The notes under the pieces: generated by a model
Database searches by the model: none
What the model was told of the DNA's origin: nothing
What the model saw: only the letters and a program-made list of their open reading frames with translations
Part shown: piece after piece, positions 1 through 64,000 of the stretch
How positions within the stretch are numbered: the first letter of the stretch is position 1
Layout: the number at the start of each line of letters is the position of its first letter
Translations under genes and position numbers: made by a program
Origin: an uncultured Candidatus Saccharibacteria bacterium
GTDB lineage: Bacteria; Patescibacteriota; Dojkabacteria; GCA-002793355
DNA length: 64,000 nt
Assembly (NCBI GenBank): GCA_964525295.1
Contig: CAZGEO010000002.1
Location: 1,230-65,229 of the forward strand
Reading direction: 5' to 3'

Positions 1-1
1 A

Positions 2-103
2 CGTGTTTTAATACGAGCTGGGTTTACCCATCTTGGTATAGAAGATCATAAAGATGAAGACGGTGAAGTTCACGAGAAATTCGAAATTATATTAGCGAAT
101 TAA
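2..103 (+). CDS. 3' end of an unidentified protein (partial, runs off the window start)
   Basis: Open frame from the window edge to a TAA at 101-103 (..RVLIRAGFTHLGIEDHKDEDGEVHEKFEIILAN*). No recognisable motif. Confidence 0.2.
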   Translation, partial: RVLIRAGFTHLGIEDHKDEDGEVHEKFEIILAN

Positions 104-110
104 AACTTTC

Positions 111-758
111 CTAAGCTTCTCCTTCCCACTCTTTATAAAACCTATCTAGAAAAGTAAGCATAAATTCGTGCCTTTCTTGCGCTAATTCTTTTCCAGTTTT
201 CGTGAACATTAAGTCTTTTAGTAGTAAAAGTTTCTCGTAAAAGTGATTAATACTCGTGTTTGAAAGTCGTTTGCCGAATTCGTTAGCATCTGCTTTTTCG
301 GAAGGTTCGTGAATTGGCAATCCTTTTTTACCACCAAAGGTAAAACATCTGATAATGCCTATTGCGCCAATAGCATCGAGCTTATCGGCATCCCAAACGG
401 CTTTTCCTTCGTTAGAGAGGAGTGTAACGTCTGTATTACTAATTCCTTTGAAAGAAATATTATCAATTATTACAAGTATTTGCTCTAGTTCATCTTCTGA
501 AATTGAATACTTTGATAGCATTTCTTTTGCAACACTTCTACCTTTGCTTGAATCCAGATCATTTTCTTTCCAGTCAGCTACGTCATGGAGTAGCGCAGCG
601 ATTTCAACAACAAAACTGTTAAGATTATCCCTTTCTGCTATAGTTTTAGCAGTTTGCCAAACTCGATAAATGTGCCACCAGTCGTGCCCAGAGCCTTCTG
701 AAACAAATTTACTCTTTACAATTTCTGATACTTGTTCGATGACTTGATTCTTTTCCAT
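111..758 (-). CDS. HD-domain metal-dependent phosphohydrolase
   Basis: 215 aa ORF. Contains the H..HD motif (IAALLHDVAD) and an upstream WWHIYRV His region typical of the HD superfamily. Confidence 0.7.
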   Translation of the reverse strand: MEKNQVIEQVSEIVKSKFVSEGSGHDWWHIYRVWQTAKTIAERDNLNSFVVEIAALLHDVADWKENDLDSSKGRSVAKEMLSKYSISEDELEQILVIIDNISFKGISNTDVTLLSNEGKAVWDADKLDAIGAIGIIRCFTFGGKKGLPIHEPSEKADANEFGKRLSNTSINHFYEKLLLLKDLMFTKTGKELAQERHEFMLTFLDRFYKEWEGEA

Positions 759-795
759 AAATAAGTGATTAAATGAATATGTAATTATACTCCTT

Positions 796-824
796 TTTAC
801 AACTCTCGAAAAATCAACTATAAT
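796..824 (+). promoter_or_regulatory. Sigma70-type promoter (TTTACA-17-TATAAT) placing the TSS at the ATG of the downstream gene (leaderless)
   Basis: TTTACA at 796-801, an exact 17-nt spacer, TATAAT at 819-824. The ATG lies at 830-832, 6 nt after the -10, and no SD is present. Confidence 0.5.
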
Positions 825-829
825 TCGAT

Positions 830-1570
830 ATGGCAGAAATTATTACAACAAACGACGAAAAAGCTTCGTCAGCAGGTCAAAATAAATCAATAGATTATGG
901 TAAATCATTATCATGGTATTTTAATGATCCCAATTTTGGCAAGACACTCCTTGTCGCGTCACTTTGGATATTATCGTGTCTTTTAATTTTGCCTTTGTTA
1001 TACGTCCTTCCTGTTTTTATGGGGTTTTACGTCGATTTGATTCGAAATATTCAAAACAATAAATGGGAAATTCCAGCATTCGGTACTTCCGAGCAATGGG
1101 TTACTGGTATGAAATACTTCGTTTGGTCATTTACCTTCGGTATCGTTATCCTTATTTTAATGGCTTTGGTGATGTTCCCGCTCGTTGCCCTCACTTCTGA
1201 GGTCGAAGCGATGGCAATAATCATGCCATTTGTCATGATTGCATTCATTGCGCTCTATTTCTTAATCGGAGTAATTAGTACTTTTACTCCAGGGATGATC
1301 TTTGCGCGCACCGGAAGTTTATCTCAAATGTGGAATGTAAACTTACATGTAGCAATTTTCAAAAAAGAATGGAAGAACATGTTAATAGGCTTTCTGGTTA
1401 TGATGATTGCAAGTTATGCACTGTCATTCATCGGAGCAATTGCTTGTTATATCGGAATCTTACCAGCAATAGTAGTAACGTACTTGATTATGGCTGGTGT
1501 TGTTGGCCAAATAAGTACAAGTGAAATCGATAATTTAAAGACCGAAGAAAATGTTGCAAAAGTTGCCTGA
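830..1570 (+). CDS. DUF4013-like polytopic membrane protein (paralog 1)
   Basis: 246 aa with multiple hydrophobic segments. The N-terminal WYFNDPNFGKTLLV..LSCLLILP motif matches the next gene. Confidence 0.55.
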   Translation: MAEIITTNDEKASSAGQNKSIDYGKSLSWYFNDPNFGKTLLVASLWILSCLLILPLLYVLPVFMGFYVDLIRNIQNNKWEIPAFGTSEQWVTGMKYFVWSFTFGIVILILMALVMFPLVALTSEVEAMAIIMPFVMIAFIALYFLIGVISTFTPGMIFARTGSLSQMWNVNLHVAIFKKEWKNMLIGFLVMMIASYALSFIGAIACYIGILPAIVVTYLIMAGVVGQISTSEIDNLKTEENVAKVA

Positions 1571-2192
1571 AACATTAACGTGGTTTTTTAAAGATCCAAA
1601 ATTTGCATCGATTCTGATTAAACTTTCACTTTTAGTACTTTCCTGTGTTTTAGTTCTACCAATGATTTACGTTATTCCGCTCTTAGTGGGTTATCAAATA
1701 CGTGTAGCTCGTCATCTTCAGGGAAATTTATTTGAACTACCAGAAATTGACACACAAATGTGGCTTGACGGTTTGGTATATCTTCTTGTAGTTGGCGGAA
1801 TTTCAGTGATAGTAAGTTTAGTATTCTTGGGAATTCCTACAATTATTACAGTATTCGCTGGCATTGAAACGCAAGGCGTTCTTTATTGGAGCCTATACAT
1901 TTTTACTACTATTTTGCAAAACATTGTTCCTTTTGTGTTGGGCTTATGGGGCTTTTTTGCAATGTCAATCTTTGCACGAACACGAACAATCGGTGACATA
2001 TTTTCTGTACTCGAATATAGAAATATGTGGGAACTTAACAAATGGAATATGTTTATCGCATTTGTCTTGAATCTAGTTATTCCAAACTTCGTTCTTGGCG
2101 TTGGATTGATGCTTCTTTGTATTGGGATAATTCCAGCTACAGTAGTCGTTGTAATGATGGCTGGTTCGCTAGTTTCAACAATCGAATACTAG
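1551..2192 (+). CDS. DUF4013-like polytopic membrane protein (paralog 2)
   Basis: 213 aa. The N-terminal WFFKDPKFASILIKLSLLVLSCVLVLP parallels paralog 1, and the start overlaps the upstream gene by 20 nt. Confidence 0.55.
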   Translation: MLQKLPETLTWFFKDPKFASILIKLSLLVLSCVLVLPMIYVIPLLVGYQIRVARHLQGNLFELPEIDTQMWLDGLVYLLVVGGISVIVSLVFLGIPTIITVFAGIETQGVLYWSLYIFTTILQNIVPFVLGLWGFFAMSIFARTRTIGDIFSVLEYRNMWELNKWNMFIAFVLNLVIPNFVLGVGLMLLCIGIIPATVVVVMMAGSLVSTIEY

Positions 2193-2211
2193 TTTCAGAA
2201 TAGAGCAGAAT

Positions 2212-2799
2212 TTAACCAACAATTGTTTTGTATACAAAGTTCCAGTTGACAATACCGAACCATTTGTCAACGTATTGCGCTCTGTCGTTCTTGTAGTCGA
2301 GATAATAAGCGTGTTCCCAAACATCGAGAGCTAAAACGGTTTTATAGCCCGGTAAGTGATTCAGATTATGTTTTTCGACAGTTGATAAAAGTAATTCGTT
2401 ATTTGGTGTGGAATACATAACTGCCCACCCTGAACCTTCAACGGTTTTTGCTACAGATGCAAATTGTTTTTGAAAGGCTTCAAAAGAACCGAAGGAATTA
2501 TCTAACAATTGAGTCATTTCGGCATCTGGCATGTTATTTTCAACCATTGGTTGCATGACTTGCCAAAATAATTCATGAAGAAGATGTCCGTTTGCATGAA
2601 AAGAAAGGTCACGAAGTACGGCTTTAACATCAATTTCGATTTCACCTGCGCGAGCTTTTTCGAGTTTCTCTAGCGCAGTGTTTGCCCCTGTGACATATGC
2701 AGCGTGATGCTTATCATGATGGAGTTGCATGATTTCACGTGAAATAACAGGTTCTAGTGCCTCATATGCATAGGGTAGTGGTGATTGTGTGTATCGCAT
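2212..2799 (-). CDS. sodA: Fe/Mn superoxide dismutase
   Basis: 195 aa. N-terminal LPYAYEALEP..HHDKHH and C-terminal DVWEHAYY motifs diagnostic of Fe/Mn SOD. Confidence 0.9.
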   Translation of the reverse strand: MRYTQSPLPYAYEALEPVISREIMQLHHDKHHAAYVTGANTALEKLEKARAGEIEIDVKAVLRDLSFHANGHLLHELFWQVMQPMVENNMPDAEMTQLLDNSFGSFEAFQKQFASVAKTVEGSGWAVMYSTPNNELLLSTVEKHNLNHLPGYKTVLALDVWEHAYYLDYKNDRAQYVDKWFGIVNWNFVYKTIVG

Positions 2800-2820
2800 A
2801 AATAAATAGTAATAATTTAA

Positions 2821-4650
2821 CTAGAAATTTCTAACTTTTTTGAGGTAATTCAATAAAACGGTTCTATCATTCCCCGTTGAAACAAAGGTTTTAAGGTCGT
2901 TTGTGTACAGCGTAGTAGTAATTCGTGTTCCCATAAATTGGCCTTTATAGAAGTAATGGGTTAATACTAACCCTTGTCGTGTGGTTAACCATTGATATTG
3001 ATCGAAAAAGAGATTTCCCAGACCATAATAGATCACTTTACCTTTGTAATACTCATATGTTTGCGGTTGGTGTGCTTGCGTGCCAACAACAATATCTGCG
3101 CCAGCATCAATTGCAAATCTAAAGTCTTTCTTTTGATCTGGAATACCTAACGGTGCGTAACAAGATTCTTTGACAGAATAATTGTCAGTATAGCTCCAAC
3201 ATTCTTGGTATTGGAAAGTTACAATGACAACATCAGCATTTTTTCTAGCTTCTGCAACATCTCGTGTAATTTTTTCAGTTGACCAAGAATTTGCTCCAGC
3301 TCGTGAGTTATTGGCAAGAGCTCCCGGACTACCTACGGTGCTATCGTAATAATTGTACCCAACGAAGGCGAGCTTTGTTCCTTTGACCTCTTTGTAAAGA
3401 ATTTTTGCTGCATCTGTTGCATTTAATCCACCACCAAAATAATCCCAGCCTAATTCCTTGTATTTATTTATTGAAGATGTGTTCCAGCTTGAACCATAGT
3501 CGTTATTGTGATTGCCGGTTAGTTCTACAATATCAAGACCTATCTTTTTTAACGCATCTAGCGTCGCGTTTGTCGCGCAGAAAGACATTGTGTTACCCTT
3601 TGGTATGCAGTTGTCTGCAAAGGAAATTTCATTCGAAGTATGGGTTAAGTCGGCATTTGCGAGAAAGTCACCAATATTTTCAGCAATGTATGCGCCATTT
3701 TTCGATGCTGCTGTTTTTAACCCTGCGTTACGAGTTATTGCTGTAACACCAGTCATATTTAAACTGAGAATTTGCTCAGAATCAAACGATTCTGGAATCA
3801 ATTCGCTTGCCCTGAATTGGATCAAATCTTTGGCAGTTTGTTCTTTACCGCGTGCGATTAAATGATATTTAATGCCTCCTTCAGGCTTTTTATCAAAAAA
3901 GTAGTTGTTGTCATAAATCAACGTTTTGAGTCCACCGTTAAGTTTGCTGACATCAACAAGGGCAATACTGTTTTCTTGACCTTTTAGCGTCGCATACAGA
4001 TCATCAACTTCAGTAATGTTTGGTTTCTTACCTAAATATGCTTCTAGAATTTGCTCATACGCTTGTTTGTTTCCCTTTTCAACAAAAATTTGGTCGTTTT
4101 CTAAATTACTTTTCGCCACATGATCACGAATCCAGTAAAGATGCCCAACAGGAATTAAGTAAGAAGTAGTCAAAATACTGTCACTTTCAGATGGTGTAAC
4201 TGAGTATGCTAATTGAGTAACGTTTTCTGAACCCTCAAAAGAGAATCTTTTTTTCCCTTCATAAGAAACGTCATTTAGCGCTTTTTGTAACTCAGTAGAA
4301 AAGTTCGAGGGAAGAGCAGGATCTAACGAAATGACGTAAGTTGGGTAATGTAGTGCAAGTGCTTTGACGCTTTTTCCGGTAACCATATCAAATGTAGATA
4401 CCGTGAGAGGAAATTTCAAGAAATACGAAATAATTACGAGTAGAACGAAGCCAAGTAATGCAGCAGGAAGAACTTTACGAATAGTTGATTTTTTCTTTTG
4501 ATTAGTATTCTTCGGTTGGATGATTACTGCTTTCGTAGCTCTTGCAGCATACGTTGTCAGAGGAGTTGCAGTTTCTGTAGCTTTTCTAACACCTTTTAGT
4601 GGATTTGTGGGGCCTTTGGTTCCCTTTGAAGCAGTATAGTTAATTTTCAT
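2821..4650 (-). CDS. CapA/PGA-cap family membrane-anchored metallophosphatase-like protein
   Basis: 609 aa with an N-terminal TM. Motifs GNHNNDYG and NLFFDQYQW fit the CapA (poly-gamma-glutamate capsule synthesis) metallophosphoesterase fold. Confidence 0.7.
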   Translation of the reverse strand: MKINYTASKGTKGPTNPLKGVRKATETATPLTTYAARATKAVIIQPKNTNQKKKSTIRKVLPAALLGFVLLVIISYFLKFPLTVSTFDMVTGKSVKALALHYPTYVISLDPALPSNFSTELQKALNDVSYEGKKRFSFEGSENVTQLAYSVTPSESDSILTTSYLIPVGHLYWIRDHVAKSNLENDQIFVEKGNKQAYEQILEAYLGKKPNITEVDDLYATLKGQENSIALVDVSKLNGGLKTLIYDNNYFFDKKPEGGIKYHLIARGKEQTAKDLIQFRASELIPESFDSEQILSLNMTGVTAITRNAGLKTAASKNGAYIAENIGDFLANADLTHTSNEISFADNCIPKGNTMSFCATNATLDALKKIGLDIVELTGNHNNDYGSSWNTSSINKYKELGWDYFGGGLNATDAAKILYKEVKGTKLAFVGYNYYDSTVGSPGALANNSRAGANSWSTEKITRDVAEARKNADVVIVTFQYQECWSYTDNYSVKESCYAPLGIPDQKKDFRFAIDAGADIVVGTQAHQPQTYEYYKGKVIYYGLGNLFFDQYQWLTTRQGLVLTHYFYKGQFMGTRITTTLYTNDLKTFVSTGNDRTVLLNYLKKVRNF

Positions 4651-4714
4651 GGAATAGTATACCGCATTTGTGATAAAATTAGCTATATCAAAATCATTTT
4701 TGATTTTGTATCAT

Positions 4715-4788
4715 GCATCCATAGCTCAACTGGATAGAGCATCAGTCTTCGGAACTGAGGGTTGGGGGTTCGAATCCCTCTGGGTGCA
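4715..4788 (+). tRNA. tRNA-Arg (anticodon TCG)
   Basis: 74-nt cloverleaf. 7-bp acceptor stem (GCATCCA/TGGGTGC), 4-bp D stem with a GG loop, anticodon loop CTTCGGA (U33, TCG, G37), T arm GGGGG-TTCGAAT-CCCTC. CCA is not encoded. Confidence 0.85.
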
Positions 4789-4861
4789 AATTAGTATTTT
4801 CCACTTATTAGTATATTTCGTAGTTATGAGATTTGTATATTGTTGTGGAAAATGCTAATTT

Positions 4862-5028
4862 GCCTGAAAAATGAGGGATTCGAAACTCAAGTGAGACAAC
4901 AACAATTTGTTGTCGAGTGAAGAGCGTGGTCACGCCCAAGGTCCTCTAAAAGATAAAGTGCAATTTCAGTGGTGAAGTATGAACCCTGAAATTGTTGGGT
5001 GACCGAATCCCTAGTTTCTCACTCACTA
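4862..5028 (+). ncRNA. Candidate structured small RNA / tRNA-derived region downstream of tRNA-Arg
   Basis: Non-coding ~170 nt with several hairpins (acaacaa/ttgttgt). It carries an inverted copy (4873-4885) and a direct copy (5004-5012) of the tRNA T-arm core CGAATCCCT, and ends at a strong intrinsic terminator. Confidence 0.25.
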
Positions 5029-5054
5029 GTTGAAAGCTTCCTTTCAACTTTTTA
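5029..5054 (+). terminator. Rho-independent terminator
   Basis: Perfect 8-bp stem GTTGAAAG/CTTTCAAC with a 4-nt loop, followed by TTTTTA. Confidence 0.65.
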
Positions 5055-5158
5055 CGTAATTCTTACAAATTGATAATTTAGCATTGAAAATTATCAATTA
5101 AGTTATTGTCTTTTCTCCATTTTCTGGTATCATTCTAAATAACTTCTCTTTTTAGTAG

Positions 5159-6253
5159 ATGAAAAATCCCTGGTACAAATACAAAGTCGATTACAAGTGG
5201 CTTAAAACCACGACTGGTAATGGCGTTACGTACGATTTAGATTCAGTTGCCGGTCGAAGAGAGTATTATCAAGAGAAAGTTGGCCCGGAAATTGAATTTC
5301 TTCGTGATTATTTCAGAACGCAAACATTTCTCGGGTATTGGTTAGCTCCAAAACAAGCCGGAAAGGGCACGTACATGAACGGTCTGAAAGAGATCTTTGG
5401 CACTGAATATTTTCTGCACATGAGTGTAGGAGATTTAGTTCGAAATGCAGATAAAGAATTTCAAGAGCAAGGCAAATTGTCTGAAATTTATGCTTATGCG
5501 CGTGCAAACTACCGTGGTGGCATGCATTTGGATGAAGCATTTAAGGCATTAATGGGCAGAACAACGGCAGGATTAGTTCCTACAGAACTAGTTATGCTTC
5601 TCATTCGCCATGCCATAGATAAGGCAGGTAAAAAGACTCTTTTCATTGATGGATTCCCTCGCAATTTGGATCAGGTTTCATACTCTTTGTACTTTAGGGA
5701 ATTGATTAATTATCGTAATGATCCAGACCTTTTCATTCTTATCAATGCGCCAATAACAGTGCTCGATGAAAGAATGAAGCAACGAAGAACATGTTTGACC
5801 TGTGGTAACTCAAGGAATATCTCGTTGTTGCCAACGAAAGAAATCGGCTATGATGCAGAAAAAGATGAGTATTATCTGGTTTGTGACTTGCCAGGATGCA
5901 CTGGAGGAAGAATGGTCACAAAAGAAGGAGATCATCTAGGAATGGAAACAATTAAAGACAGAATTATGCTCGATATAGAAGTCATGGAGCGTGCACGTAA
6001 GTTGTATGGCATACCGATAATCGAGATGTATAATTCTCTTGAACAAGATAAAGCTTTCGAATATATGGATCCTTATGAATTTACTTCAGAATGCGTTTAT
6101 AGTCGAAATCCCGACGGTTCAATTGAAGTCAATAAAAAGTTGTGGGAAGTAAATGAAGGTGAAGAAAAGTATTATAGCTTGCTCCCCCCTGGTGTTGTTG
6201 TGCAATTGGTCAAGCAATTGGCAAGAGTTTTAGGATTTGGAGCAGAGAAGTAG
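5159..6253 (+). CDS. adk: Adenylate kinase family protein with N- and C-terminal extensions and a Cys4 LID
   Basis: 364 aa. P-loop-like APKQAGKGT, HMSVGDLVR (cf. HISTGDMFR), LVPTEL, FIDGFPRN (cf. LLDGFPRT), and LID Cys pairs RRTCLTCG..CDLPGC. Confidence 0.7.
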   Translation: MKNPWYKYKVDYKWLKTTTGNGVTYDLDSVAGRREYYQEKVGPEIEFLRDYFRTQTFLGYWLAPKQAGKGTYMNGLKEIFGTEYFLHMSVGDLVRNADKEFQEQGKLSEIYAYARANYRGGMHLDEAFKALMGRTTAGLVPTELVMLLIRHAIDKAGKKTLFIDGFPRNLDQVSYSLYFRELINYRNDPDLFILINAPITVLDERMKQRRTCLTCGNSRNISLLPTKEIGYDAEKDEYYLVCDLPGCTGGRMVTKEGDHLGMETIKDRIMLDIEVMERARKLYGIPIIEMYNSLEQDKAFEYMDPYEFTSECVYSRNPDGSIEVNKKLWEVNEGEEKYYSLLPPGVVVQLVKQLARVLGFGAEK

Positions 6254-6302
6254 AAGACGTCAATGTTTCTCTTGGTAGACAAATATTCTACCTAGAGTTA
6301 TA

Positions 6303-6740
6303 ATGCAGTTGATGCAGTTACTTGACTGGAAAATATACAGTATTGAACACGTTCAACCTCATTATGGTGCTACTGTTCACGCACAAGTAGCCCTAGACCA
6401 TTTGTTATCAGATGAACGTTTCGATAAGGTTGAAGAACGATTTTTGCGCGAATTTGGAATGTCAGCGTATTTATTCTTGTCAAATACATTAAAGTGTCTT
6501 ATTGATCCAGCTTCGTGCAATGAGGCAAAATACTTGGTTAGTGCAAACGCAGAGGGAGCAATTTCAATGAAAGTGAGTAACCAATCTGGCTTGGATTTGT
6601 ATATCTTTGACTCAATTCCTTCATTGACTGTAGATGAGGATGCTGGTGTTTTTATTATGGCCGAGAAGCTTGAAACGCAACAAGATTTATTGAATGCTTT
6701 TGTTCGTGCAGATGGTCGACGTAGATTTTTTTGTTTGTAA
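6303..6740 (+). CDS. hypothetical protein
   Basis: 145 aa ORF with no recognisable motif. Not HrcA-like despite its position upstream of grpE. Confidence 0.3.
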   Translation: MQLMQLLDWKIYSIEHVQPHYGATVHAQVALDHLLSDERFDKVEERFLREFGMSAYLFLSNTLKCLIDPASCNEAKYLVSANAEGAISMKVSNQSGLDLYIFDSIPSLTVDEDAGVFIMAEKLETQQDLLNAFVRADGRRRFFCL

Positions 6741-7185
6741 TCATATGTTAACTGAAACTCAACCAAGAACTGCCGATTCTTGTAATGTTGTCACTAAGCA
6801 AGCGGAACGAATGATTGAAGTGATGTCTAAATCTGAATTTTTATTGTCGGTTGCAGGAGCAATTGATTATTCAACTTCGGCGTTAGTTGACGGTAAACAA
6901 TATTTAGAATTTGCAGCTTTAATGATTAGGCAATCAGGACTTCTTGCTTTGGAACGGGAAAATGACGGGGCTACTGAGCGAGTCGATTGTTGCGATCCGT
7001 CAAGAAAGCATGTTTTTGCTGCAAAAAATGGCATTGGGGTAGAGTGGGTAATCTTGCGAAAATTTGAGAAACCTGGGCAACCTGAACAACCTGGTGAATT
7101 CATTGTAGAGATTCTTACTGAAAATACTGATTCTAGGGAGCAAAAACTTACATCACTCGTTGTTGATCTGTCTCGATGCAAGTAA
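6694..7185 (+). CDS. hypothetical protein (true start possibly internal, near 6814)
   Basis: 163 aa ORF in a different frame from the preceding ORF. No motif. Confidence 0.3.
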   Translation: MLLFVQMVDVDFFVCNHMLTETQPRTADSCNVVTKQAERMIEVMSKSEFLLSVAGAIDYSTSALVDGKQYLEFAALMIRQSGLLALERENDGATERVDCCDPSRKHVFAAKNGIGVEWVILRKFEKPGQPEQPGEFIVEILTENTDSREQKLTSLVVDLSRCK

Positions 7186-7215
7186 CGGTTTTCTTTCACT
7201 TAGGGCAACATTCTC

Positions 7216-7243
7216 TTGACAATTTTTCATTCGGTGCTAATAT
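7216..7243 (+). promoter_or_regulatory. Sigma70-type promoter of the grpE-dnaK operon
   Basis: TTGACA at 7216-7221, 16-nt spacer, TAATAT at 7238-7243. Confidence 0.5.
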
Positions 7244-7244
7244 A

Positions 7245-7271
7245 TTAGCAGTCTTATGTAACGACTGCTAG
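7245..7271 (+). promoter_or_regulatory. CIRCE-like inverted repeat (HrcA-type operator)
   Basis: TTAGCAGTC-N9-GACTGCTAG versus the CIRCE consensus TTAGCACTC-N9-GAGTGCTAA. It sits between the -10 and the grpE ATG (7274). Confidence 0.6.
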
Positions 7272-7273
7272 AA

Positions 7274-7783
7274 ATGTCAAAGAAACAAGAAACTCAATCA
7301 AATACAGTAAATGAAGGTTTAGAAAAGCAGGTAGAAGCGCTAACTCAGCAAGTTACCGACCTTGACGTCAAATTGCGTGGAGCTCTCGCAGATTATCAAA
7401 ATATGAGACGTGAGCAAACTCAACAGCAAGAACTTCGTGAGAGTATGATAAAAAAGCATGTTTTTGCTGATCTGATTGAGATATTCTCAGACCTTTTCTA
7501 TGCAGTTGATCAATTGGAGCCAGAAATGCGAAAAGATTCGCACATGGAAGGTATTGTTCAAATAATGATGAAATACAAAGACCTATTGAAGAATCACGGT
7601 GTTACCGAGATCACATTCAATGAAGGTGATGAATATGATGCGCAGGTAGCAGAGGTTCTAGGTATCGTTTCACATACAGAAATGGATAATAAGGTAGCTC
7701 AATTGATTCAACCCGGTTACAAGATTGGCGAAGTGTTGATTAAACCGGCAAGAGTGATGATGTATAGAAAAACACAAAATTAA
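7274..7783 (+). CDS. grpE: Nucleotide exchange factor GrpE
   Basis: 169 aa. Coiled-coil N-terminus with the LADYQNMRRE motif (cf. GrpE ..YQRxxAEFENYRKR) and a C-terminal beta domain. Directly upstream of dnaK. Confidence 0.85.
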   Translation: MSKKQETQSNTVNEGLEKQVEALTQQVTDLDVKLRGALADYQNMRREQTQQQELRESMIKKHVFADLIEIFSDLFYAVDQLEPEMRKDSHMEGIVQIMMKYKDLLKNHGVTEITFNEGDEYDAQVAEVLGIVSHTEMDNKVAQLIQPGYKIGEVLIKPARVMMYRKTQN

Positions 7784-7833
7784 TAGTTAATAGGTAATAC
7801 CCAAGCCATTAACTATTAATTATTAACTATTAA
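7780..7833. promoter_or_regulatory. Inverted/direct repeat of the 11-bp motif TTAATAGTTAA ... TTAACTATTAA TTA TTAACTATTAA upstream of dnaK
   Basis: Exact 11-mers at 7780-7790 (inverted) and at 7809-7819 and 7823-7833 (direct). The same motif pair recurs at 55657-55724 and at 29932-29942. Confidence 0.3.
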
Positions 7834-7854
7834 AATAATATATAAATAAAAAAT

Positions 7855-9771
7855 ATGGGAAAAATATTAGGAATTGACCTTGGAACTACAAACTCGGTCA
7901 TGGCAGTAATGAAAGGTGGTACACCTAGCGTTATTCCAAATCAGCAGGGCTCGAATTTAACGCCTTCTGTTGTTTCTGAAGGTAACGACAAAGAATCTAT
8001 TGTAGGTATTCCAGCAAAAAATCAGGCAGTTTTGAACCCAACTAATACTATTTATTCGATCAAGCGATTGATCGGTCGTAGATGGGACGATGCAGAAGTT
8101 CAACGAGATATCAAACTATTCCCATTTGAAATGAGAAAAGATCAACATGGTGGTGTCGAAATAAAAATGGCTGACAAATGGTATAAGCCACAAGAGATTT
8201 CGGCCCGTGTATTGCAAAAAATGAAGCAGGATGCAGAAAATTATTTTGGGGAAAAGATTACAGAAGCTGTTATTACCGTACCAGCGTATTTTGATGACTC
8301 ACAGCGCCAAGCTACCAAAGATGCTGGCAAAATCGCAGGTCTTAACGTGCTTCGTATTTTGAACGAACCAACAGCAGCAGCACTTGCATACGGTCTTGAT
8401 AAGAAGAAAGAAGGTAAGATTGTTGTTTTTGACCTTGGTGGGGGAACCTTCGATGTTTCAATTCTTGAAGTCGGTGATGGTGTTTTTGAAGTACTTTCAA
8501 CAAATGGTGATACTCACCTTGGTGGTGATGACTGGGATCAAATGTTGATCGATATGCTTGCAAAAGAGTTCAAAGATAAAGAAGGTATCGACCTAAAGGA
8601 TGATAGTGCAGCATTGCAACGATTAAAAGAAGCTGCAGAAAAGGCAAAGATTGAACTTTCTCAGGCACAAGAAACAAATATTAACATTCCATATATTACC
8701 GCAACCAAGGAAGGTCCAAAGCACTTAATGCGCAAGATGACTCGTTCAGAGCTTGAGAAGTTGACCCATGAATTGATTAATGCAGTTGAAGCACCATGCA
8801 AAAAAGCAATGGCAGATGCAAAACTTTCGAATTCTGATATCAACGAAGTCATTCTTGTTGGTGGTATGACTAGAATGCCGGCAATTCGCGAAAAAGTGAA
8901 GAACATCTTCGGTATGGAACCAAAGCAGGACTTAAACCCTGACGAAGTTGTCGCAGTTGGTGCAGCTGTGCAGGCAGGCGTACTTAAAGGTGAAGTTACC
9001 GATATTACTTTGCTTGATGTAACACCTTTGTCACTTGGTATTGAAACTATGGGAAGTGTTATGACAGTTTTGATTCCACGAAATACGACAATTCCAACCG
9101 AGAAGAAGCAAACTTTCACCACAGCATCTGATAATCAGCCATCAGCAGAGGTCCACGTTTTGCAAGGTGAACGACCAATGGCGGCAGATAATAAAACTCT
9201 TGCAAAATTCATTCTTGATGGCATTCCACCAGCTCCACGTGGAGTTCCTCAGATTGAAATCGTCTACAAAATCGATGCTAACGGTATCTTAAATGTATCT
9301 GCAAAAGATACTGCAACTGGCAAAGAGCAGAAAGTTACAATTACCGCATCGACAGGTCTTTCAGATGAAGAGGTTAACAAGCTTGTTGAAGAAGCAGAGA
9401 AGCATGCCGAAGAAGATAAACAGCGCAAAGAAATTGCAGAAGTTCGCAATAATGCTGACTCATTAACCTTCTTAGCAGAGAAAACCATGAATGACCTGAA
9501 AGATAAAGTCGACGCAGACGATAAGAAGAAAGTCGAAGAAAAGGTCAAAGAAGTTCGTGAACTTCTTGCTAAAGACGCAACTCAAGTCGATAAAGACGAG
9601 TTGAAGAATAAGGCTGACGAATTAGGAAAGCTTCTTCAAGAAGTAGGTGAAAAAGCCTATAAGGCAACCGGTGGCACTCAACCAACTGGCGATGCCTCAG
9701 AAGCAGCACCAGTTGGTGACACCGAGCCAAAGAAGGAAGAAGGGCCGGTAGAAGGCGAAGTCGTAAAATAA
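7855..9771 (+). CDS. dnaK: Molecular chaperone DnaK (Hsp70)
   Basis: 638 aa. [17 protein letters not shown] and the full Hsp70 ATPase and substrate-binding domains are recognisable. Confidence 0.95.
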
Positions 9772-9923
9772 TTGTCAATTTTCAATTGCTAATTATTGAT
9801 GCGATTGATGGGGCGATTCTTATATATGTAGTATTGCGGTGCAGAATGGCAGTTGCCAGATATGCACCGCAACTGCTACTATAACGAATCGATTTCTCTT
9901 GATTGAGAATTGAAAATTAATAA

Positions 9924-10178
9924 TTGATAATTATAAGCTTGTCATTTTTCGATTTTTTCAAAAAGAAACCAGTGGCACAAGTTGCTGGCACTTTGGGATA
10001 TATTCCTGGCAGTACAACGCCCACGCAAGATCAGCCAATCACTTTTACCGGAGGAGAATTACAAAAAAGATTGTATGTTCAGCCAAATGTTAGAGCTGAG
10101 ACTGAATACACGGTAATTCCGATTTATACAGGAAATCCCTTTAGAGGAACTAAAGTCGCGACAGATGTTGTTTTATGA
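9924..10178 (+). CDS. small hypothetical protein
   Basis: 84 aa ORF whose stop overlaps the next start (ATGA coupling). No motif. Confidence 0.25.
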   Translation: MIIISLSFFDFFKKKPVAQVAGTLGYIPGSTTPTQDQPITFTGGELQKRLYVQPNVRAETEYTVIPIYTGNPFRGTKVATDVVL

Positions 10179-11077
10179 GGTACGTTGTAACCACAGGATA
10201 TGCGTTTACTGACATAGATTCGTATGCCTGTGTCATTGCCTACGCAGATTTATTACGATTGCAGGGTAAAGATGCCGTGGCCATTATTCCTGGTCCACTG
10301 AATGAATCAGTTATAAGAGAAGTTCGAGAATGGCCTGTTGATTACTCTACAACTTATTTTTCAATTACCGATGACGTATTCGTATTGCAAGACATTTCTA
10401 ATCCTGAATTTTTTGCAAAATTTGTTGATGAAAATCGAGTGGTGGTGGTCTACGACCATCGTCCAGGCTTTGAGGAATATTGGAAAAGTCGAGTAGATGT
10501 TATGTCAGTAATTGAAAAAGTAGGTGCATGTGCTACATATATCGTTGAAGACGCGGTTGCTCTTGGGCTGTTAGATAAACTCTCTCCGGTTTCGTGTGAT
10601 TTACTTTACACAGCAATCATCGGTAATTCACTAAATCTTAAAGCCGGCGTAACAACAGAACGCGATACTACTGCTTTATCAGCATTGACCCCATATATTA
10701 GTGTTTCTGCCGATTGGCCAGAAAAATTCTTCCGTTCAATGCAAGCAGGGATATTGAATGACCCTGTTGATGCCATGAAGAATGATACAAAGATAATGAA
10801 ATTTGCGAATGGAGAATGGGTTATTGGCCAGTTAGAATTATGGAATGCGAGTGAAGTTCTAAATAGCAATCAAAGTGCCTTATTGAATGCAATTCAATCA
10901 TTTCCGCAGCAATTTGGTTTTGTCACATTACCGAGTATCTCAGAGGCTGTCACCTATGTTTTGCCAAAGAACGATGAATCGCGGGAAATTTTAGAATCTA
11001 TAGGGCTTGAAGGTAATAAAGTTTCTCAACTTCGCTTAAGAAAAGAGTGGCTAAAGCTACTTCAATCACTAGAATAA
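10175..11077 (+). CDS. DHH-family phosphoesterase resembling family II (Mn-dependent) inorganic pyrophosphatase PpaC, with substituted His ligands
   Basis: 300 aa. [20 protein letters not shown] aligns to PpaC [29 protein letters not shown] stands in place of the DHH motif, VGACATYIV matches VGCTATIL, and AIIGNSL matches AIISDSL. Confidence 0.5.
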   Translation: [300 protein letters not shown]

Positions 11078-11085
11078 CGTATTCC

Positions 11086-11688
11086 TTATTTTCGAAAGTT
11101 ATTTTCAAACATCTTCCCATGCCCAGGAATAATCCATTTTGCTCCGCTGTCTAATACCTTTCGTCGGGACTCTTTCAAGGCTTCAAAGTCAATCATAAAG
11201 GGATCCGGCTGGTTAATCAGTATATCACGTGATGTTGTATCTTGTTTCCCGTCTTCCCACCAGAAGACGTCTTGCGAGATGCTGACAATTCCATGCTCTG
11301 CGGTATCGATAAGTAATGAGTACTCTTCTTGTGCATGCCCTGGTGTTGCTAGCATCTGAAATTCTTTATGAATCCAGTAATCTTTGTGTGGTTCTTCAAG
11401 ATCATTCTCCCAACGCATTATTCCGTCGTATAAAGGTGTATCCGGGAACAACCTGATGTTCAACGTATGATCAAGGTGGTAGTGCGTCAAGAAAATTGCT
11501 GAAACGTCGCTTGGAGCAAGCTGTAATAATCGAAGTTTTTCAAGTAAAAGTGGTGCATTACAGCCAGGATCAACTAAATAATTACAGCCCTTAAATCGTA
11601 ACAGTATAGTCGAGGGAGTAGCAAAGTAACGTTCATCTTCACCAGGATATGCGTACCCCTCGATCAATATCGTCAGTGATGGTTTCAT
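11086..11688 (-). CDS. MBL-fold metallo-hydrolase
   Basis: 200 aa. THYHLDHT (HxHxDH) and downstream His and Asp ligands. Confidence 0.8.
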   Translation of the reverse strand: MKPSLTILIEGYAYPGEDERYFATPSTILLRFKGCNYLVDPGCNAPLLLEKLRLLQLAPSDVSAIFLTHYHLDHTLNIRLFPDTPLYDGIMRWENDLEEPHKDYWIHKEFQMLATPGHAQEEYSLLIDTAEHGIVSISQDVFWWEDGKQDTTSRDILINQPDPFMIDFEALKESRRKVLDSGAKWIIPGHGKMFENNFRK

Positions 11689-12293
11689 AAGTGCACCCCC
11701 TGAGCTTTCAGGAATTCAATATATTTTTCGAAGGTAGTATACACTGAAGTAATTATTCCTAATGACTGTGCTCCTAGCAGTTTGGTTTCTTGGTCATCTG
11801 CATAGACTATTTCGTTTGGCTCGAGTTCTGCTGCCTCAACCATTTTTTGGAAGATCCCGATATCTGGTTTTGATATTCCAACTTGATAAGAAAAAATTGC
11901 TACGTCGAAAAGAGCTAAGAAATTGAATTTTTCTTGAAGTACCTCGACTCGTGTTTTGTAATTATTTGAACATATCAGTGTCTTGTACCCTTGTGATCGA
12001 ACACTTTTTACAACACTCAAAACGTTTGGATCAATTTGATAATGTTTTGCATATAAGTTTCGGTATTCCTGTACACTCCACTGAATGCCAAGTCTGATAT
12101 TAACGCTCTGCCAGAAAGCTTCTTCGGAAAGTTTTCCGTTTTTGTAATCAATCATCTCATTTCCTGACAAGATCGCCTCTTTTACCTTCGTCTCGTCACC
12201 TCCTGAAACTTCGGTTAGTTCTTTTACTAATGCAACTAGTCCGGCTCTTGTGAAAAAAACTCCGTCAAGATCAAAGCATATTCCTTTAATCAT
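11685..12293 (-). CDS. HAD-superfamily hydrolase (subfamily IA-like)
   Basis: 202 aa. N-terminal FDLDGVFF (the DxD motif). Overlaps both neighbours by 4-8 nt. Confidence 0.8.
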   Translation of the reverse strand: MIKGICFDLDGVFFTRAGLVALVKELTEVSGGDETKVKEAILSGNEMIDYKNGKLSEEAFWQSVNIRLGIQWSVQEYRNLYAKHYQIDPNVLSVVKSVRSQGYKTLICSNNYKTRVEVLQEKFNFLALFDVAIFSYQVGISKPDIGIFQKMVEAAELEPNEIVYADDQETKLLGAQSLGIITSVYTTFEKYIEFLKAQGVHL

Positions 12294-12843
12294 TAGAAAA
12301 TTTCTTAATAAATAATTTCGATTCCCAATCTAATATTGCGTAACTTGGCATAGGTATAGTGTTATGCAGTTCCAGGGCTGTCCTTTCCTCGAATTGTGAT
12401 GCAAAGAGTGAAAGTACATTGGCATGCGCGACTATTCCAATTTGATCGGCTGATTCTTTCATTATTATGTCTTCAACTGCGGTCGAGAATCTGCGTAGTG
12501 CCTCTTCAGTCGTTTCTCCCTCGTTAATTCTTGTACCCGGGTTGTTATACCAGTTTGTTACCGTTTCCTCGTAATTTTCGAAGAATTTTTTTGTAATTGA
12601 GGTCGCCTCGGTTAATTCTGGAATAACCTTGATCGGGATATAATTGTCTTTTGCTAACAATATTGTCGTGTGCAGGGCTTTGGTCTGATCACTACAATAA
12701 ATAACGTTAAGAGTTTTTATGATGGGGTCACGCGCCAACGTCTCCGCCATTTGTACTCCTTCTGGTGAAAGTCGCCATTGCAAATTGCATACTTCCGGTT
12801 GGAATATTGTCTTCGAATGTCTTATGAGTATCAGTTTTTTCAT
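12286..12843 (-). CDS. Histidine phosphatase (phosphoglycerate mutase) family protein
   Basis: 185 aa. N-terminal LILIRHSKT (the RHG-type catalytic motif) and a later HAN motif. Confidence 0.7.
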   Translation of the reverse strand: MKKLILIRHSKTIFQPEVCNLQWRLSPEGVQMAETLARDPIIKTLNVIYCSDQTKALHTTILLAKDNYIPIKVIPELTEATSITKKFFENYEETVTNWYNNPGTRINEGETTEEALRRFSTAVEDIIMKESADQIGIVAHANVLSLFASQFEERTALELHNTIPMPSYAILDWESKLFIKKFSND

Positions 12844-12851
12844 ACCAATTT

Positions 12852-13907
12852 CTAAAATTTAACTAATTCACTCGTATTAGTCGTTCCCTTGAAATCGCTA
12901 CCTTTTACCGTGGCAGAATAATTGTGCTCGTGCACACTTCCGTCGTCAAGCGTTAGCTTCATTTTCCAGGACATTGTTGCATCCATCTGATTACGAGAAA
13001 TTCCATAAGAAACTTCGTGCGAGGCGATATCGTAAGCGGTATTTATATTTGTCGATCTGGCAACATCAATGTATTTAAAGCGTAAACCAAGAAAGCCCAT
13101 CTTGCGAGCTACTTCATCATTGTAATCACAGCTGTAATCTGCATTGCAAATTTTTGGTGAATATGTAGTTCCAAGAGAAGGCATTCGTTCATAATCTGCT
13201 GCGGTATAGTACCCGAATGAATTCCAGTCTTCAAATTCTTGGGTTGATCCAATGGTTCCGCCATTTGCAGACTGACTCACGTGTGAATGTGGCAAAATGT
13301 ATAATTTTCCTGAGGGCAGTTTCGTTTGAATTGAAATATCTGAAATCTCAGCTTTTACAACGTTTCTGGTTTGATCGTTGACTTGGTAACTAAACCTCAC
13401 TGTGTAAGTAACGTGTTTAGAGACCGTTTTCGCCGAATTTGAAGTTATGTGACTGCCAACCCAGATGTTCGCATAACTTCCTTCAGTAAAGTTTATGGCA
13501 GGTATTGGTGTCGGTTCGTTGTTACTGATCGAATCAGAAGTAGGAGATTTTATTATGACAGTATCGTAAACTCGTCTGTTTGGAAAAATTAAACTGAGTA
13601 TGATGAAAAGAATCAGTATTAAGAACGTTGCTACCTCTATCGCAAAATTACTTAATGGTGGAGGAATTTTTAAGACAGTGAATATGTTGCTAAGTTGTTG
13701 CTGCAAATAAATATCCCTTTTAGCAAAGAAAATTATCAATAACGCAAATAAAATGAAAAAAATGATCAACCGTACGAAGTGATAATTTAAGGAATTTAAG
13801 CCGTAGGGGAGTAAGTAAAATTTCATTATCAATAACGTTACGAGTAGTAATATTGCAAGAATTGCAATATTTGGATGCTCTGAAATAAATTGTTTTATCT
13901 TCTGCAT
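12852..13907 (-). CDS. Membrane protein of unknown function (N-terminal TM segments, C-terminal extracytoplasmic domain)
   Basis: 351 aa with 3-4 hydrophobic helices in the first 110 aa followed by a hydrophilic Cys-containing domain. First gene of the hydrolase operon. Confidence 0.45.
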   Translation of the reverse strand: MQKIKQFISEHPNIAILAILLLVTLLIMKFYLLPYGLNSLNYHFVRLIIFFILFALLIIFFAKRDIYLQQQLSNIFTVLKIPPPLSNFAIEVATFLILILFIILSLIFPNRRVYDTVIIKSPTSDSISNNEPTPIPAINFTEGSYANIWVGSHITSNSAKTVSKHVTYTVRFSYQVNDQTRNVVKAEISDISIQTKLPSGKLYILPHSHVSQSANGGTIGSTQEFEDWNSFGYYTAADYERMPSLGTTYSPKICNADYSCDYNDEVARKMGFLGLRFKYIDVARSTNINTAYDIASHEVSYGISRNQMDATMSWKMKLTLDDGSVHEHNYSATVKGSDFKGTTNTSELVKF

Positions 13908-14009
13908 GTCTTTAGTGTAATCCTTTTGCGTAGAATTTCAATAAGGAAAACCTTTCTAAGATTTGCTTTTTAGGGTAGAATGGAATGAAAACTTGAAAAA
14001 ATAAAGTCG

Positions 14010-15665
14010 ATGTCAGTACTTAAAACCAATATTGCTAAAATCCTCATAGTATTGGCTGTTTTTGTATCACTTCCAATTGCAGTTATTGTTCCCCGAGTAA
14101 TTGCGGATACAACAACAACTCAGGTAACAGTTTCTAATTCAGCTCCTTCGTTTTCGATAGCTCCCTACGAGTCACCTGCCTCAACTGCAACTGCCCCTAC
14201 AAGTGTTGGAAATACAGTAACTTTTTATGCAACCGCAACCGATTCAAATGGCGATGCTTATCGTCTAGTACTGTGTAAAACAAATGCAATTACTGCGAAT
14301 GGTGTCTCAGATCCAATTTGTGGTGGCGGCTCCTATTGTTTATCATCATCAACCACTTCAGGAAATCAAGCAAGTTGTGCCTATACCGCACTTTCTGGCG
14401 ACCCAGAAAGTAATGCATGGTATGCATTTGTGTGTGATGTAGTTTCTGGTTCTGCATGCTCTTCGGCTGCACAGGGCACTGGCGATGCTGGTTCACCATT
14501 TTCTGTAAACCATCAACCAGCTTTTACAGCAATTACTGAGAATTCTGCCTTACCTGGGGCAGATATTACGTTTAGCGCGACAGCTAGTGATTTTGATGTA
14601 GAAAGTACTGCCGATCAGGTTCGTTTAGTAGTTTGTTCAACCGCAGGCGCAACTGCTGATGGTTGTACTGTTCCAGCAAATCAGCTCTGCATAAGTTCTT
14701 ATACTGCAACAAATCCTAGTTGTTCCTATACCTTACCGAGTGTGAGGCAAGATGGAAATGTTACGTATTATCCATATGTATTTGATTCACATAACCTTGG
14801 TGCAGCAAATAACCCGCTGGCGAGCCAACAATATACCGTGCTGAATAGTGCTCCAGTTGTTTCAGATGTCGTTATTAACGGTGGAAATCCAATTTCATTG
14901 ACTGCTGGCACAGCAACGAATTTCACGGTAACGGGCACAGTAACAGATATCAATTCTTGTCAGGATATTGCTAATGTTCGAACAAGTACCTATCGTTCAG
15001 GCGTCGGATATTCAGCATGTGACGAAGTTTCGGAACAGAATTACAATTACTGTTATGCTTTAGTGAGTTGTAGTGTTGTTGGTGGTACGTGTTCGAGCGC
15101 ATCAGATGGAGTGAGTGATTATTCTTGCACTGTCTCAATGCAATTTAACGCGGATGCAACTACTTCTGGAACGTTGTTTCCAACTGAAAACTGGTTGGCA
15201 ACATTACGTGCTGCAGATTCCTCATTAGTTGGAACTGCCGAAACTGTTACCGGTGTAGAGGTTAATACCTTGTTGGCATTATCGCTTGATGCATTGGTAG
15301 CGTATGGTAATGTTGGTGCAGGTACTGATACAGGTGCAACAAATGCTACAACAACGGTATCGGCTGTTGGAAATGTTGGGCTGGACATTGAAGTCTCTGG
15401 TACAAGTATGACAAATGGTACCGATACCATTCCGGTCGCAAATCAGAAGTATTCGACAGCATCATTTACTTATTCATTAGCGGGAACGGCACTATCTACA
15501 ACGCCGACTTTTGTTCCTTTGCATGTGACTAAAACTACTTCTTACTCAACACCAGCTTCAAAATTGATGTACTGGGGAATTGCAATTCCTGCTGGAATTA
15601 GTATGGGAACATATACTGGTACAAATACGTTAACAGCTATATTAAGTGATACGGTGAATTGGTAA
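14010..15665 (+). CDS. Secreted Cys-rich surface protein with a C-terminal WxL-like domain
   Basis: 551 aa with an N-terminal signal/TM. Internally duplicated Cys-rich modules. The C-terminal ~130 aa (..DIEVSGTSMTNGTDTIPVA..YWGIAIPAG..GTYTGTNTLTAILSD) resembles the WxL cell-wall-binding domain and is shared with the 1359-aa protein. Confidence 0.55.
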   Translation: MSVLKTNIAKILIVLAVFVSLPIAVIVPRVIADTTTTQVTVSNSAPSFSIAPYESPASTATAPTSVGNTVTFYATATDSNGDAYRLVLCKTNAITANGVSDPICGGGSYCLSSSTTSGNQASCAYTALSGDPESNAWYAFVCDVVSGSACSSAAQGTGDAGSPFSVNHQPAFTAITENSALPGADITFSATASDFDVESTADQVRLVVCSTAGATADGCTVPANQLCISSYTATNPSCSYTLPSVRQDGNVTYYPYVFDSHNLGAANNPLASQQYTVLNSAPVVSDVVINGGNPISLTAGTATNFTVTGTVTDINSCQDIANVRTSTYRSGVGYSACDEVSEQNYNYCYALVSCSVVGGTCSSASDGVSDYSCTVSMQFNADATTSGTLFPTENWLATLRAADSSLVGTAETVTGVEVNTLLALSLDALVAYGNVGAGTDTGATNATTTVSAVGNVGLDIEVSGTSMTNGTDTIPVANQKYSTASFTYSLAGTALSTTPTFVPLHVTKTTSYSTPASKLMYWGIAIPAGISMGTYTGTNTLTAILSDTVNW

Positions 15666-15666
15666 T

Positions 15667-16635
15667 ATGGAGAAAAACTGCCCGAAAATTATTTTTCAAA
15701 TGAGTGGAATTGTCGCATTGCTTCTGTGCAGCTTTATTGTAAATTTTGCTCCCGTAAATGCTGCCAACTCAAGTTTGGGCGTTTCCCCTTCGGAAATAAA
15801 GAACGAATATTTGGTTCGTGGCGCGAAATATACAGAAGTAATAACTATTTCGCGCACAGATGCATCTGCCGAAGCGAAGATTCGATTTATTGTTGATGAT
15901 TCAACCATAGAAGATTGGATAGTTTTCGCAGATGGTGCCCAATTGCAGATGGCAAAAGGAGTGCATCGTATTGCACAGAGAGTAGAAATTACGATTCCTG
16001 CAAATGCTGCGTATAAGGCCTATGATGGTTCAATTCGTGTCGTTATGGAGGGGCCTTCGGCTGGGCAAGTGAATATACTCCCCGGTGTCAAACTTGATGT
16101 ATCTCTGGCAGTTTCTGATAAAGTGTTCACAAAATTACGCGTTCTATTTATCAAATTTTTACCTTCTGCTCAGGGGCAACCCTATGCTGCAAGTATCAAA
16201 ATTGCAAATGAGGGCAACAGTGAGATAGCCCCCGATAAACTAGTAGTTAAAATATTTGATACAAGTAAGAATTTACTACGCACGATAACAATAAAGGATA
16301 TTCCAAAGGTAAAAGCCTTTACTACTGCAGAAATTCCATTGTTCCTGACCGATAGAGAACCTTTAGGAGAAGGTGAATATCTGACTGAAGTGGCCTTATT
16401 CCAAGGTGAAAACGAAATTTTTTCAGATGTAGCATCATTGGTAGTTTTTATTGGAAAACCAACTGAAATTACGGTATCACCAACCCCAACTGGGGCGACT
16501 TCGGGTACTCTCTCTCTCTTGCAAATAATGACTGGTTTATTAGTATTGATCATTGTATTGTTACTCGCAGGCCTTATTGGTATTTGGTTTGTTTTTGTCA
16601 AAAAGAAAAATAAGGATGATGACGTTCCTAGGTAG
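15667..16635 (+). CDS. Cell-surface protein with N-terminal signal and C-terminal TM anchor (DUF916/DUF3324-like partner of WxL proteins)
   Basis: 322 aa. Signal peptide, Ig-like middle, and a C-terminal hydrophobic helix followed by KKKNKDDD. Its position between two WxL-like proteins mirrors csc/WxL loci. Confidence 0.45.
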   Translation: MEKNCPKIIFQMSGIVALLLCSFIVNFAPVNAANSSLGVSPSEIKNEYLVRGAKYTEVITISRTDASAEAKIRFIVDDSTIEDWIVFADGAQLQMAKGVHRIAQRVEITIPANAAYKAYDGSIRVVMEGPSAGQVNILPGVKLDVSLAVSDKVFTKLRVLFIKFLPSAQGQPYAASIKIANEGNSEIAPDKLVVKIFDTSKNLLRTITIKDIPKVKAFTTAEIPLFLTDREPLGEGEYLTEVALFQGENEIFSDVASLVVFIGKPTEITVSPTPTGATSGTLSLLQIMTGLLVLIIVLLLAGLIGIWFVFVKKKNKDDDVPR

Positions 16636-19600
16636 ATTACTTCGTAAACGTGTCGTGCTGTTTTTAATTTTTCTTACCTTTTTAGTTCCCGGTATAGAGC
16701 CAGTTTCTGCAGTTAATGTTACTGGTACAATTTCGACAAATACAACATGGAATACCTCGGGAACGCCATACGTTATGACAGGAAATGTGACGGTTGCAAG
16801 TGGTGTCACCCTCACGATTGATGGAACTGCAGGCTTAGTTGAAGTAAGAAGCGGTGGTAATTACAGGTTGACGGTAAATACTGGTGGCACGCTAATTGTT
16901 ACTGGAACTTCAGCGAATCCTGTTAGATTTACGCATAATACATCAACGAGTTTAGGCGCATGGGGGGGAGTTAGGGTCGCTTCTGGCGGTACTGCAACGG
17001 TAAACTACGCAAGAATGACCTATTCGTCTACGTCATTCATGGCAGATGGTGGGACCTTAGTAGTAAATGACTCAGTATTAGAATCAAATACAAATGGTCT
17101 TGTTGTCGCGAGTACTGGAAATATTACGACTGCAAGAAACACTTTTATCAAGAATACCTATCCAATATCTTTGGAGTGGGAGTCCACATATTCGTTTGGT
17201 ACCGGTGCAGACGCAGATATTCTTGGAACAGATACGAATAAAAATACGTACAATGTTTTGGCAGTTGGTAATTATGATCCATATGGAAACAACTGTCCTG
17301 CAAATGTATGTACAATATCACAGAGAACTTTTGCGGGAATCGCAAATATTCCCTATCAAGTTGTGCCTACAACATATTTTCTCGATTCAGCCGATGACTT
17401 ATATATTTTTGATGCAGGTGTCATAATAAAAGTTGCCAGTAGATTGCACTTTAGACAGGCAACTCGGGTACAGTTCAATAGTTCAAGTGGTAATAATGTA
17501 ATTTTCACGAGTATTCACGATGATACGGTCGGTGGCGATAGCAATAATAATGGCACAGCAACTTCGCCCGCAGCCGGAAATTGGTATGGAATTGTGGTTC
17601 AGTCGAGTCAAGCACAGACATATTCATTTTGTACTATAAAGTATTCGATTTATGGCATTTATGCGAGTGCTGCCACAGCAAATGTTTTGATAACTGATTC
17701 AATTTTCGATAGAAACACTGATGCAGTTAATGCGACAAATGGGGCAACAATTCAGACCGCTCGCAATACCTTTACTCGTAATGATTTTGCAATAAGTGTC
17801 GATTGGGAGGCAACTTACAATTTTGGTGCTGGCGCAGATGTCGACATAATTGGAATAGGTGCTGATAGCAATAAGTATAATGCCATTGGCGTAGGGAATC
17901 AGGATGCTACCGTCTCAGATTGTCCGGCAAATAGCTGTGTGGTTCAAAAGAAAAACTTTGCTGGTATTACAAATATTCCATATATGCAGACATCCACATA
18001 TTATTATATTACTGGAAACGATGACACGACTACCATAGAACCCGGAGTGATTATTAAGAGTACAGGACGTATGTATATTCGTGGTACGTCCAAACTTGTC
18101 GCACAGGGTACTGTAGGCGAACCAATTTATTTTACGAGCTATCGAGATGATTCAATTGGTGGAGATTCAAATAATGATTCAACAACAACAACTCCAGCTG
18201 CAGGTAACTGGATTGGGGTGATTTTTGAAAATTCTGTGAATCAAACGGTAAGTAATTGTGTCGTTCGATATGCAGAACACGGCATTACTGCAAGTGGAAA
18301 CACTGGCCTTGTAACTATTCAAGATAATGTATTTGAGAATAATTCTTATGCGGTTAATTCATATAGTAGAGCTGCAATTTCGACAGCTCGAAATACCTTC
18401 AAAAAGAATGTTTTTCCTGTAAGTATGGATTGGGAAGCGCAAGTAACTTTTGGTCAAGGTGCCAATACCGATATTCTGGGTAGTGGGGCAGATAAAAACA
18501 CATATAAAGCAATATCAGTCGGTGCATATGACAACAATAATACTGATTGTATTGCGAACCAATGTACCATAAGTCAGCTGACTTTTGCCGGAATTTCAAA
18601 TATTGATTATGTACTAGAACCTTTCATATATTACTTCAATAGTGCAGATGATGTTATAACGTTTGATCCTGGGGTTGTTATCAAAATGGATGGTAGAGTA
18701 CAGGTAAGCAATTCAGTAGTCTTCAACTTTAATGGTACCTCTGGTTCACCAGTTTACTTTACCAGTATTCACGATGATACTATCGGAGGTGACATTGCAG
18801 AAAATGGTTCAGCTACAGTACCTGCCCGTGGTGACTGGTATGCTTGGATATTTTTGGGGACTACTGCAGTAAGCTTTGATAATTGCGTTGTCAAGTATGG
18901 AAATGTAAGTGTTATTTCAGGCGCAGCCTCGGCTGTTGTGTATGTAACAGATAATGTTTTTGAAAATAATATCTATCCAGTAAGTGCAAATAATAATGGC
19001 GTAATTCATACGGCAAGAAATGTATTTCGCAAGAATCAAGCTCCAGTATCACTTGAATGGGACTCAACTTTAGTTCCTGGAACAGATAGCAATGCTGATA
19101 TCTTAGGTACTGGCATCGATGCAAATGATTTTAATGCTATTAAAGTAGGAGCACATGACAAAAATGCTACTAACTGCCCAGCAAATACGTGTACGGTATC
19201 ACAACTCACCTTTGGTGGAATTCAGAATATACCCTATTACGCAACGAACGAAATTGTCTTTGAAGGTACCGATGACACACTAGTATTTTCACCTGGAGTA
19301 ATAATGAAATTCGACGGTGGTAGCGTAACGGTAAGAAGTGGTGCAAAAATTTCGATTGCAGGAACTTCTGCAGGTCGAGTAGTTTTTACCTCTGCGAGAG
19401 ATGACTCGGTTGGGGGAGACACAAATAATAATGGTTCAACCAATGCACCTGCAAAAGCCGATTGGAATTCTTTGAATCTTCAATCTGGTGCTAATTCGGT
19501 CGCATTTGTGGAAGTCCGTTATTCCCGTGATGGTATTTATGCAACTGGGGGCACACTATCAGTTTCGGATGCAGACTTAACGACTAATACAAATGGAATG

Positions 19601-20632
19601 TGGGTCGTATTAAGTGCATCACCAACTCTAGCGAGAATAAACTTTCAAGGGAACACCACAGGTTTACGTAATGGTAATAGCACGATAATTCAAGCACAAA
19701 ATCTCTGGTGGAATAGTGTCAATGGTCCCAATGATACGAGCAGTACCGGCCAGTGTCCACTTAATGTATCAACTGGCGATGCAGTAATCGATACCTCAAC
19801 AAATCCAGTTCTGTATTGCCCATTTGCAGTAACCAAATTTAACGCGAATTCATTGCCATCTGCTGCAGATACCTTGATTGATGGTGGAAATATTGTCGTA
19901 AATTTGACCGAGTCAACGACTACTTCAGTAACCTGCACTACCAATGTTATTGATGCTGATGGTTATACTGATATCGCGGGGGTAAATGCGATTTTATATA
20001 GAACATCACTCGGCGATAGTGGATCGAACAATGACAATTATCGGTACTCAGTTGCCTGTTCTGCAGGTTCTGGAAGTGGCACCTTACGTGCGTATTCATG
20101 CAACTTTACTGTTTGGTTTCATGCAGATCCGACAGATGCCTCTTCAGCAAATTCAGGTGATGATTGGACTTGCAAGGTAAGTCCTTACGATGCAGGTGGG
20201 GTTGGGGTAACTGATACAGATACCATTGAAATGGGATCGGTTATCGGAATTGAAGTCTCTAGTCATATTAATTATGGTAACCTAAACGGTGGCGACAATA
20301 CAGGAAGTACAAATATTACGAGTGCAATAGCTAATTCAGGAAACGTAGCAATCGATATTGAAATGTATGGTCAAGATATGTGTACAGACTTCCCAGCCTG
20401 TGCAGCTGGGGTCATTCCCGTTACTCGTCAGCAATATAATACTAGTTCGTTTAGCTATGGAGCTGGAACAGCATTAACTGCTTCACCAGTATTTATTCCT
20501 CTTAATATTGCAAAATCAACGGCTCATCCACCAAATCTGTCGAGTACACTATATTGGGGGCTAGGTATTCCTGCTGGTGCGCAAATGGGGGCATATACGG
20601 GGCAGAATACTTTTACAGCGTTGTTACATTAA
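16616..20632 (+). CDS. Giant secreted beta-helix repeat protein with a C-terminal WxL-like domain
   Basis: ~1339 aa from the ATG at 16616 (the longer ORF from 16553 overlaps the upstream gene). Signal peptide MMTFLGRLLRKRVVLFLIFL..VSA. Four ~209-aa modules with PbH1-like NxxGI turns. The C-terminus is homologous to that of the 551-aa protein. Confidence 0.7.
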   Translation: MMTFLGRLLRKRVVLFLIFLTFLVPGIEPVSAVNVTGTISTNTTWNTSGTPYVMTGNVTVASGVTLTIDGTAGLVEVRSGGNYRLTVNTGGTLIVTGTSANPVRFTHNTSTSLGAWGGVRVASGGTATVNYARMTYSSTSFMADGGTLVVNDSVLESNTNGLVVASTGNITTARNTFIKNTYPISLEWESTYSFGTGADADILGTDTNKNTYNVLAVGNYDPYGNNCPANVCTISQRTFAGIANIPYQVVPTTYFLDSADDLYIFDAGVIIKVASRLHFRQATRVQFNSSSGNNVIFTSIHDDTVGGDSNNNGTATSPAAGNWYGIVVQSSQAQTYSFCTIKYSIYGIYASAATANVLITDSIFDRNTDAVNATNGATIQTARNTFTRNDFAISVDWEATYNFGAGADVDIIGIGADSNKYNAIGVGNQDATVSDCPANSCVVQKKNFAGITNIPYMQTSTYYYITGNDDTTTIEPGVIIKSTGRMYIRGTSKLVAQGTVGEPIYFTSYRDDSIGGDSNNDSTTTTPAAGNWIGVIFENSVNQTVSNCVVRYAEHGITASGNTGLVTIQDNVFENNSYAVNSYSRAAISTARNTFKKNVFPVSMDWEAQVTFGQGANTDILGSGADKNTYKAISVGAYDNNNTDCIANQCTISQLTFAGISNIDYVLEPFIYYFNSADDVITFDPGVVIKMDGRVQVSNSVVFNFNGTSGSPVYFTSIHDDTIGGDIAENGSATVPARGDWYAWIFLGTTAVSFDNCVVKYGNVSVISGAASAVVYVTDNVFENNIYPVSANNNGVIHTARNVFRKNQAPVSLEWDSTLVPGTDSNADILGTGIDANDFNAIKVGAHDKNATNCPANTCTVSQLTFGGIQNIPYYATNEIVFEGTDDTLVFSPGVIMKFDGGSVTVRSGAKISIAGTSAGRVVFTSARDDSVGGDTNNNGSTNAPAKADWNSLNLQSGANSVAFVEVRYSRDGIYATGGTLSVSDADLTTNTNGMWVVLSASPTLARINFQGNTTGLRNGNSTIIQAQNLWWNSVNGPNDTSSTGQCPLNVSTGDAVIDTSTNPVLYCPFAVTKFNANSLPSAADTLIDGGNIVVNLTESTTTSVTCTTNVIDADGYTDIAGVNAILYRTSLGDSGSNNDNYRYSVACSAGSGSGTLRAYSCNFTVWFHADPTDASSANSGDDWTCKVSPYDAGGVGVTDTDTIEMGSVIGIEVSSHINYGNLNGGDNTGSTNITSAIANSGNVAIDIEMYGQDMCTDFPACAAGVIPVTRQQYNTSSFSYGAGTALTASPVFIPLNIAKSTAHPPNLSSTLYWGLGIPAGAQMGAYTGQNTFTALLH
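17132..19639 (+). repeat. Four in-frame tandem coding repeats of exactly 627 nt (209 aa) inside the giant beta-helix gene
   Basis: Modules begin ARNTFIKN (17132), ARNTFTRN (17759), ARNTFKKN (18386) and ARNVFRKN (19013). ~50% aa identity with a conserved CPAN-C, FAGI-NIPY, FTS-DD-GGD and AAGNW skeleton. Confidence 0.8.
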
Positions 20633-20646
20633 ACGCATAAACGTTT

Positions 20647-21483
20647 CTATTTCTGTTTGCGCAACATAATATAAATTCTGTTATGACTTGGAGAAAACGT
20701 AATTGTTTTAGAATAGTTATCTTCTTTCCAGGTCATCATTTTTGATTTTGCAGAATACTCATAATTTTCTTTTTTGTCGAATGCTGTAATGAATTTTTTC
20801 TCTAGAAAAGCGAATTCATCGACATCGTCTTTGCCATCTTTATCTTGGTCACCTGTGTTACTCACGGTAAAATATTGGGTATATTCTATTTCACCTCCCT
20901 TCTGATTAAGAAAACCGTAAGATTTTTCGTGTTCTGTCAGGTATGTTTTATCGGTGAGTGTATCTGGCATATTTTCAAAGTATCTTATGTTCTCAGTAAT
21001 TTCTGAAGTAACGTAAACTTGGAGATATGCGGTTTTTCCACTTCCATAGTGAGATGCGGTAATTTTGTATTGTCCTTTGGTACCCTTGACCATATCATCA
21101 TTGGGATATTCATCGGTTATTTGAGAATCAAAAAAAGATTTGTAATAGTTCAGAAACTCTTCTTTCGAGGCATCTGTATCGAATACAACGTTGAAGTATG
21201 CAAAATTCTTTTCTCCAAATATTGAACTATTTTTTGGATCATTATTCATAAAGAATTTGCTAGAAGAAATTTTTATGACTTTATAAAGTGGAACAGTTTC
21301 TTTTGGAAATTCTGCTAAAAGAAATTCATTTTCAATTGCGGTCGTTGTTTGTGTCGTAGCTGGAGTTTCTGATGTAGGCGTTTGTTTTTTCAATAGATTT
21401 GGCGCGAGAACGGGTGTAAGTAGCGCAAATAAAATGACGAGTGCAAGTATACTGCCAGTAATAATTTTCTGCTTTTGTGTCAT
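20647..21483 (-). CDS. Secreted/anchored hypothetical protein with one canonical EF-hand-like calcium-binding loop
   Basis: Start most plausibly at Met25 of the ORF (MTQKQKIITGSILALVILFALL signal anchor). A DQDKDGKDDVDE 12-residue loop lies near the C-terminus. Confidence 0.45.
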   Translation of the reverse strand: MTQKQKIITGSILALVILFALLTPVLAPNLLKKQTPTSETPATTQTTTAIENEFLLAEFPKETVPLYKVIKISSSKFFMNNDPKNSSIFGEKNFAYFNVVFDTDASKEEFLNYYKSFFDSQITDEYPNDDMVKGTKGQYKITASHYGSGKTAYLQVYVTSEITENIRYFENMPDTLTDKTYLTEHEKSYGFLNQKGGEIEYTQYFTVSNTGDQDKDGKDDVDEFAFLEKKFITAFDKKENYEYSAKSKMMTWKEDNYSKTITFSPSHNRIYIMLRKQK

Positions 21484-21545
21484 ATCGTATTGTACCAGAG
21501 CTTCGCGATAATGTGACAATTGAGGATTGTACGTTATAATTATGA

Positions 21546-22088
21546 ATGGAAACATTCTTTATATCAAAAACTGGAGCGCAATATCGATTAGGGAAATTGG
21601 AAGCGCGTGATATTCAAGCATTAAAAGAAATTTCTGAACAATGGGTGCGTAATCGTATTACAGGCGAAATTGTATTTTCAGAAATAGCTAGTATTGAGCA
21701 AAGAATGCTTAAAAGCTTAGAATCTGAGGAGTATCGTTACCTCGTTGTGCGAGATAGCAATGGAAAAGCGGTAGGGATGTGTGCAATTCGTGAGCCTGAA
21801 GAAGCAATGCAACAATACAAAAGTAATGAAAGTGCAGTAACCTTCGAACTGATTAATGTGTTTCTTGATAAGAATTTGCGTGGTCAAGGAGTTGGAAAGG
21901 CTTTATTAGAGTACATGTTTGAGGTAGCGAAATCTTTTGGCGCTGTTGAGGTTATTTGGAATAGTGGACCTCGTTATAAAAATTCTGCTTGGGAATTTTA
22001 CACACATCTTGTAGGTCAACCTTTTGCCATTGCTAAAGAATTTTACGGCGAAGGTGGCGATGCACCTGTTTGGCGGAAGATATTGTGA
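21546..22088 (+). CDS. GNAT family N-acetyltransferase
   Basis: 180 aa. Motif A LRGQGVGKALLEYMFEVAK (the R/QxxGxG/A acetyl-CoA loop). Confidence 0.8.
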   Translation: METFFISKTGAQYRLGKLEARDIQALKEISEQWVRNRITGEIVFSEIASIEQRMLKSLESEEYRYLVVRDSNGKAVGMCAIREPEEAMQQYKSNESAVTFELINVFLDKNLRGQGVGKALLEYMFEVAKSFGAVEVIWNSGPRYKNSAWEFYTHLVGQPFAIAKEFYGEGGDAPVWRKIL

Positions 22089-22096
22089 AAGTACTG

Positions 22097-22116
22097 TTTT
22101 GACGGTAGTGAGTGAG
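22097..22116 (+). repeat. Direct repeat copy 1 (TTTTGACGGTAGTGAGTGAG)
   Basis: 19 of 20 identical to the copy at 22357-22376, 260 bp away. The interval contains a 9-bp-stem hairpin (GGGAATATG/CATATTCCC) and an inverted AAATACGGGG/CCCCGTATTT pair. Confidence 0.6.
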
Positions 22117-22356
22117 CGGAATTAATAAATACGGGGAATATGGGTGCATATTCCCGAGATTCGCCCACCTCACGGCTTTACTCGGTGCCTCTGCTTGAGT
22201 TCAGCACGTTCCTCGACCCACGGTTGTTCGCATATGAAATCGTTCATATGCTCATTCAACCGTTTCTCATCCCACAATTCTTCCCTTTTTCAATTTCTCT
22301 CACTCGCCCCGTATTTTTCAATTTCGGTTCACGAGCGTAAACCGTTAAAACGAATG

Positions 22357-22376
22357 TTTTGACGTTAGTGAGTGAG
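22357..22376 (+). repeat. Direct repeat copy 2 (TTTTGACGTTAGTGAGTGAG)
   Basis: See copy 1. It lies immediately left of the element attL. Confidence 0.6.
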
Positions 22377-22390
22377 AGAAATTTGAAAAA

Positions 22391-22411
22391 CGGAGGGGGA
22401 GGGATTCGAAC
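22391..22411 (+). repeat. attL direct repeat (copy of the tRNA-Ser 3' end)
   Basis: Identical 21-mer to 32978-32998. The flanks diverge on both sides. Confidence 0.75.
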
Positions 22412-22439
22412 ACCCACCAAATTTCGGACTCGTTAATCT

Positions 22440-22453
22440 ATCCTTGCAAGGAT
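22440..22453. repeat. Perfect 14-bp palindrome ATCCTTGCAAGGAT just inside the element left end
   Basis: Self-complementary 14-mer 29 bp from the attL core. Possible recombinase arm site. Confidence 0.4.
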
Positions 22454-22753
22454 TTTACTTGGGCAGGATTACGCACACTTGTCACGAAATTTGCACTTGA
22501 TGTATTCAAAGGTTGTTAGGCGCGTTCCCGCTCTGCGTCGAATGCAAATTGTTGCATTCTCCTTGAGTTTCTCATCCCAACATAATAAATGTAGGTGTCT
22601 GCCACTGTTTACACAGTACCAAACACCTACACGGAAGTTCTGTTCGCTTGTTCGCAACCTCATTATATTTGATGGACAGGCACTTTTCAATGTTTTAGGA
22701 ATGATGAAATCAACCAATGAAAGAAATAATACTTTATTAATTAACCTGCATAT

Positions 22754-25027
22754 CTAATCGTCATTTGAAAAGTGGTTTTCTTTCGGATTTAAAAATAAAT
22801 CTACAATCTTCTTAGACTCTTCATCCAAATTTTTTAATTTTAAAACTTTTTCCTTTACGACATCATATTTGTAGAACACCTCGAAGTTCTTTTTTATAAA
22901 GTTTTGAGTCTTTTTATAGCTATAATCAGACATTCCCTGACTTCTTGTTGTAGAGATAAATGCTTTAATGATGTACTTTAAATTCTTTGGCTTTTCTGCA
23001 TTTTCAAGAAATTTGGATAAGTCGGTATTGTCTCCCCATTCTTTCCATGTAAACAAAATATAAGCTAAATCTTTATGCTCAATCAATATATTAAACTTTG
23101 CCTTATTGAGCTTTTCTACACATAGCGTTTGTAATTCGGTTATATTTGATGTATCTAAAATGAATTTTGATTCGTCTTTTGCTTCATCTTTCTTTGGAGT
23201 CTCTAAGGAAACAAATTTTATTGGGCCGATAATACCTTGTGATAGTGGGATAAGCTTACTAATAAGTTCATTGTTTGCCTTTTTGTCCTTTATGTTTTTA
23301 AGAAGATGAAAAATAACTCGTTGTAAATCCATGTCTATTCCAAAATCCCACATTGAATCTTCGGTTTCTGGCAAAATATCGGAGACATTAAATAATGCAA
23401 GAATTATATTTTCGTAGTTTGTAGAAGGTATTAATTCCGTATCCGAAGTGTATGAAAGCATCTTTTTAAGTAGCTTTCTAATTCTCTTACTTTCTATATA
23501 TTTTCTAATTTCTGTTTCAAAGTCCTTTTGAATATTTGCTAGACTAAAAATGTATTCAATCTCAAATTGAGAAATTTCCCCTTCATCTCCACCTGGTATA
23601 AGAGTGAAATATTGATCAAAACAACTTGTAGCACATATTCTAAGTGTTTTTTCCCATACCTCTTGCCATTCATGTCCATACGAAGTATTGCCAAACCCAT
23701 CTACATTACCTTTAACCTGAGGGAATAACTCAAAAATAATTTTTCTAGTGCTCTCTCTTTGTTCAAGAGAAACTTTATCAAAGGCAGACGATATTTTGCT
23801 TTTTCGTTCCTCTCTTGGTTTTGTACTTGAGCCAATATAATTTGATTCTGTGGTGGTAAACAAGATTTTTTCATATTTTAGAAAATTGTAAAACTCAGGA
23901 GCAAATATTCGTACAGATTCTAATGCAAAGAAATCAACAGGATTAATTTCTAAGATATTTTTATTAATTAATTGTTTTATTGAGAACTCTAACCCATTGA
24001 TAAACCTTTTAATATCCCTAATGGTTACAAAATAGTCTTTAAATCCTGAATTATAAATATTTGCCCAGTAGGAGTCTTTGTCGAAGTAAATAGATGATTT
24101 TTCAGGTAACAACGACAAGATTCTATCTAATTCCGAAAACAAATATTGATGTATTTTAGATTGGTGTCTTAATGGAAGATCTAAATTTACCTGTACTATT
24201 TTTTCTAAGTACTCTTTTCCATTCACCTTTAAATAGTCTCCAATACTATTTTCGATTATATCCTTATCGTAAGCTAACAAATAGATTGTATTAGGAAAGT
24301 TAGCATTTGCTCTAATAAGTCTGAATACTTCATTCATTTCAGCTGGAGTCAATCTATCAATGTCGTCAATTACAATAAGTAATTTCTTATCTCGGTTGTT
24401 TAAGTTCTTTTCAATAGAACTCTTTACTTCATCAATTGAATAACTTTTATCACTGACCTTTGCTTCAAAGTATGCAGATACTTTCCTGAAAAATGTCTTG
24501 ATAATCCCTAAAATTAGCAATATAAGTCCTACAATGAATAGTATGAGCGATACTTCTTTTGAATATGGGTTTAAGGATGAGATGATTCTATCTGCTGTAA
24601 TTCCAATAATTCCTATGAGGATTACAACAACTTGTTGAAAGCTTATGGTGTCCTCAACGGTGGGAATGATCTCTAAAAAACTAGCATATTTTTTAAACTG
24701 CTTTGCGAGTGCTAAATCTTTTTCATTTTCATTTTTTGACTCGAGTTGAGTAGAAATTTCGTTGAAAAACTTATTTGTAATATCTGCATTAGAGAATTCC
24801 CAAGGATTAAAGCTAATAAGCGTTGGCGTTTTTTCCTCTTGAAATAAAGATTCTTTAACAAGGTTGATTATTGAGGTTTTACCAGTACCCCATTTACCAT
24901 TTAATGATATAACTAGGCTTTCTTTGTTTTTCCATTCCTTTATTGCGTTTGATAGTGAATCGGAAAAATGACTTCTATTTAGTATGTCGTCATTTCTTTT
25001 TTCGATTGGTTGATCTGGTTTAAACAT
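22754..25027 (-). CDS. KAP-family P-loop NTPase
   Basis: 757 aa. N-terminal Walker A SLNGKWGTGKTS, an internal pair of TM helices interrupting the NTPase (a KAP hallmark), Walker B IVIDDID. Confidence 0.8.
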   Translation of the reverse strand: MFKPDQPIEKRNDDILNRSHFSDSLSNAIKEWKNKESLVISLNGKWGTGKTSIINLVKESLFQEEKTPTLISFNPWEFSNADITNKFFNEISTQLESKNENEKDLALAKQFKKYASFLEIIPTVEDTISFQQVVVILIGIIGITADRIISSLNPYSKEVSLILFIVGLILLILGIIKTFFRKVSAYFEAKVSDKSYSIDEVKSSIEKNLNNRDKKLLIVIDDIDRLTPAEMNEVFRLIRANANFPNTIYLLAYDKDIIENSIGDYLKVNGKEYLEKIVQVNLDLPLRHQSKIHQYLFSELDRILSLLPEKSSIYFDKDSYWANIYNSGFKDYFVTIRDIKRFINGLEFSIKQLINKNILEINPVDFFALESVRIFAPEFYNFLKYEKILFTTTESNYIGSSTKPREERKSKISSAFDKVSLEQRESTRKIIFELFPQVKGNVDGFGNTSYGHEWQEVWEKTLRICATSCFDQYFTLIPGGDEGEISQFEIEYIFSLANIQKDFETEIRKYIESKRIRKLLKKMLSYTSDTELIPSTNYENIILALFNVSDILPETEDSMWDFGIDMDLQRVIFHLLKNIKDKKANNELISKLIPLSQGIIGPIKFVSLETPKKDEAKDESKFILDTSNITELQTLCVEKLNKAKFNILIEHKDLAYILFTWKEWGDNTDLSKFLENAEKPKNLKYIIKAFISTTRSQGMSDYSYKKTQNFIKKNFEVFYKYDVVKEKVLKLKNLDEESKKIVDLFLNPKENHFSNDD

Positions 25028-25029
25028 AC

Positions 25030-26553
25030 TTAATCAAAATTCTTAATTGAATCTTCGTAAAGCCTATCAAATAAATTGCTGGTATGCATTATGTACTCTG
25101 GAATCTGAAACTTTCCATTTGTTAATTTTTCATATAAATCCTTTATTGTTTTATCTAAACTTTCTGAATAAATAAACGGGATTTTTTTAATATAATTCGC
25201 AGAGTTATTTGCAGTATGGTTAATGACCTTCAATAATTGAGTACAAATCTCCGAGTTAAGAAAAGTAAGTAAATATAAATAATGTTCATCATTCTCAGGA
25301 AAAATCCCCACGATTGATTGATCAAAAAGCCTATCTTTCAATTCAAACGCAAATAGTCTCGAGCCTTTTACCATTGGGATACCAATCCCTTTTTTAAAAT
25401 AATACTTTGAGTTTTGGAATCTAGCTTTTTTATCTTTTCTATAATAATCAACACTTGCTTTATTCCAATTTATAAACCACTCATTTTCTTTGACAAGATG
25501 TGATCCTCCACCTTTAAGGATTGGAATATATGAATTCTTGCCATTGATTCCATTAATATCAATTTCTTGATTGAACGATATTAAGTCTTTATCTACGGGA
25601 ATTAAGTCTTTTGCCCCTTTAACCGTATTTGAGATGGGCTTTAAATGCAATTTATTATCACCTGAATAAAAACCTGTGACACAATTAGCAATATCTCCAA
25701 CTTTTGTATGATAATTAGTAATGAAACTTCTAACTTTTTCATCACCTCCTATATAAAAAGACAAAGAGTCTGTTGTTTTTATATCATTTTGAAGTACAGA
25801 ATAATTACTATCTCCTTGATTCGAAGCTGTTTTTAACAAATTAATATCTTCGACTTTTGTTGAAACTGAAACGATTTTAATTCTATCTTCTTCAGTATTT
25901 GGTCTTTTAACTAAAGTGATTATACATAGGTTTGAATAACCAAAACTTACACCCGGAAAAAACTTTGATGGAATAAGTAGTATTTCTTCAATTGTTGTAC
26001 TGAATAACAATATTTTCCTTATCTTCTTATGGAGATTTAATGCTAGAAATGTATCTGGCACTATAAATACAAGCCTGCCATTCTCTCGAAGTAATGAGAT
26101 GCAACGTTCAAGGAATAGTGTATATGTTTCTTTGACATATCCACCATACTTTTTTTTGAGATTTGCTTTCTTTTTTTCATCTTGCCAAGCACCATACGGT
26201 GGATTTCCAATTATTTTTGTAAAGTATCCACCACTATTCGCATATAAGTCAAAAGTCAAATCAAACAAAGTATCAACTTCACGAATTTTTATACCTTTAT
26301 CTTGAAACTTTCTTTTCAGTTCTTTAACTGCTTTGGGGTTTAAATCAACTGCTTCGATGAATTCTGATGAAAAATCTTGAGATAATATTTTCTCAATAAA
26401 TAATCCATCTCCAGCACAAGGCTCTAGAATAACATCCTTTTTTACTAATTTCAGTTTGTCTACCATATAATCCAAGATAGGATCTGCATCCGTATAATAC
26501 GAACAGTATTCATATCTCTTTCTTGTTTTTCCGTTAATTATGTTGTCTACCAT
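25030..26553 (-). CDS. N6-adenine DNA methyltransferase (gamma-class, NPPY) with a C-terminal target-recognition region
   Basis: 507 aa. Motif I VILEPCAGDGLF, motif IV IIGNPPYG. Overlaps the upstream gene by 7 nt. Confidence 0.8.
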   Translation of the reverse strand: MVDNIINGKTRKRYEYCSYYTDADPILDYMVDKLKLVKKDVILEPCAGDGLFIEKILSQDFSSEFIEAVDLNPKAVKELKRKFQDKGIKIREVDTLFDLTFDLYANSGGYFTKIIGNPPYGAWQDEKKKANLKKKYGGYVKETYTLFLERCISLLRENGRLVFIVPDTFLALNLHKKIRKILLFSTTIEEILLIPSKFFPGVSFGYSNLCIITLVKRPNTEEDRIKIVSVSTKVEDINLLKTASNQGDSNYSVLQNDIKTTDSLSFYIGGDEKVRSFITNYHTKVGDIANCVTGFYSGDNKLHLKPISNTVKGAKDLIPVDKDLISFNQEIDINGINGKNSYIPILKGGGSHLVKENEWFINWNKASVDYYRKDKKARFQNSKYYFKKGIGIPMVKGSRLFAFELKDRLFDQSIVGIFPENDEHYLYLLTFLNSEICTQLLKVINHTANNSANYIKKIPFIYSESLDKTIKDLYEKLTNGKFQIPEYIMHTSNLFDRLYEDSIKNFD

Positions 26554-27476
26554 TCCAAATATTGCAGTAAGCTATTCTTTTTTAAATGGGAATACATTAC
26601 TGAGTCGAAATCCTTTTCCCAGTCAATAAAAGTATTCATCCAATTTGCTAAATTAAAGCCAGTTACTTCCTCAATTTTCTTGTATGTTTCTGTCCCACAA
26701 TAAACCGTCCAGAGCCCTGATCTTTTTAATGTTTGTAGATAATGGTTATTGTTTTCTTCACTTGCTCGTACAAATAGTAAACATTGATGACCTTCTTCAA
26801 GTATTTTGTATATACTTGCGACTAAAAGGAGTCGATTAGTATTGCCTTTTTCGTTTGAGCTAAAGCCACTCTTAAAGTCAACGACAAATTTATCCTGTCC
26901 GTTTTCAAAATGTAAATCAAGCTCAAGGCTTATTTCGCCAGATGTGACTAATGTCCAAACTTTTTGATAATATTTTCTTAATTCCGCCTTTTCTTCCTCA
27001 GTGATATTTAATGAGTCGATAAAATCATTTAGTTCTGCTGACAGTTTTATGCGGACATCATTGAAAAGTGGAGGAATAATATACTTAACATTCTGATTAA
27101 TTGGATTTTCCCAACATAATTGACAAAATGGCTCCCATAGTTCACCTATCCTTCTTGCAAATGTCATGTACTCGTATGGCCATACTTCATTTCGTGATTC
27201 CATCATTACTATGTAGTTTGTATATGTAATCAATAAGACACCTTCTAAAATTGCTTTTGAAGACCAATTCTCAGACTGGGCTTTTTGTTTTAGTGTTTTT
27301 ATTAAATTCTCCTTGCATGAAACTAATTCACTATTAATTGCTGAAGCCCGCAGTTTGTAGTCTTTTTCTCCATAGGTTTGCTTGATTTGAGATAGAAACT
27401 CTCTAGATCTGCTTCTAAAATATTCTAGAAGTTCAGTCTTTTTTGTTCGGATATTATTGTCTATTAGTTCAGACAT
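26547..27476 (-). CDS. Putative restriction endonuclease (PD-(D/E)xK-like) partner of the MTase
   Basis: 309 aa. Candidate ELDLH ... VVDFKSG catalytic residues. Sits between the C-protein gene and the MTase gene in a translationally coupled operon. Confidence 0.4.
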   Translation of the reverse strand: MSELIDNNIRTKKTELLEYFRSRSREFLSQIKQTYGEKDYKLRASAINSELVSCKENLIKTLKQKAQSENWSSKAILEGVLLITYTNYIVMMESRNEVWPYEYMTFARRIGELWEPFCQLCWENPINQNVKYIIPPLFNDVRIKLSAELNDFIDSLNITEEEKAELRKYYQKVWTLVTSGEISLELDLHFENGQDKFVVDFKSGFSSNEKGNTNRLLLVASIYKILEEGHQCLLFVRASEENNNHYLQTLKRSGLWTVYCGTETYKKIEEVTGFNLANWMNTFIDWEKDFDSVMYSHLKKNSLLQYLEW

Positions 27477-27477
27477 T

Positions 27478-27699
27478 TTATTTATATAATAATTTATCTA
27501 TTGTTACTTCCAAAGCTTCTGCAACTTTCATTATAAAGTTGATTGATGGCTTTTTTATTACCTCAGTTTCAACTTTTACTAGAGTAGTGAGTGGAATATC
27601 AGCCTTTCTTGCTAACGCTTCCTGCGACAAATCTTTTTCCTTTCGCCACTTCTTTATTTGCTCTGCAATATTAACTTTTTGCGTATGTCGTGTTTCCAT
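27478..27699 (-). CDS. XRE-family HTH regulator (R-M controller C-protein-like)
   Basis: 73 aa. LSQEALARKADIPLTTLVKVE helix-turn-helix. First gene of the R-M operon. Confidence 0.75.
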   Translation of the reverse strand: METRHTQKVNIAEQIKKWRKEKDLSQEALARKADIPLTTLVKVETEVIKKPSINFIMKVAEALEVTIDKLLYK

Positions 27700-27793
27700 T
27701 TATTGCAAGTCTATTAATGTTACTTTGTATAGTTTAGCATTCAAAAATTAAATCTACAAATAAAATGCTTGTATTCAAAATCTGCTCAGATTG

Positions 27794-27822
27794 TTGACAA
27801 ACTATTTAGAGTGGTATATATT
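27794..27822 (+). promoter_or_regulatory. Sigma70-type promoter for the plus-strand element genes
   Basis: TTGACA at 27794-27799, 17-nt spacer, TATATT at 27817-27822. Divergent from the C-protein gene. Confidence 0.45.
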
Positions 27823-27860
27823 AGTATAGTGACAAACATTAATATATTTAACTCAATACT

Positions 27861-28640
27861 ATGAATATCGTAGATAAAACAATAAGTAACTTTGTAAAAC
27901 AGATGTATGAATGGGGTTTAACTTCCGATACAACAAATAGATATGATCTTTCCTCAGATACAGTTGTCGATTTGATTACAAAAAGCTCATGGAATATTGA
28001 ATTTGATAGAAAGAAACTCATTTACTATTCACGACATAGTTTTCTTCCCTCAGCTAAGAAAATGGGCTTAACCTCTGCACTTGGTGGAACAGTTGGTTAT
28101 CACAAAATCAAAGTACCAATGATGTTATGGTACATTCACCAGTTGTACAAACGAGGATATAAGCATGATGAAATACGCATCCATGTTTACAACTATTTTT
28201 CAAGCCAGTTGCCACCAAAACCAGTTGAAAATACTCCAATGGAAGAAAGAGTCCTCTACAATCTAAGACTTAATAAAAAGCTCTTTGTAGCCCTCCCAGT
28301 TGTTGAAGAAATGACTGTGTATACTCAAAAGGTATCAATACCATGTTGGAAACTAACAGTATTTGACTATTACCACTCAAAATTAGACCCATTCTATGTG
28401 GTTTTAATCCCTAAAAATAACTTAACAACTCAAGAAGCTAATATCCTTTCAGTTTTACGAACTGATAACGAGTATCTCAAACAAGAGGGATTTAAACGAG
28501 TTTCAATTGTTGATGGGGTATCAAGCATTGAATATCTTGAACCTTTAATGATTTACAAGAACTACGCCATGAAAACCGATAACGATAGTACCGATTATTT
28601 AGATTTATTAGATCAAAATATCTCTTATGACACAATCTAA
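27861..28640 (+). CDS. hypothetical protein (element cargo)
   Basis: 259 aa with no recognisable motif. Confidence 0.4.
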   Translation: MNIVDKTISNFVKQMYEWGLTSDTTNRYDLSSDTVVDLITKSSWNIEFDRKKLIYYSRHSFLPSAKKMGLTSALGGTVGYHKIKVPMMLWYIHQLYKRGYKHDEIRIHVYNYFSSQLPPKPVENTPMEERVLYNLRLNKKLFVALPVVEEMTVYTQKVSIPCWKLTVFDYYHSKLDPFYVVLIPKNNLTTQEANILSVLRTDNEYLKQEGFKRVSIVDGVSSIEYLEPLMIYKNYAMKTDNDSTDYLDLLDQNISYDTI

Positions 28641-28842
28641 AGTATCACCTGAACTAAAAAAACAATATCTTGAGCTATTACAAAGCCCTGAAATATACAA
28701 TATTCACTTGGAAGATCTCAAAAAGATAATTGAAGAATTTACAAAATTTGAGTTTGGTACTTACGAAATTAAAATATCAAATAAAAGGATTGATAGCACG
28801 ATATTACATATAAAAACAGGTAAAAGAAAAACGAAACAATAA
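28627..28842 (+). CDS. small hypothetical protein
   Basis: 71 aa, overlaps the upstream gene by 14 nt. Confidence 0.3.
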   Translation: MTQSKVSPELKKQYLELLQSPEIYNIHLEDLKKIIEEFTKFEFGTYEIKISNKRIDSTILHIKTGKRKTKQ

Positions 28843-28890
28843 GTAAATAATTTAGATATTAGCCCTCAGCTACCCTTAGTTGAGTTGTAG

Positions 28891-28967
28891 AGAGGTCTAA
28901 GTCTTAAAGGTCATTTGTTAAGCATAACGCTTACAGCCTTTTTGATTTAGACCTCTTTTTTGTTTTT
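28891..28967 (+). terminator. Candidate intrinsic terminator (10-bp stem AGAGGTCTAA/TTAGACCTCT with a structured loop, then TTTTTGTTTTT)
   Basis: Perfect 10-bp inverted repeat 28891-28900/28947-28956 followed by a T-run. Confidence 0.4.
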
Positions 28968-29146
28968 AAAACATATGAAGAAGCGAAAGCAGAAAACAAA
29001 AAATGAAAAAGTAATGCGTGAGTTTGCAAGAAACTGGATTCTGCTATTCCTTGAGCAAAATGGATATTCGCATTTAATTGGTAAATCTAAAAAGGTAACG
29101 AAATCGTCAGTAGATATAAACCCATTAAGCAACTTTTTGAAAAACA

Positions 29147-29935
29147 ATGATAAAAGCAAATAACCAAGACAAAGTAATATTTCGAGAGTTAGAAAAGCAA
29201 TACGGTTTTGCTCAAATTAGCCATTTAATAACGGAAGATAGATTGCTTTCAGACCTTGCAGTCAGAGTTTATTTAGCTTTGCTCAAATATGCCATGAATA
29301 AAAACTACTGCTTTCCAGGACAAGACAGACTATCCGAAACAATCGGCAAAAGCAGAAGCTCAGTATTTAGAGGATTAAATGAGCTTAGAAATCGTGGGCT
29401 TGTGTCTTGGAAAACACGAGGACTTAACAAAACGAATATGTATATCCTTGAGCCAATTTCAGAAATATATGCTGAAAAACTCAATACTATTGCGGATGTG
29501 TCAGAATTGCAACATCCAGATGTTGCAAAATTGACACATCAAGGTGAGTCAGATTTGACCTACAAAGAATATAAAGTTAAAGAAGAAAAGATTAAAAATA
29601 ATAAGTTAACGTTAAACGATGATTTTAAATCTTATTTAGAGGAAGCGATAGAACTAGCTAAAGAACTAAACGACCTCAAAAGCATCAAATATTATCAAAT
29701 GCTAATCAGCCAAAAGAACAAAGGCATTGTTAATTCAGAAGATATTACAGATTCTCTTATTTTTACACGCACTCAAATTCGTACAGCTCAAGTTGATGGA
29801 ACAAAACCTCTCAGCAATCCTGCTGGACTATTTGTAAAAACACTTAAAGATTTACAGGAGAAACGAAAACGCAAAGAGCAATTGGCAAAACTTGAAACTA
29901 TGAGGAATAAATTCTTAGAAAAATCTAAATTTTAA
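29147..29935 (+). CDS. HTH_36-type replication initiator / replisome organiser-like protein
   Basis: 262 aa. FPGQDRLSETIGKSRSSVFRGLNELRNRGLV matches the winged-HTH of plasmid/phage Rep proteins. Charged coiled-coil C-terminus. Confidence 0.5.
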   Translation: MIKANNQDKVIFRELEKQYGFAQISHLITEDRLLSDLAVRVYLALLKYAMNKNYCFPGQDRLSETIGKSRSSVFRGLNELRNRGLVSWKTRGLNKTNMYILEPISEIYAEKLNTIADVSELQHPDVAKLTHQGESDLTYKEYKVKEEKIKNNKLTLNDDFKSYLEEAIELAKELNDLKSIKYYQMLISQKNKGIVNSEDITDSLIFTRTQIRTAQVDGTKPLSNPAGLFVKTLKDLQEKRKRKEQLAKLETMRNKFLEKSKF

Positions 29936-30067
29936 CTATTAAAAACCATGATTGATAAAGTGTTGAATGTACCTCACCGAAAAGGGCTTTTGGAGGGATC
30001 CAGTTTCTCACCATGTTGTCAAATACGAAAGTTACGGTCTGTCGGACTTTTACAGAACCTCGTGACT

Positions 30068-30115
30068 GATTGGGTGGAAGACGAAACTGCGTTTCCTAAT
30101 GTCTTCCACCCAATC
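30068..30115. repeat. 15-bp perfect inverted repeat with an 18-nt loop containing a nested 5-bp hairpin (candidate replication origin or regulatory stem-loop)
   Basis: GATTGGGTGGAAGAC (30068-30082) and GTCTTCCACCCAATC (30101-30115). The loop holds GAAAC-TGC-GTTTC. Flanked by GAGGGA/TCCCTC. Locally GC-rich. Confidence 0.7.
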
Positions 30116-30219
30116 ACTCCCTCGACAACGATTAATGTGTGTGAGTTACACATTAAGTTCTGTGAAAAGTGTGTGATCGACAGACCTTACTTTATTTAAT
30201 TTTTTAGTTATTTATTTTT

Positions 30220-31197
30220 ATGAAAGACAGTTATATAGCAAAGTACAATGATATTGCGATATTAGGGATAGTTAATAGTTTTAGATTTTTACCGCTTCAA
30301 GTTTTGACTAAGATTTTGATTGAGAAGAAGTTATACGGAAGTTATCAAGCTGTTAGTAGAACAGTAAACAGATTAAGGGAACATGGATTAATTAGAACGA
30401 CTTACTATACCAACAATGCCAAAATTATATTTTTATCTCGTCTTGGGGCAAAACAGCTCGCAACTGGTACAGGTGTGAGTGAAGATTCCATTAATTGCCC
30501 TGAAAGGCTAACAGGTGTGAATTTCTTCGCATTGGAACATACAGTTAAAGTTGCAAATCTGTATTTATTACTGCTTCGAGAGTGTCAAAAACACAATTTA
30601 ATCCTCAGAAAATTTACAGGTGACCATTTTACACGGTACGAATATCAGTTTCGCAATACTTCATCGGGTAGGATTATCAAGCGATATGTAATGCCTGATG
30701 CAGAAGTTGAAATACAAATAGAAAATATCGTTTTTTCATTTTGGATTGAATACGACAGAGGAACGGAATATTCAAAAGATGTTGCGGTCAAATACATGAA
30801 ATACTTTGAATATTTTGATCAACTCAAACAACAAAAAGTTTATACTTATCCAAATATCCTCTTTATCACCGAAAGCACAAAAGAAAGACTTAAAAACCTT
30901 GTTGTATTTGAGCCTGAATATACAGGTAATTGGAGTTGGAGTCATGCCAGTATGAACTTCAAGAATGTTGTTTTAAAGGGTGTAACAATGGCAGATGATA
31001 TTCGCAGTATGACGGATTATGTTGTAGATGATTTTTTGCAAAAGGATAGATTTCTTTTTACCGACTATGCGACCTTTGAGCAAAAGGGATTGAGTACAGA
31101 GTTTCTCAATATGAACGCCGAAAACTTCGATTTACTTAATTTCATAAAAAAGGAAGTCGAAAAATTAACAGAAAATAAAAACGATGGTAGAATATAA
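30220..31197 (+). CDS. Replication-relaxation family-like protein (N-terminal wHTH)
   Basis: 325 aa. Its N-terminus resembles the winged-helix of plasmid replication-relaxation proteins. Confidence 0.35.
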   Translation: MKDSYIAKYNDIAILGIVNSFRFLPLQVLTKILIEKKLYGSYQAVSRTVNRLREHGLIRTTYYTNNAKIIFLSRLGAKQLATGTGVSEDSINCPERLTGVNFFALEHTVKVANLYLLLLRECQKHNLILRKFTGDHFTRYEYQFRNTSSGRIIKRYVMPDAEVEIQIENIVFSFWIEYDRGTEYSKDVAVKYMKYFEYFDQLKQQKVYTYPNILFITESTKERLKNLVVFEPEYTGNWSWSHASMNFKNVVLKGVTMADDIRSMTDYVVDDFLQKDRFLFTDYATFEQKGLSTEFLNMNAENFDLLNFIKKEVEKLTENKNDGRI

Positions 31198-31220
31198 GCG
31201 ACCACAACTTAAATATTTGC

Positions 31221-31493
31221 ATGACCCAAAAGCTATTAAAGGGTTATTTGATAGTAATAAGGGCTATTCGTACAATTTCATGCAAATGGAGTTGTGGTCA
31301 ACGAGTAGCCCTTTTTTGTTATGTAAATATGATGATTAGTAAAACATTAAATAAGAATATTAAACACGAACAAACAACCTATTCTGAGGAGGAAATAAGG
31401 CGGTTAGCCAAATATTTTGAGATATTAATAAAAATAAATGACCGTATTAAATTAGTTAAACAACCAAAATGCAAAACCAAGAAAATACAATAA
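31221..31493 (+). CDS. small hypothetical protein (possible recombination directionality factor)
   Basis: 90 aa basic protein immediately upstream of, and overlapping, the integrase start. Confidence 0.2.
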   Translation: MTQKLLKGYLIVIRAIRTISCKWSCGQRVALFCYVNMMISKTLNKNIKHEQTTYSEEEIRRLAKYFEILIKINDRIKLVKQPKCKTKKIQ

Positions 31494-33007
31494 AATCTGC
31501 GGTTATTTATACTCGTGTATCTACCGAAGACCAAGCTAAAAAGGACTTATCACTTCCTTACCAACTATCCCAATGCCAAGAATTTGCTAAACGAGAGGGC
31601 TATACAGTAATGGAACATTTTGAAGACCCTGGAAAATCAGGGAGAAATATTCAAAGACCATCGCTTCAATCAATGCTTCATTACATCACTGATAACAAGA
31701 TCAATGCAGTAATTGTTTACAAACAAGATAGGCTTTCAAGAAGTCAGGCTGACTTTTGGGGAATGATTGATTTATTTAAAAGAATAGGTACAGAATTCAT
31801 CTCAATTACTGAAAGATTCGGAAATACAGCAGAGGGAACTATCTCAATGGGTGTAATGTCATCATTTGCTCAATACTATTGTGATTATTTATCAGGCAAT
31901 GTTAAAAAAGGTCAAAAGCAAAAAGTTAATATTGGTTGGTGGCCAACATTTGCACCTTTAGGATATGAAAATTTTGGTGAAAAGAGTTTCAAGAAAATTA
32001 GACCAGTAAAAGAAATTGCAGAACAAGTTGTTCATGCCTTTAAATTGTTTGCAACTGGTCAATATTCAATTACAGAGCTTACAGAAACAATGATAAAACG
32101 AGGTATGACTTCAAATGGAGGAAACCCAATATCAAGAACAGCAATAGGTAGAATGTTAAGAAATCCTATCTATTATGGAAGCTTCTATTGGAACGGAGAG
32201 TTATACAAAGGAGAACATGAGCCAATACTCGACAAAGAACTTTTCGATAGCGTACAGGCGGTTCTAGACCTCAACAGAACGAAAGGTACAAGGGATTGTA
32301 AACACAATTTCATGTTAAGAGGCTATCTTTACTGTAAATGTGGTTCAATGCTTACAGGTGAGATTAAAACCAAGAATTACAAAAACGGAAATTCTCAACA
32401 ATTTGCATATTATGGTTGTAAGAGCAGAAAAAAATCAAAAGATTGCTCAAGAACATATATTGCTATGAATAAAATCGAAGATATGGTTACGGATTTATTC
32501 AAAAGTGTGCAGTTTTCTGATGAATTCAAAAAGATAGTATTGTCCGAAGCTAAAAAGATTATTTCTGAGATACGAGATACTGAAAGCGATGAAGAAAAGA
32601 TAATCAAGCAAAGGATAGCTAGACTTAATCTAAGAATGAAGAACGCAGAAGACGACCGCTTTGACCGAGTAATTACAAGAGAGCATTTCACACAAGTTTA
32701 TGAAAGGATAAAGGCAGAACTTGATGAAGCTAACATTGAGTTGTCAAAACTCAATAAAGACCATACAAAAACTATTAAAGTACTTGATGAACTACTTGCT
32801 TTTACTGATGATATTCAAAAATCGTATATTGAGGCTGATAATGAGCTTAAAAGAAGATATCTGCAAATCTTCTTTGAGAAAATAATTGTGAATGATGGAC
32901 AAATTGTTGATGTGATATACACACCTGCAATTTCTCAACTTTTAGAAATTGATCGAGTCCGAATAACGAATAACTGGCGGAGGGGGAGGGATTCGAACCC
33001 ACGATAG
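31469..33007 (+). CDS. Large serine recombinase (integrase)
   Basis: 512 aa. Resolvase catalytic domain AVIYTRVSTEDQ, recombinase domain, Cys-rich zinc ribbon (CKCGS..YYGCKSRKKSKDC) and coiled-coil. The last ~11 codons are encoded antisense to tRNA-Ser. Confidence 0.85.
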   Translation: MQNQENTIKSAVIYTRVSTEDQAKKDLSLPYQLSQCQEFAKREGYTVMEHFEDPGKSGRNIQRPSLQSMLHYITDNKINAVIVYKQDRLSRSQADFWGMIDLFKRIGTEFISITERFGNTAEGTISMGVMSSFAQYYCDYLSGNVKKGQKQKVNIGWWPTFAPLGYENFGEKSFKKIRPVKEIAEQVVHAFKLFATGQYSITELTETMIKRGMTSNGGNPISRTAIGRMLRNPIYYGSFYWNGELYKGEHEPILDKELFDSVQAVLDLNRTKGTRDCKHNFMLRGYLYCKCGSMLTGEIKTKNYKNGNSQQFAYYGCKSRKKSKDCSRTYIAMNKIEDMVTDLFKSVQFSDEFKKIVLSEAKKIISEIRDTESDEEKIIKQRIARLNLRMKNAEDDRFDRVITREHFTQVYERIKAELDEANIELSKLNKDHTKTIKVLDELLAFTDDIQKSYIEADNELKRRYLQIFFEKIIVNDGQIVDVIYTPAISQLLEIDRVRITNNWRRGRDSNPR

Positions 33008-33064
33008 GCATACACCTATATCAGTTTTCAAGACTGACGCCATCAACCACTCGGCCACCCCTCC
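32975..33064 (-). tRNA. tRNA-Ser (anticodon TGA), with encoded CCA
   Basis: 90-nt type II tRNA. GGAGGGG acceptor, 3-bp D stem, anticodon loop CTTGAAA, long variable arm (ATAGG/CCTAT), T loop TTCGAAT. The 3' 21 nt form the element attR core. Confidence 0.85.
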
Positions 33065-33129
33065 AATTTTTGAGAGAAATCAACGAAATCAGGTTGACAG
33101 CTGAATTATACCTCTTTTGAGAAAAAAGT

Positions 33130-34041
33130 TCAATTCAATGCTAGTTGCATTACAGGAATAATAACCGATCTTTCGGTTGATTGCTTAATTGTAGAGGAAG
33201 CTGATCCAGCATAGAAAAGTCTACCAGGAGCTATGCAAAAGGCATCGAACGTGACATTATCGGTAGGCGTTGGGTGAAAGTAATTATCGAGGGTTGAGAT
33301 TCTTGCATTGTGTAATGGAAGAGCCCAGGTAGATGAATTGGTAACCATTGAAAGTGGTGCCGATACGCCATTGATTGTACTAGCTACGTGCGCTAAAACG
33401 ATACATTCGCTATTGTTTGGTGCGCCGGAGATATTTCCTGAAACGGCTATCTTCTCCTGTGTAGCGACGAGAGTTTTTGGTAGTTGCAAAGCCTTTGTTA
33501 TTGGGGATGCTCCAACAAAGTAATAAATGTTCTCTGGTTTCAGATTTTTTGCGGTGGCGCTATGCAAATATGATGGAGAAATAACTCCACGGTCATCAGT
33601 TACCTTGTTTGTTAAAGCATTTTGTGAATTTCCGTGAGATAAAAGTGTTGGTTGTGGAGCTTCAGTCAGCCAGATGAGGGTAAACGACGAATCTGAAATA
33701 TTTGATAACAGTCCTGTTGTTGTTAGTTCAGTGTAAAAAGAGGGAGTCTGTTGTTTTGTAACTGTCGAGGGGGTCATTGTTTCAATCGGAATATATGGGG
33801 CAGGTGCTTGTAAAAGTGATTCAGCAACAGAAGAAAGTACACTAACTTGATCTATCTGCTCGGGTGTAGGAGAGGCCTCAACAATTGGAGTGTTTGGATA
33901 ATAAATTGTTGCTGATGCGTTACGCGTGTGACCATTTTTGATATAAGGGATAATTACCAAAAGAGCAAGAAAAGTTACAGAAACAACAAATATACCAATT
34001 GGAAAAACGATTGAGAATTTTTCGGGCAATTTCATACTCAC
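33130..34041 (-). CDS. Secreted hypothetical protein (N-terminal signal anchor), last gene of the T4SS-like module
   Basis: 303 aa. N-terminal hydrophobic helix, then a Ser/Thr/Pro-rich extracytoplasmic region. Confidence 0.45.
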   Translation of the reverse strand: MSMKLPEKFSIVFPIGIFVVSVTFLALLVIIPYIKNGHTRNASATIYYPNTPIVEASPTPEQIDQVSVLSSVAESLLQAPAPYIPIETMTPSTVTKQQTPSFYTELTTTGLLSNISDSSFTLIWLTEAPQPTLLSHGNSQNALTNKVTDDRGVISPSYLHSATAKNLKPENIYYFVGASPITKALQLPKTLVATQEKIAVSGNISGAPNNSECIVLAHVASTINGVSAPLSMVTNSSTWALPLHNARISTLDNYFHPTPTDNVTFDAFCIAPGRLFYAGSASSTIKQSTERSVIIPVMQLALN

Positions 34042-35906
34042 TCTGAACCTGGCTCAAATACTAAAGATCCCTCGCTGATATCTTCATCTCGGATTTCAAA
34101 ATTTTCAGCTTTCATCTTCGCTAATTCTTTCGGGTTTGAGGTAATTAATCTATGTTCAGCTCTACTTGCAATGATTGAGATTCCAACATGACTCTTTCCT
34201 GCGAAGAAAAGACCTTCACCGACCTTTGTACTGAGAACGAAACTGCGTTCACCTGAAGAGAGATTAAAAGTTCTTTCAATAATATCGATTGCAGCAGGGC
34301 TTTGCTTTAATAGAACTTGAATACTAGAGTTAGTCACAACCGCTTTGCCATATCTTGACGTAAGAAATTCGTCAACGTCTTGGCTGATTGTAGTTAACCC
34401 AAGATAATATTTTCTTCCACGTTTTGCAATACCGTACAGGAACTTGGCTGAATCTTCATACTGCATCATTGTCCAGGCTTCGTCTACAATGAGTATTCGG
34501 GGGCGAATGTCTTCGCGAACTCGGGTCCAGATGAAATCAAGAATCATGTACATTGCAATTGGGCGAAGGTCATCCTGCAAGTCACGAATGCTAAAGACGG
34601 TAAATTTGTTTTTAATATCTATGTTAGTACTCTGATTGAATACTCCGGCAGCGCTTCCGAACACGTACTTTTCAAGTCTAGCGGAAAGTGCTCGAGCTTC
34701 AGGCTCTGCCATTCCTTTGAGGATTTTATACAAGTCTTCAAGTAAAGGAGCAGGATTTTTCCATGTTTCAGGATCGTTGTTGATTCCTTTTTCGTTATAG
34801 GTAAGCATGAATGCTTTATCGAGAATAGAAACTTCGACATTGGTTAATTCACCGAGAAGGAGTTTAATTAATGTATGCAGTGACAAAACTTTGTCGCGCA
34901 GTACATTGCGAACACCTTCTTTAGACTCTTTTAGGAACTCGAACGGATTGATTTTTGATCCTTCATCTTGTGAGAAAGTAATGAATTCTCCATCGACAGC
35001 GCGTGCCAATTTCTCGTATTCATTTTCAGGGTCGATAATAATAATTTGTGTGCCTGTAAGAAGATAGCGTAGCGCCTCGAGTTTAACGAAGTAACTTTTA
35101 CCAGCACCAGATGTCGCAAATACGACCTCGTTTAAGTTGGGCATACTAAAACGATCAAATACTACCATGCTATTGTTGTGCATGTTGACTCCGTAAAGTA
35201 TTCCTTTATCCATGGTAAGATCAGACGTCACAAATGGAAAAGTCATGGCAATTGAAGTGGTGTCCATGTTACGTACACGGTAGATTTTGTCGAGCGCGTA
35301 GGGAAGTGTTGAGTCAAAACCTTCATCCATCTTGAGGGTAAGAGGTACAGCTTCAAGGCCAACTGCCTTTAAGGTTGATACGACATTTTTTGACATTGTT
35401 TCAAGCTGCTCGAGATTGTCCGAGTTCAATCGAATGTACATCCCCATATTGAAGAATTTCTCTTTTCCTGAGGCAACGTTGTCGATTAATTCTTGAGCAT
35501 CTTGGTAAGCGACCTTGCTCTTTGGGTCGAGAACGACACCCTTTTCGTATTGAGTAGACAAGGTCGCCTCGAGTTCTGCAATTTTCTTTTTAAGTTTGTC
35601 GATAACTTCGTCAGAATCGACCAAGTAGTAAAAAGTGCTGATCGCAAGGGAAGATTCGAAGTTAATGAGTGGTGAGAGCCAAGTTGAACGCACAACACGT
35701 GGGAAGTTCACCACCATGAGAATTCGATAATACCGATTGTTAACCTGCACGTGATTAAAATCTACCTCGTAATATTGAGGTGCTAGTAGATCAGCAATAG
35801 TGAATTCATCTGAAGCAAACTGTTGTTCCGCCTGTTCAATTTGAATCTGTTCAGAAGTCTTCTGTTCAGGTAAAAATGGAATTTTGAATGGGAGTTTGAA
35901 TGCCAT
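34038..35906 (-). CDS. VirB4/TrbE-family type IV secretion ATPase (Gram-positive PrgJ/TcpF-like)
   Basis: 622 aa. N-terminal YYRILMVVNFP motif, Walker A FATSGAGKSY, Walker B ILIVDEAW, and a downstream LTTISQ motif. Confidence 0.75.
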   Translation of the reverse strand: MAFKLPFKIPFLPEQKTSEQIQIEQAEQQFASDEFTIADLLAPQYYEVDFNHVQVNNRYYRILMVVNFPRVVRSTWLSPLINFESSLAISTFYYLVDSDEVIDKLKKKIAELEATLSTQYEKGVVLDPKSKVAYQDAQELIDNVASGKEKFFNMGMYIRLNSDNLEQLETMSKNVVSTLKAVGLEAVPLTLKMDEGFDSTLPYALDKIYRVRNMDTTSIAMTFPFVTSDLTMDKGILYGVNMHNNSMVVFDRFSMPNLNEVVFATSGAGKSYFVKLEALRYLLTGTQIIIIDPENEYEKLARAVDGEFITFSQDEGSKINPFEFLKESKEGVRNVLRDKVLSLHTLIKLLLGELTNVEVSILDKAFMLTYNEKGINNDPETWKNPAPLLEDLYKILKGMAEPEARALSARLEKYVFGSAAGVFNQSTNIDIKNKFTVFSIRDLQDDLRPIAMYMILDFIWTRVREDIRPRILIVDEAWTMMQYEDSAKFLYGIAKRGRKYYLGLTTISQDVDEFLTSRYGKAVVTNSSIQVLLKQSPAAIDIIERTFNLSSGERSFVLSTKVGEGLFFAGKSHVGISIIASRAEHRLITSNPKELAKMKAENFEIRDEDISEGSLVFEPGSE

Positions 35907-35907
35907 A

Positions 35908-36540
35908 TTATACGTAAATTTGAGGTAATCCTTCGAGCTGAATCGAAGAGTTTGGATTATACACAGAGTACAAGTATTTCGCTATTTCTGGGCTAGTCAT
36001 CTGTTCGCCGTCTAACCCCATTCCTTTAAGCATTTTTATTACGTGATATTTCTTAGGATAGAGGTAGTTGATAGCATTCTCAATCATTTTCTTCTTATCC
36101 TCAAATGGTGTTGCACTGGTGACGGTAGTCATTGTTCTAAATGGAATCACGATCATGAATTTTTTGTCGAGAATTTCTTTATTGGTGATAAGGTTTCGAA
36201 TGAATTGTTTATAGATAGTGAATTGGCGTTTTAAGCCAGGGCTGAGATCTGGAGTATCAAGTTCATCAAGATAATCGGCATATTTACTAATGTTGATCTT
36301 CCTTGTTTCAATTAAAATTTGTAGCTGAAAATCTAACGAATTGACCATATTTCCGAAAGAAGCTATTTTGATATCCTGTTCTTCTTCTGAAAGCAGATCG
36401 AAGTTAACAGAAGAGGTCATGATCAATAAACAAACCGTTCCATTTCTCGTTATTAATAAATCATTGATGATATCTGCTGCTTCAACTATGCCTTGAGTGC
36501 CAATTGCAATTGGGCTCGATCCTATGCCAGTTTCGCTCAT
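35908..36540 (-). CDS. T4SS-associated hypothetical protein (translationally coupled to virB4: TAATATG)
   Basis: 210 aa. Its stop is 1 nt from the VirB4 start. No TM. Confidence 0.4.
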   Translation of the reverse strand: MSETGIGSSPIAIGTQGIVEAADIINDLLITRNGTVCLLIMTSSVNFDLLSEEEQDIKIASFGNMVNSLDFQLQILIETRKINISKYADYLDELDTPDLSPGLKRQFTIYKQFIRNLITNKEILDKKFMIVIPFRTMTTVTSATPFEDKKKMIENAINYLYPKKYHVIKMLKGMGLDGEQMTSPEIAKYLYSVYNPNSSIQLEGLPQIYV

Positions 36541-37331
36541 ACTGTAATTGGTGACAAATTAATTAATGGATAGGTATTTCCCTCAAGCAGAATACGTACT
36601 CGGGGAAAATTAAGTGCATCAGATTGAAAATCGATTTCATAGACACCGTTGTTAAACCCTTGATTGAAGTAAATAATACCATCTGCATTGCTACGAAGTG
36701 CTGCTACAACGGCATTTGACTGGTCTTTCATATAAGCAACGACTCCTTCGATTGGTAGATTGTCGTCGATAATACGAAAAACAAGTGTATTTGGAATCTT
36801 GGGAATATTTGTCATCATATCGGCATAGTCGGTGATATTTTGCGATGTAATCTCGAGAGTTGGGATAATTTGTGGTTGGTCTTGAATTTGCGAAATCATT
36901 CCAGGAGATGCGACAGAACCGGCATCGCGCATTAATTTCTTGTATTCATCTGCATTCATGAAATATGCAGCCAGATAGTTTGGCAATACAGCAGGTTTTG
37001 TTGAGAAAAATTGCTCCTTTTTAATAACGTCAGTACCTTTCTTCCAAACTCGGCGAAGTGGAGTGTTGAGATTGCGAACGTATGCAGTGAGCCATTCTTC
37101 CATCGTTCTCTTTTGGTATGAACCAAGACCGAGTATAATTCCTACAAGCACGACAATAGGAATAAGTATCCAGGCAAAAAAACTTGGGAGTATTTCGACC
37201 TTATTTAATTGAAATAAGGCGAATGCAATAGCACCTGCTGCTGCAACATAAACGAATTGACGCAAACTTAAGCCTGCAAACAGCTTAAATTCATACTCCA
37301 TAATATTTTGTGGAATTGCGTGTTCGTACAT
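36537..37331 (-). CDS. Membrane protein, VirB3/PrgI-like candidate (two N-terminal TM helices)
   Basis: 264 aa with two adjacent hydrophobic helices near the N-terminus. Overlaps the downstream gene by 4 nt. Confidence 0.35.
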   Translation of the reverse strand: MYEHAIPQNIMEYEFKLFAGLSLRQFVYVAAAGAIAFALFQLNKVEILPSFFAWILIPIVVLVGIILGLGSYQKRTMEEWLTAYVRNLNTPLRRVWKKGTDVIKKEQFFSTKPAVLPNYLAAYFMNADEYKKLMRDAGSVASPGMISQIQDQPQIIPTLEITSQNITDYADMMTNIPKIPNTLVFRIIDDNLPIEGVVAYMKDQSNAVVAALRSNADGIIYFNQGFNNGVYEIDFQSDALNFPRVRILLEGNTYPLINLSPITV

Positions 37332-37376
37332 GCTACGCTAGTGTAGCAAAAAACTAATAAAACTGCGAGTCATAAG

Positions 37377-38186
37377 ATGGCAAACGAGGCAAAAAAGATA
37401 ATTCAAGAATTGAAGCACAACTTTGGTTGGCCATTTGATTGCCTTCGCTACGGTTATAATTCGGATAATAGATTCATTTCGCTCGATGGCCGTGAATCAT
37501 GGAGTCCTTCTCTTGAAGTTCAGCAAAAGATCAAAAATTCATTGAAGAAGCTTGAAACCGCCAGAAAGGCTACTGAAATTCTCGCAAAAATTCCCTGGGT
37601 CAAGGGAGTATTTGTTACTGGTTCCGTCGCTTCATTGAATGCTCAATTCGATGATGATATTGATTTTTGGCTTATCGTCTCGCCAAGGAGAATTTGGCTC
37701 ACCCGTGCCTTGGATTGGTTGATTTTCACACTTCGAGGTAAAAGAAGACTCGCAATTCATGGAGTTGACCAACACAAGGTTGCAGATAGATTCTGCTTTA
37801 ACTTCTATACAACAACAGCAGCATTAACGCTACGCAAACAAAATGTTTCTTATGCGATGCAGTTTGTAGACGCAATACCACTGTGGTTAGAAAGTGAAGT
37901 ACTGTACAAAGAATTATTGCAATCAAATCGTTGGGTTGAGCAGTATTTTCCTGAATGGTACAAGAAGTATGATGCAGTCTATCGTGAAATATCGGGCGAT
38001 TTCAATACGCAAACTTTCTTTGTTTTAGATATCTTTGAATATATTGCTGGTGTTCTCATGTTATTGAAATCTAGGCATAAATTAGTGCTAAGCCCAAAGA
38101 ATATATTTGCCGAACAATTTACAACCTGGGGCACAGAGCGTATACTCTCAGATTATGACGAGAAAACTATCACCGAAAGAAGTTAA
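37377..38186 (+). CDS. Nucleotidyltransferase-domain protein (Pol-beta superfamily)
   Basis: 269 aa. TGSVASLNAQFDDDIDFWLIV fits the GS-x(n)-DxD minimal NTase motif. Confidence 0.5.
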   Translation: MANEAKKIIQELKHNFGWPFDCLRYGYNSDNRFISLDGRESWSPSLEVQQKIKNSLKKLETARKATEILAKIPWVKGVFVTGSVASLNAQFDDDIDFWLIVSPRRIWLTRALDWLIFTLRGKRRLAIHGVDQHKVADRFCFNFYTTTAALTLRKQNVSYAMQFVDAIPLWLESEVLYKELLQSNRWVEQYFPEWYKKYDAVYREISGDFNTQTFFVLDIFEYIAGVLMLLKSRHKLVLSPKNIFAEQFTTWGTERILSDYDEKTITERS

Positions 38187-38709
38187 GAAATTCAATAAGC
38201 AGTTTAAAAAGAAAACTGAGATTGTCTTGGTATGTGAAAATATGGAATATGCAAGGAATGTCGCGAGTGTTTTTCGTATTGCAGATGCACTTGGCGTGAA
38301 GAAGGTATTTCTAACTGGAGCTTCGCATAAACCACCATTTGGTAAAGATCTACAAAAGGTCTCACGAAGTAAAGAGATGAAAGTAGCATGGGAATATTCG
38401 GAGACTGCAGCTGATGTATTGAGCAAGCTAAAAAAAGATGGATTTACTACCATTGCAATCGAGCAATGCGAAGGTGCAGTAATGTATACTGACTTTGAAT
38501 ACCCAGAAAAGATTGCGTTTGTTGTAGGTAGTGAAATGTTTGGCATGTCAAAAAAGACTGCAGAAATGTGCGATGCAGCCGTAGTTCTTCCGATGTTCGG
38601 AAAGGGCGGCTCTATCAATGTTCATGTTGCCATGGCAGTTGTAGCTTTCTATGCTGCAACGGTATATGCAAACATCAAGGGTGAAGATGAACTAGAAGCT
38701 GAAGAATAA
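38155..38709 (+). CDS. SpoU/TrmH-family RNA 2'-O-methyltransferase
   Basis: Start chosen at Met17 of the 200-aa ORF. SPOUT motifs VLVCENMEYARNVASVFR, VVGSEMFGMS and the C-terminal INVHVAMAV knot. Confidence 0.7.
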   Translation: MTRKLSPKEVKKFNKQFKKKTEIVLVCENMEYARNVASVFRIADALGVKKVFLTGASHKPPFGKDLQKVSRSKEMKVAWEYSETAADVLSKLKKDGFTTIAIEQCEGAVMYTDFEYPEKIAFVVGSEMFGMSKKTAEMCDAAVVLPMFGKGGSINVHVAMAVVAFYAATVYANIKGEDELEAEE

Positions 38710-38726
38710 TAATCGAAAATTGAGAA

Positions 38727-40526
38727 TTAATTAGCATTAATTATTTTTAGAAACGCCTCACTCGGAATGTTTACTCGTCCACTAAGTTTCATTTCGCGTT
38801 TCTTCTTTGCTTGATTGTTGCGAAGCTTCATTTTTCTGGTGATATCACCGCCGTAAAGCTTCGCAGTAACATCTTTTTTGTATGCTGCAACGTCCTCGCG
38901 GGCGATAACTTTACCACCGACCATCGCCTGAAGAGCTATAGAAAAGATGTGTGGAGGAATATTCTTTTTAAGTGTTTCAAGCATAGCGACTGAACGTTCT
39001 CTTGCGCGTTCTGGGATCTCAAGGAATGATAAAGGGGCGACGATTTCATGATTTACATAGATATCAACTTTCGATAATTGTGTCGGCTTATAAGTGAAAT
39101 CGCCATATTGTAATGATGCATAACCATGGCTTGAGCTTTTCATCGCAGAAAAAAATCCCTTGAGCAGTTCAGCGTAAGGCATATCAACTTCTAGTGTTAC
39201 ATAATGCAAGTTACTGATGTGCGAAGAAAAGGTATCTTTCGTATTCATAATGACACCTCGATACGACATAATTATGTCATAAATTGATGAGATGTAATCA
39301 CTTGGTGTTAGAATTTCTGCTTTGATAAATGGTTCTTCAAGTGTTTTAATTTCGGGTAGAGAGGGTAGGTCATAGGCTGATTTCACTGAAATATGTTCAC
39401 CTGTGTGCAGGGTGGCGTGATATTCAACGCTTGGCACGGTCACTACAGTATTAACGAGAAATTCTCTTTCTAGGCGTTCTTTTGTGATTTCAAGGTGCAG
39501 AAGTCCAAGAAAACCAACTCGGTAACCTTGCCCGAGGAGTGGCGAATATGCTTCTTGTATATCAAGCGAGGCGTCATTTAATGCTAGTTTTTGAATACTT
39601 TCCTTCAAAAGCAAATAATCTTGTTTCTCTTCAGGGAAGAGAGAAGCAAAGACTTTTGGTGCTGGTTTATCAAATCCAGGGATCGGATTGTCGTTTGTTT
39701 TCTCTGAAATAGTGTCTCCAATACGAACCTGCTTAATATCTTTGATTCCGGTAGCAATGAATCCTACATTTCCAGCCGTTAAGACGCCGGTTTCGATCAT
39801 TTTCGGCGAATAAATGCCTGCATCCTTAGTCAGAAAAGATGCTTTTGTATTCAGTAAATTGTAGTGACTACCTTTTTTAATCTCTCCGCTGAATACCCGA
39901 ACGGAAGCAATGATTCCTTTATGTTCATCATAAATGGAATCGAATATGAGTGCTTGTGCAGAGTTAGATTCGACCTTTGGTGGTGCAATTCTTTCAGTTA
40001 TGGCATCAAGTAGTGACGCAACACCTTGACCGGTTTTGCCTGAAGTGAGAACTATCTCATCACGAGTGAAACCGAGAATTTCTTTTATCTCTTCTAGTCT
40101 TTCTTCAATTAAATGTTCACCTACATCGATTTTATTCAAAACGGGAATTATTGTTAAATTCGCTTCCATTGCGAGAAGTAGGTTAGAGATTGTCTGAGCT
40201 TGCACTCCTTGAGTTACATCGATGAGTAAAAGGGCGCCTTCACAGGCTTTCATTGAACGCGAAACTTCGTAGGTGAAATCAATATGCCCAGGAGTATCGA
40301 TTAAATTCAATGTATGCCCCTTCCATTTCATGGTCGCAGGTTGAAGTTTGATGGTAATACCTCGTTCCTGTTCAATTTCCAAAGTGTCGGTGATTCGATC
40401 TTGGTTATTTAGTTGTCGAGTGAAATCTTGAGTCGTAAGTTCGAGCATTCGGTCGGTAAGTGTTGATTTACCATGATCGATGTGCGCAATAATACAAAAA
40501 TTTCGAATCTGTGATGTATCTGACAT
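38727..40526 (-). CDS. lepA: Elongation factor 4 (LepA)
   Basis: 599 aa. IRNFCIIAHIDHGKSTL G1 motif, DTPGH, NKID, and the LepA-specific C-terminal domain. Confidence 0.95.
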   Translation of the reverse strand: MSDTSQIRNFCIIAHIDHGKSTLTDRMLELTTQDFTRQLNNQDRITDTLEIEQERGITIKLQPATMKWKGHTLNLIDTPGHIDFTYEVSRSMKACEGALLLIDVTQGVQAQTISNLLLAMEANLTIIPVLNKIDVGEHLIEERLEEIKEILGFTRDEIVLTSGKTGQGVASLLDAITERIAPPKVESNSAQALIFDSIYDEHKGIIASVRVFSGEIKKGSHYNLLNTKASFLTKDAGIYSPKMIETGVLTAGNVGFIATGIKDIKQVRIGDTISEKTNDNPIPGFDKPAPKVFASLFPEEKQDYLLLKESIQKLALNDASLDIQEAYSPLLGQGYRVGFLGLLHLEITKERLEREFLVNTVVTVPSVEYHATLHTGEHISVKSAYDLPSLPEIKTLEEPFIKAEILTPSDYISSIYDIIMSYRGVIMNTKDTFSSHISNLHYVTLEVDMPYAELLKGFFSAMKSSSHGYASLQYGDFTYKPTQLSKVDIYVNHEIVAPLSFLEIPERARERSVAMLETLKKNIPPHIFSIALQAMVGGKVIAREDVAAYKKDVTAKLYGGDITRKMKLRNNQAKKKREMKLSGRVNIPSEAFLKIINAN

Positions 40527-40544
40527 TAGGCGAATTGTGCCAGA

Positions 40545-41129
40545 TTATGGCTTTTCAGTAAAGACCAAGGTGAGAGTTGGTTGTACCTGTAACTTGGTAG
40601 TAGGTTCAAGAATAATCGTAACAGGTACTATAGAATTTGCTGAGACAACCATTTCTACGGGTGAAATGACCCCTTCTGCCGAGATGATTTCCATTTTTTG
40701 ACCTTCATATAGTACTGAAATCTTTGTATAGGAACCTTCAATTGAGTATGTCGGTGTCAACATTACTTTCTTGTCAGTTAGTGAAGTATTCTTAATGGTA
40801 GTGACGGTAAATTCATACGTAGATGGCTCCAAGGTTGAGAATTGAATGTCAGCGGTAGCCTGGCCAGAGAAATCTGTCGTACCGGCGAAACTTGAAGCTG
40901 TAATGTACGGAACTTTTGCTAAAGATTGGGGAAAATAGGTGAGGGTTCCCACATTGTCACTTTTTGCGCCTAGAACATTGCTATTATTCTGTGCAATTTG
41001 TACCGCTGATTTTGGCGTTAAGGCAGAAAGGCCATAGAACGTTAAACCCAAGATGCTTACCGATAAGACGGTAAGTAGAGCATCGCCTACTAGGGCAGTA
41101 ACGCTACGCTTTTCTTGTTTTCTCTCCAT
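40545..41129 (-). CDS. Secreted hypothetical protein (signal anchor, beta-rich)
   Basis: 194 aa. N-terminal hydrophobic segment. Confidence 0.4.
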   Translation of the reverse strand: MERKQEKRSVTALVGDALLTVLSVSILGLTFYGLSALTPKSAVQIAQNNSNVLGAKSDNVGTLTYFPQSLAKVPYITASSFAGTTDFSGQATADIQFSTLEPSTYEFTVTTIKNTSLTDKKVMLTPTYSIEGSYTKISVLYEGQKMEIISAEGVISPVEMVVSANSIVPVTIILEPTTKLQVQPTLTLVFTEKP

Positions 41130-41661
41130 ATAAATAGCTGATCATATCTGAAATATGAGTATCGAGGTATGCAAATACCTGATACGTGTAGAATACCGCA
41201 AAAACCGCAAGAATGAAAGGGATGTAAAGTGGGATTATGTTCGACCTGAACTCACCAAAGAGTGAGATAACTGCGAGCCAAAGGAATATTCCCCATGAAA
41301 AGAGCTTGGGATACATATCTTTACCATCTTCAATCCAAGAGCTGAGATTGTAATGAATGACTTTAACCAAAACTCTTGGTGATCTAGTTAAGTCATTAAA
41401 TAATATCGTTTTAGCAAGAATAATCATTACGGCAATAACGATAATAGAAATAAACACAAGCCCCCCAATAATTGAAACTGATTGGACTTGTGCCGTAGAT
41501 TCTACAACTATACTATTTATGATGCTCCCTTCGGTCGCAACAAACGTAAATCTACTACCAGTTGCTAACAAACCTACCCAAATGCCAACAAGTTTTGCGA
41601 CAAAAAGAGTAGTTGCTGCATAAATAGAGGTTTCGAAGAATTTTTTCAGAAAGCTACTCAT
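41104..41661 (-). CDS. Polytopic membrane protein of unknown function
   Basis: 185 aa with ~4 hydrophobic helices. Confidence 0.45.
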   Translation of the reverse strand: MSSFLKKFFETSIYAATTLFVAKLVGIWVGLLATGSRFTFVATEGSIINSIVVESTAQVQSVSIIGGLVFISIIVIAVMIILAKTILFNDLTRSPRVLVKVIHYNLSSWIEDGKDMYPKLFSWGIFLWLAVISLFGEFRSNIIPLYIPFILAVFAVFYTYQVFAYLDTHISDMISYLYGEKTRKA

Positions 41662-41707
41662 AATAAGTCAGTATACCGTACTTTGAAAATCTATGCTACA
41701 CTAATTC

Positions 41708-42478
41708 ATGAATGCTGCCATGAAATGGTTTCTAGTAATTGGGATAATTGCGGTAACATTCGTATTGCCCGTAATTTTACAATCAATGACCGAAAATAAG
41801 AGTAAAAATCTGCAACAAGTTGAGCAAGAATCGGCGAATGTGCCAACTCCTTCACCTGTTGTTGTGAAATCTATTCCTCCGACTTCTGTCATTGCAGGAA
41901 GTGATTTTACCTATCGAATTTCAGTAGAAACCAATCCAATTCAAGAAATTGTCGCAGTTGTAACCGAAAAGCCCGATTGGCTCGAATGGGATGAGACACA
42001 GAAGATATTAACAGGTAAAGTTCCTGAAAAACCTGGTACCTTCACTGCTACAGTGGTTGTAACAACATTAGCAGGTGATTCTGTCACGCAAAAAATGACA
42101 GTAATAATAACAGCGAACGAAGCAGCTGTTCAAGGTGCTTCAACAACAATGACGTCATTTGATCCTTTTCACCCTGAAGTTACAACTACTGTTGAGCCAA
42201 CACCAGAAGAAATAATTCCAACGACGGTTGTTCCTACAGCTGTTTGGCAACTTTCAGGCGATTCTTTCACAGGCATTGGAACAACACCAGAAACGGCTCA
42301 AGTTCTTGGTGAATCTACCTCAACAAATGTTGCTATCCGTGTAGATTATTTACTTTACGGCGCAGCAGGTTTGCTCTTGGTATCTATTGGTTACTTGCTT
42401 GCACGTTTGTTCTCAAAAGATAAGAATATCGCCAGAAAAACCTCATCAGGCGTTGTTGTTCAGTCAGTTAGGTCATGA
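41708..42478 (+). CDS. Surface protein with a putative Ig (dystroglycan/cadherin-like) domain and C-terminal TM anchor
   Basis: 256 aa. Signal anchor, SIPPTSVIAGSDFTYRISVE domain, C-terminal helix LLYGAAGLLLVSIGYLLARLF. Confidence 0.45.
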   Translation: MNAAMKWFLVIGIIAVTFVLPVILQSMTENKSKNLQQVEQESANVPTPSPVVVKSIPPTSVIAGSDFTYRISVETNPIQEIVAVVTEKPDWLEWDETQKILTGKVPEKPGTFTATVVVTTLAGDSVTQKMTVIITANEAAVQGASTTMTSFDPFHPEVTTTVEPTPEEIIPTTVVPTAVWQLSGDSFTGIGTTPETAQVLGESTSTNVAIRVDYLLYGAAGLLLVSIGYLLARLFSKDKNIARKTSSGVVVQSVRS

Positions 42479-42900
42479 AAAATTTTTTACCGAAACTCGC
42501 CATAATTAGCGGATTATTTGTTATAGTCACCCCACTTGTGATGGTACTTCTATGGGGAAGGTATGTTCGCGAACAAGAACAACTCGAAGGAACACAGTTG
42601 TTAGTAAAATCTGAGTGCGAACCATACAATATGTCGCTCGATCGAGCAGATGATGGGAAATACCGTATTTCTTGGCAAACCAAAGGAGTATGTGAATCAC
42701 ATGTTTTACTCGCCTCGACCTACACTGACTTTGCCAATATGCCGTACCAAGTGTCACCAATAACCGTGAGTCTTGAGAAAAATTCTTATCAAGTAATTCT
42801 TCAGGCACAAGATGAGATTGACTATCGGTATGCGGTTATTGTTTCTAACGGGGAATGGTATGGACTACAGGGAAGTCCTTTCTTGCTTGAGAAAAGATAG
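42475..42900 (+). CDS. hypothetical protein with an N-terminal TM helix
   Basis: 141 aa, ATGA-coupled to the upstream gene. Confidence 0.4.
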   Translation: MKNFLPKLAIISGLFVIVTPLVMVLLWGRYVREQEQLEGTQLLVKSECEPYNMSLDRADDGKYRISWQTKGVCESHVLLASTYTDFANMPYQVSPITVSLEKNSYQVILQAQDEIDYRYAVIVSNGEWYGLQGSPFLLEKR

Positions 42901-42976
42901 AGTTTTTATTAATTTTCAATCGTAAATTTTAGTGACCTCAGAGAACAATTACGAATCATCAGTCATAACGTATCAA

Positions 42977-43900
42977 TCACATCGTTGCTAACAATATGTC
43001 TAACCCGAATTGTTCATCATCGAATTTCCCAGATTTGAGTGCTAATTCAAGGTTCATGAGACGCGTTATTGCTCGGTGTAATTTTTGAATGGTAATGTCT
43101 CGTTCAGAAATTGTTTTTGCTAAAGAAGAAATGTAAAAAGGGTGTTTACCTAGTTTTGTTGCAATTGATGTGTTATCAATACCGTCTTTTCTGCCATGAA
43201 GAATGGCCAACGCAACAAAAACTGTGGTTTTTGCAAATGAGATAACTTCATAGGGGGAAAGGACCTCGATAAGCGCTGTAAAATAGGCGTGTTGTCGATC
43301 TTTATGCGGATTAAAAAGATTGGTAAGAATATCCCATTGATTAACTTGATTCGCCGTTGCTGAAAGTAAATCTTTCAATAATTTCTCTGATTCCTGTGGA
43401 TCTTCTGTAGCCAGTGCCTGCATGCGACGTTCCAGGATTCCATATAAAAGAGGTGAAAGCCGTTCTTTTCCTTGTTCGTTAGGGACTGTGATACTTTGAT
43501 ATAGTTTGAGCAATTCATCTCGGCCGAGATTAATGTTGTATTTTGCGAGTAGAGTAGCAACCTTAGTCTTAATTTGCTGATCAGTTACCGCGTCACTAAG
43601 AAGTTTCGCGCCTTTTATTGATTCTGGTTTGATCTTACCTTTTGGTGAAACCAAAAAAAGTGTTTCTGTTGTTGATGTGAATCTTTTAACTAAATCTTCG
43701 GTCAATTCAACATTATGAATGATATAGATTTGTTCGGATGGTAAGAAAGATATTGCCTCAAGATAGCCGAGTGCAATTGCTAATTCTCTATCATTTGAAC
43801 CGTCAAAACGTAAGAATTTTTTGCCTGCAAGCTTTTTCGTTTCAGCTTGTAGAAGAATGAGATCTGTATCTCTATCTCCGGTTTTTATGACGGTAATCAT
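42977..43900 (-). CDS. Possible DNA polymerase III delta subunit (HolA)
   Basis: 307 aa. C-terminal RLMNLELALKSGKFDDEQ resembles the HolA C-terminal helix. Weak overall similarity. Confidence 0.4.
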   Translation of the reverse strand: MITVIKTGDRDTDLILLQAETKKLAGKKFLRFDGSNDRELAIALGYLEAISFLPSEQIYIIHNVELTEDLVKRFTSTTETLFLVSPKGKIKPESIKGAKLLSDAVTDQQIKTKVATLLAKYNINLGRDELLKLYQSITVPNEQGKERLSPLLYGILERRMQALATEDPQESEKLLKDLLSATANQVNQWDILTNLFNPHKDRQHAYFTALIEVLSPYEVISFAKTTVFVALAILHGRKDGIDNTSIATKLGKHPFYISSLAKTISERDITIQKLHRAITRLMNLELALKSGKFDDEQFGLDILLATM

Positions 43901-43902
43901 AA

Positions 43903-45519
43903 TTATTTTGCTACGGCGATGGTGATAACGCTACCGCTTGGTCGAGGGGCATCAACTTCGGGATTAGTTGCGTCAACATAGGTATAGCCATATACTTTTG
44001 CAATAAATTGTGCGGTACTAGCGTAATTTTCGCCACCAACATTATATACATAGTTATTGTCACGTTTTTCAATAGTGCCACAATCTTTGATTGGAGCATA
44101 GTAAAATCGTGATGCCATATTTTTGTAAGTATTCTTGTAATCACTTTTTCCTGCACCGTAAACGCAAACAGAACCACCCATTCCAACTACCAATGTAGGA
44201 TCTTGTGCATAATCAGATAGATAGGCCTTCACCTGCGACCAATTTGTGCGCCCAGCAGAGGGTTGTAGCGTATATAAATGTCCTGAACCGCGAGTAATCA
44301 ATCGACCATAGCGACCACCGGCTGCCGGATCAAGTACTTGCGAATACATTGAGGGCTTACCTTTTTCAAGTAAAATAGTTAAGCCAGCTTCGATATCTTC
44401 GGGGGTAACTTTGTTGAACTTGATATTATTAGCGACTGTACCAATAATCTCCATAATTACCTTAGGATTTTGTAATGTCTCCATTTTTGTTGCTTTATCA
44501 ACTACCGCTTGAATAATCTTTTGCTGTCTTCTGGCTCGGGCAAAATCTGATGCTTCTGAACCTGGGTAAGCATGGCGAATTCTTGCGTATTGTAGGGCAG
44601 TCGCACCGTTCATATGTTGCATACCTTTTGCAAAGGTGACTTTCATCCAGCCGTAATTTTCTGTTGGGTAATCACCTTTAAATGCGGTGTCAACCTCAAC
44701 GTCAACGCCGCCGAGTTGATCAATAACTGTTGTAAACCCTTTCAAGTCGACCATGACATAGTACTGAATAGGAACGCCAGAGATGTTTTGAATTAAAGTT
44801 CGTAAATAATCCATTCCACCGCCTGCGCGCTTCTGTTCACCATAGTAGTACGTAGCATTTATCTTGCCAATACTCGGGGTGTTTGGATAGTTGACGTCCA
44901 GGTCTCTAGGAAAAGAAACCATAGCAATTTTATGTGAAGCGTTATTGTAACTAGCGAGAATAATAGTGTCGGTATTAAGTAGACGGCTTCCTTTTTCTCT
45001 TGTGTCGATACCAACAATAAGTATTGATGTCAAATTGTTACCATCTTTTTGGAGTGTTGCTTTTTTCTTGAGAGTCCCGAACGCGCCGTTGTTTCCAGTT
45101 ATTGTAAAGTTTGCTGCTTTGAAAAATGGTTGGATTATTGCTGAACCAATGTAAATGCCATAAGGAATCGCTCCTGCGAAGAGTAAAAGTGGAATAATTA
45201 TTACAAAAAAGCTTCGCAAAAAGTTGAGAAATCGCCTACCTTTACTGAGTGGAGGTTTTGTAGGCTCAATTTTCTTAACTTCAGGAATATTTTCTTTTAC
45301 CTCTGTATCAATCGATACACTCGTTTTTTTCTTGCCAATAAAAGGTAGTTTTAATTTGGGCCAGTTGAATTTCGGAAAAGAAAAGTGAGTACGTTTTTTC
45401 GCTTGAGGAGAGCTTACGGGTTCAGGTGTTGTTGAGTTACTAATTTCTTTTGCTGTAGTTAGCTGTTTTTTTACGCGACTACGGTGCTTTTGCTCTTTTT
45501 CCATACCGCATTTTCGCAC
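43903..45519 (-). CDS. LCP (LytR-CpsA-Psr) family cell-envelope phosphotransferase
   Basis: 538 aa. N-terminal TM, ILIVGIDTREKG...DTIILASY...VSFPRDL core motifs. Confidence 0.8.
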   Translation of the reverse strand: MRKCGMEKEQKHRSRVKKQLTTAKEISNSTTPEPVSSPQAKKRTHFSFPKFNWPKLKLPFIGKKKTSVSIDTEVKENIPEVKKIEPTKPPLSKGRRFLNFLRSFFVIIIPLLLFAGAIPYGIYIGSAIIQPFFKAANFTITGNNGAFGTLKKKATLQKDGNNLTSILIVGIDTREKGSRLLNTDTIILASYNNASHKIAMVSFPRDLDVNYPNTPSIGKINATYYYGEQKRAGGGMDYLRTLIQNISGVPIQYYVMVDLKGFTTVIDQLGGVDVEVDTAFKGDYPTENYGWMKVTFAKGMQHMNGATALQYARIRHAYPGSEASDFARARRQQKIIQAVVDKATKMETLQNPKVIMEIIGTVANNIKFNKVTPEDIEAGLTILLEKGKPSMYSQVLDPAAGGRYGRLITRGSGHLYTLQPSAGRTNWSQVKAYLSDYAQDPTLVVGMGGSVCVYGAGKSDYKNTYKNMASRFYYAPIKDCGTIEKRDNNYVYNVGGENYASTAQFIAKVYGYTYVDATNPEVDAPRPSGSVITIAVAK

Positions 45520-45543
45520 ATTTAAACAAAATAGTACATTCTC

Positions 45544-46659
45544 TTAACGAAGATAGAGAGTAATGTTCTTTTGATGCTCTGCTTCGTTCTTTGCGTAGCG
45601 AATTTGCCCGTCAGTTCCGTGAAGATAATACCAATAGTCACTTTGAATCGGTGATAATACCGCTTGAATACTTTCAACACCAGGGTTACTAATTGGCGTT
45701 GGTGGTAAACCTGCTCGAATATATGTGTTGTAAGGGGTATCCGTCGCAATATCAGTTTTGTAAATGGGTGCTTTCCAATTTTTCTTTTCATAAAGAAATG
45801 CAGCATCTACATTCAATAACCAGCCAGATTTAAGGCGCTTTAAGAGAATGCCAGCAACTGTTTGCTTTTCTGTATATGATTTTCCGGCTTCTTTTTCGAT
45901 AATTGATGCGAGTACAACGACTTCGTAAGGGGTTAATTCAGTAGATTTTAATAATGTAGTGGTATCTATTACTTTTTTGGTGAACGTATTTAATAATAAT
46001 TCAGCAACTTTTCGTGCATTGGCATTCTTTTCGATTTCGTACGTATCAGGGTACATAAATCCTTCAAAGGAAGTTTTTCCTTTTGTGATCACAAAAGAAT
46101 CTAAGAATTCACGATTTGTCATTAATGACATAAATTCGGCTTTATCATATTGTTTAATTGAGTTCTCTTTCCCCATTGCAATATCGATTTTTTCTGCGAT
46201 TTCATCCATTCTGAGGCCTTCTTGAATCGTAACTCTTACTGTAGGAATTCTCGAATTTTGTAGATAAGGAACTAATTGTTCGAGACTGATTGGTGAAGTA
46301 ATTTCGTAGTAGCCAGCCTGAATCTTTGCTCCAGCGTCGATTTTCTTCACATAACAAACAAAATCATAGGCAGAGGATACTAATTTCTTTTCTTCAAGTT
46401 TCTTGCCTATTGCTAACGAATCTTCCCCTGTGCTGATAGTGAATGGAGTAACACTTTTCTCTGTGCTATTTTGTTTTGTCGCAATGGCGTCATCTACGTA
46501 ACAGCGATAAAGTGCAATTTTTTGCTGAACATCAGCTCGAGATAATGCGTAAGCACCACCTGCAATAAGAAATATGAGTATATAAAGAAAGAATTTGAGT
46601 ATGAAACCGGATTTCTTCTTTGGCTGTTCTTTGACGATTGTGCTGTTGTAAAAGGCCAT
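45544..46659 (-). CDS. mltG: Endolytic murein transglycosylase MltG (YceG family)
   Basis: 371 aa. N-terminal TM, then YceG motifs ASIIEKEAG and NTYIRAGLPPTPISNPG. Confidence 0.85.
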   Translation of the reverse strand: MAFYNSTIVKEQPKKKSGFILKFFLYILIFLIAGGAYALSRADVQQKIALYRCYVDDAIATKQNSTEKSVTPFTISTGEDSLAIGKKLEEKKLVSSAYDFVCYVKKIDAGAKIQAGYYEITSPISLEQLVPYLQNSRIPTVRVTIQEGLRMDEIAEKIDIAMGKENSIKQYDKAEFMSLMTNREFLDSFVITKGKTSFEGFMYPDTYEIEKNANARKVAELLLNTFTKKVIDTTTLLKSTELTPYEVVVLASIIEKEAGKSYTEKQTVAGILLKRLKSGWLLNVDAAFLYEKKNWKAPIYKTDIATDTPYNTYIRAGLPPTPISNPGVESIQAVLSPIQSDYWYYLHGTDGQIRYAKNEAEHQKNITLYLR

Positions 46660-46665
46660 ATAATG

Positions 46666-47043
46666 TTATTTCATATTATCTGTGTGCCACTGGGTCAAGA
46701 TTTCAACGGCACTCATTGAATCTAAGTTCTCTTGTTGCTTCTTAGATGTTATCAGTTTTTTAGTCACAATCGAAGTATTATCTTCTGTTGTAAAATGGGT
46801 CTCGATTGCAAATTTCTCTTGTAAGGCTTTGGCGAACTTCTCGACTTTTTTCAAAGTATTTTCGTAAGATGGCTTACCAAGCACTACTTTCGTAATACGA
46901 TAATCAGTAAGTATTTTGGCGATTTTCGAGAAAAGCTCTCGGTCGTTAAGCATTTTTGGCAATTGACTGACGACTCCGCTGGTGGGCTCTAAAATCGCCA
47001 ATCCAAGTTTTTTTGTTCCAAAATCTATGCCAAGAATGTACAT
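46666..47043 (-). CDS. ruvX: Holliday-junction resolvase-like nuclease RuvX/YqgF
   Basis: 125 aa. MYILGIDFGTKKLGLAI RNase H-like N-terminus. Confidence 0.85.
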   Translation of the reverse strand: MYILGIDFGTKKLGLAILEPTSGVVSQLPKMLNDRELFSKIAKILTDYRITKVVLGKPSYENTLKKVEKFAKALQEKFAIETHFTTEDNTSIVTKKLITSKKQQENLDSMSAVEILTQWHTDNMK

Positions 47044-47045
47044 AC

Positions 47046-48941
47046 CTATTTACTTTCAGTTATTGGACTGATTACTGCTTTTACTCTAAGAATGCCGTTG
47101 CCAATTTTTTCTTGTTGAGTAATTTTGAAGACACCTTTAATATCGCCTGTATTTTGAACATGAGGACCATTGCAAAGCTCTTGTGAAAAGAGCGTGTCAC
47201 CGGTTCCAATTGAATAAACTTTTACACGGTCGCCATATTTGCCCTCGAATGCTGCGAATGGAACTAATTTGAGTGCAGGTTCTCTATCCATTTCTTCAAA
47301 TGAAACAGGTAGTGAAGCCTGGATTTTCTCATTGATAAGATTCTCAATTGCTGAAATTTGTTCCGTTGTTAATTTGTCAGCATTCGGGAAGTCGAAGCGC
47401 AATCGTTCTGGGGTGATGTTACTACCTTTCTGGTAAATGTGTTCTCCAACGAGTTTACGCAACGAAGCTAAGAGTAGGTGTGTTGCGGTGTGATACCAGG
47501 TCGACATTTCAGAAGTATCGGCAAGGCCACCCTTAAACAGACCTTGTGAGGCAGTTCGTGATTTTTCTTGATGTTCTTGTACTTTCTTTTTGTGGTTTGC
47601 CCAGAATTCGTCTTCATTAACCGAAAGACCGTTGGTACGCAGTTCCTCGATAAGCATTTCTGGAGGAAATCCGAAAGATTCGTAAAGAAAGAATGATTCA
47701 CCAGTTTCATTTGTAAACGCAGTATCCGCATTGTTTTCTTGTTTTACTGCTTGATTGTTTTTATCTTGGATCTCTTTCATTATTTTTGCAACTTGCGCGA
47801 TTCCACCCTTCAAAGTGTTTCTAAACTTCATTTCTTCTTGTTCTAGCGCAGTTAAAATTGCCTCTTTTTGCGTTTCTAGCTGTGGGTATATAGGCTTGAA
47901 TTGCTCAATACAAATAGAACCAATTTCGCGCGTAAATGGTCGCTCTACACCGAGTGATTTACCGTGACGAATCGCACGACGGATGATTCTTCTGAGAATA
48001 TATTCTTTCTCAGTTTTGCCAGGTAGTACGCCATCCATCATTATCCAGGTTGCAGATTTAATATGATCAACGATTATACGCGCAGATTTCACGTGATTTC
48101 CGTTCCCTTTATCGAAACCGGTTGCTATACTCGTGACAGTTTCATAAATTGGCCGATAGATATCGATTTCATAACTGCTTTCAACTCCTTGGACGATACG
48201 GACAATTCTCTCGAGACCACCGCCGAAGTCAACGTTATGACGACCTAAAGGTGAATATTTTCCATCTTTGTTGAGATATTCCATGAATACATCGTTGCCA
48301 ATTTCTACATATTTACCACAATCACAATTAATGTGGCAATCATCGGAACACTTCTCTTTGCCAGTATCGTAGAAAATCTCTGAAGTCGTACCACATGGTC
48401 CACCTCCAGCTAATCCCCACCAGTTCTTTTTCTTTCCGTAGAGTTGAATACGTTCGCCTTTTCCAATATTTACGTTGGTTACACCGTATTTTGCAAAAAT
48501 TTCTTTCAATATTTTGATCGATTCTTCGTCACGTGGTGCATCTTCGTCACCTTCGAATACTGAACCATACAGTTTATCTGCAGGCATTCCAAGAATTTCA
48601 ATGAAATAGGCATAAGTTTGCTTAAGAGCCTGCTCTTTGAAATAGTCATTGAGTGACCAATTTCCAATCATTTCGAAAGCCGTTAAGTGCGTAGCATCAC
48701 CAACTTCTTCGAGGTCTTCAGTTCTAACGCATCTTTGCACGTTTGTTATGCGTGTTCCATCTGGATGTTTTTCACCCAGCAAAAATGGCACAATAGGAAA
48801 CATTCCAGAGTTTACAAACAATAAAGTTGGATCATTTTCTGGAACTAACGATGCATTGACGATTTCTGCGTGCCCTTGTGACTTCATGAAGTCCAGATAA
48901 GCCTGGCGAATCTGAATGTATGAGAGGTTTTTCATTGACAA
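47046..48941 (-). CDS. alaS: Alanine--tRNA ligase, short form lacking the C-terminal (C-Ala) domain
   Basis: 631 aa. Class II core (DPTLLFVNSGM, GGPCGTTSEIFYD) and editing-domain HTATHLL/CNGPH motifs. Ends about 240 aa short of typical AlaRS. Confidence 0.9.
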   Translation of the reverse strand: MSMKNLSYIQIRQAYLDFMKSQGHAEIVNASLVPENDPTLLFVNSGMFPIVPFLLGEKHPDGTRITNVQRCVRTEDLEEVGDATHLTAFEMIGNWSLNDYFKEQALKQTYAYFIEILGMPADKLYGSVFEGDEDAPRDEESIKILKEIFAKYGVTNVNIGKGERIQLYGKKKNWWGLAGGGPCGTTSEIFYDTGKEKCSDDCHINCDCGKYVEIGNDVFMEYLNKDGKYSPLGRHNVDFGGGLERIVRIVQGVESSYEIDIYRPIYETVTSIATGFDKGNGNHVKSARIIVDHIKSATWIMMDGVLPGKTEKEYILRRIIRRAIRHGKSLGVERPFTREIGSICIEQFKPIYPQLETQKEAILTALEQEEMKFRNTLKGGIAQVAKIMKEIQDKNNQAVKQENNADTAFTNETGESFFLYESFGFPPEMLIEELRTNGLSVNEDEFWANHKKKVQEHQEKSRTASQGLFKGGLADTSEMSTWYHTATHLLLASLRKLVGEHIYQKGSNITPERLRFDFPNADKLTTEQISAIENLINEKIQASLPVSFEEMDREPALKLVPFAAFEGKYGDRVKVYSIGTGDTLFSQELCNGPHVQNTGDIKGVFKITQQEKIGNGILRVKAVISPITESK

Positions 48942-49061
48942 TTATACCACCAATTAATGATTAATTTTCAATTAATCATTCCGAACGACAAAATTGATAG
49001 AACAGTGCAAAATATTTTCATTAAAACTTTCAATTGGTAATTAACGATTGCGAATTGTTAA

Positions 49062-52000
49062 TTACTTTGGTAGTGCAGGTGATTCTGGTGGAATATCAAC
49101 GTTCGCACTTTTTGCCTTTCCTGGAACAGTTGGTGGAGCAGATGGTTTTACTGCGACAGGAGTGTTATTTTTCTGTTGTTGAACAGGTTTATTTTGTGGC
49201 TGGAATGTTGGTTTATTCTCTTGTTTATTAACCGCAGAATTTGTAATTTGTGGCACTTTTGCAGGTGTTTCTTCTTTTACTGAAGGCAGGATCGTCGGTT
49301 TCACCGGTTCTGGGGAGCGTTGTGGAGCTGGTTGCGGTGTTACCGGGCGAACAGGTGGCGTAGCGGGTTGTTGCGCAGGTGTATCATTTGCCGTTTGTTT
49401 ATTCGCAGTTTGTGCCATAAATGCTGCCATTGCTTGTTGTGGTGTGAGTGCTGGCCCAGAGGTTGGAACTACTGGTTTTGTTTCTGTAGGAACAGTTGTT
49501 GTTGAAACTGCTGGAGTGATTGGAGTGGGTGAGGTGGGTGGGGTGACAACTGGTGTTGGTTGGGGTTGCACGCGAGGAGCACTCTGCTGAATTGGTCCTG
49601 AATTTGCTGGTGCGTAAGTTTGTGGTTGTGCAACAGGTCGTTGTGGCTGGAACTGTACGGGAACCGTTGATGCAGGAGTTAACGGTATATTTTGTCTTGT
49701 TCCTGAGGCGAACGATGCAGTTGGAGTTCGTAATTGTGGTGGAATTACTGGCTGTTGCGGAACGATCGGTTGACGATAAGGTTGCTCAGAATCAGACTTT
49801 CTATAGGCAAAATAAAGAATAACAGGGAGCAATATTGCGAGTAATATGAGAATTCCTAAGGCAGCATAGTTGATAAGTGCCGATTTTTCAAAATCAAAGC
49901 CAAAAATATTTATGGTATCTTTATTGGTTTCGGTCGGATCTGCAATCGTAAATGAAACTTTAACCAATTTATCTTTTTTAGCAGAATCTACACCGCTAAC
50001 TTCGATCTGGTGAACTCCTTTTGCTAAAAGTACAGCTGGTTTATAGGCAGCAGTAAGAGTATTTCCTTTATCAGGTTGAATTGTTATTTTTTCGGTGATG
50101 TCGGTTCCATCAAGTTTTATTACAATATCTTTTTTCTCAATTTGCGCATCTTTTGAAGCAGTAAAGGTAGCGACGAATTGAAAATCAGCAGGCGCGATAG
50201 TAGCCTGATTTTGAGGGTTAGTAATTTGAATCATGAGTTCATTTGCTTCTGGGATTTCTTCAGTTGGTGTTGGGGTAGCAGTTGCGGTCGGAGTGGCAGT
50301 TGCAGTAACACTCGGTGTTGTAGTTGCTGTAGCCGTTGGTTTTGGTGTTGCGGTTGGTGTAACGACAGGCTTTGCAAGAATTCTTACCATTGCGGTGTAT
50401 TGAGTCCCCGTTGCTGGTGGTGTGTGAGAATCTTTTGCTGTTAATACGAAGTAATAATCCCCTGGTGGAATATTAGCAGTGCTGACTGCCATACTACGCA
50501 TTTTATAATCAATTGAAGGAATAAGTGTTGTGCGCGCATCGTTTGGTGCGAGTGATTTCGTATAGTAAAGTGCGAAGCCGACTACTTGGTTTCTGTCTTC
50601 AACATCCCAACGAAGTTGAAAGGTTTGTCCCTGGGTTCTGGTTATTGCAGTATTCGGTTCAAAAATAGTTAATCGGGGAATATCATTGTCGGGGTAGTCA
50701 ACATTGATAACCCACGTTCGTGTTATGAAGTTTCCTGCACCATCATTAATGGAAAAACTAAAGAGATTACTTCCGGCATCGCGTGCAACGGGAGTTCCTG
50801 TAATTTGCAAGGCAATTGTAGAACTGCTTCCGGGTACATTTGTTTGAGTTACCGCGACAGAGGCCCATTGTGGCTTAGTAACGGTCTTATACTGCAAAGG
50901 ATCGCCATTTACATCTTGTGCACGTAAAGTAAAGGAATATGCTGTGCCATAAACAAATGAAACGCTTGGGGCAGATCCACCGCTAGATGCTGGTAACATC
51001 GGATCAGATGAAAAGGTTGGTGCACTGTTTGTGCCAACATTAACACCACCAGTTGCAGCTTTAACGGTTTCTATTATGTTTGTGAAGGCACTCGCGATTG
51101 CATCTTTGACGAGCTTTCCAACTGAAGCAACGGGATTTTCGAGTTCGCAAGTAAATGTTTGCCCTGTTACAGTTGTAAACGCGGCTTCTCCGGTATAACT
51201 ACCTTCGGAGAATTGGTACTCTAAGGCAGGGTTGCTATTTTTGTCTAGAATGACAGATTTAGTTTCTTCAGTAAACTGGTAATTAAATGTCTTTTCTCGT
51301 GTTCCCGCGCGGAAGAGGTCAATTTCGGCAGATTTTAAAGGTTCTGAACTATTAGCAATTATGACGAGTGGGGTGACTTTGCGGTAGTCGAGAATTCGTA
51401 CCGAAATAGCTGGAGTAAATGTGCAGGTAAAGTACGTTTCGTTGATATCTAAAACAGTAACGGCAAACGATTGTGAAGAGATACTTTTACCATCGTTGGC
51501 GTAAACAGTAATAATGTATGGTTTATCTGAAGGCTTTGGTTTTGACCAAGTAATTTTATTGTTTTCGATCTTCATTCCATCTGGAATGTTACCTTGATTT
51601 TCGCAGAATACTGCCTCTGGACAAGTTAGTGAGTAAACGATAGGGTCGTTATCTGCATCTGTTGCGATAACCTCGTATAGATAGTCTTCGGTGGTTTTTG
51701 CGTAAATTGTTGGTTCGCTAGTAAATAACGGTGACTCATTTTTTATGGCATTGCCTAATTTGAGCGAAGGTAAGAAGACTTTGTCATTCCAAATATAGGT
51801 AGATGCCCCTTCGGATACTCCAACTATTGAGACTTTTATCGGTCTTTGTTGTTCAGTTAATTCAGTAATTAAGGTCCCGTTAATACTGAATGAAATTGTT
51901 GACGAGATCGCTTCATCAAGAACACAGGTACCTTCTTCTTCGCATTTGGGTGGTAATAATTGAGCGAACTCAGAGGGTTTTATAGAATTTTTTGGATAAA

Positions 52001-52355
52001 CAAGATAGCCATTCTTGAATTCAACAACTGAAAATTTAGTTGAATCTTGGGTTATTACGCTGCTAACCGAGACGCGTGTTCTATCAAATTCAATGAATGC
52101 AGCATAATGGCGAAAGGGTAGCGCTTTTGGTGCAACAGTATCAATTTTTACTGAGAAATTCCCACCTTTAGTGACATTTTCAGAACTAACATGCGTTACA
52201 ATGTATGCAGCGTCGCTTCTTTGAAAAGGTTTACCGAACGCACGGCTAAAAAACGAAGAAAAGTTGCTGTAGCCAACAATTGCTGTTGGTAAGACCAGTA
52301 AAATCAGGAGTGATAATACGGTTAGTATTTGTTTCTGGCGCAGATTCTGTTGCAC
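49062..52355 (-). CDS. Giant surface protein with cadherin/Ig-like (He_PIG-type) domains, a TM helix and a Pro/Thr/Gln-rich C-terminal tail
   Basis: 1097 aa. Signal peptide. Repeated ATDADNDPIVYSL / RAQDVNGDPLQYK motifs. TM LINYAALGILILLAILLPVILYFAY, then ~250 aa of low-complexity Pro-rich sequence. Confidence 0.7.
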   Translation of the reverse strand: MQQNLRQKQILTVLSLLILLVLPTAIVGYSNFSSFFSRAFGKPFQRSDAAYIVTHVSSENVTKGGNFSVKIDTVAPKALPFRHYAAFIEFDRTRVSVSSVITQDSTKFSVVEFKNGYLVYPKNSIKPSEFAQLLPPKCEEEGTCVLDEAISSTISFSINGTLITELTEQQRPIKVSIVGVSEGASTYIWNDKVFLPSLKLGNAIKNESPLFTSEPTIYAKTTEDYLYEVIATDADNDPIVYSLTCPEAVFCENQGNIPDGMKIENNKITWSKPKPSDKPYIITVYANDGKSISSQSFAVTVLDINETYFTCTFTPAISVRILDYRKVTPLVIIANSSEPLKSAEIDLFRAGTREKTFNYQFTEETKSVILDKNSNPALEYQFSEGSYTGEAAFTTVTGQTFTCELENPVASVGKLVKDAIASAFTNIIETVKAATGGVNVGTNSAPTFSSDPMLPASSGGSAPSVSFVYGTAYSFTLRAQDVNGDPLQYKTVTKPQWASVAVTQTNVPGSSSTIALQITGTPVARDAGSNLFSFSINDGAGNFITRTWVINVDYPDNDIPRLTIFEPNTAITRTQGQTFQLRWDVEDRNQVVGFALYYTKSLAPNDARTTLIPSIDYKMRSMAVSTANIPPGDYYFVLTAKDSHTPPATGTQYTAMVRILAKPVVTPTATPKPTATATTTPSVTATATPTATATPTPTEEIPEANELMIQITNPQNQATIAPADFQFVATFTASKDAQIEKKDIVIKLDGTDITEKITIQPDKGNTLTAAYKPAVLLAKGVHQIEVSGVDSAKKDKLVKVSFTIADPTETNKDTINIFGFDFEKSALINYAALGILILLAILLPVILYFAYRKSDSEQPYRQPIVPQQPVIPPQLRTPTASFASGTRQNIPLTPASTVPVQFQPQRPVAQPQTYAPANSGPIQQSAPRVQPQPTPVVTPPTSPTPITPAVSTTTVPTETKPVVPTSGPALTPQQAMAAFMAQTANKQTANDTPAQQPATPPVRPVTPQPAPQRSPEPVKPTILPSVKEETPAKVPQITNSAVNKQENKPTFQPQNKPVQQQKNNTPVAVKPSAPPTVPGKAKSANVDIPPESPALPK

Positions 52356-53704
52356 TATAATCGCTTCAAAGTTATCTTGTTGATCTCTACTTGCATTTCT
52401 TCGAGATCATTTTGAGTTACACCACCTTTATCTTCGAATGCTAAAAAGCCCTTTCTAAAGACTTCTTCCCAAACGCCATAATCATAAAGTGGCCAGCTCT
52501 TCATTCTTGGAGCCATTTTAACAACAGCACCGATGTAAGGAGCTTCTGTTTGTTCAGCTGCCATATCAATTCTTGGATATGGATTGCCGATTAAGCGTTG
52601 CTTCAGTTGTGCTGCGTAGATGCGACGTAATTGTGCGGGTTCGCCAAGCCATGCCAAGAAAGCCCACGCTTCGCGTGGGGATTTTGACTCTTTAGAAACA
52701 ACATCAACCCAGTAAGAGGCAATAAATTGGGGAACATTAGAATTCGCTCCAGGGAGGGTGGGGAGGGGGATTGTCGCGAATTGTAGATCTTTATTCATAG
52801 CAACAAGGTCAATTGCGCGCCAACTTGGAGCGATCATAAGTGCAAGACGACCATTTGCAAATTCTTGGAGATCATCTTCCATTCTTGATGACCACGTTCC
52901 GAGTTTTGAAAATTCGTAGTATCTGTTGACCGCAGCTGCAGCTTCTTCAGAAGCAAAAGAAGCTTGTAATGTTCCGGTTGATGCATCTTTAACTGAAACT
53001 ACTGGAATTGCTGCCTGTGTCATCATTGTTAATAAGATTTCGAAGGAACTTCTGATATTTGCAACGCTACCCATGTTGATGCCTGCAACTTTTAAAGTTC
53101 CATTAGTATTCTTCTGTGTTAGTTTCTGAGCAGTTTTTAATGTTTCATCCCAGTCTTTCGTCGCAGTTTCAGGATCGGTTATGCCTGCCTTTTTCAATAT
53201 TTCTACATTGTAAAAGAGTACCATGCCATCAATAATTTGAGGGGCAGCAACTACTTGATTCGTTGTAGTAACCAGCGATTCGGTGATTGCAGGATAATAA
53301 ATTTCGCGTGCTTTTGCGCCTGACAAAATATCTGAAGGAGCAGCGGTAATTTTTGATGCGAGCTTAGGTAGCCACGCTTGATGTACGCGCACAATGTCAA
53401 CGGTGTTGCTCTTCAATCTATCTTCAATATCAGTTTGATACGCGCCCTTGTAGGTAAGTGCGTTCTGATTTTTGAAGGTTTGCCTCGCATATTTAATCTT
53501 TACGTTTGGATGTGATGCTTCGTATTCTTTTATTAGTTCCTCATAAACGACGGGCTCGTCCCACAGTCCGAGGTAATTGAGTTCTACGGTTGTTGTGGTG
53601 TTTCCTCCTGGTAATAGGCGTGTTACAAGAAATGCTGCAACACCAACTATTGCGATAACACCGACAAATAATAATACGATAAGGGGGCCTTTATTGTTGT
53701 TCAT
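52355..53704 (-). CDS. Extracellular solute-binding protein (ABC transporter family 1-like), signal-anchored
   Basis: 449 aa. N-terminal TM anchor and the overall SBP_bac_1-like pattern. No permease or ATPase genes adjacent. Confidence 0.45.
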   Translation of the reverse strand: MNNNKGPLIVLLFVGVIAIVGVAAFLVTRLLPGGNTTTTVELNYLGLWDEPVVYEELIKEYEASHPNVKIKYARQTFKNQNALTYKGAYQTDIEDRLKSNTVDIVRVHQAWLPKLASKITAAPSDILSGAKAREIYYPAITESLVTTTNQVVAAPQIIDGMVLFYNVEILKKAGITDPETATKDWDETLKTAQKLTQKNTNGTLKVAGINMGSVANIRSSFEILLTMMTQAAIPVVSVKDASTGTLQASFASEEAAAAVNRYYEFSKLGTWSSRMEDDLQEFANGRLALMIAPSWRAIDLVAMNKDLQFATIPLPTLPGANSNVPQFIASYWVDVVSKESKSPREAWAFLAWLGEPAQLRRIYAAQLKQRLIGNPYPRIDMAAEQTEAPYIGAVVKMAPRMKSWPLYDYGVWEEVFRKGFLAFEDKGGVTQNDLEEMQVEINKITLKRL

Positions 53705-54498
53705 TGTACTCTGTCTGCTATGACAATTAATCTTTTAGTGCCAATACCTAACGGCCAGCAAGTTAGCAGAACTGCACGTTCTGGAGTGTTTGTCTCGCCC
53801 ATGAAGAATAAATCTTCGGGCTCGACAATCCTTTTACTCGAGACAACATAATGCAATTCCTTGCCATCCTTCTGTATTGACATTGTATCACCAATCGAGA
53901 CGCCATCAAGACGTGAAAAGATGATTTGTGGATTGTTTCTGCCTGTTAATACGCCAGATATACCACTGTGACCATAAATAACCGAAGTTCCGGTATCTCC
54001 AGGTACCGCTGTTCCTTTGAGGTGGGCAACTCCTTTTTTTAATGAAGCCTCGTAGATTTCGGGAGAGTTGCCAGGAATATTTGGATCTAATGCAACATTT
54101 TTGATATCAACTTTTGGAATTGAAAGTTTCATGCCACGTGAGTAATTCAAATCAACAAATGGAGTATGGTTTTCAGCAACAATTGAGGTGAAATAGCCAC
54201 TCCCAGGATCAACATAACTTACTTCAATCATCGATTTTATAAATGATTCAGTAACTGGAACGAAACCTTTGCTGTTTGCCGAAATTGGAGCAGTAGAAAT
54301 CATTGATAATGCCAACGGAACAATCTGACTCAATATAAGAGCAATGCCTAGAAAAAAAAGTAACCCCGGAAGAAACATTTTCGCCGTTGATATACGTTGC
54401 TCTTTCTTCTTTTGTTTCGTTTCTATGGGCTTTGAAGCTTCTTGAACAACCTTCTTGACTTGTGGTTTGACCTGTATTTTTGGTAGAATCGGTTGCAT
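53701..54498 (-). CDS. Sortase family transpeptidase
   Basis: 265 aa. N-terminal TM, catalytic His region (VIYGHSG) and the LLTCWP (TLxTC) Cys motif with a downstream Arg. Confidence 0.7.
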   Translation of the reverse strand: MQPILPKIQVKPQVKKVVQEASKPIETKQKKKEQRISTAKMFLPGLLFFLGIALILSQIVPLALSMISTAPISANSKGFVPVTESFIKSMIEVSYVDPGSGYFTSIVAENHTPFVDLNYSRGMKLSIPKVDIKNVALDPNIPGNSPEIYEASLKKGVAHLKGTAVPGDTGTSVIYGHSGISGVLTGRNNPQIIFSRLDGVSIGDTMSIQKDGKELHYVVSSKRIVEPEDLFFMGETNTPERAVLLTCWPLGIGTKRLIVIADRVQ

Positions 54499-54525
54499 TA
54501 TCTAGTATATTGGTAGTAACGAACT

Positions 54526-55653
54526 ATGTCAAAATCAGGAAAAGACTTTTATGAAATATTGGGAGTTTCGAAAACCGCGTCACCAGACGAGATAAAACGT
54601 GCGTATCGAAAGCTTGCAGCAAAATATCATCCAGATCGAAATAAAGAAGCAAACGCAGAAGAAAAATTTAAGGAAGTAGGTGAAGCATACGAGATTCTCT
54701 CTGATCCGCAGAAGCGTCAAATGTACGATCAATATGGAGAAGCTGGCGTAAAAGGTGGCTTCCCGGGCGGTCAGCCAGGTTATGGAGGTTCTCCAATGGG
54801 TGGAGATTGGTCGCAGTATTCACAAGTTTTCGATATGGGCGACATGTCAGATATTTTTTCAGGTCTCTTTGGTAATTTTTTCGGCGGTTCTTCTGGTATG
54901 GGCGGCTCAAGACGAGGTAAGAAACGAGACGCAGCCGAAACTGGTGAAGATCGCGAATTGACTCTCAAAGTATCATTTGATGAAGCCAACAACGGGGGAG
55001 CTGTAACTGTCGAATATGAGCGTTACGGTGCCTGTTCAACCTGTGAAGGAACAGGAAGTGCTTCAAAGAAGCGTACAACATGTACGAAATGTCAGGGCGC
55101 AGGATATGTGCAATATCAGCAAGCAACAATGCTTGGTAATTTTGTATACGAGTCACCATGTCCAACCTGTCAAGGAACTGGACAAATGATTGCGGATCCG
55201 TGTTCCCGTTGTCGTTCAACTGGACGAGTTGTTGAGAAATTCAAATTGGATATTAAAATTCCACGTGGTTCGTATGATGGGTTGATTTTGAAATTCCGTG
55301 GCGGTGGTAATGTTGGAAAACTTGGTGGGCAACCTGGAGATTTGTACATTACCTTAAAAGTTTCTGATTTCAAGAACTTTCGTCGAGACCGAGAGACACT
55401 TTTTGGTAACCTTGATATCTCGCCTGCACGAGCTACTCTTGGCGGGCCAGTCGAAATTGAAACGCCTTACGGTAAAGTTGAAGTAAAAGTTCCTACTGGA
55501 ACGCAACCGGGTGCTGAATTAATTATGCGAAATTATGGCGCATACAAGCTTGGAACAGAACAAAAAGGCGACATTAGATTAAAAGTAAACGTGATAATTC
55601 CAAAGAAATTGAGTAAGAAAGAGAGAGAGTTGTGGGAGAATTTAATAGATTAA
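54526..55653 (+). CDS. dnaJ: Chaperone DnaJ
   Basis: 375 aa. J-domain with HPD, G/F-rich linker, four CxxCxGxG zinc-finger repeats. Confidence 0.95.
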
Positions 55654-55656
55654 TAA

Positions 55657-55724
55657 TTAATAGTTAATTGATATTTGTGAATTTTATTACCTGCTTTCTT
55701 TGTATATTACATATTAACTATTAA
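55657..55724. promoter_or_regulatory. Second inverted pair of the 11-bp motif (TTAATAGTTAA at 55657-55667; TTAACTATTAA at 55714-55724) between dnaJ and nusA
   Basis: Exact matches to the motif pair upstream of dnaK. Confidence 0.3.
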
Positions 55725-55774
55725 AAGTTTCCTGTGATATAATTCTCAAGTAACTAACATCACCGTTTTTTCAC

Positions 55775-56959
55775 ATGGGTAATGAACTCATAACTGCCGT
55801 CAATCAAATTTGCGCAGAACGCGGTCTCGATCCAAACATAATATTCGTTGCATTGCAGAACGCAATTGCCGAAGCATATCAAAAAGAAAATGGCGAAAAT
55901 GCCAAAGTAAAGGTCGAAATTGATAGACTTACCGGGCAGTTTCACTTGTATGTTGTAAAAGAAGTTGTAAAGAAAGTTGAAGATGAGAAGTTAGAGCTTT
56001 CGCTTGCAGACGCAAAGAAATTTTCAAAGGACGTAAAAGTAGGCGATGAACTAGAAATTGAAATTCCAGTAGGATCACTCGGTAGAATTGCAGCACAGGT
56101 TGCTAAGCACGCAGTATTGGGTAAGATTCGTGATGCTGAACGCGAAGCTGTGGTTCTCTTTTATCAGGACAAACTTGGTGAAATCGTCAGTGGAAAAGTT
56201 CAAGGCGTTCGAGCAAATCTCGTATTGGTTGAACTCGAAAAAGGTGTTGGTGAAATGCCAGAAGAAGAGCAAATTAAGAATGAATTCTACGAAATTGGTA
56301 AGCGCTATCGTTTCTTTGTTAAAGAACTTATCAATGAAGAGAATAATAGACACGTTGTGCTTTCACGTGGTGACAATGGCTTTATTAAGGCATTGTTCGG
56401 TATGGAAGTTCCAGAAATTATGAATGATCAAGTCGAAATTAAAGGAATTGCGCGTCTTCCTGGTCAGCGAACTAAAGTCGCTGTTGCAGCCAACGTTGAT
56501 GGCTTAGATCCACAAGGTGCATGTATTGGGCAAAGAGGAATGCGAATTAATGCAATTTTGAATGAACTTGGTGAAGAGAAAGTAGATGTTGTTAAGTGGG
56601 ATCTCGATATTGTTGAATATATCAAGAATGTTCTTTCTCCAGCTCAAGTTTTACGCGTTGTGTATAACCACGATGCTGGTTCAGCTGTTGTAATTGTTGC
56701 CGAAGATCAGCTCTCTCTCGCAATTGGAAAAGAAGGAACAAACGTCCGACTTGCTTCTCAATTAACAGGAGTCGAATTAAGCGTTGTTCCTGAAGGAACA
56801 GAAGTTGCTGAAGTTGTTGAAAAACCAGCAAAGAAAGCACCAGTAAAGCGAGTAACGAAAGTTGCAAAAGTAGAGAAGACAGAAAAGGTAGAAAAACCAG
56901 CTAAAAAAACTCCAGTCAAAAAGACTGTCGCTAAGAAAGCTGTAGCAAAAAAGAAATAA
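55775..56959 (+). CDS. nusA: Transcription termination/antitermination factor NusA
   Basis: 394 aa. N-terminal domain, S1 and tandem KH domains, Lys-rich C-terminal tail. Confidence 0.9.
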   Translation: MGNELITAVNQICAERGLDPNIIFVALQNAIAEAYQKENGENAKVKVEIDRLTGQFHLYVVKEVVKKVEDEKLELSLADAKKFSKDVKVGDELEIEIPVGSLGRIAAQVAKHAVLGKIRDAEREAVVLFYQDKLGEIVSGKVQGVRANLVLVELEKGVGEMPEEEQIKNEFYEIGKRYRFFVKELINEENNRHVVLSRGDNGFIKALFGMEVPEIMNDQVEIKGIARLPGQRTKVAVAANVDGLDPQGACIGQRGMRINAILNELGEEKVDVVKWDLDIVEYIKNVLSPAQVLRVVYNHDAGSAVVIVAEDQLSLAIGKEGTNVRLASQLTGVELSVVPEGTEVAEVVEKPAKKAPVKRVTKVAKVEKTEKVEKPAKKTPVKKTVAKKAVAKKK

Positions 56960-56979
56960 GTTGATACGACCAAGTACCT

Positions 56980-58521
56980 ATGCCAGAAAAACATAATCTT
57001 CAAAGAAATCCAATCGTTGTAGTGCTTGGTCACGTTGACCATGGTAAAACTTCGCTTCTTGACGCAATTAGAAATACGTCAGTGCAGAAAGGAGAGCCGG
57101 GCGGTATTACACAAAATATCTATATTTCGAATGTCCAATGGAAAGATGGTGTTATTACCTTTGTAGATACTCCAGGGCACGAAGTTTTCGGACTTATGCG
57201 ATTAAATGGTGGTAAAGTTGCCGATATTGCATTTTTGATTGTCGCTGCCGATGAAGGCGTCAAGCCACAAACTCTCGAATCTATCGACATCATTCAGTCA
57301 AATCACATGAAGTATATTGTTGTTATCACGAAATGTGACAAGGAAGATGCAAATCCAGAGAAAGTTAAAACTGAACTAATGACACGTGGTGTATATCTCG
57401 AAGGATTCGGTGGTGATGTGCCATTTGTCGAAGTCTCAGCAGTAAACCGCCAAGGATTAGATACATTGCTCGATTTGGTCTATTTGTACGCAGATGTTGA
57501 GCAATTGCTTGATGAACAGCACGAGAAATTGAAACTTATTGATGCGTTTGGTGAATCAGCAGAAGCAGTTACGGTACACGGAGTTGTTCTTGATAGTTCT
57601 GTTGATAAGGCAATGGGTAAGCAAGCCTTTTGTGTCATGAGAATGGGTAGTATTAAGCGTGGCGATGAAGTTTTGATTGGGCCTAAGAAAGAACGAGTCG
57701 GTTTACTTTTTGATTCGCAGAAAAAGCCAATTACAGAAGCTGTTGCGGGTATGGCTTTTATTATGACTGGTTTAACAGAATTACCTGTAACTGGTGTTGA
57801 TATCGTTGATACGAAGTCAGATGAGGTCGCAAAAGTTGTCGCAGCAAAATATGAAATTCCAGAATTGACTCGCGAAACCTCTTCACAAGCCTTTATGGAT
57901 TCGTTGTTTGGCGATACTCATGAATTTGTCATTCCAGTAGTACTAAAAACTGATGTAAATGCATCACTTCTATCAATACTTCCTACCTTTACAAAATTCA
58001 ATAATGAGAAGATTTTGATCAAAGTTGTGTCAAGCGGTGTTGGTGATATTACGGTGAATGATGTTGAAACCGCAAAAACTTTCAATGCATTGCTACTTGG
58101 CTTTAGAGTTAAAGCACCATCGCAGGTTCAAGACTTTGCGAAGCAAAATGGTATAACCGTCTCAACTTTCGATATTGTGTATCATTTGTACGATTTGATC
58201 GGTGATTACACCAAGAAGTTAGCAGGTGGCGCAGAAGCGCAGGAAACCGTTATTGGTCAAGCCAAAGTGAAGAAAGTATTCGTACTCTCTGAAGGTGAAA
58301 CTGTAGCAGGTGCTGTTATTACCGAAGGTGAGGCAAAAAGAAGTGCAACAGTTCGCGTCATGCGCGAAGGCGAGAAGATTGGAGATTATGCAATCAAGTC
58401 GATCAAGGTCTTGAAAGATGAACGTAATGAAGTCAAAAAAGGTACTGAATGTGGATTCAATCTTGGCAAAGAGGTAGATGTTAAGGAAGAAGACACACTG
58501 ATTTTCATTGCAAAAGCATAG
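56980..58521 (+). CDS. infB: Translation initiation factor IF-2 (short form lacking the N-terminal region)
   Basis: 513 aa. VVVLGHVDHGKTSLLD G1, DTPGH, TKCD, and the C-terminal beta-barrel domains. Confidence 0.9.
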   Translation: MPEKHNLQRNPIVVVLGHVDHGKTSLLDAIRNTSVQKGEPGGITQNIYISNVQWKDGVITFVDTPGHEVFGLMRLNGGKVADIAFLIVAADEGVKPQTLESIDIIQSNHMKYIVVITKCDKEDANPEKVKTELMTRGVYLEGFGGDVPFVEVSAVNRQGLDTLLDLVYLYADVEQLLDEQHEKLKLIDAFGESAEAVTVHGVVLDSSVDKAMGKQAFCVMRMGSIKRGDEVLIGPKKERVGLLFDSQKKPITEAVAGMAFIMTGLTELPVTGVDIVDTKSDEVAKVVAAKYEIPELTRETSSQAFMDSLFGDTHEFVIPVVLKTDVNASLLSILPTFTKFNNEKILIKVVSSGVGDITVNDVETAKTFNALLLGFRVKAPSQVQDFAKQNGITVSTFDIVYHLYDLIGDYTKKLAGGAEAQETVIGQAKVKKVFVLSEGETVAGAVITEGEAKRSATVRVMREGEKIGDYAIKSIKVLKDERNEVKKGTECGFNLGKEVDVKEEDTLIFIAKA

Positions 58522-58611
58522 AGAGAATTAAAGCGCTAGAGCTGTAAAGATGTAGTGTAGTAGTTTGAGTGGTTTGTTGAAATAATCGTAGTTTTATCCT
58601 ATAATACGGGT

Positions 58612-60096
58612 ATGGCGCAGGCAACACAAATTGTCAATTCTTTGCGAAATGCAAAACAAGTGTTGTTCGTTATTCACGAATATTTACCACTTCAGCTAGC
58701 ACTTTGGGTCCCATTAATGGCGAGAATGCTATCAGAACAAGGAAAGCAAGTCGCCGTTTTGATTTCAGAAGAAAGTAAGGGGTGGTTGCAACATGTCGAC
58801 AAATTTTATCCCACAGATATGCTCCTTTCTCTTGAACAATTGCGTCAAGAAATAGTGATTCCTTTTGAAGGTGATACGATAAGTGATCTTTCTTATGTTG
58901 TAGAAGATGGGAAATTAAAGCTTTCGGTTGTTCCTGAAGGAGATCCGTTAAAAGTAGAGGGGTTAAGTGCGACAATAAAGGGAAATTCCTTTGACTGTGT
59001 TGTTATGGTAGGAATTACTGGTAAACATACAATTTTCGAGACGCTACGTGAAGCGAAATCATCATTGGCGCATGCAGAAGTTTACTCACTTGGCTCAGCG
59101 ATCCAGCATGCATCATTATCTCAGCAGTTGCCTCGAGTTAAGTCGGTAGACGTGATTGAAGGAAGCTCAGTTGAACTGCTCGAAAATATCATAATTGATC
59201 AATTCGATAAAGCAAAAGCGAGCGACTCTCTTGTTGAGCAGGCTGCTTTGTTCATTTATAGCGCAACGCAATTGCATCATAAAGAAATGTATTTGTCTGC
59301 AAAAGCGCATGCTTTTCTTGCCAAAATCTTTGAAAAGCCGATCAATACCGCAAATGTAACAGCAGTAACAGCGCATGATGAAAATCAAGTGGCACGCTCA
59401 CTACAGCCATTATTATCATCGCAGCAAATTACAGATTCTTCGAAGATAATTCTGCTTCATAATAAGGTTGCCGCTAATGAAATTGAGCAATGTTTGCGAG
59501 CTTTATATCATTTACCGAAATATGAGAATGCGAATGCGGTTGTCGTGATTCTTTCTGAAAATGACTATACTCATCACATTTTTGTATCAGCGGAACGAGC
59601 TCAAATCAAGCAAGTCGCGTTGAAATATGCCTTGCCATTTACCGATATTATGACAGGAGGTTTGATCCGAGAGGTGTATGGAGAAAAACTTTCGCAAGAT
59701 CTTCTGCGACTTCTTGCAGGTGAAGAAGTTACCACGATTTCTTCGATATCAGATGTATCATCAGAAGTAGACGAAGTTGCAAAAAATGAGAACGTAGAGC
59801 AGGCAATAGAAACTGAAGAGGTGCCTTTGCCACCAGCAAAAAAAGAGATGGAAGTACGAAATTCGCCAAGTTTAGATGAAGTCTTGGCGCGAACAACAAT
59901 GTCAGCGAATAATTCGGTTGTAGATGATGAAGTGCCAACACCACCAGAAATCGACACGCCACCCGCCCCGCCCACCCCAGCTCCAGTACCCACAATTCCT
60001 GCTGTTTCACCATCTATTCCAGTTCAAGAGAAGGCTTCTGTTGGTCTTGACTTCGCAACAATTGCGAAGAAGATGCGCGAAAGCATTCAGAAATAA
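58612..60096 (+). CDS. hypothetical protein with a Pro-rich C-terminus (occupies the rbfA/nrnA slot after infB)
   Basis: 494 aa. Its N-terminus is loosely DHH-like but lacks the DHH motif. C-terminal PTPPEIDTPPAPPTPAPVPTIP. Confidence 0.35.
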   Translation: MAQATQIVNSLRNAKQVLFVIHEYLPLQLALWVPLMARMLSEQGKQVAVLISEESKGWLQHVDKFYPTDMLLSLEQLRQEIVIPFEGDTISDLSYVVEDGKLKLSVVPEGDPLKVEGLSATIKGNSFDCVVMVGITGKHTIFETLREAKSSLAHAEVYSLGSAIQHASLSQQLPRVKSVDVIEGSSVELLENIIIDQFDKAKASDSLVEQAALFIYSATQLHHKEMYLSAKAHAFLAKIFEKPINTANVTAVTAHDENQVARSLQPLLSSQQITDSSKIILLHNKVAANEIEQCLRALYHLPKYENANAVVVILSENDYTHHIFVSAERAQIKQVALKYALPFTDIMTGGLIREVYGEKLSQDLLRLLAGEEVTTISSISDVSSEVDEVAKNENVEQAIETEEVPLPPAKKEMEVRNSPSLDEVLARTTMSANNSVVDDEVPTPPEIDTPPAPPTPAPVPTIPAVSPSIPVQEKASVGLDFATIAKKMRESIQK

Positions 60097-60277
60097 ACTA
60101 TCTGCATTGTACCTGCAAAACTGTACTTTCCGATAAGTGTTGCCTTAATCAGTTAAGTATTACATTTCAATTATTAATCTCAAAGGCTTGATATCCCCGC
60201 CTTCCTTTGGTATAATTTACTTACACCACTCCTCTAGTTGATGGAAGTGAAATCTAAGATTGTTATTTTGCCGAACT

Positions 60278-60547
60278 ATGGCACTTGTAAAAGACGAAAA
60301 GCTTGAAATAATTCAGAAGTTTGGACTTTCAGCAACAGACACAGGCTCCCCAGAGGTGCAAATTGCATTGTTAACCGTTAGAATTCAGCGACTTACCGAT
60401 CACTTTACCAAACACGGTAAAGATCACAGCTCACGCCGTGGTTTCATTAGACTTGTCAAACAGAGGCAGCGAATGTTAGCATACCTCAAGCAGGAAGATG
60501 AAGCACGTTATGCGAAGCTTATTGAGGTACTTGGTCTAAGAAAATAG
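60278..60547 (+). CDS. rpsO: 30S ribosomal protein S15
   Basis: 89 aa from the internal Met (MALVKDEK..). Conserved GSPEVQIALLTVRI and HSSRRGF motifs. Confidence 0.9.
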   Translation: MALVKDEKLEIIQKFGLSATDTGSPEVQIALLTVRIQRLTDHFTKHGKDHSSRRGFIRLVKQRQRMLAYLKQEDEARYAKLIEVLGLRK

Positions 60548-60701
60548 AACAAGCCCGAATACTTCGTGTATTGCGAAGTGTTACAATCTTTCCTTTGACA
60601 ATATTGTATGGAAGAGAAATGGTGAATTTCTCTTGTTAAATAGAGAAGTTACGAATTTCTTTTTCATGCGATACATTTAAGTAAATTACAATTTATACAG
60701 A

Positions 60702-62813
60702 ATGACAAAATATTCATTCGAATTTGCAGGAGCTCCAGTTACTTGGGAGTTCAAAAAGTTTGCACATTTGTGCAATTCAACCATTTTTGCGACTTGGGGT
60801 AATACCGCAGTCAATGTTTCTGTCCTGAGAGGGCCAGCAAGAGAAGACGCAGATTTTTTCCCACTTCAGGTTGAGTATTTAGAAAAATATTATGCTGCAG
60901 GTAGAGTTATGGCTTCGCCATACATAAAGCGTGAAGGATTTCCTAGCGAAGAAGCTGTTTTGAAAGGTCGAGTAATCGATCGCGCAATTCGTCCACGTTT
61001 TCCGAAAGGAATGCTCGACACCGTGCAGCTTTATGTTACCGTTTTGTCGTACGACCCACAATTTGATCCATTAACACTTGCATTTAACACCGCAGTAGCT
61101 GCGTTCATGGCTTCAGATATTCCTTTTGAAGGTGAATTGTCAGGATTGCGAATTTCTTTAAATGCAGAAAATAAGCCGTTCGTAAACCCAGTAGATGTTA
61201 CTTCATTAGCACTCAAAGCGAATCAAACCGAAGTTCCAATGAATATGTTTCTAGGTCTAGATAAAAATGGTGTGACGATGTTTGATGCTGATATGAATGA
61301 AACGCCAGAAGCATTGGTTAAAGAATGTCTTTCATTTGCGAAAGAGCAGTCAGAAGTTCTCTGGAAAGCTCAATCAGAATTTGCATCAATGATTGCAACC
61401 GAAAAGATTGCAGGCACAATGATGTTATTACCAGAAGAAGTTGTGCAAAAAGTTGAAGGTGTATATCTCGAAGAACTTCGTGCAGCAGTAAGTGAACCAG
61501 CAAAAGCCGAGAGAAAGAAGAAACTTGAAGCTATCACGGCGAAAATTCAAGCAGAGTATGCAGAAAGTGAAGAGATTATGCCATTCCACGTTGCTGCAGT
61601 AATTGATAAAGAGTTAAAGAAAATTGTTAGAGCATCAGTTCTTGACGAAAATCACAGAATTGATGGTCGCCGATTCGACGAGATTCGCCAGATGTCAGCA
61701 GAAGTTGGCGTACTCAAGCGAACTCACGGTTCAGCAATCTTCAAGCGGGGTGATACTCATCTCCTTTCAATTGCAACTTTGGCTTCACCAGCTAAAGGGC
61801 AAACAGTTGAAGATATGTCTGGCGATGGTTTAATTCATTATATTCATGAATATAGCGGTCTTCCATATGCTTACGGCGAACCAGGAAGAATGGCGTATAA
61901 GCCAGGTAGACGTGATATTGGTCACGGAGCTTTGGCAGAAAAAGCAGTTGAAAGACTAATTCCTTCACAGGAAGAGTTCCCATACATGATTCGTGTTGTT
62001 AGTGAAATTATGACTGAAGCTGGTTCAACCTCGATGGGCTCAATTAGCGGAAGCTGTATGGCACTTATGGACGCTGGTGTTCCTTTGAAGAGACCAGCAG
62101 CCGGTATTTCAATCGGAGTAATCGCAAACGATGACTTTACAAATTACCACTTATTGACAGATATTGCCGAAACAGAAGATTTCTGGGGCGAAATGGATTT
62201 CAAAGTAGGTGGAACTGAAGTGGGTATAACTGCAATTCAGATGGATACGAAGCGTTATGCAATTCCTTACCAAGTAATTTTTGAAGCAATTGATGCTGCA
62301 AAAGTTGCAAGAACGCAAGTTCTTAACGTAATGCTTGGTGCAATAGCAACACCACGTGCTCAACTTTCAGAATTTGCTCCACAGATTGAGAAGATTCAAA
62401 TTGATCCAGAGAAGATCGGTAAATTAATCGGTCCAGGTGGAAAAGTAATCAAAGAAATCGTTAGGCTTTCAGGTGTTGATTTGAATATTCAAGACGATGG
62501 AACTGTTGAAATTTTCGGTTCACCAAAAGAAGCTCGCGAAAAGGCGAAAGCTATGATTGATGGTATTTTCGAGGAATTCAAGGTCGGTGAAGTGTACGAA
62601 GGTGTCGTCTTAGAAGTTCGCCCATTCGGCGCAATCACTAAAATTGCTCGCGGTAACATGGAAGGCAAGGGCCTTATTCATGTTTCTGAACTCGCAGATG
62701 GTTTTGTAAAAGATCCTAATGAATATGTGAAAGCAGGTCAGAAGGTCTTAGTAAAGGTTGTCGGCGTCGATGATATGGGAAGGCTTAAGCTCTCAATCAA
62801 ACAAGCGAAATAA
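60702..62813 (+). CDS. pnp: Polyribonucleotide nucleotidyltransferase (PNPase)
   Basis: 703 aa. Two RNase PH domains, KH (GPGGKVIKEI) and S1 C-terminal domains. Confidence 0.95.
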   Translation: MTKYSFEFAGAPVTWEFKKFAHLCNSTIFATWGNTAVNVSVLRGPAREDADFFPLQVEYLEKYYAAGRVMASPYIKREGFPSEEAVLKGRVIDRAIRPRFPKGMLDTVQLYVTVLSYDPQFDPLTLAFNTAVAAFMASDIPFEGELSGLRISLNAENKPFVNPVDVTSLALKANQTEVPMNMFLGLDKNGVTMFDADMNETPEALVKECLSFAKEQSEVLWKAQSEFASMIATEKIAGTMMLLPEEVVQKVEGVYLEELRAAVSEPAKAERKKKLEAITAKIQAEYAESEEIMPFHVAAVIDKELKKIVRASVLDENHRIDGRRFDEIRQMSAEVGVLKRTHGSAIFKRGDTHLLSIATLASPAKGQTVEDMSGDGLIHYIHEYSGLPYAYGEPGRMAYKPGRRDIGHGALAEKAVERLIPSQEEFPYMIRVVSEIMTEAGSTSMGSISGSCMALMDAGVPLKRPAAGISIGVIANDDFTNYHLLTDIAETEDFWGEMDFKVGGTEVGITAIQMDTKRYAIPYQVIFEAIDAAKVARTQVLNVMLGAIATPRAQLSEFAPQIEKIQIDPEKIGKLIGPGGKVIKEIVRLSGVDLNIQDDGTVEIFGSPKEAREKAKAMIDGIFEEFKVGEVYEGVVLEVRPFGAITKIARGNMEGKGLIHVSELADGFVKDPNEYVKAGQKVLVKVVGVDDMGRLKLSIKQAK

Positions 62814-62891
62814 TTGTTAATTCATAATTATCAATTGTCAGTGCAAATGAATTAAGTTTTATTGAGCATTGAAAATTGAAGATTGATAATT

Positions 62892-62934
62892 TTTCAGAAA
62901 CTCGATGAGGCAGAGGCCTGAAGAGTTTCTGAAA
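62892..62934 (+). promoter_or_regulatory. 12-bp perfect inverted repeat immediately upstream of an extended -10 (TGTTAGAAT) of the lon-like gene
   Basis: TTTCAGAAACTC / GAGTTTCTGAAA with a 19-nt loop. TGnTAGAAT at 62938-62946. ATG at 62955. Confidence 0.4.
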
Positions 62935-62954
62935 CTGTGTTAGAATGAAAAATT

Positions 62955-64000
62955 ATGGCAGACCTATCGTTTCTTGATCAGCAAGCGAATACATACGGTG
63001 ATATTACCGAGCTTCTCGAAAGATTAGAATCTAGTAAAGCTCCAGCAGAGTTGAAAGAAGAAGGGAAGAAAATGATTGTTCGTGTGTATCGTATGGCGAA
63101 GAAGGGAAGCTATACTTCGGAGTTTGAGACAGTGGCAAAATACGTCGACTGGGTACTAAAAGTTCCTTGGGGAGTAATGTCACCTGATTCTCTCGACTTG
63201 TCGGCCATTCGTGATGAACTCGATCGTTATCACTATGGATTGGGTAAAGTCAAAGAGAGAATTCTTGCGTATATGTCGGTCATGAAATTACGAGAAGATC
63301 AGAAAAAAGAAAAAGATGTTGCTTCTGGGGTAACAACTTCTTCATATCTTCGTCCACCGGTACTCTGTTTTGTTGGTCTTCAGGGTCTTGGTAAAACAAC
63401 AATTGCAAAATCAATTGCAAATGCACTTGGGAGAAAGTTCGTTAGAATTTCACTCGCGGCATTTGGTAGTATCGCGCAGTTACGCGGATCTGCGAGATCT
63501 AATCCAGATGCTGAACCAGGTCTAATCATTCAGGCAATTGCGCAAGCTGGCACGCTGAATCCGGTTATCATCCTCGATGAAATCGATAAAGCAAGTGGTA
63601 TCGAAACCCTTCGTAATGATATCATGTCTGCGCTTCTTGAAATCTTAGACCCAGCACAAAATGAAGCTTTTGTAGATAGATACCTAAACTACCCGGTAGA
63701 TCTTTCTAAATGCTTCTTTATTACAACAGCAAACACGCTAGGAACGCTAACAGCAGCGCTTCTTGACCGTCTTGAAATCATTCGATTTACAAGTTATTCG
63801 GATGAAGAAAAGATTGTGATTGCAAAATCGTATGTTATGCCTCGCGTTATTGAAGAAACCGGCCTCCGAGAAGATCAATTGCGCATTAGCGACGAAGCCT
63901 GGCCACTAATTGTTCGTCCCATGGGGTATGATGCAGGTATTCGTCAGCTCGAACGTACGATGATGAACTTAGCACGACGAGTAGCTTATCAAATTGTGAC
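62955..64000 (+). CDS. lon: Lon-family AAA+ protease (5' part; runs off the window), with an unusually short N-terminal region
   Basis: The AAA+ module begins near residue 130 (GLQGLGKTTIAKSIANALGRKFVRISLA.., Walker B ILDEIDK), with sensor and arginine-finger motifs. There is no ~300-aa LAN domain. Confidence 0.75.
   Translation, partial: MADLSFLDQQANTYGDITELLERLESSKAPAELKEEGKKMIVRVYRMAKKGSYTSEFETVAKYVDWVLKVPWGVMSPDSLDLSAIRDELDRYHYGLGKVKERILAYMSVMKLREDQKKEKDVASGVTTSSYLRPPVLCFVGLQGLGKTTIAKSIANALGRKFVRISLAAFGSIAQLRGSARSNPDAEPGLIIQAIAQAGTLNPVIILDEIDKASGIETLRNDIMSALLEILDPAQNEAFVDRYLNYPVDLSKCFFITTANTLGTLTAALLDRLEIIRFTSYSDEEKIVIAKSYVMPRVIEETGLREDQLRISDEAWPLIVRPMGYDAGIRQLERTMMNLARRVAYQIV

Follow-up and report, generated by a model that had tools for sequence, protein, structure and literature searches.

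The window, a 64,000-nucleotide stretch of DNA, carries three co-directional genes, A, B and C, whose frames abut or overlap and which, on balance, we regard as a surface-display operon organised like the WxL/WxLIP (Csc) clusters and partly homologous to them. This reading draws on the observed gene structure, on the C-terminal domain shared by A and C (CT), on the size of the CT family and the strict adjacency of its genes to B-like genes, and on moderate evidence of similarity between B and WxLIP. B is probably homologous, though remotely, to WxLIP (DUF916+DUF3324), CT is not detectably a WxL domain, and the probable role of the cassette is to hold large adhesin-like proteins at the cell surface. 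The WxL/WxLIP clusters of Lactobacillales and Bacillales, reportedly described by Siezen in 2006 and by Hassan and Williamson in 2022/2023, combine a small and a large WxL protein with a DUF916-DUF3324-TM protein termed WxLIP, for WxL-interacting protein.

Layout of the A-B-C cluster

ORF analysis of the window recovered the three reading frames exactly as an earlier note on this DNA had given them, and Sec-type signal peptides are predicted on all three products. The features referred to below are:

14010..15665, + strand: gene A (551 aa); ORF, no match in Pfam and NCBIfam scans
14127..15221, + strand: three Cys-rich Ig-like modules of A (module alignment, Cys positions)
14832-15221, + strand: third Ig-like module of A (..FNADAT..NW..), part of the unit common to C
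15222..15662, + strand: CT domain of A, residues 405-551 (AF2 model, conservation, representative matches)
15667..16635, + strand: gene B (322 aa), WxLIP-like, membrane-anchored (ORF, gene call, hhalign, Foldseek)
15763..16116, + strand: domain 1 of B, residues about 33-150, aligned to PGBD/DUF916 (hhalign)
16117..16470, + strand: domain 2 of B, residues about 151-268, aligned to HBD/DUF3324 (hhalign)
16510..16632, + strand: TM helix (residues about 282-311) and basic cytoplasmic tail of B (sequence, hydropathy)
16553..20632, + strand: gene C, ORF at full length (1359 aa)
16616..20632, + strand: gene C (~1338 aa) from its likelier start (ORF, gene call, Beta_helix_4, weak NosD)
16733..19240, + strand: four tandem ~209-aa beta-helix modules of C (ARNxF motif, periodic Cys, inter-module identity)
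19820..20629, + strand: unit of C common to A, Ig-like module and CT (BLASTP E=5e-43)
about 19841-20161, + strand: Ig-like module of C (..FHADPTD..) in the unit common to A
20162-20629, + strand: CT domain of C (CT HMM match E=7.6e-42)

The start of C is more likely the ATG at 16616 or 16619 (MMTFLGRLL...), from which C would have a signal peptide and overlap the end of B by 17-20 nt; on a near-identical contig, C was called independently at 1337 aa. An alternative start of B at 15700 would yield a protein of 311 aa. The suspicion that the genome is CPR-like, more precisely Dojkabacteria-like, agrees with the named homologues, which come from Dojkabacteria, Doudnabacteria, Parcubacteria/Paceibacterota, Gracilibacteria and the 'Patescibacteria group'.

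According to the module alignment, protein A begins with a signal peptide, continues with three Cys-rich Ig-like modules and ends in CT. It belongs to a family of ~550-aa proteins with at least 128 CPR homologues, none of which has a name or a Pfam domain. In protein C, four beta-helix modules come after the signal peptide, then another beta-rich stretch and lastly an Ig-like module with CT. The earlier description of C as a giant protein with four beta-helix modules is accurate: the period is exactly 209 aa, the ARNxF motif recurs at residues 173, 382, 591 and 800, Cys positions are periodic and the modules are 36-41% identical to the first. PF28492 Beta_helix_4 is assigned to gene C in a precomputed gene table, and our own scan yielded a weak NosD match (E=0.005).

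A check of gene order in related genomes, which the earlier note had called for, revealed a strict association: 18 B-like genes were found in 17 of 26 related CPR loci, and all 18 lie directly beside a CT gene on the same strand, nine of them flanked by CT genes on both sides. Five loci contain CT genes with no B gene within the region fetched. The order in which a docking-domain protein precedes a WxLIP-like protein and then a large docking-domain protein is also that of the WxL loci of Listeria, E. mundtii and B. cereus.

The C-terminal domain of A and C

BLASTP aligned A269-545 with C1090-1358 at 37% identity (E=5e-43), a similarity far beyond chance. The sharing of a C-terminal region noticed earlier is therefore real, but its length had been put at ~130 aa and is actually about 285 residues. 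The common unit (~280 aa) comprises a Cys-rich Ig-like module and the ~145-aa CT domain. CT of A was modelled as a 7-strand beta-sandwich (AF2, pLDDT 91.7, pTM 0.82), and conserved positions of CT include YG, tGNvGlD, Q.Y, K, WG[IL].IP, G.Y.G.NT and a terminal W; a Cys-containing loop, MCTDFPACAAG, is present in CT of C and absent from that of A.

CT is a large new family, unannotated and unnamed, which at E<=1e-3 comprises 2,555 representative clusters. In the best 150 of these clusters CT is nearly always C-terminal, on host proteins of up to 3,137 aa, and it lies at the very C-terminus in every CPR locus examined. Host proteins measure about 530-3,137 aa, and their passengers include beta-helix, Ig-repeat, laminin-G and DUF2341 regions, among others. 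The search turned up no intact small protein made of CT alone, the short matches examined being contig-end fragments without signal peptides, hence the pairing of small and large WxL proteins is not reproduced. The placement of one C-terminal module on many unrelated secreted passengers would, by analogy, recall the Por_Secre_tail CTD of the T9SS and the SLH, LPXTG and GW modules. Sequence matches to sorting domains were limited to one B homologue, which matched Por_Secre_tail at E=0.017; to our knowledge, CPR have neither an outer membrane nor a T9SS.

WxL domains are marked by a pair of Trp-x-Leu motifs, which lie on neighbouring antiparallel strands, with a conserved D-x-R-G-T-x-A-G turn ahead of the first (PMC9772566). 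Our results do not sustain the earlier assignment of the shared domain to WxL with a degenerate second W-x-L. CT contains no W-x-L motif at all and lacks the D-x-R-G-T-x-A-G turn; its consensus reads tGNvGlD..lSG and NT.TAv where the hallmarks would fall, and its sole conserved internal Trp, W118 (WG[IL].IP), lies on the penultimate strand, which is not a WxL motif position. The pattern on which the assignment had been built (..IP.....G.Y.G....) describes a generic terminal beta-hairpin that fits the GH123 N-domain and domain 1 of B as well. PF13731 was matched at E<=10 by none of 60 CT family members, nor at E<=1 by A or C, and an HMM of 17 genuine WxL domains gave no match in the window, the best E being 1.5. 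Aligned by hhalign with the same number of genuine WxL domains, CT reached a probability of 1.1% (P=0.047), the alignment spanning no more than 18 columns, and all CT-vs-WxL runs stayed at 0.7-1.6% probability (P=0.03-0.09), confined to the last 18 columns, which does not improve on the irrelevant pairing of B with WxL (P=0.081). The reversed-WxL control gave P=0.33-0.57, the positive control of small versus large WxL 98.5% (E=3e-15), and the entire A family against WxL P>=0.2. The solved long WxL domain 9i25_A was in the library searched with Foldseek, yet fell outside the top 50 matches of the CT model. CT resembles WxL in context, being C-terminal on secreted proteins encoded beside a WxLIP-like gene, a likeness that is not specific to a fold.

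The best PDB matches of the CT model are weak (E>=1e-3, TM 0.42-0.53). They include CsuA/B-CsuC, FimA-FimC, PapGII-PapD, CfaB, FimG, PapA, TasA, TLP and archaeal cannulae subunits; in these a donated strand completes the subunit, which is compatible with docking of CT by strand augmentation. The top Foldseek match is a GH123 chain, 5l7u_A (E=1.1e-3). GH123 also provides the commonest Pfam match of the CT family (PF22680, GH123_N_2, 21 of 60 members, best E=2e-5) and its top PDB sequence match, which has E=0.015 and covers CT positions 108-139 only. Weak HMM matches to DUF4402 and SCPU were obtained for eight and one of the 60 members, respectively.

Protein B and its probable relation to WxLIP

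The product of the middle gene is, as described before, a 322-aa protein with a signal-peptide-like N-terminus and a C-terminal hydrophobic helix. The tail KKKNKDDDVPR follows this helix. Its size (320-380 aa is quoted for WxLIP; PMC10599100), signal peptide, two conserved ectodomains, TM helix and basic tail correspond to the WxLIP architecture, and the C-terminal TM and tail are conserved throughout the B family. In many Dojkabacteria homologues extra TM segments, even in number, occur together with an SH3b domain at the C-terminus, which was detected in eight of 14 B homologues (best E=2e-12). SH3b is a peptidoglycan-binding module of Gram-positive lysins, and its presence fits a role of B as an envelope anchor.

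The proposal that B is a DUF916/DUF3324 partner holds for its architecture and profile match and fails at the Pfam thresholds and at the motif NQIDKxxxYFDLK. Against 12 genuine DUF916+DUF3324 proteins, with signal peptides and TM segments removed, B scored 81.2% (E=1.2e-5) over 194 collinear columns in hhalign. The score was 92.4% (E=5e-7) when signal peptides, which contributed part of it, were kept, and only 14.5% (P=0.002) with a smaller set from which they had been removed, so that we consider the profile support moderate. Same-domain comparisons (domain 1 with PGBD, P=4.8e-4; domain 2 with HBD, P=3.6e-4) were ahead of the cross-domain (P=0.026-0.066) and reversed (P=0.18-0.35) controls by 2-3 orders of magnitude.

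The B model is strand-rich and of low confidence (pLDDT 51.5), with domain 1 poorly modelled (pLDDT<50) and domain 2, which carries the conserved pattern N.GN ... L..GEY, at pLDDT 65-85. Among 350,542 PDB chains, Foldseek ranked the solved E. faecium WxLIP (EfmWxLIP1) chain 9i25_C first for this model (E=5.8e-5, 238 columns, TM 0.38) and the chains 9i1y_A/B of the same protein 23rd and 26th; tandem-beta-sandwich glycosidases trail 9i25_C by only about 3-fold in E-value.

The window's B has no Pfam match at E<=1, PF06030 (WxLIP_PGBD) is matched by none of 14 B homologues, and PF11797 (WxLIP_HBD) by two of them below Pfam thresholds (best E=0.016), with a faint precomputed match in locus L038; it is one of several weak E-set matches, beside Wzt_C, TRAP_alpha and CARDB. 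EfmWxLIP1 was not among the PDB sequences that a B-family HMM matched at E<=10. B also lacks the PGBD motif NQIDKxxxYFDLK; in the B family FGISP..I.NE is followed directly by L.PG, and both the 10-residue segment and the ~23-residue PGBD loop of WxLIP (TTNxNGVVEY...SLKY) fall in gaps. Given the failed Pfam thresholds and the missing motif, B is a distant relative of WxLIP and not a member of that family by current models.

Proposed surface display and alternative readings

We propose that the operon places secreted proteins on display at the surface of a cell lacking an outer membrane. The two beta-sandwich ectodomains of B would be held at the membrane by its C-terminal helix, and the ~280-aa Ig-like and CT unit would be a docking tag captured by B, possibly by beta-strand augmentation, with CT standing in for WxL as the docking domain. 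The N-terminal parts, Cys-rich Ig repeats in A and the beta-helix in C, would project outward as adhesin- or enzyme-like passengers. Beta-strand augmentation between WxLIP and WxL has been predicted by AF2 models (PMC10599100), and 9i25 is a solved complex of WxLIP bound to a long WxL. The strand inserted into WxL may correspond to the NQIDK segment or to the loop, both missing from B, in which case docking could follow a different geometry. Binding of CT by B, a location at the surface and an adhesive role are what we infer.

Like the WxL/WxLIP clusters, A-B-C encodes co-directionally a secreted protein, a membrane-anchored two-sandwich protein with remote similarity to WxLIP in profile and, judged from a low-confidence model, in fold, and a large secreted protein with beta-helix/Ig-like passengers, and both secreted proteins end in a common beta-sandwich. 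Unlike them, it has a shared domain that HMM searches, profile-profile alignments, motifs and the top structural matches do not identify as WxL, a B protein below Pfam thresholds and without the NQIDKxxxYFDLK motif and PGBD loop, and, in place of a small domain-only partner, the 550-aa multi-Ig protein A. The host is a CPR bacterium, not one of the Bacilli, and neither an LPXTG protein nor a sortase is encoded in the cluster.

It could be argued that this is a true WxL locus, sharing ancestry and mechanism with the Firmicutes clusters, in which CT is a highly diverged WxL domain with eroded motifs that binds peptidoglycan non-covalently and B is its WxLIP partner. Joint inheritance of both parts would be parsimonious given the WxLIP-like partner and the same gene order, and CT occupies the C-terminus, where WxL is invariably found (PMC9772566). 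At low stringency hhalign aligns the two domains collinearly, YG facing the FG of WxL and the last strands being in register, and one Listeria WxL tail, LTIPAGSATLGDHEATITWTLSD, resembles IAIPAGISMGTYTGTNTLTAILSD of A. Genuine WxL members such as pXO1 and pLIS32 can lack both tryptophans, yet this W-less subgroup still scores 97.7% to WxL and P=0.6 to CT (hhalign). Together with the absence of PF13731 matches, an hhalign score no better than that of B, the result for the A family, the missing turn and W-x-L motifs, the position of W118 and the absence of 9i25_A from the top 50 structural matches, this makes a true WxL locus unlikely in our view.

We judge two further readings about equally improbable, and more so than a true WxL locus. 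If CT domains were pilin-like subunits assembled by donor-strand exchange, as in Csu pili of the archaic chaperone-usher type or in TasA/TapA fibres, B would be a chaperone or a membrane anchor that primes or nucleates assembly. The fold matches of CT to subunits of donor-strand fibres (Csu, CFA/I, type 1/P pili, TasA/TLP, Pyrodictium cannulae), the weak DUF4402 and SCPU matches and the notion that a two-Ig-domain partner contributes the strand completing a sandwich speak for this, and B has two beta-sandwich domains, as do PapD-type chaperones. However, the structural matches are weak, CT ends proteins of 550-3,100 aa as a C-terminal tag with no N-terminal extension and no free subunits of ~150-250 aa among the short matches examined, neither an usher nor a SipW-like peptidase is found among the immediate neighbours of the cluster, and the best structural match of B is WxLIP rather than a PapD-like chaperone. 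Alternatively, CT and B might be independent modules, CT being a CBM-like carbohydrate- or envelope-binding sandwich related to the GH123 N-domain (PF22680; 5l7u/5fqe/8k2h) that binds cell-wall glycans or host surfaces directly, and B merely co-transcribed. The prominence of GH123 in the Pfam, Foldseek and PDB sequence searches is consistent with this, as are weak matches of B homologues to glycan-binding sandwiches (Wzt_C and a CBM3a-related chain). The GH123 sequence similarity is nevertheless confined to the generic terminal hairpin of ~30 residues, no glycosidase catalytic domain is attached, and domain 1 of B matches the same GH123 region, so the match is not specific to CT. The position of all 18 B genes beside a CT gene, with abutting or overlapping frames, argues for a functional pair and against independent modules.

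A surface-display operon partly homologous to the WxL/WxLIP clusters remains our preferred reading of A-B-C. More tentatively, and with somewhat less than even confidence, we suggest that B and CT represent an unrecognised CPR-wide surface-anchoring (sorting) system, in which a minimal WxLIP-like membrane protein would capture a dedicated C-terminal beta-sandwich tag by strand complementation. Were this the case, the WxLIP anchor would predate WxL and be separable from it, the CT tag would keep on the surface thousands of giant secreted proteins that are otherwise unrelated, and the CT system would supply a large part of what episymbiotic Patescibacteria use for attachment.

Organization and conservation of the cassette

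The cassette comprises three genes, of which A and C encode secreted proteins and B a membrane-anchored one:

14010..15665, + strand: gene A, ORF of 551 aa
15667..16635, + strand: gene B, ORF of 322 aa
16553..20632, + strand: gene C, ORF with its likeliest start at the ATG pair 16616/16619

A and B are separated by one base. Translation of C most plausibly begins at the ATG pair (MMTFLGRLLRKRVV...), which gives the product a signal peptide and makes the gene overlap the end of B. Genes called independently on a contig 99% identical to this one measure 551, 311 and 1337 aa for A, B and C, respectively. Since the genes on either side lie on the opposite strand, A, B and C form a compact transcription unit; scans for consensus promoters and terminators returned counts no higher than in shuffled sequences. 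All three products carry a signal-peptide-like N-terminal segment, and B alone has a second hydrophobic segment (approximately residues 282-311), followed by KKKNKDDDVPR. Gene C encodes four beta-helix modules in tandem, which repeat every 209 aa exactly and show 36-41% identity to the first module, matching Beta_helix_4 in the precomputed gene table and, weakly, NosD in our Pfam scan. Pfam and NCBIfam scans of A, B, C and both flanking genes gave nothing else useful. The flanking genes (12852-13907 and 20647-21555, both − strand), whose unannotated products have a hydrophobic N-terminal segment and match nothing in either database, are also found on the near-identical contig L001.

Conservation was assessed in 26 related CPR loci: genomes chosen one per species supplied 22 of them, and contigs carrying diverse A homologues the other 4. 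HMM searches identified 18 B-like genes in 17 of these loci, and every one directly adjoins, on the same strand, a gene encoding the C-terminal domain common to A and C (hereafter CT). CT genes flank nine of the 18 on either side, some loci include an extra upstream giant of 2,400-3,200 aa with CT, and five CT-bearing loci have no B gene in the stretch examined. The order of A, B and C is that of WxL loci of Listeria, E. mundtii and B. cereus. B is fast-evolving: a word-indexed search returned, besides its own copy, a single protein of 24% identity, and the family was recovered through synteny. Several MAG records with the cassette (L002, L004, L008, L011, L012, L015 and L022) bear the title "uncultured Gammaproteobacteria", "Caldisericales" or "Candidatus Saccharibacteria"; these may be binning or taxonomy errors because the closest relatives are Dojkabacteria.

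The window holds this cluster alone, as WxL, WxLIP (WxL-interacting protein), CT and B HMMs detected no further copies in it. Other features of the window are as follows:

22754-25027, − strand: KAP-family P-loop NTPase, in the low-GC island
25030-26553, − strand: Eco57I-like N6-DNA methylase, in the low-GC island
31469-33007, + strand: large serine recombinase, in the low-GC island
32975-33064, − strand: tRNA-Ser(tga), abutted or overlapped by the 3′ end of the serine recombinase
34038-35906, − strand: VirB4/TraG-type P-loop ATPase (TraG P-loop, E=4e-25; CagE_TrbE_VirB, E=5e-7)
49062-52355, − strand: 1097-aa ORF with no Pfam match at E<=1e-5

The low-GC island (22754-33064; GC 0.30-0.34 versus about 0.40 elsewhere) resembles a mobile or defence element that has integrated at a tRNA gene. 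The ATPase, just outside it, may be part of that element or of a monoderm-type T4SS, a system reportedly present in Patescibacteria. The 1097-aa ORF is surrounded by housekeeping genes (AlaRS at 47046-48941).

The shared C-terminal unit and its relation to WxL

The earlier note had described a C-terminal domain of about 130 aa shared by A and C. The sharing is confirmed and the length is revised: A269-545 and C1090-1358 align by BLASTP at 37% identity (E=5e-43), over about 285 residues that comprise a Cys-rich Ig-like module, with the signature ..(F/Y)xADPTD..W.., and the terminal CT domain of about 145 aa. A contains two more copies of the Ig-like module. The A family consists of proteins of about 550 aa (128 matches, identity down to 33%), none with a Pfam domain or informative name, the named members belonging to Dojkabacteria, Doudnabacteria, Parcubacteria or "Patescibacteria group". 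An HMM built from 60 aligned CT sequences was searched exhaustively against representatives of clusters at 50% identity and matched 2,555 of these at E<=1e-3, of which 1,540 also reached E<=1e-10; the sources examined give the CT family no Pfam domain or name. CT is C-terminal in nearly all of the best 150 of the 2,555 matches, in proteins of up to 3,137 aa. Matches of 150-350 aa were considered as "small WxL"-like proteins and rejected, the inspected matches of 108-350 aa being N-terminally truncated contig-end fragments without signal peptide that start within the preceding Ig-like module. The smallest complete CT protein encountered is of the A type, and none of the CT proteins inspected corresponds to the "small WxL" of Firmicutes. 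A loop with two cysteines is inserted in CT of C (20330-20362, MCTDFPACAAG) and in that of many family members (consensus MCTDYPTCSGG), where A has MTNGTD (15396-15413) without this loop; it may be a disulfide-stapled loop marking domain subtypes.

WxL and WxLIP references were seeded with EfmWxLIP3 tryptic peptides (Table S13, PMC10599100), which led to Pfam-confirmed WxLIP fragments, on whose contigs lay Enterococcus loci that include WxL genes matching PF13731; tblastn against plasmids then yielded 12 annotated WxL loci from Enterococcus, Lactiplantibacillus, Companilactobacillus, Lactococcus, Melissococcus, Listeria and Bacillus. The earlier proposal that the shared domain is a WxL domain with a degenerate second W-x-L was not supported by comparison with these references. 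PF13731 matched neither A nor C at E<=1 and none of 60 CT members at E<=10. With hhalign, CT against 17 WxL domains reached 1.1% probability (P=0.047) over the last 18 columns only, close to the B family control, which aligned with the same motif (P=0.081); reversed WxL profiles gave P=0.33-0.57 and the whole A family P>=0.2, versus 98.5% (E=3e-15) for small against large WxL as positive control. The hallmarks of WxL, two W-x-L motifs and a D-x-R-G-T-x-A-G turn (PMC9772566), are both absent from CT, and the conserved WG[IL] of this domain falls in its penultimate strand. The ..IP.....G.Y.G.. hairpin highlighted in the earlier note is, judged from profiles, generic, because the CT profile and B domain 1 match the same GH123 N-domain region of about 30 residues; this also accounts for the PF22680 matches of 21/60 CT members. 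A confident seven-stranded CT model (pLDDT 91.7) retrieved weak PDB matches at best (Foldseek, E>=1e-3, TM 0.42-0.53), to the GH123 N-domain and to donor-strand-complemented CsuA/B, CfaB, Fim/Pap, TasA and cannulae, and the long WxL 9i25_A, present in the library, fell outside the top 50. CT is therefore not recognisable as WxL by any test run, and we regard a common ancestry beyond detection as rather doubtful.

W-less WxL domains of plasmids pXO1 and pLIS32 align with canonical WxL at 97.7% (hhalign); as a bridge between CT and WxL they were rejected (P=0.6 against CT). They belong to a divergent subgroup on conjugative plasmids (L042, B. anthracis pXO1; L043, a B. cereus plasmid; L044, Listeria pLIS32) in which one or both tryptophans are missing (e.g. 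GRGYDVVLSA ... YETTVTVAVVQGP). Their genes adjoin DUF916 proteins, with CpaF/VirB11 genes nearby (L042, L044) and a thioester-domain protein (L044), neighbours that suggest a role in conjugative mating-pair adhesion.

The membrane protein B and WxL-interacting proteins

B, with its signal peptide, two beta-sandwich domains, transmembrane helix and basic tail, has the architecture of WxLIP (PGBD/DUF916, HBD/DUF3324, transmembrane helix), and its 322 aa fall within the published 320-380 aa (PMC10599100). A Pfam scan of the window's B gave no match; PF11797 weakly matched 2/14 homologues (E>=0.016), no more strongly than several other E-set families did, and gave one faint precomputed match in a B-like gene (L038). 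B also lacks the NQIDKxxxYFDLK signature and the PGBD loop of about 23 residues.

Profile comparison with signal peptides included gave 92.4% (hhalign, E=5e-7, 249 columns), a value not to be taken at face value since it is inflated by the signal peptides and fell to 14.5% (P=0.002) when these were cut from the same small sets. Both sets were therefore enlarged (17 B, 12 WxLIP) and cross-domain and reversed controls added. Without signal peptides and transmembrane segments, the enlarged sets aligned at 81.2% (E=1.2e-5) over 194 collinear columns, with P=4.8e-4 for B domain 1 against PGBD and P=3.6e-4 for B domain 2 against HBD, versus P=0.026-0.066 for cross-domain controls, P=0.18-0.35 for reversed controls and P=0.19 for CT against WxLIP. 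A poor model of B from a two-row alignment (pLDDT 51.5 overall, 65-85 in domain 2) ranked first, among 350,542 PDB chains, 9i25_C ("WxLIP from Enterococcus faecium locus A bound to long WxL"; Foldseek, E=5.8e-5, 238 columns), with tandem-sandwich glycosidases trailing by only about 3-fold in E-value; the solved WxLIP 9i1y_A/B was also retrieved. PMC12537917 was discarded as the structure paper for 9i1y and 9i25, as it names WxLIP only in passing. B is outside the WxLIP family as currently modelled and is likely a remote homologue of it. The earlier identification of the middle gene as a DUF916/DUF3324 partner accordingly stands for architecture and remote profile similarity and fails at Pfam thresholds.

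Many Dojkabacteria B homologues are longer, at 440-630 aa (L002-L009, L037, L038; e.g. L005:9711-11081, L003:2508-4391), with one or five more transmembrane segments after the first (a number given as even elsewhere in our analysis) and then a C-terminal bacterial SH3 domain (SH3_3 in 8/14 homologues, best E=2e-12). SH3b domains are known to bind peptidoglycan, and the count of hydrophobic segments would place this one outside the cell. B in the window, by contrast with these, has only one transmembrane helix and represents the short form.

A candidate surface-display cassette

The cassette is real and conserved, with one of its two proposed homologies, that of CT to WxL, having failed. The best-supported reading, which we favour with modest confidence, is a surface-display cassette functioning like WxL/WxLIP. 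B would sit in the membrane and capture A and C by their C-terminal Ig+CT unit, perhaps through strand augmentation, so that their passenger domains would be held on the cell exterior, where they may serve adhesion. A truly diverged WxL locus would share the gene order and the WxLIP-like B; given the results for CT, we consider it unlikely. Still less probable is a donor-strand-exchange fibre, to which the donor-strand-complemented subunits among the weak structural matches of CT could point, and we hold the same low expectation for independent glycan-binding modules, which the GH123 N-domain matches might suggest and which sit less easily with the strict adjacency of B and CT genes.

Compared with Firmicutes WxL/WxLIP loci, the cassette is alike in gene order and in its WxLIP-like B, and differs in its C-terminal domain, which is CT and not WxL. 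Over 91% of WxL proteins are from Firmicutes (PMC9772566), and among the papers searched we found none linking WxL/WxLIP or DUF916/DUF3324 with CPR. What is new here is that, in Patescibacteria, a WxLIP-like anchor is coupled to another C-terminal domain, one that lacks annotation and is very abundant. Such a pairing with a partner other than WxL, and beyond the Firmicutes, would imply that WxLIP serves as a platform for docking in general and is no accessory peculiar to WxL. Defining the CT tag would allow many "hypothetical" giant CPR proteins to be annotated at once and marked as surface-exposed. Consisting of just a small membrane protein and a C-terminal tag, the proposed system is a testable candidate for how the ultrasmall CPR/Patescibacteria cells, which have no outer membrane, retain very large surface proteins, and thus bears on their attachment to host cells.

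Follow-up and report, generated by a model that had tools for sequence, protein, structure and literature searches.

A PifA-like KAP NTPase gene at the end of a C-R-M restriction-modification operon on an integrative element is probably a partner-independent defence module

Results

Four tightly spaced minus-strand genes begin with a controller

The window (the whole 64,000-nt stretch of DNA that was analysed) carries four consecutive genes on its minus strand, encoding a controller (C), a restriction endonuclease (REase, R), a DNA methyltransferase (MTase, M) and a KAP-family NTPase. The genes and their flanking regions are listed below with the evidence that identified them.

27478..27699, minus: C gene, the operon's first gene, 73-aa XRE/HTH_3 controller (ORF list, HTH_3)
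26547..27476, minus: REase gene, 309-aa Type II restriction endonuclease with a PD-(D/E)xK fold (PADLOC REase_II)
25030..26553, minus: MTase gene, 507-aa gamma-class N6-adenine DNA methyltransferase with a TaqI-like C-terminal target-recognition domain (Pfam, PADLOC)
22754..25027, minus: KAP gene, 757-aa PifA-like KAP-family P-loop NTPase (Pfam, PADLOC)
27700..27860, minus: divergent intergenic regulatory region upstream of C (sequence read, comparison with the related locus L002)
22632..22753, minus: conserved tail 3' of KAP, common to the sister element L002

All four ORFs are real genes and not chance. Reading the sequence gave a gap of 1 nt between C and R, an overlap of 7 nt between R and M and a gap of 2 nt between M and KAP, where the junction reads TAA GT ATG; these are the spacings of -7 to +2 nt that the first-pass annotation had given for the four genes. 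Terminator-like sites on the minus strand were absent from 22300-28100, and no strong promoter was found between M and KAP, in simple consensus scans that yield 37 promoter-like sites against 26 expected in this AT-rich DNA. KAP is thus probably co-transcribed with C-R-M. No clear Shine-Dalgarno sequence precedes any of the four genes, and coupling is therefore unreadable from ribosome-binding sites. Past the KAP stop codon, homology to L002 extends to 22632, with about 64 nt of the tail essentially identical, and a near-consensus promoter-like site (TTGAAA-17-TATAAT, 11/12 positions, 22690-22662) points to attL.

The C protein matched HTH_3 in Pfam (E=6.8e-13) and Control_protein in PADLOC (E=2e-9), in line with its earlier description as a 73-aa XRE HTH protein. 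It is a small HTH gene 1 nt upstream of R and co-oriented with it, as expected of a controller, and HTH genes lie directly upstream of R in many members of the REase family. The region upstream of C contains a single 11-nt inverted repeat, 82% complementary (27724-27734 / 27750-27760), around a TTGAAT -35-like hexamer. We regard this repeat as a candidate operator (C-box) through which C would control the operon; the region is 94% identical in L002, too similar for a C-box to be inferred by comparison.

The R-M pair belongs to a family found without KAP

The 309-aa protein had been proposed as an REase from a plausible nuclease signature, and this was borne out by a match to the PADLOC model REase_II (PDLC03405, E=4e-90, residues 10-309 of 310). 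As in Type II systems, the endonuclease is a protein of its own with a nuclease fold, and its gene is linked to that of an MTase. It has 2250 homologues. The family's annotations are solely of hypothetical proteins, and profile and database searches found neither a named member nor a model for it in Pfam or NCBIfam. The MTase matched Eco57I (5.6e-20), N6_Mtase (4e-12) and TaqI_C (2e-4) in Pfam and MTase_II (3e-36) in PADLOC. It contains the SAM-binding and catalytic motifs of a Type II MTase, and motif I (EPCAGDG) stands ahead of NPPY (IIGNPPYG), the order of the gamma class to which it had been assigned.

R is followed by M in 80/80 related loci. The KAP gene occurs in none of these 80, including the 48 that are informative because the sequence continues for 300 nt or more past the MTase, indicating that this R-M family works without KAP. 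Judged from gene content, C-R-M forms an autonomous type II system that occurs widely. Some loci of the family have other genes at the tail, encoding an AAA_13/PDC-S06 ATPase or a TIR-PNTD protein, and in the related C-R-M locus L090 a PrrC/RloC-type AAA_13 ATPase takes the tail position. Non-defence genes, encoding PfkB and a TIM-barrel protein, also lie tightly behind the MTase in this family.

The KAP protein is a PifA-like NTPase with a membrane insert

The 757-aa protein matched KAP_NTPase (PF07693, E=4e-53, 181 bits vs a cutoff of 20). Walker A (GKWGTGKT) lies at residue 44 and Walker B (LLIVIDD) at 216, and G49, K50, D221 and D222 are invariant across 20 homologues. Between the Walker motifs the protein has two hydrophobic helices (residues ~130-152 and ~157-181), as the first-pass annotation had said of a membrane insert, and the AF2 model (pLDDT 80) places a helical hairpin at residues 130-192. 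The C-terminal half is all-helical. The NTPase core is conserved, whereas the transmembrane loop and the last ~150 residues are variable, a sensor-like pattern. The best match among solved folds was RdrA of RADAR (E=1.8e-4).

The PADLOC PifA model (PDLC02361) matched residues 2-738 against profile positions 5-705 of 720 (E=5.6e-86). Since this match covers the full length, the KAP gene is an already catalogued kind of defence gene. The quartet had been proposed to form a composite or novel defence module, with the NTPase as effector or sensor; the catalogued PifA family and the occurrence of the R-M pair without KAP in 48/48 informative loci speak against one novel system in which the NTPase senses or acts for the R-M pair.

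Other assignments were tried and rejected. A Qat system was dismissed because the NCBIfam QatA model scored 58 bits vs a cutoff of 600 and the element has no QueC-like or TatD-like genes. A PrrC-type anticodon nuclease, in which an ABC-type ATPase carries a fused anticodon-nuclease domain, was set aside because no PrrC/RloC model in PADLOC or Pfam matched the protein. BREX and DISARM were likewise set aside, with partial PglX matches of the MTase at 122 bits vs a cutoff of 500 and no PglZ/BrxC or DrmA/B/D on the element.

The quartet is carried on a serine-recombinase integrative element

The quartet is carried on an integrative element of ~10.6 kb inserted in tRNA-Ser, with the following features outside the operon.

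22391..22411, minus: attL-side copy of the tRNA-Ser 3' end, left element boundary (direct repeat)
27861..31197, plus: element backbone genes encoding proteins of 259 aa, 71 aa, 262 aa (HTH_36), 83 aa and 325 aa (Replic_Relax)
31469..33007, plus: large serine recombinase, 512 aa (Resolvase 2.9e-31, Recombinase 3e-16, Zn_ribbon_recom 1e-9)
32975..33064, minus: tRNA-Ser(TGA), integration target and right boundary (ARAGORN; Rfam tRNA, 59.5 bits)

GC content drops from ~0.40 to ~0.31 across 23-33 kb, and the 3' end of tRNA-Ser recurs as a perfect 21-nt direct repeat (22391-22411 / 32978-32998). Together with the serine recombinase, whose gene overruns at its 3' end into the tRNA-Ser gene, these features support the earlier proposal that the quartet travels on a mobile element. 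The backbone genes are divergent from the defence operon; no Pfam family matched the 259-aa backbone protein.

A sister element and a second lineage retain the coupled KAP gene

In a sister element (L002/L003) the backbone genes are the same, in the same order, and backbone and C gene are 87% identical in nucleotide sequence to the window (C protein of L002, 95%). RE_NgoPII and a C5 methylase stand there in place of the R-M pair of the window. Homology is lost from the R start codon onwards and returns precisely with the ATG of KAP, which here too follows a 2-nt gap; the KAP gene is 80% identical in nucleotide and 82% in amino acid sequence. The C gene and its upstream region belong to the element backbone and stayed put while the R-M pair was exchanged. 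A second lineage (L001/L005) has the order C-R-M-KAP in another genomic context, with identities of 68% for R, 55% for M and 45% for KAP, so that the quartet does recur elsewhere. In the literature we found no paper describing a KAP gene at the tail of an R-M operon, and as an architecture it appears to be new.

KAP relatives are coupled to many kinds of restriction genes

KAP relatives were then surveyed in the best 80 of 458 matches, with mechanical ORF calls. Among those of the best 80 whose KAP is at least 35% identical and whose context is readable, the upstream neighbour was a restriction or methylation gene in 18 of 36 loci, and in 12 of these 18 it shared the strand of KAP and ended no more than 20 nt away. 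In all 12 tightly coupled cases KAP was co-stranded, was the last gene and started 1-7 nt past a stop codon. Such stop-start coupling was found behind at least eight other kinds of restriction or methylation genes, and the partners comprised Type I, Type II (gamma, beta, C5, BsaWI), Type IIM (DpnI) and Type III systems. With the sister element and the second lineage, this agrees with the earlier view that the coupling of KAP to its operon is not accidental.

These data bear on plain adjacency in a defence island, in which KAP would be expressed independently and the tight spacing would reflect gene packing. Defence genes do cluster, the host genome is seemingly compact with short housekeeping proteins, the four genes lack clear Shine-Dalgarno sequences, and PfkB and TIM-barrel genes also follow the MTase tightly in the same R-M family. 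However, the uniform geometry of the 12 coupled cases, the persistence of coupling through the R-M swap and across lineages whose KAPs are only 45% identical, and a junction between M and KAP devoid of terminator or promoter in the consensus scan make this reading improbable.

KAPs that are 86-98% identical to one another are coupled behind Type II, Type III, M-S-fusion and beta-MTase genes. In many pairs the DNA is homologous only across the KAP ORF, starting -13 to 0 nt before the ATG and ending 0 to +6 nt past the stop codon. Near-identical KAPs behind unrelated R-M systems argue against a specific molecular partnership and, taken with the 82% identity retained after a whole R-M pair was swapped, make specific contact with R or M unlikely. 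Translational coupling is typical of genes within one complex, and NTP-dependent restriction is known from Types I and III and McrBC, so that KAP, the 309-aa nuclease and the MTase might be conceived as the integral subunits of a novel restriction enzyme that depends on NTP. But KAP is missing from every informative locus of the R-M family, the same KAP stands behind unrelated systems, and it is membrane-anchored; we give the subunit reading hardly any credence and consider it close to refuted.

Many KAP relatives are solitary and lie beside housekeeping genes, many are chromosomal with no mobile-element genes near, and some follow an AbiL-like pair. None of the close relatives was found in viral/MGE contigs. 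These contexts weigh on the view that KAP serves the mobile element and not host immunity, by keeping rival plasmids or elements out at the membrane or by stabilising the element, with R-M co-travelling as selfish stabilisation cargo. R-M systems are classic addiction modules, KAP sits within the conserved backbone-plus-cargo of a serine-recombinase/Replic_Relax element, and in L166 the same kind of operon adjoins an HTH_36 gene. PifA, moreover, is plasmid-borne, and a statement quoted in PMC13552941 has it that phage exclusion is not its primary role. Against this view stand the chromosomal relatives, their absence from viral/MGE contigs, the lack of a toxin-antitoxin-like partner and the phage protection conferred by the KAPs that were tested (PMC13552941); we think it has a small chance of being correct.

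Discussion

We consider it probable that KAP is docked on a C-R-M operon as a second layer of defence, co-expressed with its partner but independent of it, and is not an R-M subunit. For the KAP gene, portable add-on module is a better description than part of one composite system. What stood of the original interpretation is the gamma-class MTase, the KAP insert, the mobility and the non-accidental coupling; the single novel system did not. The R-M pair would be a self-sufficient first line that marks host DNA by methylation and cleaves incoming DNA lacking this mark, and the C protein would delay REase expression after entry of the element into a new host. KAP would borrow the operon's promoter and translation, and its targets would be phages that escape restriction. 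By analogy with F-plasmid PifA and the stand-alone KAPs, from which a defence activity, mechanism and trigger may be drawn, KAP is most likely an oligomeric membrane NTPase. A phage component would be recognised through its two variable parts, the C-terminal region and the membrane loop, and NTP hydrolysis would lead to membrane permeabilisation and abortive infection, or to direct interference. The KAP ORF behaves as a cassette that is portable independently of the R-M system ahead of it, and it would provide a second defence layer to the many unrelated restriction systems that it follows.

C-protein-controlled type II R-M systems of the PvuII, Esp1396I, AhdI and BamHI type resemble the operon in that a small HTH gene comes first, co-oriented and tightly linked to a PD-(D/E)xK REase and an MTase, and in being borne on mobile elements. 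They differ in that the window has a fourth gene attached, its C belongs to the element backbone and its REase family is unnamed.

PrrC of EcoprrI is an anticodon nuclease inside a type Ic R-M operon, and PrrC and RloC share with KAP the status of an NTPase-containing, co-expressed second-line gene in or at the end of a restriction operon. KAP might guard in the style of PrrC, monitoring its R-M system or restriction generally, staying silent while R-M works and triggering suicide at the membrane once restriction is disabled or evaded by an anti-restriction factor of a phage. Its position in the R-M operon is that of prrC in the EcoprrI hsd locus, the PrrC/RloC-type ATPase of L090 occupies the same tail position, and PifA-like KAPs are embedded in DISARM/ARMADA-like loci. 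Half of the close KAP relatives adjoin restriction or methylation genes of every type, far above any other class; a purely independent module does not explain this bias, which may hint at a functional link. Unlike PrrC, however, the KAP of the window has no anticodon-nuclease domain, is membrane-anchored and is not bound to one R-M type, and physical masking by R-M, the PrrC mechanism, is therefore unlikely. The 92-98% identical KAPs behind Type III, Type II, M-S-fusion and beta-MTase genes, the 82% identity retained after the swap, and the relatives that are solitary or follow an AbiL-like pair also count against monitoring of R-M, as does the finding that stand-alone KAPs defend by themselves (PMC13552941). 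Overall, a guard role seems rather unlikely to us, and KAP could possibly be a generic sensor of anti-restriction proteins or restriction products.

For the independent second-layer module that we favour, the nearest models are PifA and the stand-alone KAPs. PifA of the F plasmid causes abortive infection of T7 at the membrane (PMC13552941, PMC13001434). It is a mobile-element-borne KAP-family P-loop NTPase of 741 aa vs 757 aa, and both proteins are encoded by a stop-start-coupled second gene behind a DNA-binding regulator operon (pifC-pifA gap, 1 nt). BLASTP identity is only 25%, over residues 5-285 (~283; E=2e-27), with no significant C-terminal alignment, and PifA has neither the hydrophobic insert nor a linkage to R-M. 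As the similarity lies only in the NTPase domain and the insert is lacking, transfer of the PifA mechanism is weakly grounded. Phage defence by four stand-alone KAP proteins (EF_KAP and three metagenomic ones), which adjoin serine recombinases, needs Walker B and the C-terminal region, and EF_KAP was reported not to act by abortive infection (PMC13552941). By description, EF_KAP-type proteins share with the KAP of the window a transmembrane helix within the NTPase domain and a C-terminal region of ~300-400 residues without a known domain; they are single-gene systems, whereas the gene of the latter is the last one in an R-M operon.

Tmn, of the YobI family, similarly has two transmembrane helices in its P-loop NTPase domain, acts at the membrane and cooperates with other systems (PMC13001434; 10.1101/2022.08.21.504612). 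It belongs to a different NTPase family, the protein of the window being KAP by Pfam, and lacks a long C-terminal domain; its reported synergy, with Gabija, Septu and PrrC, concerns ATP-sensitive systems and not R-M (PMC13001434; 10.1101/2022.08.21.504612).

In DISARM class 1/ARMADA-like loci, a PifA-like KAP gene (713 aa, PADLOC PifA E=1.5e-115) directly follows an adenine MTase gene. These KAPs are 27-28% identical to that of the window and are internal, not terminal, and the window lacks the helicase components. The order DrmD-DrmMI-KAP-x-DrmA was found in five loci (L067, L074, L079, L082 and L084).

A four-gene operon on an integrative element

The first-pass annotation had reported a tightly spaced block of four minus-strand genes carried on a mobile element, and the open reading frames were found exactly so, inside a low-GC island (GC ~0.31 versus ~0.40 around it). 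The genes and the island boundaries are as follows.

22754-25027, minus strand: KAP NTPase, 757 aa (KAP)
25030-26553, minus strand: methyltransferase, 507 aa (M)
26547-27476, minus strand: restriction endonuclease (REase), 309 aa (R)
27478-27699, minus strand: HTH protein, 73 aa (C)
22391-22411 and 32978-32998: 21-nt perfect direct repeat at the island boundaries, equal to the 3' end of tRNA-Ser(TGA)
32975-33064, minus strand: tRNA-Ser(TGA)

C and R are 1 nt apart, R and M overlap by 7 nt, and M and KAP are separated by 2 nt (TAA GT ATG). Since all four genes have strong family matches and full-length homologues, we regard them as intact. The island also encodes a large serine recombinase, a Replic_Relax protein and an HTH_36 protein. 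These genes and the att-type repeat of the tRNA-Ser 3' end identify the island as an integrative element of ~10.6 kb, in agreement with the proposed mobile-element carriage. The tRNA was the sole match in an Rfam scan of the element. The genes around the island are bacterial (LepA, PNPase, short IF-2 and short AlaRS), with short housekeeping proteins.

The recombinase open reading frame (31469-33007, plus strand) ends within the tRNA-Ser gene and reads across the 21-nt att repeat, so that the C-terminus of the recombinase is encoded by the integration junction. The protein has 512 aa in the window and 539 aa in its homologue at L002, a locus of the sister element described below.

Identification of the four proteins

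The C protein matched HTH_3 (E=6.8e-13) and the PADLOC control-protein models (2e-9). The REase belongs to no family in Pfam or NCBIfam, and a profile search matched it end to end with the PADLOC REase_II model PDLC03405 (4e-90), which bears out its earlier tentative assignment as a nuclease. Residues E181, D187, D200 and K202 are invariant among 50 homologues, and the AlphaFold model built from their alignment was confident (pLDDT 91). Foldseek with this model gave nothing significant (EcoO109I at E=0.11), and PDB chains searched by sequence with the REase and KAP gave no useful matches. Homologues in plasmid records are annotated only as hypothetical proteins, and neither they nor NCBIfam yielded a recognition specificity. 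The methyltransferase (MTase) combines Eco57I and N6_Mtase matches with a C-terminal domain like that of TaqI, has motif I ahead of NPPY, and is a gamma-class N6-adenine enzyme, as first annotated.

KAP matched PF07693 at 4e-53, with Walker A at residue 44, Walker B at residue 216 and two hydrophobic helices between them, consistent with its description as a KAP-family NTPase with a membrane insert. Its C-terminal half is all-helical in the predicted model, and the nearest solved fold, at a low TM-score, is that of RdrA, the RADAR defence system's ring ATPase. The PADLOC PifA model spans the full length of KAP (5.6e-86). PifA of the F plasmid, in contrast, is 25% identical to the window KAP in the NTPase domain only, is without the membrane insert and has a dissimilar C-terminal half. 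Orthology with F PifA was rejected because the alignment is confined to the NTPase domain, and the window protein is, judged by its sequence, a PifA-like KAP protein. Membership in Qat, BREX or DISARM was also rejected, as the scores were below cut-offs and the partner genes were absent.

The NTPase core is highly conserved along the protein, and the membrane insert/loop (residues ~100-200) and the last ~150 residues are variable; the window and sister-element proteins are 40% identical over residues 151-200. This variability pattern is independent of the R-M partner type and would fit a sensor surface. Viral contigs searched for close KAP relatives gave matches of 26-32% identity only. The best plasmid match, from Shewanella, is 30% identical and has no R-M gene directly upstream. 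On the F plasmid itself (NC_002483.1; L165:42445-45760), pifA begins 1 nt past the pifC stop codon, a stop-start arrangement behind a DNA-binding regulator that resembles the position of the window KAP behind its operon.

The R-M pair was exchanged between conserved C and KAP genes

Consensus scans found no minus-strand terminator-like sites in 22300-28100 and no strong promoter ahead of KAP, which is weak evidence in AT-rich DNA. The comparative evidence for KAP belonging to the operon is stronger. Loci L002 and L003 represent a sister element that shares backbone genes with the window element in the same order. The sister element is 87% identical to the window from the tRNA through the C gene to 27474, at the REase start, has no similarity across the R-M pair, and becomes similar again exactly at the KAP ATG (80% identity). 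Its R-M pair consists of an REase of the NgoPII family and a C5 methylase, and here too KAP follows after 2 nt. Between the two elements, the C proteins are 95%, the regions upstream of C 94% and the KAP proteins 82% identical. This break and resumption of homology indicates that the R-M pair was swapped as a cassette between a conserved C and a conserved KAP.

The same C-R-M-KAP quartet also occurs elsewhere, in L001 and L005, which form a second lineage (R 68%, M 54-55% and KAP 45% identical to those of the window). In L001 the quartet is flanked by Mg-chelatase and glycoside-hydrolase genes, and the L005 sequence stops at the quartet. That KAP serves the mobile element itself is, in our estimate, improbable.

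A stretch of ~64 nt downstream of the KAP stop (22632-22695, minus strand) is essentially identical in the window and L002, and is more conserved than the KAP open reading frame (80%). Within it, a promoter-like site close to consensus, TTGAAA-17-TATAAT (22690-22662), is directed at attL. Half of a recombinase attachment site, an outward promoter and an sRNA promoter are all conceivable roles for the stretch.

An apparent variable tail position in the R-M family

The R-M side was sampled as 80 metagenomic loci with the closest REase relatives (52-74% identity). The gamma MTase gene lies directly after the REase gene in every locus of this set with enough sequence. An HTH gene, of two different kinds, is found just upstream of R in many loci, and C-R-M is therefore the standard form of this REase family. 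No KAP homologue was found in any of the 80 loci (0/48 among those with at least 300 nt past the MTase, 0/33 among those with at least 2.3 kb). KAP was therefore rejected as an obligate R-M subunit, and the earlier suggestion that KAP might be a component of a single composite R-M system did not hold; it is very improbable that KAP is an R-M subunit.

As a control, any gene was tightly coupled after the MTase in 13 of 44 R-M family loci. Genes at this position encode an AAA_13 ATPase of the PrrC/RloC type (L090:2946-5324; PADLOC candidate PDC-S06), TIR-PNTD proteins (TIR-PNTD1-PNTD2; L130:2752-4224 and L135), a protein with a weak GHKL ATPase match (L129:10430-12421) and ordinary proteins such as a PfkB kinase and a TIM-barrel protein. 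Because the coupled genes are diverse, the R-M family seems to have a variable tail position of which KAP is one occupant, and the defence-type genes found there suggest a variable tail slot on the C-R-M family.

In many relatives (L103, L106, L107, L110, L111, L117, L119, L123, L129-L131, L138, L148, L155 and L160), the short C protein upstream of the REase is replaced by a longer HTH protein of 85-129 aa with a conserved C-terminal extension, whose gene overlaps the REase start by 10 nt in most such loci. This protein is a putative second regulator type for the R-M family.

KAP relatives recur behind unrelated restriction systems

The KAP-side scan covered one genome per species and gave 458 matches, of which the best 80 were kept; their upstream genes were recorded and classified, and four further metagenomic contexts were added. 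Open reading frames in related loci were called mechanically, and L014 has few of at least 90 aa under the bacterial code. The tally set of 36 loci (KAP at least 35% identical, upstream context readable) is a convenience sample that includes related lineages (L001/L005, L008/L016 and L020/L030), and the adjacent upstream gene is a restriction/methylation gene in 18 of these 36 loci as a raw tally. In 12 of the 18 R-M-type loci, KAP is the last gene on the same strand and starts 1-7 nt past the preceding stop.

Table. Genes preceding or divergent to KAP in the window and related loci (L handles).
Gamma-N6 C-R-M: window, L001, L005
C-NgoPII-C5 MTase: L002
Type III Mod-Res: L007, L030, L071
MTase then 363-365-aa protein: L008, L016
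N6_Mtase-Methylase_S fusion: L009
Beta-class N6/N4 MTase: L006, L010
C5 MTase-Vsr: L011
DpnI: L019
Type I HsdR-M-S: L024
MTase-BsaWI-MTase: L166
Gamma MTase, divergent to KAP: L022
Mrr, divergent to KAP: L023
AbiL-like AAA_21/RloB pair: L170
AbiEii gene: L028
GIY-YIG protein: L017
Housekeeping genes (Obg, GatB, tRNA methylase): L013, L014, L029

The remaining loci among the 18 of non-R-M type mostly have neighbours without identification. The KAP gene is clearly able to exist alone, and we give a low probability to KAP being merely adjacent to the R-M genes.

Distant PifA-like genes (27-28% identity) occur in DISARM class 1/ARMADA-like arrays directly after the DrmMI methylase. Arrays of DrmD-like, DrmMI-like, x and DrmA-like genes were observed in five species (L067, L074, L079, L082 and L084). 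In the DISARM/ARMADA-like arrays, the gene for the 713-aa PifA-like KAP overlaps the end of the methylase gene (e.g. L074:7983-10124), and a 650-663-aa protein matching a PADLOC REase_II model comes after KAP. The ARMADA preprint text makes no mention of a KAP or P-loop component.

The KAP open reading frame behaves as a cassette

Within the group formed by L007, L008, L009, L010, L011 and L019, each KAP has its nearest neighbour at 92-98% identity, and the figure for L016 in this comparison is 86%. These near-identical proteins accompany a Type III system (L007), a Type II system (L008), an M-S fusion (L009), a beta MTase (L010), C5 MTase-Vsr (L011) and DpnI (L019). In pairwise blastn, homology between loci starts 0-13 nt before the KAP ATG and in many pairs ends 0-6 nt past the KAP stop, at 80-98% nucleotide identity (-11 to +3 for L009/L010, -1 to +1 for L008/L019). 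Such ORF-exact transfer could reflect a site-specific mechanism, or compact genomes could select for translational coupling; both are possible.

The principal alternative is that KAP acts as a PrrC-like guard of restriction. The PrrC/RloC-type ATPase at the same tail position in L090 and the strong bias of KAP toward R-M partners in the 36-locus convenience sample are consistent with this alternative, but the partner independence of the near-identical KAPs argues against specific contact with R or M, and we consider a guard unlikely. A broader and still speculative proposal, to which we lend limited credence, is that the PifA-like KAP clade is a portable tail module dedicated to restriction systems. 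Its open reading frame would be moved as an exact unit and docked stop-start on the 3' ends of operons of Types I, II, IIM and III and of DISARM-like operons. The protein would serve as a general reserve: on sensing that restriction is evaded or inhibited (with anti-restriction proteins, restriction products or modified DNA on its entry at the membrane as possible cues), it would mount a membrane-level response.

In L007, L008 and L016, the first ~80 nt after the KAP stop contain a shared GC-rich palindromic sequence, GTTTGAGG...GGGGCAATTCACCCCTTTT...CCTCAAAC, in loci that are otherwise AT-rich, and another GC-rich element, unlike the first, is common to L010, L011 and L019 after the KAP stop. 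These elements are probably terminators, and could also be recombination sites tied to the cassette behaviour of the KAP open reading frame.

Proposed function of the quartet

The element carries an autonomous C-R-M system with a PifA-like membrane NTPase gene attached at its end. Sequence comparison shows that this attachment is conserved, that it is found again with many restriction systems, and that the KAP sequence does not depend on which partner it has. We infer that the four genes would be transcribed from a promoter upstream of C, with an inverted repeat at 27724-27760 as the candidate operator, and that translation of the KAP cistron would be coupled to that of the MTase cistron. Unmethylated DNA would be restricted by the R-M pair, and KAP would form a second defence layer. 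This whole reading, an autonomous C-R-M system with a co-expressed KAP as second-layer defence, is in our view fairly probable. When triggered by gp1.2 or gp10, PifA of F causes membrane leakage and thereby aborts T7 infection (PMC13001434). Four stand-alone KAP proteins protect Enterococcus and need Walker B and the C-terminal region, and one of the four was reported to be non-abortive (PMC13552941); the window KAP may thus act by abortive infection or in another way.

Neither type II R-M systems under C control nor KAP/PifA defence genes are new, PADLOC would annotate the locus as R-M and PifA side by side, and a 2026 KAP defence paper handles KAPs as single-gene systems (PMC13552941). In the literature searched (KAP with R-M or DISARM/ARMADA), there was no description of KAP NTPases as terminal genes of restriction operons, although one may have appeared elsewhere. 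The locus by itself is not a new defence principle, since each part is a known kind of gene. What is noteworthy is the recurrent docking of the KAP clade on restriction operons of every type, the R-M swap between fixed C and KAP, and the ORF-exact homology. This recurrent architecture, with one membrane KAP clade as the last coupled cistron of unrelated restriction operons, could matter. If the coupling is functional, it would provide a compact natural model for layered immunity (restriction, then a membrane NTPase), a route to what KAP/PifA-type proteins sense, which is a question dating from the description of PifA, and an example of modular replacement, with a new R-M pair placed between a C regulator and a tail gene that both persist. 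The architecture further suggests that an operon-level unit is overlooked when defence-annotation tools list 'RM type II' and 'PifA' as separate entries. Were the KAP clade indeed a dedicated tail module, 'restriction plus KAP' would be a general immune architecture of two layers, and genes would move as exact open reading frames by an unexplained mechanism.

Regions flanking the element

Just outside the element lies a 1359-aa open reading frame (16553-20632, plus strand). Judged from the translation alone, a unit of ~250 residues recurs at least four times within it; the copies resemble parallel beta-helix repeats, and the product may be a surface protein. Directly past the tRNA-Ser gene, the region 33130-37331 (minus strand) holds a TraG/VirB4-type P-loop gene (34038-35906) amid other minus-strand open reading frames, and may be part of a type IV secretion/DNA-uptake apparatus or a second mobile element.

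Follow-up and report, generated by a model that had tools for sequence, protein, structure and literature searches.

We analysed a stretch of DNA of 64,000 nt (the window) that carries a mobile genetic island with a GC-rich hairpin element between two of its genes. The genes and boundaries of the locus are listed below.

22391-32998: integrated mobile island of about 10.6 kb, bounded by a 21-nt direct repeat
22391-22411 (left) and 32978-32998 (right, inside tRNA-Ser): 21-nt direct repeat CGGAGGGGGAGGGATTCGAAC, the island boundary
29147-29935, + strand: HTH_36 winged-helix "Rep-like" gene, 262 aa (HTH_36, E 5.7e-12)
29948-30199, + strand: 83-aa ORF across the element, judged not to be a gene
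30220-31197, + strand: MOBC-family (Replic_Relax, PD-(D/E)XK) relaxase gene, 325 aa, PF13814
31469-33007, + strand: large serine recombinase (island integrase) with Resolvase, Recombinase and Zn_ribbon_recom domains
32975-33064, - strand: tRNA-Ser, the integration site of the island
34038-37331, - strand: host chromosomal type IV secretion genes beside the island (VirB4-like and PrgI-family)
34038-35906, - strand: VirB4-like ATPase (NF045971, VirB4-like CD1110 family, 371 bits against a cutoff of 325)
36537-37331, - strand: PrgI-family protein (PrgI, E 1.4e-12)

The boundary repeat is the 3' end of tRNA-Ser, and the 3' end of the serine recombinase gene overlaps this tRNA gene. The other island genes include a KAP NTPase, an Eco57I-type methylase and a Cro/CI-type repressor; one homologue is annotated by NCBI in a Candidatus Dojkabacteria genome. 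The host of the island is a member of the Patescibacteria (candidate phyla radiation, CPR), probably of the Dojkabacteria. Relatives of the HTH_36 protein gave a faint RepA_N match. No coupling-protein gene was found in the window island, and the scanned ORFs of the island included no rolling-circle Rep of the HUH or Rep_trans kind. The VirB4 and PrgI genes lie about 1 kb from the island, past its tRNA, and the VirB4-like ATPase also matched CagE_TrbE_VirB and P-loop_TraG. These host genes are a possible mating channel for the island.

The preliminary description had placed the element between a Rep-like and a replication-relaxation-like gene. Profile searches agreed with it on both sides, with HTH_36 upstream and Replic_Relax (PF13814) downstream, the latter at 39.8 bits against a curated cutoff of 25.3. 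PF13814 is the MOBC relaxase superfamily (PMC5357655) and has the fold of a PD-(D/E)XK nuclease (PMC5714925; PMC6736028); its assigned function rests on two cited papers, one of them on CloDF13 relaxation by mobilisation proteins. The MOBC criterion was an N-terminal winged helix plus a PD-(D/E)XK core with an acidic "DEE" motif and an essential Tyr. The AF2 model of the 325-aa protein (pLDDT 89.8) has an N-terminal winged helix and gave weak fold matches to the FokI and AddAB nucleases. Its residues E106, H107, K110, D160, E177, Y178, D179 and K191 are invariant. An hhalign comparison of the relaxase alignment with the relaxase of plasmid pAM373 aligned over the winged helix only. Searches of the PDB by phmmer, with the relaxase and with a coupling-protein-like ATPase encoded in related loci, returned noise only. 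We predict that the 325-aa relaxase acts on the element.

The ORF of 83 codons that spans the element had been called probably non-coding, and our comparisons bear this out. Its variable columns were spread evenly over the three codon positions (9/10/7 in close relatives and 47/46/44 in a wider set), with no excess at the third. The frame was shifted by a 2-nt deletion in the related loci L044 and L045, it had no start codon and an early stop in L053, and the ORF was absent in L053/L055. No Pfam match was obtained for it. The ORF was dropped as a gene on these grounds.

The folded element and its conservation

We computed the folding of positions 29936-30219 as RNA and as DNA on both strands. 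The RNA folds reached -86.6 kcal/mol on the + strand (z -4.9) and -88.2 on the - strand (z -6.6), and the DNA folds reached -51.0 (z -6.7) and -51.5 (z -7.1), respectively. In all four cases the observed energy was matched by none of 200 shuffles, which puts the folding far outside chance. The local GC richness was also confirmed (0.45 at 30000-30149 versus about 0.26-0.36 in most flanking intervals, with a background near 0.30). The parts of the fold are as follows.

29948-30027, + strand: 5' leader, largely conserved in the window-type subfamily, with one variable stretch of about 20 nt
30028-30193: whole folded domain of about 166 nt, with closing stem P1 and hairpins P2 and P3; candidate core of an origin of transfer (oriT)
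30036-30058: 5' strand of P1, GGTCTGTCG-GACTTTTACAGAAC, which pairs with 30157-30186
30157-30186: 3' strand of P1, GTTCTGTGAAAAGT-(GTGTGAT bulge)-CGACAGACC
30064-30119: hairpin P2, the inverted repeat of the preliminary description
30067-30076 and 30107-30116: base of P2, TGATTGGGTG / CACCCAATCA
30107-30126, + strand: 20-nt core CACCCAATCACTCCCTCGAC, that is CACCCAATCA-CTCCCTCGAC, the most constrained sequence
30132-30156: hairpin P3, TTAATGTGTG / TACACATTAA, with a TGTGT motif within 30136-30143

The minimum-energy fold is a single domain in which P1 encloses P2 and P3. The outer stem has 9+13 bp and the inner hairpin 16-19 bp, and positions 30028-30032 pair further out with 30189-30193. The arms of P2 (30064-30082 and 30101-30119) are 19 nt long and 95% complementary around an 18-nt loop. 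An inverted repeat of 15 bp had been described here; its perfect part measured 16 bp (TGATTGGGTGGAAGAC at 30067-30082 with GTCTTCCACCCAATCA at 30101-30116). The mini-hairpin in its loop, GAAAC-TGC-GTTTC at 30083-30095, was found as described. The CTCCCT part of the 20-nt core lies 3' of P2 and is unpaired or only partly paired. The TGTGT motif, in or near the loop of P3, was kept in an alignment of 17 sequences. An outer GAGGGA/TCCCTC pair that had been proposed to flank the hairpin falls outside the conserved fold. Close relatives have TATGAA or AGAAGT in place of GAGGGA (29994-29999), whereas TCCCTC never changes, and we rejected the pair for this lack of conservation.

The PF13814 gene starts 27 nt after the end of the fold, and an AT-rich stretch (30188-30219) lies just 3' of the fold. 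The 5' leader contains two repeat-like units of 8 nt that are 12 nt apart, ATGATTGA at 29948-29955 and GTGTTGAA at 29960-29967, and a third unit, ATGTTGTCAA, at 30013-30022. A search of the window copy for repeat families or an iteron array reported none, and the only repeat-like features there are these 2-3 degenerate 8-nt units within 29948-30022. The units are possible relaxase-binding repeats, on weak evidence. The 20-nt core occurs once in the window, and 0 copies are expected with up to 3 mismatches.

Relatives of the locus were collected through the relaxase protein and, separately, through scans with the core pattern. The domain (about 166-170 nt) is 96-98% identical to that of relatives whose HTH_36 and relaxase genes are 74-88% identical in nucleotides. 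The 20-nt core is identical in about 50 distinct copies, and it was the same in the loci collected by way of the relaxase protein. The exception is L214, with one substitution in the 20-mer and three in the 5' arm of P2. Likewise, among the copies found by routes other than the pattern, L214 alone departs from the common sequence at the base of P2. The constraint is stronger on the 3' strand of P2 and its tail than on the 5' arm.

Conservation of the stem in relatives, which the preliminary description had wanted checked, took the form of a fixed base and a covarying tip. The tip appears as GAAGAC/GTCTTC, GAAGGC/GCCTTC or CAGGCT/AGCCTG, and some copies have short tips of 15-17 nt, e.g. GACTCC-TTC-GGACTC, with compensatory changes. 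All 25 representative copies that were folded have the long closing stem and the same architecture. The sequence of the closing stem is wholly different between subfamilies while its pairing is retained. For 12 of 18 independent flank clusters, no more than 1 in 200 shuffled sequences had flanks as complementary as those observed (z -3.1 to -8.7). The A6 subfamily aligns well, and its consensus is a four-way junction with 97.4% of cells paired. In this subfamily, 11 of 48 pairs were changed on both sides, compared with 5.3 in shuffles (0/500) and 0-2 in slid controls; its hairpins P3 and P4 covary. Direct repeats were seen beside the fold in some relatives. Tandem repeats of 11 nt (ATGATGAAACT/ATGGTGAAACT) occupy the place corresponding to the 5' leader in L070, L208 and L181, and TGGGTG occurs 5 times in L214 (1.2 expected).

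Because the element has diverged less than the genes beside it and its stems covary, we regard the structure as functional. On these sequence comparisons, the element is under strong selection as a nucleic acid and not as a protein.

Distribution and gene neighbourhood

The core pattern had 36 members in species-representative genomes, against about 0.02 expected by our own estimate. All 36 belong to Patescibacteria, under the labels Dojkabacteria, Saccharibacteria, Nomurabacteria and "Patescibacteria group", and several genomes hold two or three copies of the element. Viral contigs gave one member. A scan of them with a 16-mer gave 35 single-arm matches, which we attribute to chance because they have no palindrome partner, and a protein-based scan of viral contigs gave no match. 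In JGI metagenome contigs, the pattern requiring both 10-nt arms had 13 true members among the matches listed; other matches were heptamer repeats of the GATTGGGT type, probably cyanobacterial, and were set aside. Samples with such islands come from anaerobic digesters and groundwater (e.g. 3300010351, SRR27197510). Neither blastn of the domain against plasmids (PLSDB) and phages nor tblastn of the relaxase against plasmids found a match.

Of the 37 loci that the pattern brought up (36 genomic and 1 viral), 19 have a MOBC gene on the same strand as the core, which lies about 100-230 nt upstream of it. The same placement was seen in all 12 protein-retrieved relatives examined. In 14 loci, the core is preceded by a gene for an ATPase of about 865 aa, which stops about 110-125 nt short of it. 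This protein matched TrwB_AAD_bind at 21.6 bits (cutoff 20.5) and the DUF87, TraG-D_C and TraD Walker regions, which we read as borderline coupling-protein signatures. The order in these 14 loci is therefore a coupling-protein-like gene, the element and the MOBC gene. The distance to the Rep-like gene is not constant, as this gene lies 0.1 to 3.3 kb upstream of the element or about 0.7-1.3 kb downstream. The orientation of the element in the pattern-found loci is always that of the downstream genes. Several subfamilies have only about 20 nt between the fold and the MOBC start codon, so the fold must also lie within the leader of the MOBC mRNA or within its promoter there.

No MOBC gene was detected in the surrounding sequence examined at the remaining 18 of the 37 loci. 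A serine recombinase gene lies 0.5-2.5 kb downstream of the element in 11 of these 18. Several of them are islands of about 3.5 kb in which the element is accompanied only by genes for the recombinase, a cI-like repressor and a RepO-like winged-helix protein. These minimal islands are integrated in various tRNA genes, and a similar island from the metagenome scan (L114) is integrated in tmRNA. The gene next to the element in the relaxase-less islands is convergent, on the opposite strand. Four genomes (JAKPPS01, CAZRRH01, JBDRHZ01 and CAZWRA01) contain both relaxase-less and MOBC-bearing copies with an identical core. This co-residence fits a mobilisation of the relaxase-less islands in trans.

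A candidate origin of transfer and its alternatives

We propose that the element is a MOBC-type oriT of an integrative mobilizable island, the best-supported reading, which we hold with moderate confidence on comparative grounds. The serine recombinase would excise the island first. The MOBC-type relaxase, a PD-(D/E)XK protein with an N-terminal winged helix, would then recognise the conserved hairpin P2 and nick one strand in or beside CACCCAATCA-CTCCCTCGAC, the predicted recognition and nick region. The nicked strand would pass into a type IV secretion channel, perhaps one that uses the products of the host's VirB4/PrgI genes 1 kb away, and the multi-stem fold on the single strand would serve termination, re-ligation and possibly priming of the complementary strand. 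Relaxase-less islands that carry the element would be mobilised in trans by co-resident islands. We infer the nicking, the position of the nick, the strand transferred, the use of the chromosomal type IV secretion system and the mobilisation in trans; the fold, its covariation, its extreme conservation, its gene neighbourhood and the likeness to plasmid pAM373 are observations. The same site may also serve relaxase-driven rolling-circle replication of the excised island or complementary-strand priming.

The closest model is pAM373 of Enterococcus faecalis, a plasmid typed MOBC whose relaxase scores 27.1 bits with the PF13814 model. Between its coupling-protein and PF13814 genes, we found a 142-bp two-tier inverted repeat with perfect outer (18-bp) and inner (25-bp) stems and a mini-hairpin in the terminal loop, adjoined by 6-7 direct repeats with a 12-bp period. 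In the literature, this region is the pAD1/pAM373 oriT. Francia and Clewell reportedly located the nick inside the large repeat in 2002; the repeat is said to be homologous between pAD1 and pAM373, with the direct repeats giving specificity. If this account holds, a constant core within variable surroundings is common to those plasmids and to the element.

The gene order of the 14 CPR loci (coupling-protein-like gene, repeat, PF13814 gene) is likewise that of the pAM373 oriT (in pAD1, oriT2 with TraX). So is the succession of outer stem, inner stem and loop mini-hairpin, over 142 bp in the plasmid and about 166 nt here, and in both nearly all pairs are Watson-Crick. Some CPR relatives have short direct repeats by the fold, and those of the window copy are weak; TraX of pAD1 was reported to bind five direct repeats 70-120 bp from nic (PMC12857230). 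The element differs from these origins in several respects. It has no sequence similarity to them, and it forms a three- or four-way junction with the extra hairpins P3/P4 and a 20-nt core. The CPR copies reside in small integrative islands with a large serine recombinase rather than in conjugative plasmids, half of them have no relaxase gene nearby, and they are known from sequence alone.

The preliminary description had headlined a candidate origin of replication and had named oriT among the options. Given the MOBC gene downstream at a fixed distance of about 100-230 nt, the variable distance of the Rep-like gene and the pAM373 layout, we favour oriT, and the replication origin becomes the less likely part of that proposal. 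The class of function that it proposed and its call on the ORF both hold. Several points weigh against oriT. MOBC is missing from 18 of the 37 loci, and a replication origin fits the islands of about 3.5 kb equally well. The MOBC proteins have diverged to 30-40% identity without any change in the core, for which a conserved host factor is the easier explanation. A branched junction with covarying helices of 4-6 bp looks more RNA-like or sso-like than the pAM373 repeat does. The window island has no coupling-protein gene, and the window copy has no clear direct repeats. Finally, no plasmid in PLSDB resembles the element in sequence, and in the subfamilies with the gap of about 20 nt the fold must double as part of the MOBC leader or promoter.

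One alternative is an origin of the rolling-circle type, an sso-like single-strand origin or an Frpo-like single-strand promoter. The displaced or transferred strand would fold, and host RNA polymerase or primase would start complementary synthesis or early transcription on it. ssoA, ssoT, sso1 of ICEBs1 and Frpo of the F plasmid are long, orientation-specific, imperfect multi-stem folds in non-coding DNA, and their conservation is driven by host enzymes, not by the proteins of the element. The present fold resembles them in being multi-stem, orientation-specific and non-coding, with a conservation that is possibly host-driven. It spans 110-170 nt with a fixed orientation and almost pure Watson-Crick pairing, it retains the TGTGT motif in or near the P3 loop, and its core is the same whatever element proteins are present, relaxase-less islands included, for which a host-factor partner would be a simple explanation. 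The motifs of ssoA are RSB and CS-6, the latter with the consensus TAGCGT/A. Neither TAGCG nor this consensus occurs in 30028-30193. The two marks of ssoA sought, an HUH or Rep_trans protein among the island ORFs scanned and a TAGCG motif, were both absent, although a new type of sso may differ. The island also differs from sso carriers in its neighbourhood, which is that of an oriT; the constant placement between coupling-protein-like and MOBC genes is a trait of the pAM373 oriT and follows no known rule for sso. We therefore rate this alternative as unlikely. It is compatible with the oriT reading, since oriT regions often carry single-strand-origin or promoter signals.

The headline of the preliminary description, in its specific form of a theta-type double-strand origin for an HTH_36 or RepO-like winged-helix initiator, appears very unlikely. 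A Rep-like gene (HTH_36, faint RepA_N or Phage_rep_O) is present in many of the islands, minimal ones included, the AT-rich stretch lies 3' of the fold, and the 11-nt tandem repeats of three relatives could be iterons. However, the Rep-like gene varies in both side and distance, and the Rep-like proteins come from unrelated families while the core is constant; initiator sites normally co-vary with their initiator. Moreover, a duplex iteron origin has no role for long-range covarying stems, and the window copy has no iteron array. A role as attP or another recombination site was dropped, because a duplex site likewise needs no such stems and the island ends, which the tRNA repeat marks, lie about 2.9 kb (right) and 7.6 kb (left) from the element.

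We also considered whether the fold acts as RNA. A new structured non-coding RNA on the + strand would either stand alone or form the 5' leader of the relaxase mRNA, with the conserved nucleotides serving protein binding, catalysis or pairing with host RNA. The four-way junction with the short covarying helices P3 and P4 would suit such a molecule, as would the constant agreement in orientation with the downstream genes and the A/T-rich, -10-like sequences directly upstream of P1 in A6. In several subfamilies, the gap of only about 20 nt to the MOBC start makes transcription of the fold probable. A slight excess of G:U pairs on the + strand points the same way, with 150 on the + strand versus 74 on the - strand among about 3,300 predicted pairs, many of them from near-duplicate sequences. 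Nevertheless, G:U makes up only about 1-4% of pairs and is matched by C:A cells (5 G:U versus 3 C:A cells in A6), and the A:C mismatches of L214 on the + strand would be wobble pairs on the - strand. Wobble pairs that are rare and nearly symmetric between the strands suggest folded DNA and not RNA. The near-pure Watson-Crick pairing suggests the same, being as in a DNA palindrome and unusual for a structured RNA.

Rfam was of no help to the RNA alternative. Rfam 15 at the gathering score found only two tRNAs in the window and nothing at the element, E <= 10 brought only chance-level matches to miRNA hairpins, and the element in six distant loci gave no match. No terminator stands consistently 3' of the fold; a role as terminator was itself set aside, as a scan for consensus terminators gave nothing at the fold and only some subfamilies have a T-run after it. 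A leader role is also at odds with the relaxase-less islands, where the next gene is convergent. On balance, we consider a structured RNA improbable. The more specific case of a new RNA class, i.e. a four-way-junction RNA of about 110-170 nt, or a catalytic or host-RNA-targeting RNA, in place of a DNA site, seems somewhat less probable still. A large family of serine-recombinase islands in Patescibacteria would then carry this RNA, and the constancy of the 20 nucleotides would stem from its function, not from recognition by a relaxase.

Mobile islands and possible conjugation in Patescibacteria

Relaxase-less islands that carry only an oriT have been described as "minimal hitchers", and these reports deal for the most part with Proteobacteria and Bacillota whose oriT families are known (10.64898/2026.01.13.699239; PMC11389934). 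The small islands found here are similar in having an integrase and no relaxase and in being co-resident with relaxase-bearing relatives of the same core. They differ in that their oriT is only predicted and their hosts are Patescibacteria.

Type IV secretion systems related to the Gram-positive conjugation machinery are widespread in Patescibacteria (PMC12102498). Relaxases are rare overall in this group, with MOBC the commonest class (58 of 109), and the rarity of relaxases near these systems led to the suggestion that they have been recruited to other tasks (PMC12102498). Should the DNA reading be wrong, the element would be a new and widespread structured RNA. If the oriT reading is true, the element together with the MOBC and coupling-like genes and VirB4/PrgI would argue for real conjugation in episymbiotic Patescibacteria. 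For tests of conjugative transfer, an exactly defined site of 20 nt and a protein of 325 aa are now at hand. The core shared with relaxase-less islands would then exemplify an oriT-based dependency network outside the well-studied phyla.

Gene content and neighbourhood of the island

The cargo of the integrated mobile island (window 22391-27699) looks like defence genes. The following genes were annotated in this segment:

22754-25027, KAP-family P-loop NTPase
25030-26553, Eco57I/TaqI-type N6 methylase
27478-27699, Cro/CI HTH_3 gene

A 309-aa ORF that overlaps the methylase gene was without a Pfam match and is possibly the nuclease. In a relative, L039, an NgoPII-type restriction enzyme was found in the position corresponding to this defence-like cargo.

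The tRNA-Ser attachment site of the island is directly adjoined by a chromosomal type IV secretion cluster (window 34038-37331, - strand). Its genes include one for a VirB4-like ATPase that belongs to the CD1110 family (371 bits) and another for a PrgI-family protein. Unannotated ORFs of 210 and 303 aa lie between and beside these two genes. Three large ORFs of the window had no Pfam match at E <= 1e-5:

14010-15665, 551-aa ORF
16553-20632, 1359-aa ORF
49062-52355, 1097-aa ORF

Sequences flanking the conserved element

Tandem direct repeats of 11 nt (ATGATGAAACT / ATGGTGAAACT) were found directly after the Rep-like HTH_36 gene in three retrieved loci, roughly 100 nt upstream of the conserved core:

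L070, 2258-2293
L208, 5960-5980
L181, 5606-5626

These candidate protein-binding repeats could represent the 'bind' site of the relaxase or iterons. Immediately upstream of the element in locus L210, the segment 917-4165 holds a reverse transcriptase that carries a YVDD motif, an ORF of 132 aa and, on the opposite strand, a repeat-rich ORF of 390 aa. Judged by eye only, this segment looks like a diversity-generating retroelement, and L160 probably likewise carries retroelement-like genes upstream of its element. Most matches to TGATTGGGTG-N-CACCCAATCA in the metagenome scan (L056-L175) were not family members; they were inverted GATTGGG/TGATTGG heptamer arrays, probably cyanobacterial repeats.

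Mosaicism and target sites of related islands

We compared window 29147-33007 with L036, L042, L044, L188 and L211. The islands are mosaic: identity to the window was discordant between the genes on either side of the conserved fold, and again at the recombinase.

Examples of identity to the window (HTH_36 / relaxase / recombinase)
L211: 87% / 76% / 84%
L036: 88% / 87% / 67%
L042: 75% / 79% / 88%

These discordant identities suggest that the islands recombine with one another, and the conserved element itself is possibly a site of such exchange.

Integration sites were compared among L184, L190, L191, L210, L183, L194, L202, L198 and L114. The related serine-recombinase islands adjoin varied tRNA genes (Ser-GCU, Ser-GGA, Glu, Leu, Ala, His and Arg/Pro), and one adjoins tmRNA. 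The recombinase ORF extends into the RNA gene in all three loci inspected besides the window (L184, L210 and L114). Given these many different tRNA and tmRNA neighbours, the target site is variable among islands while the folded element is constant.
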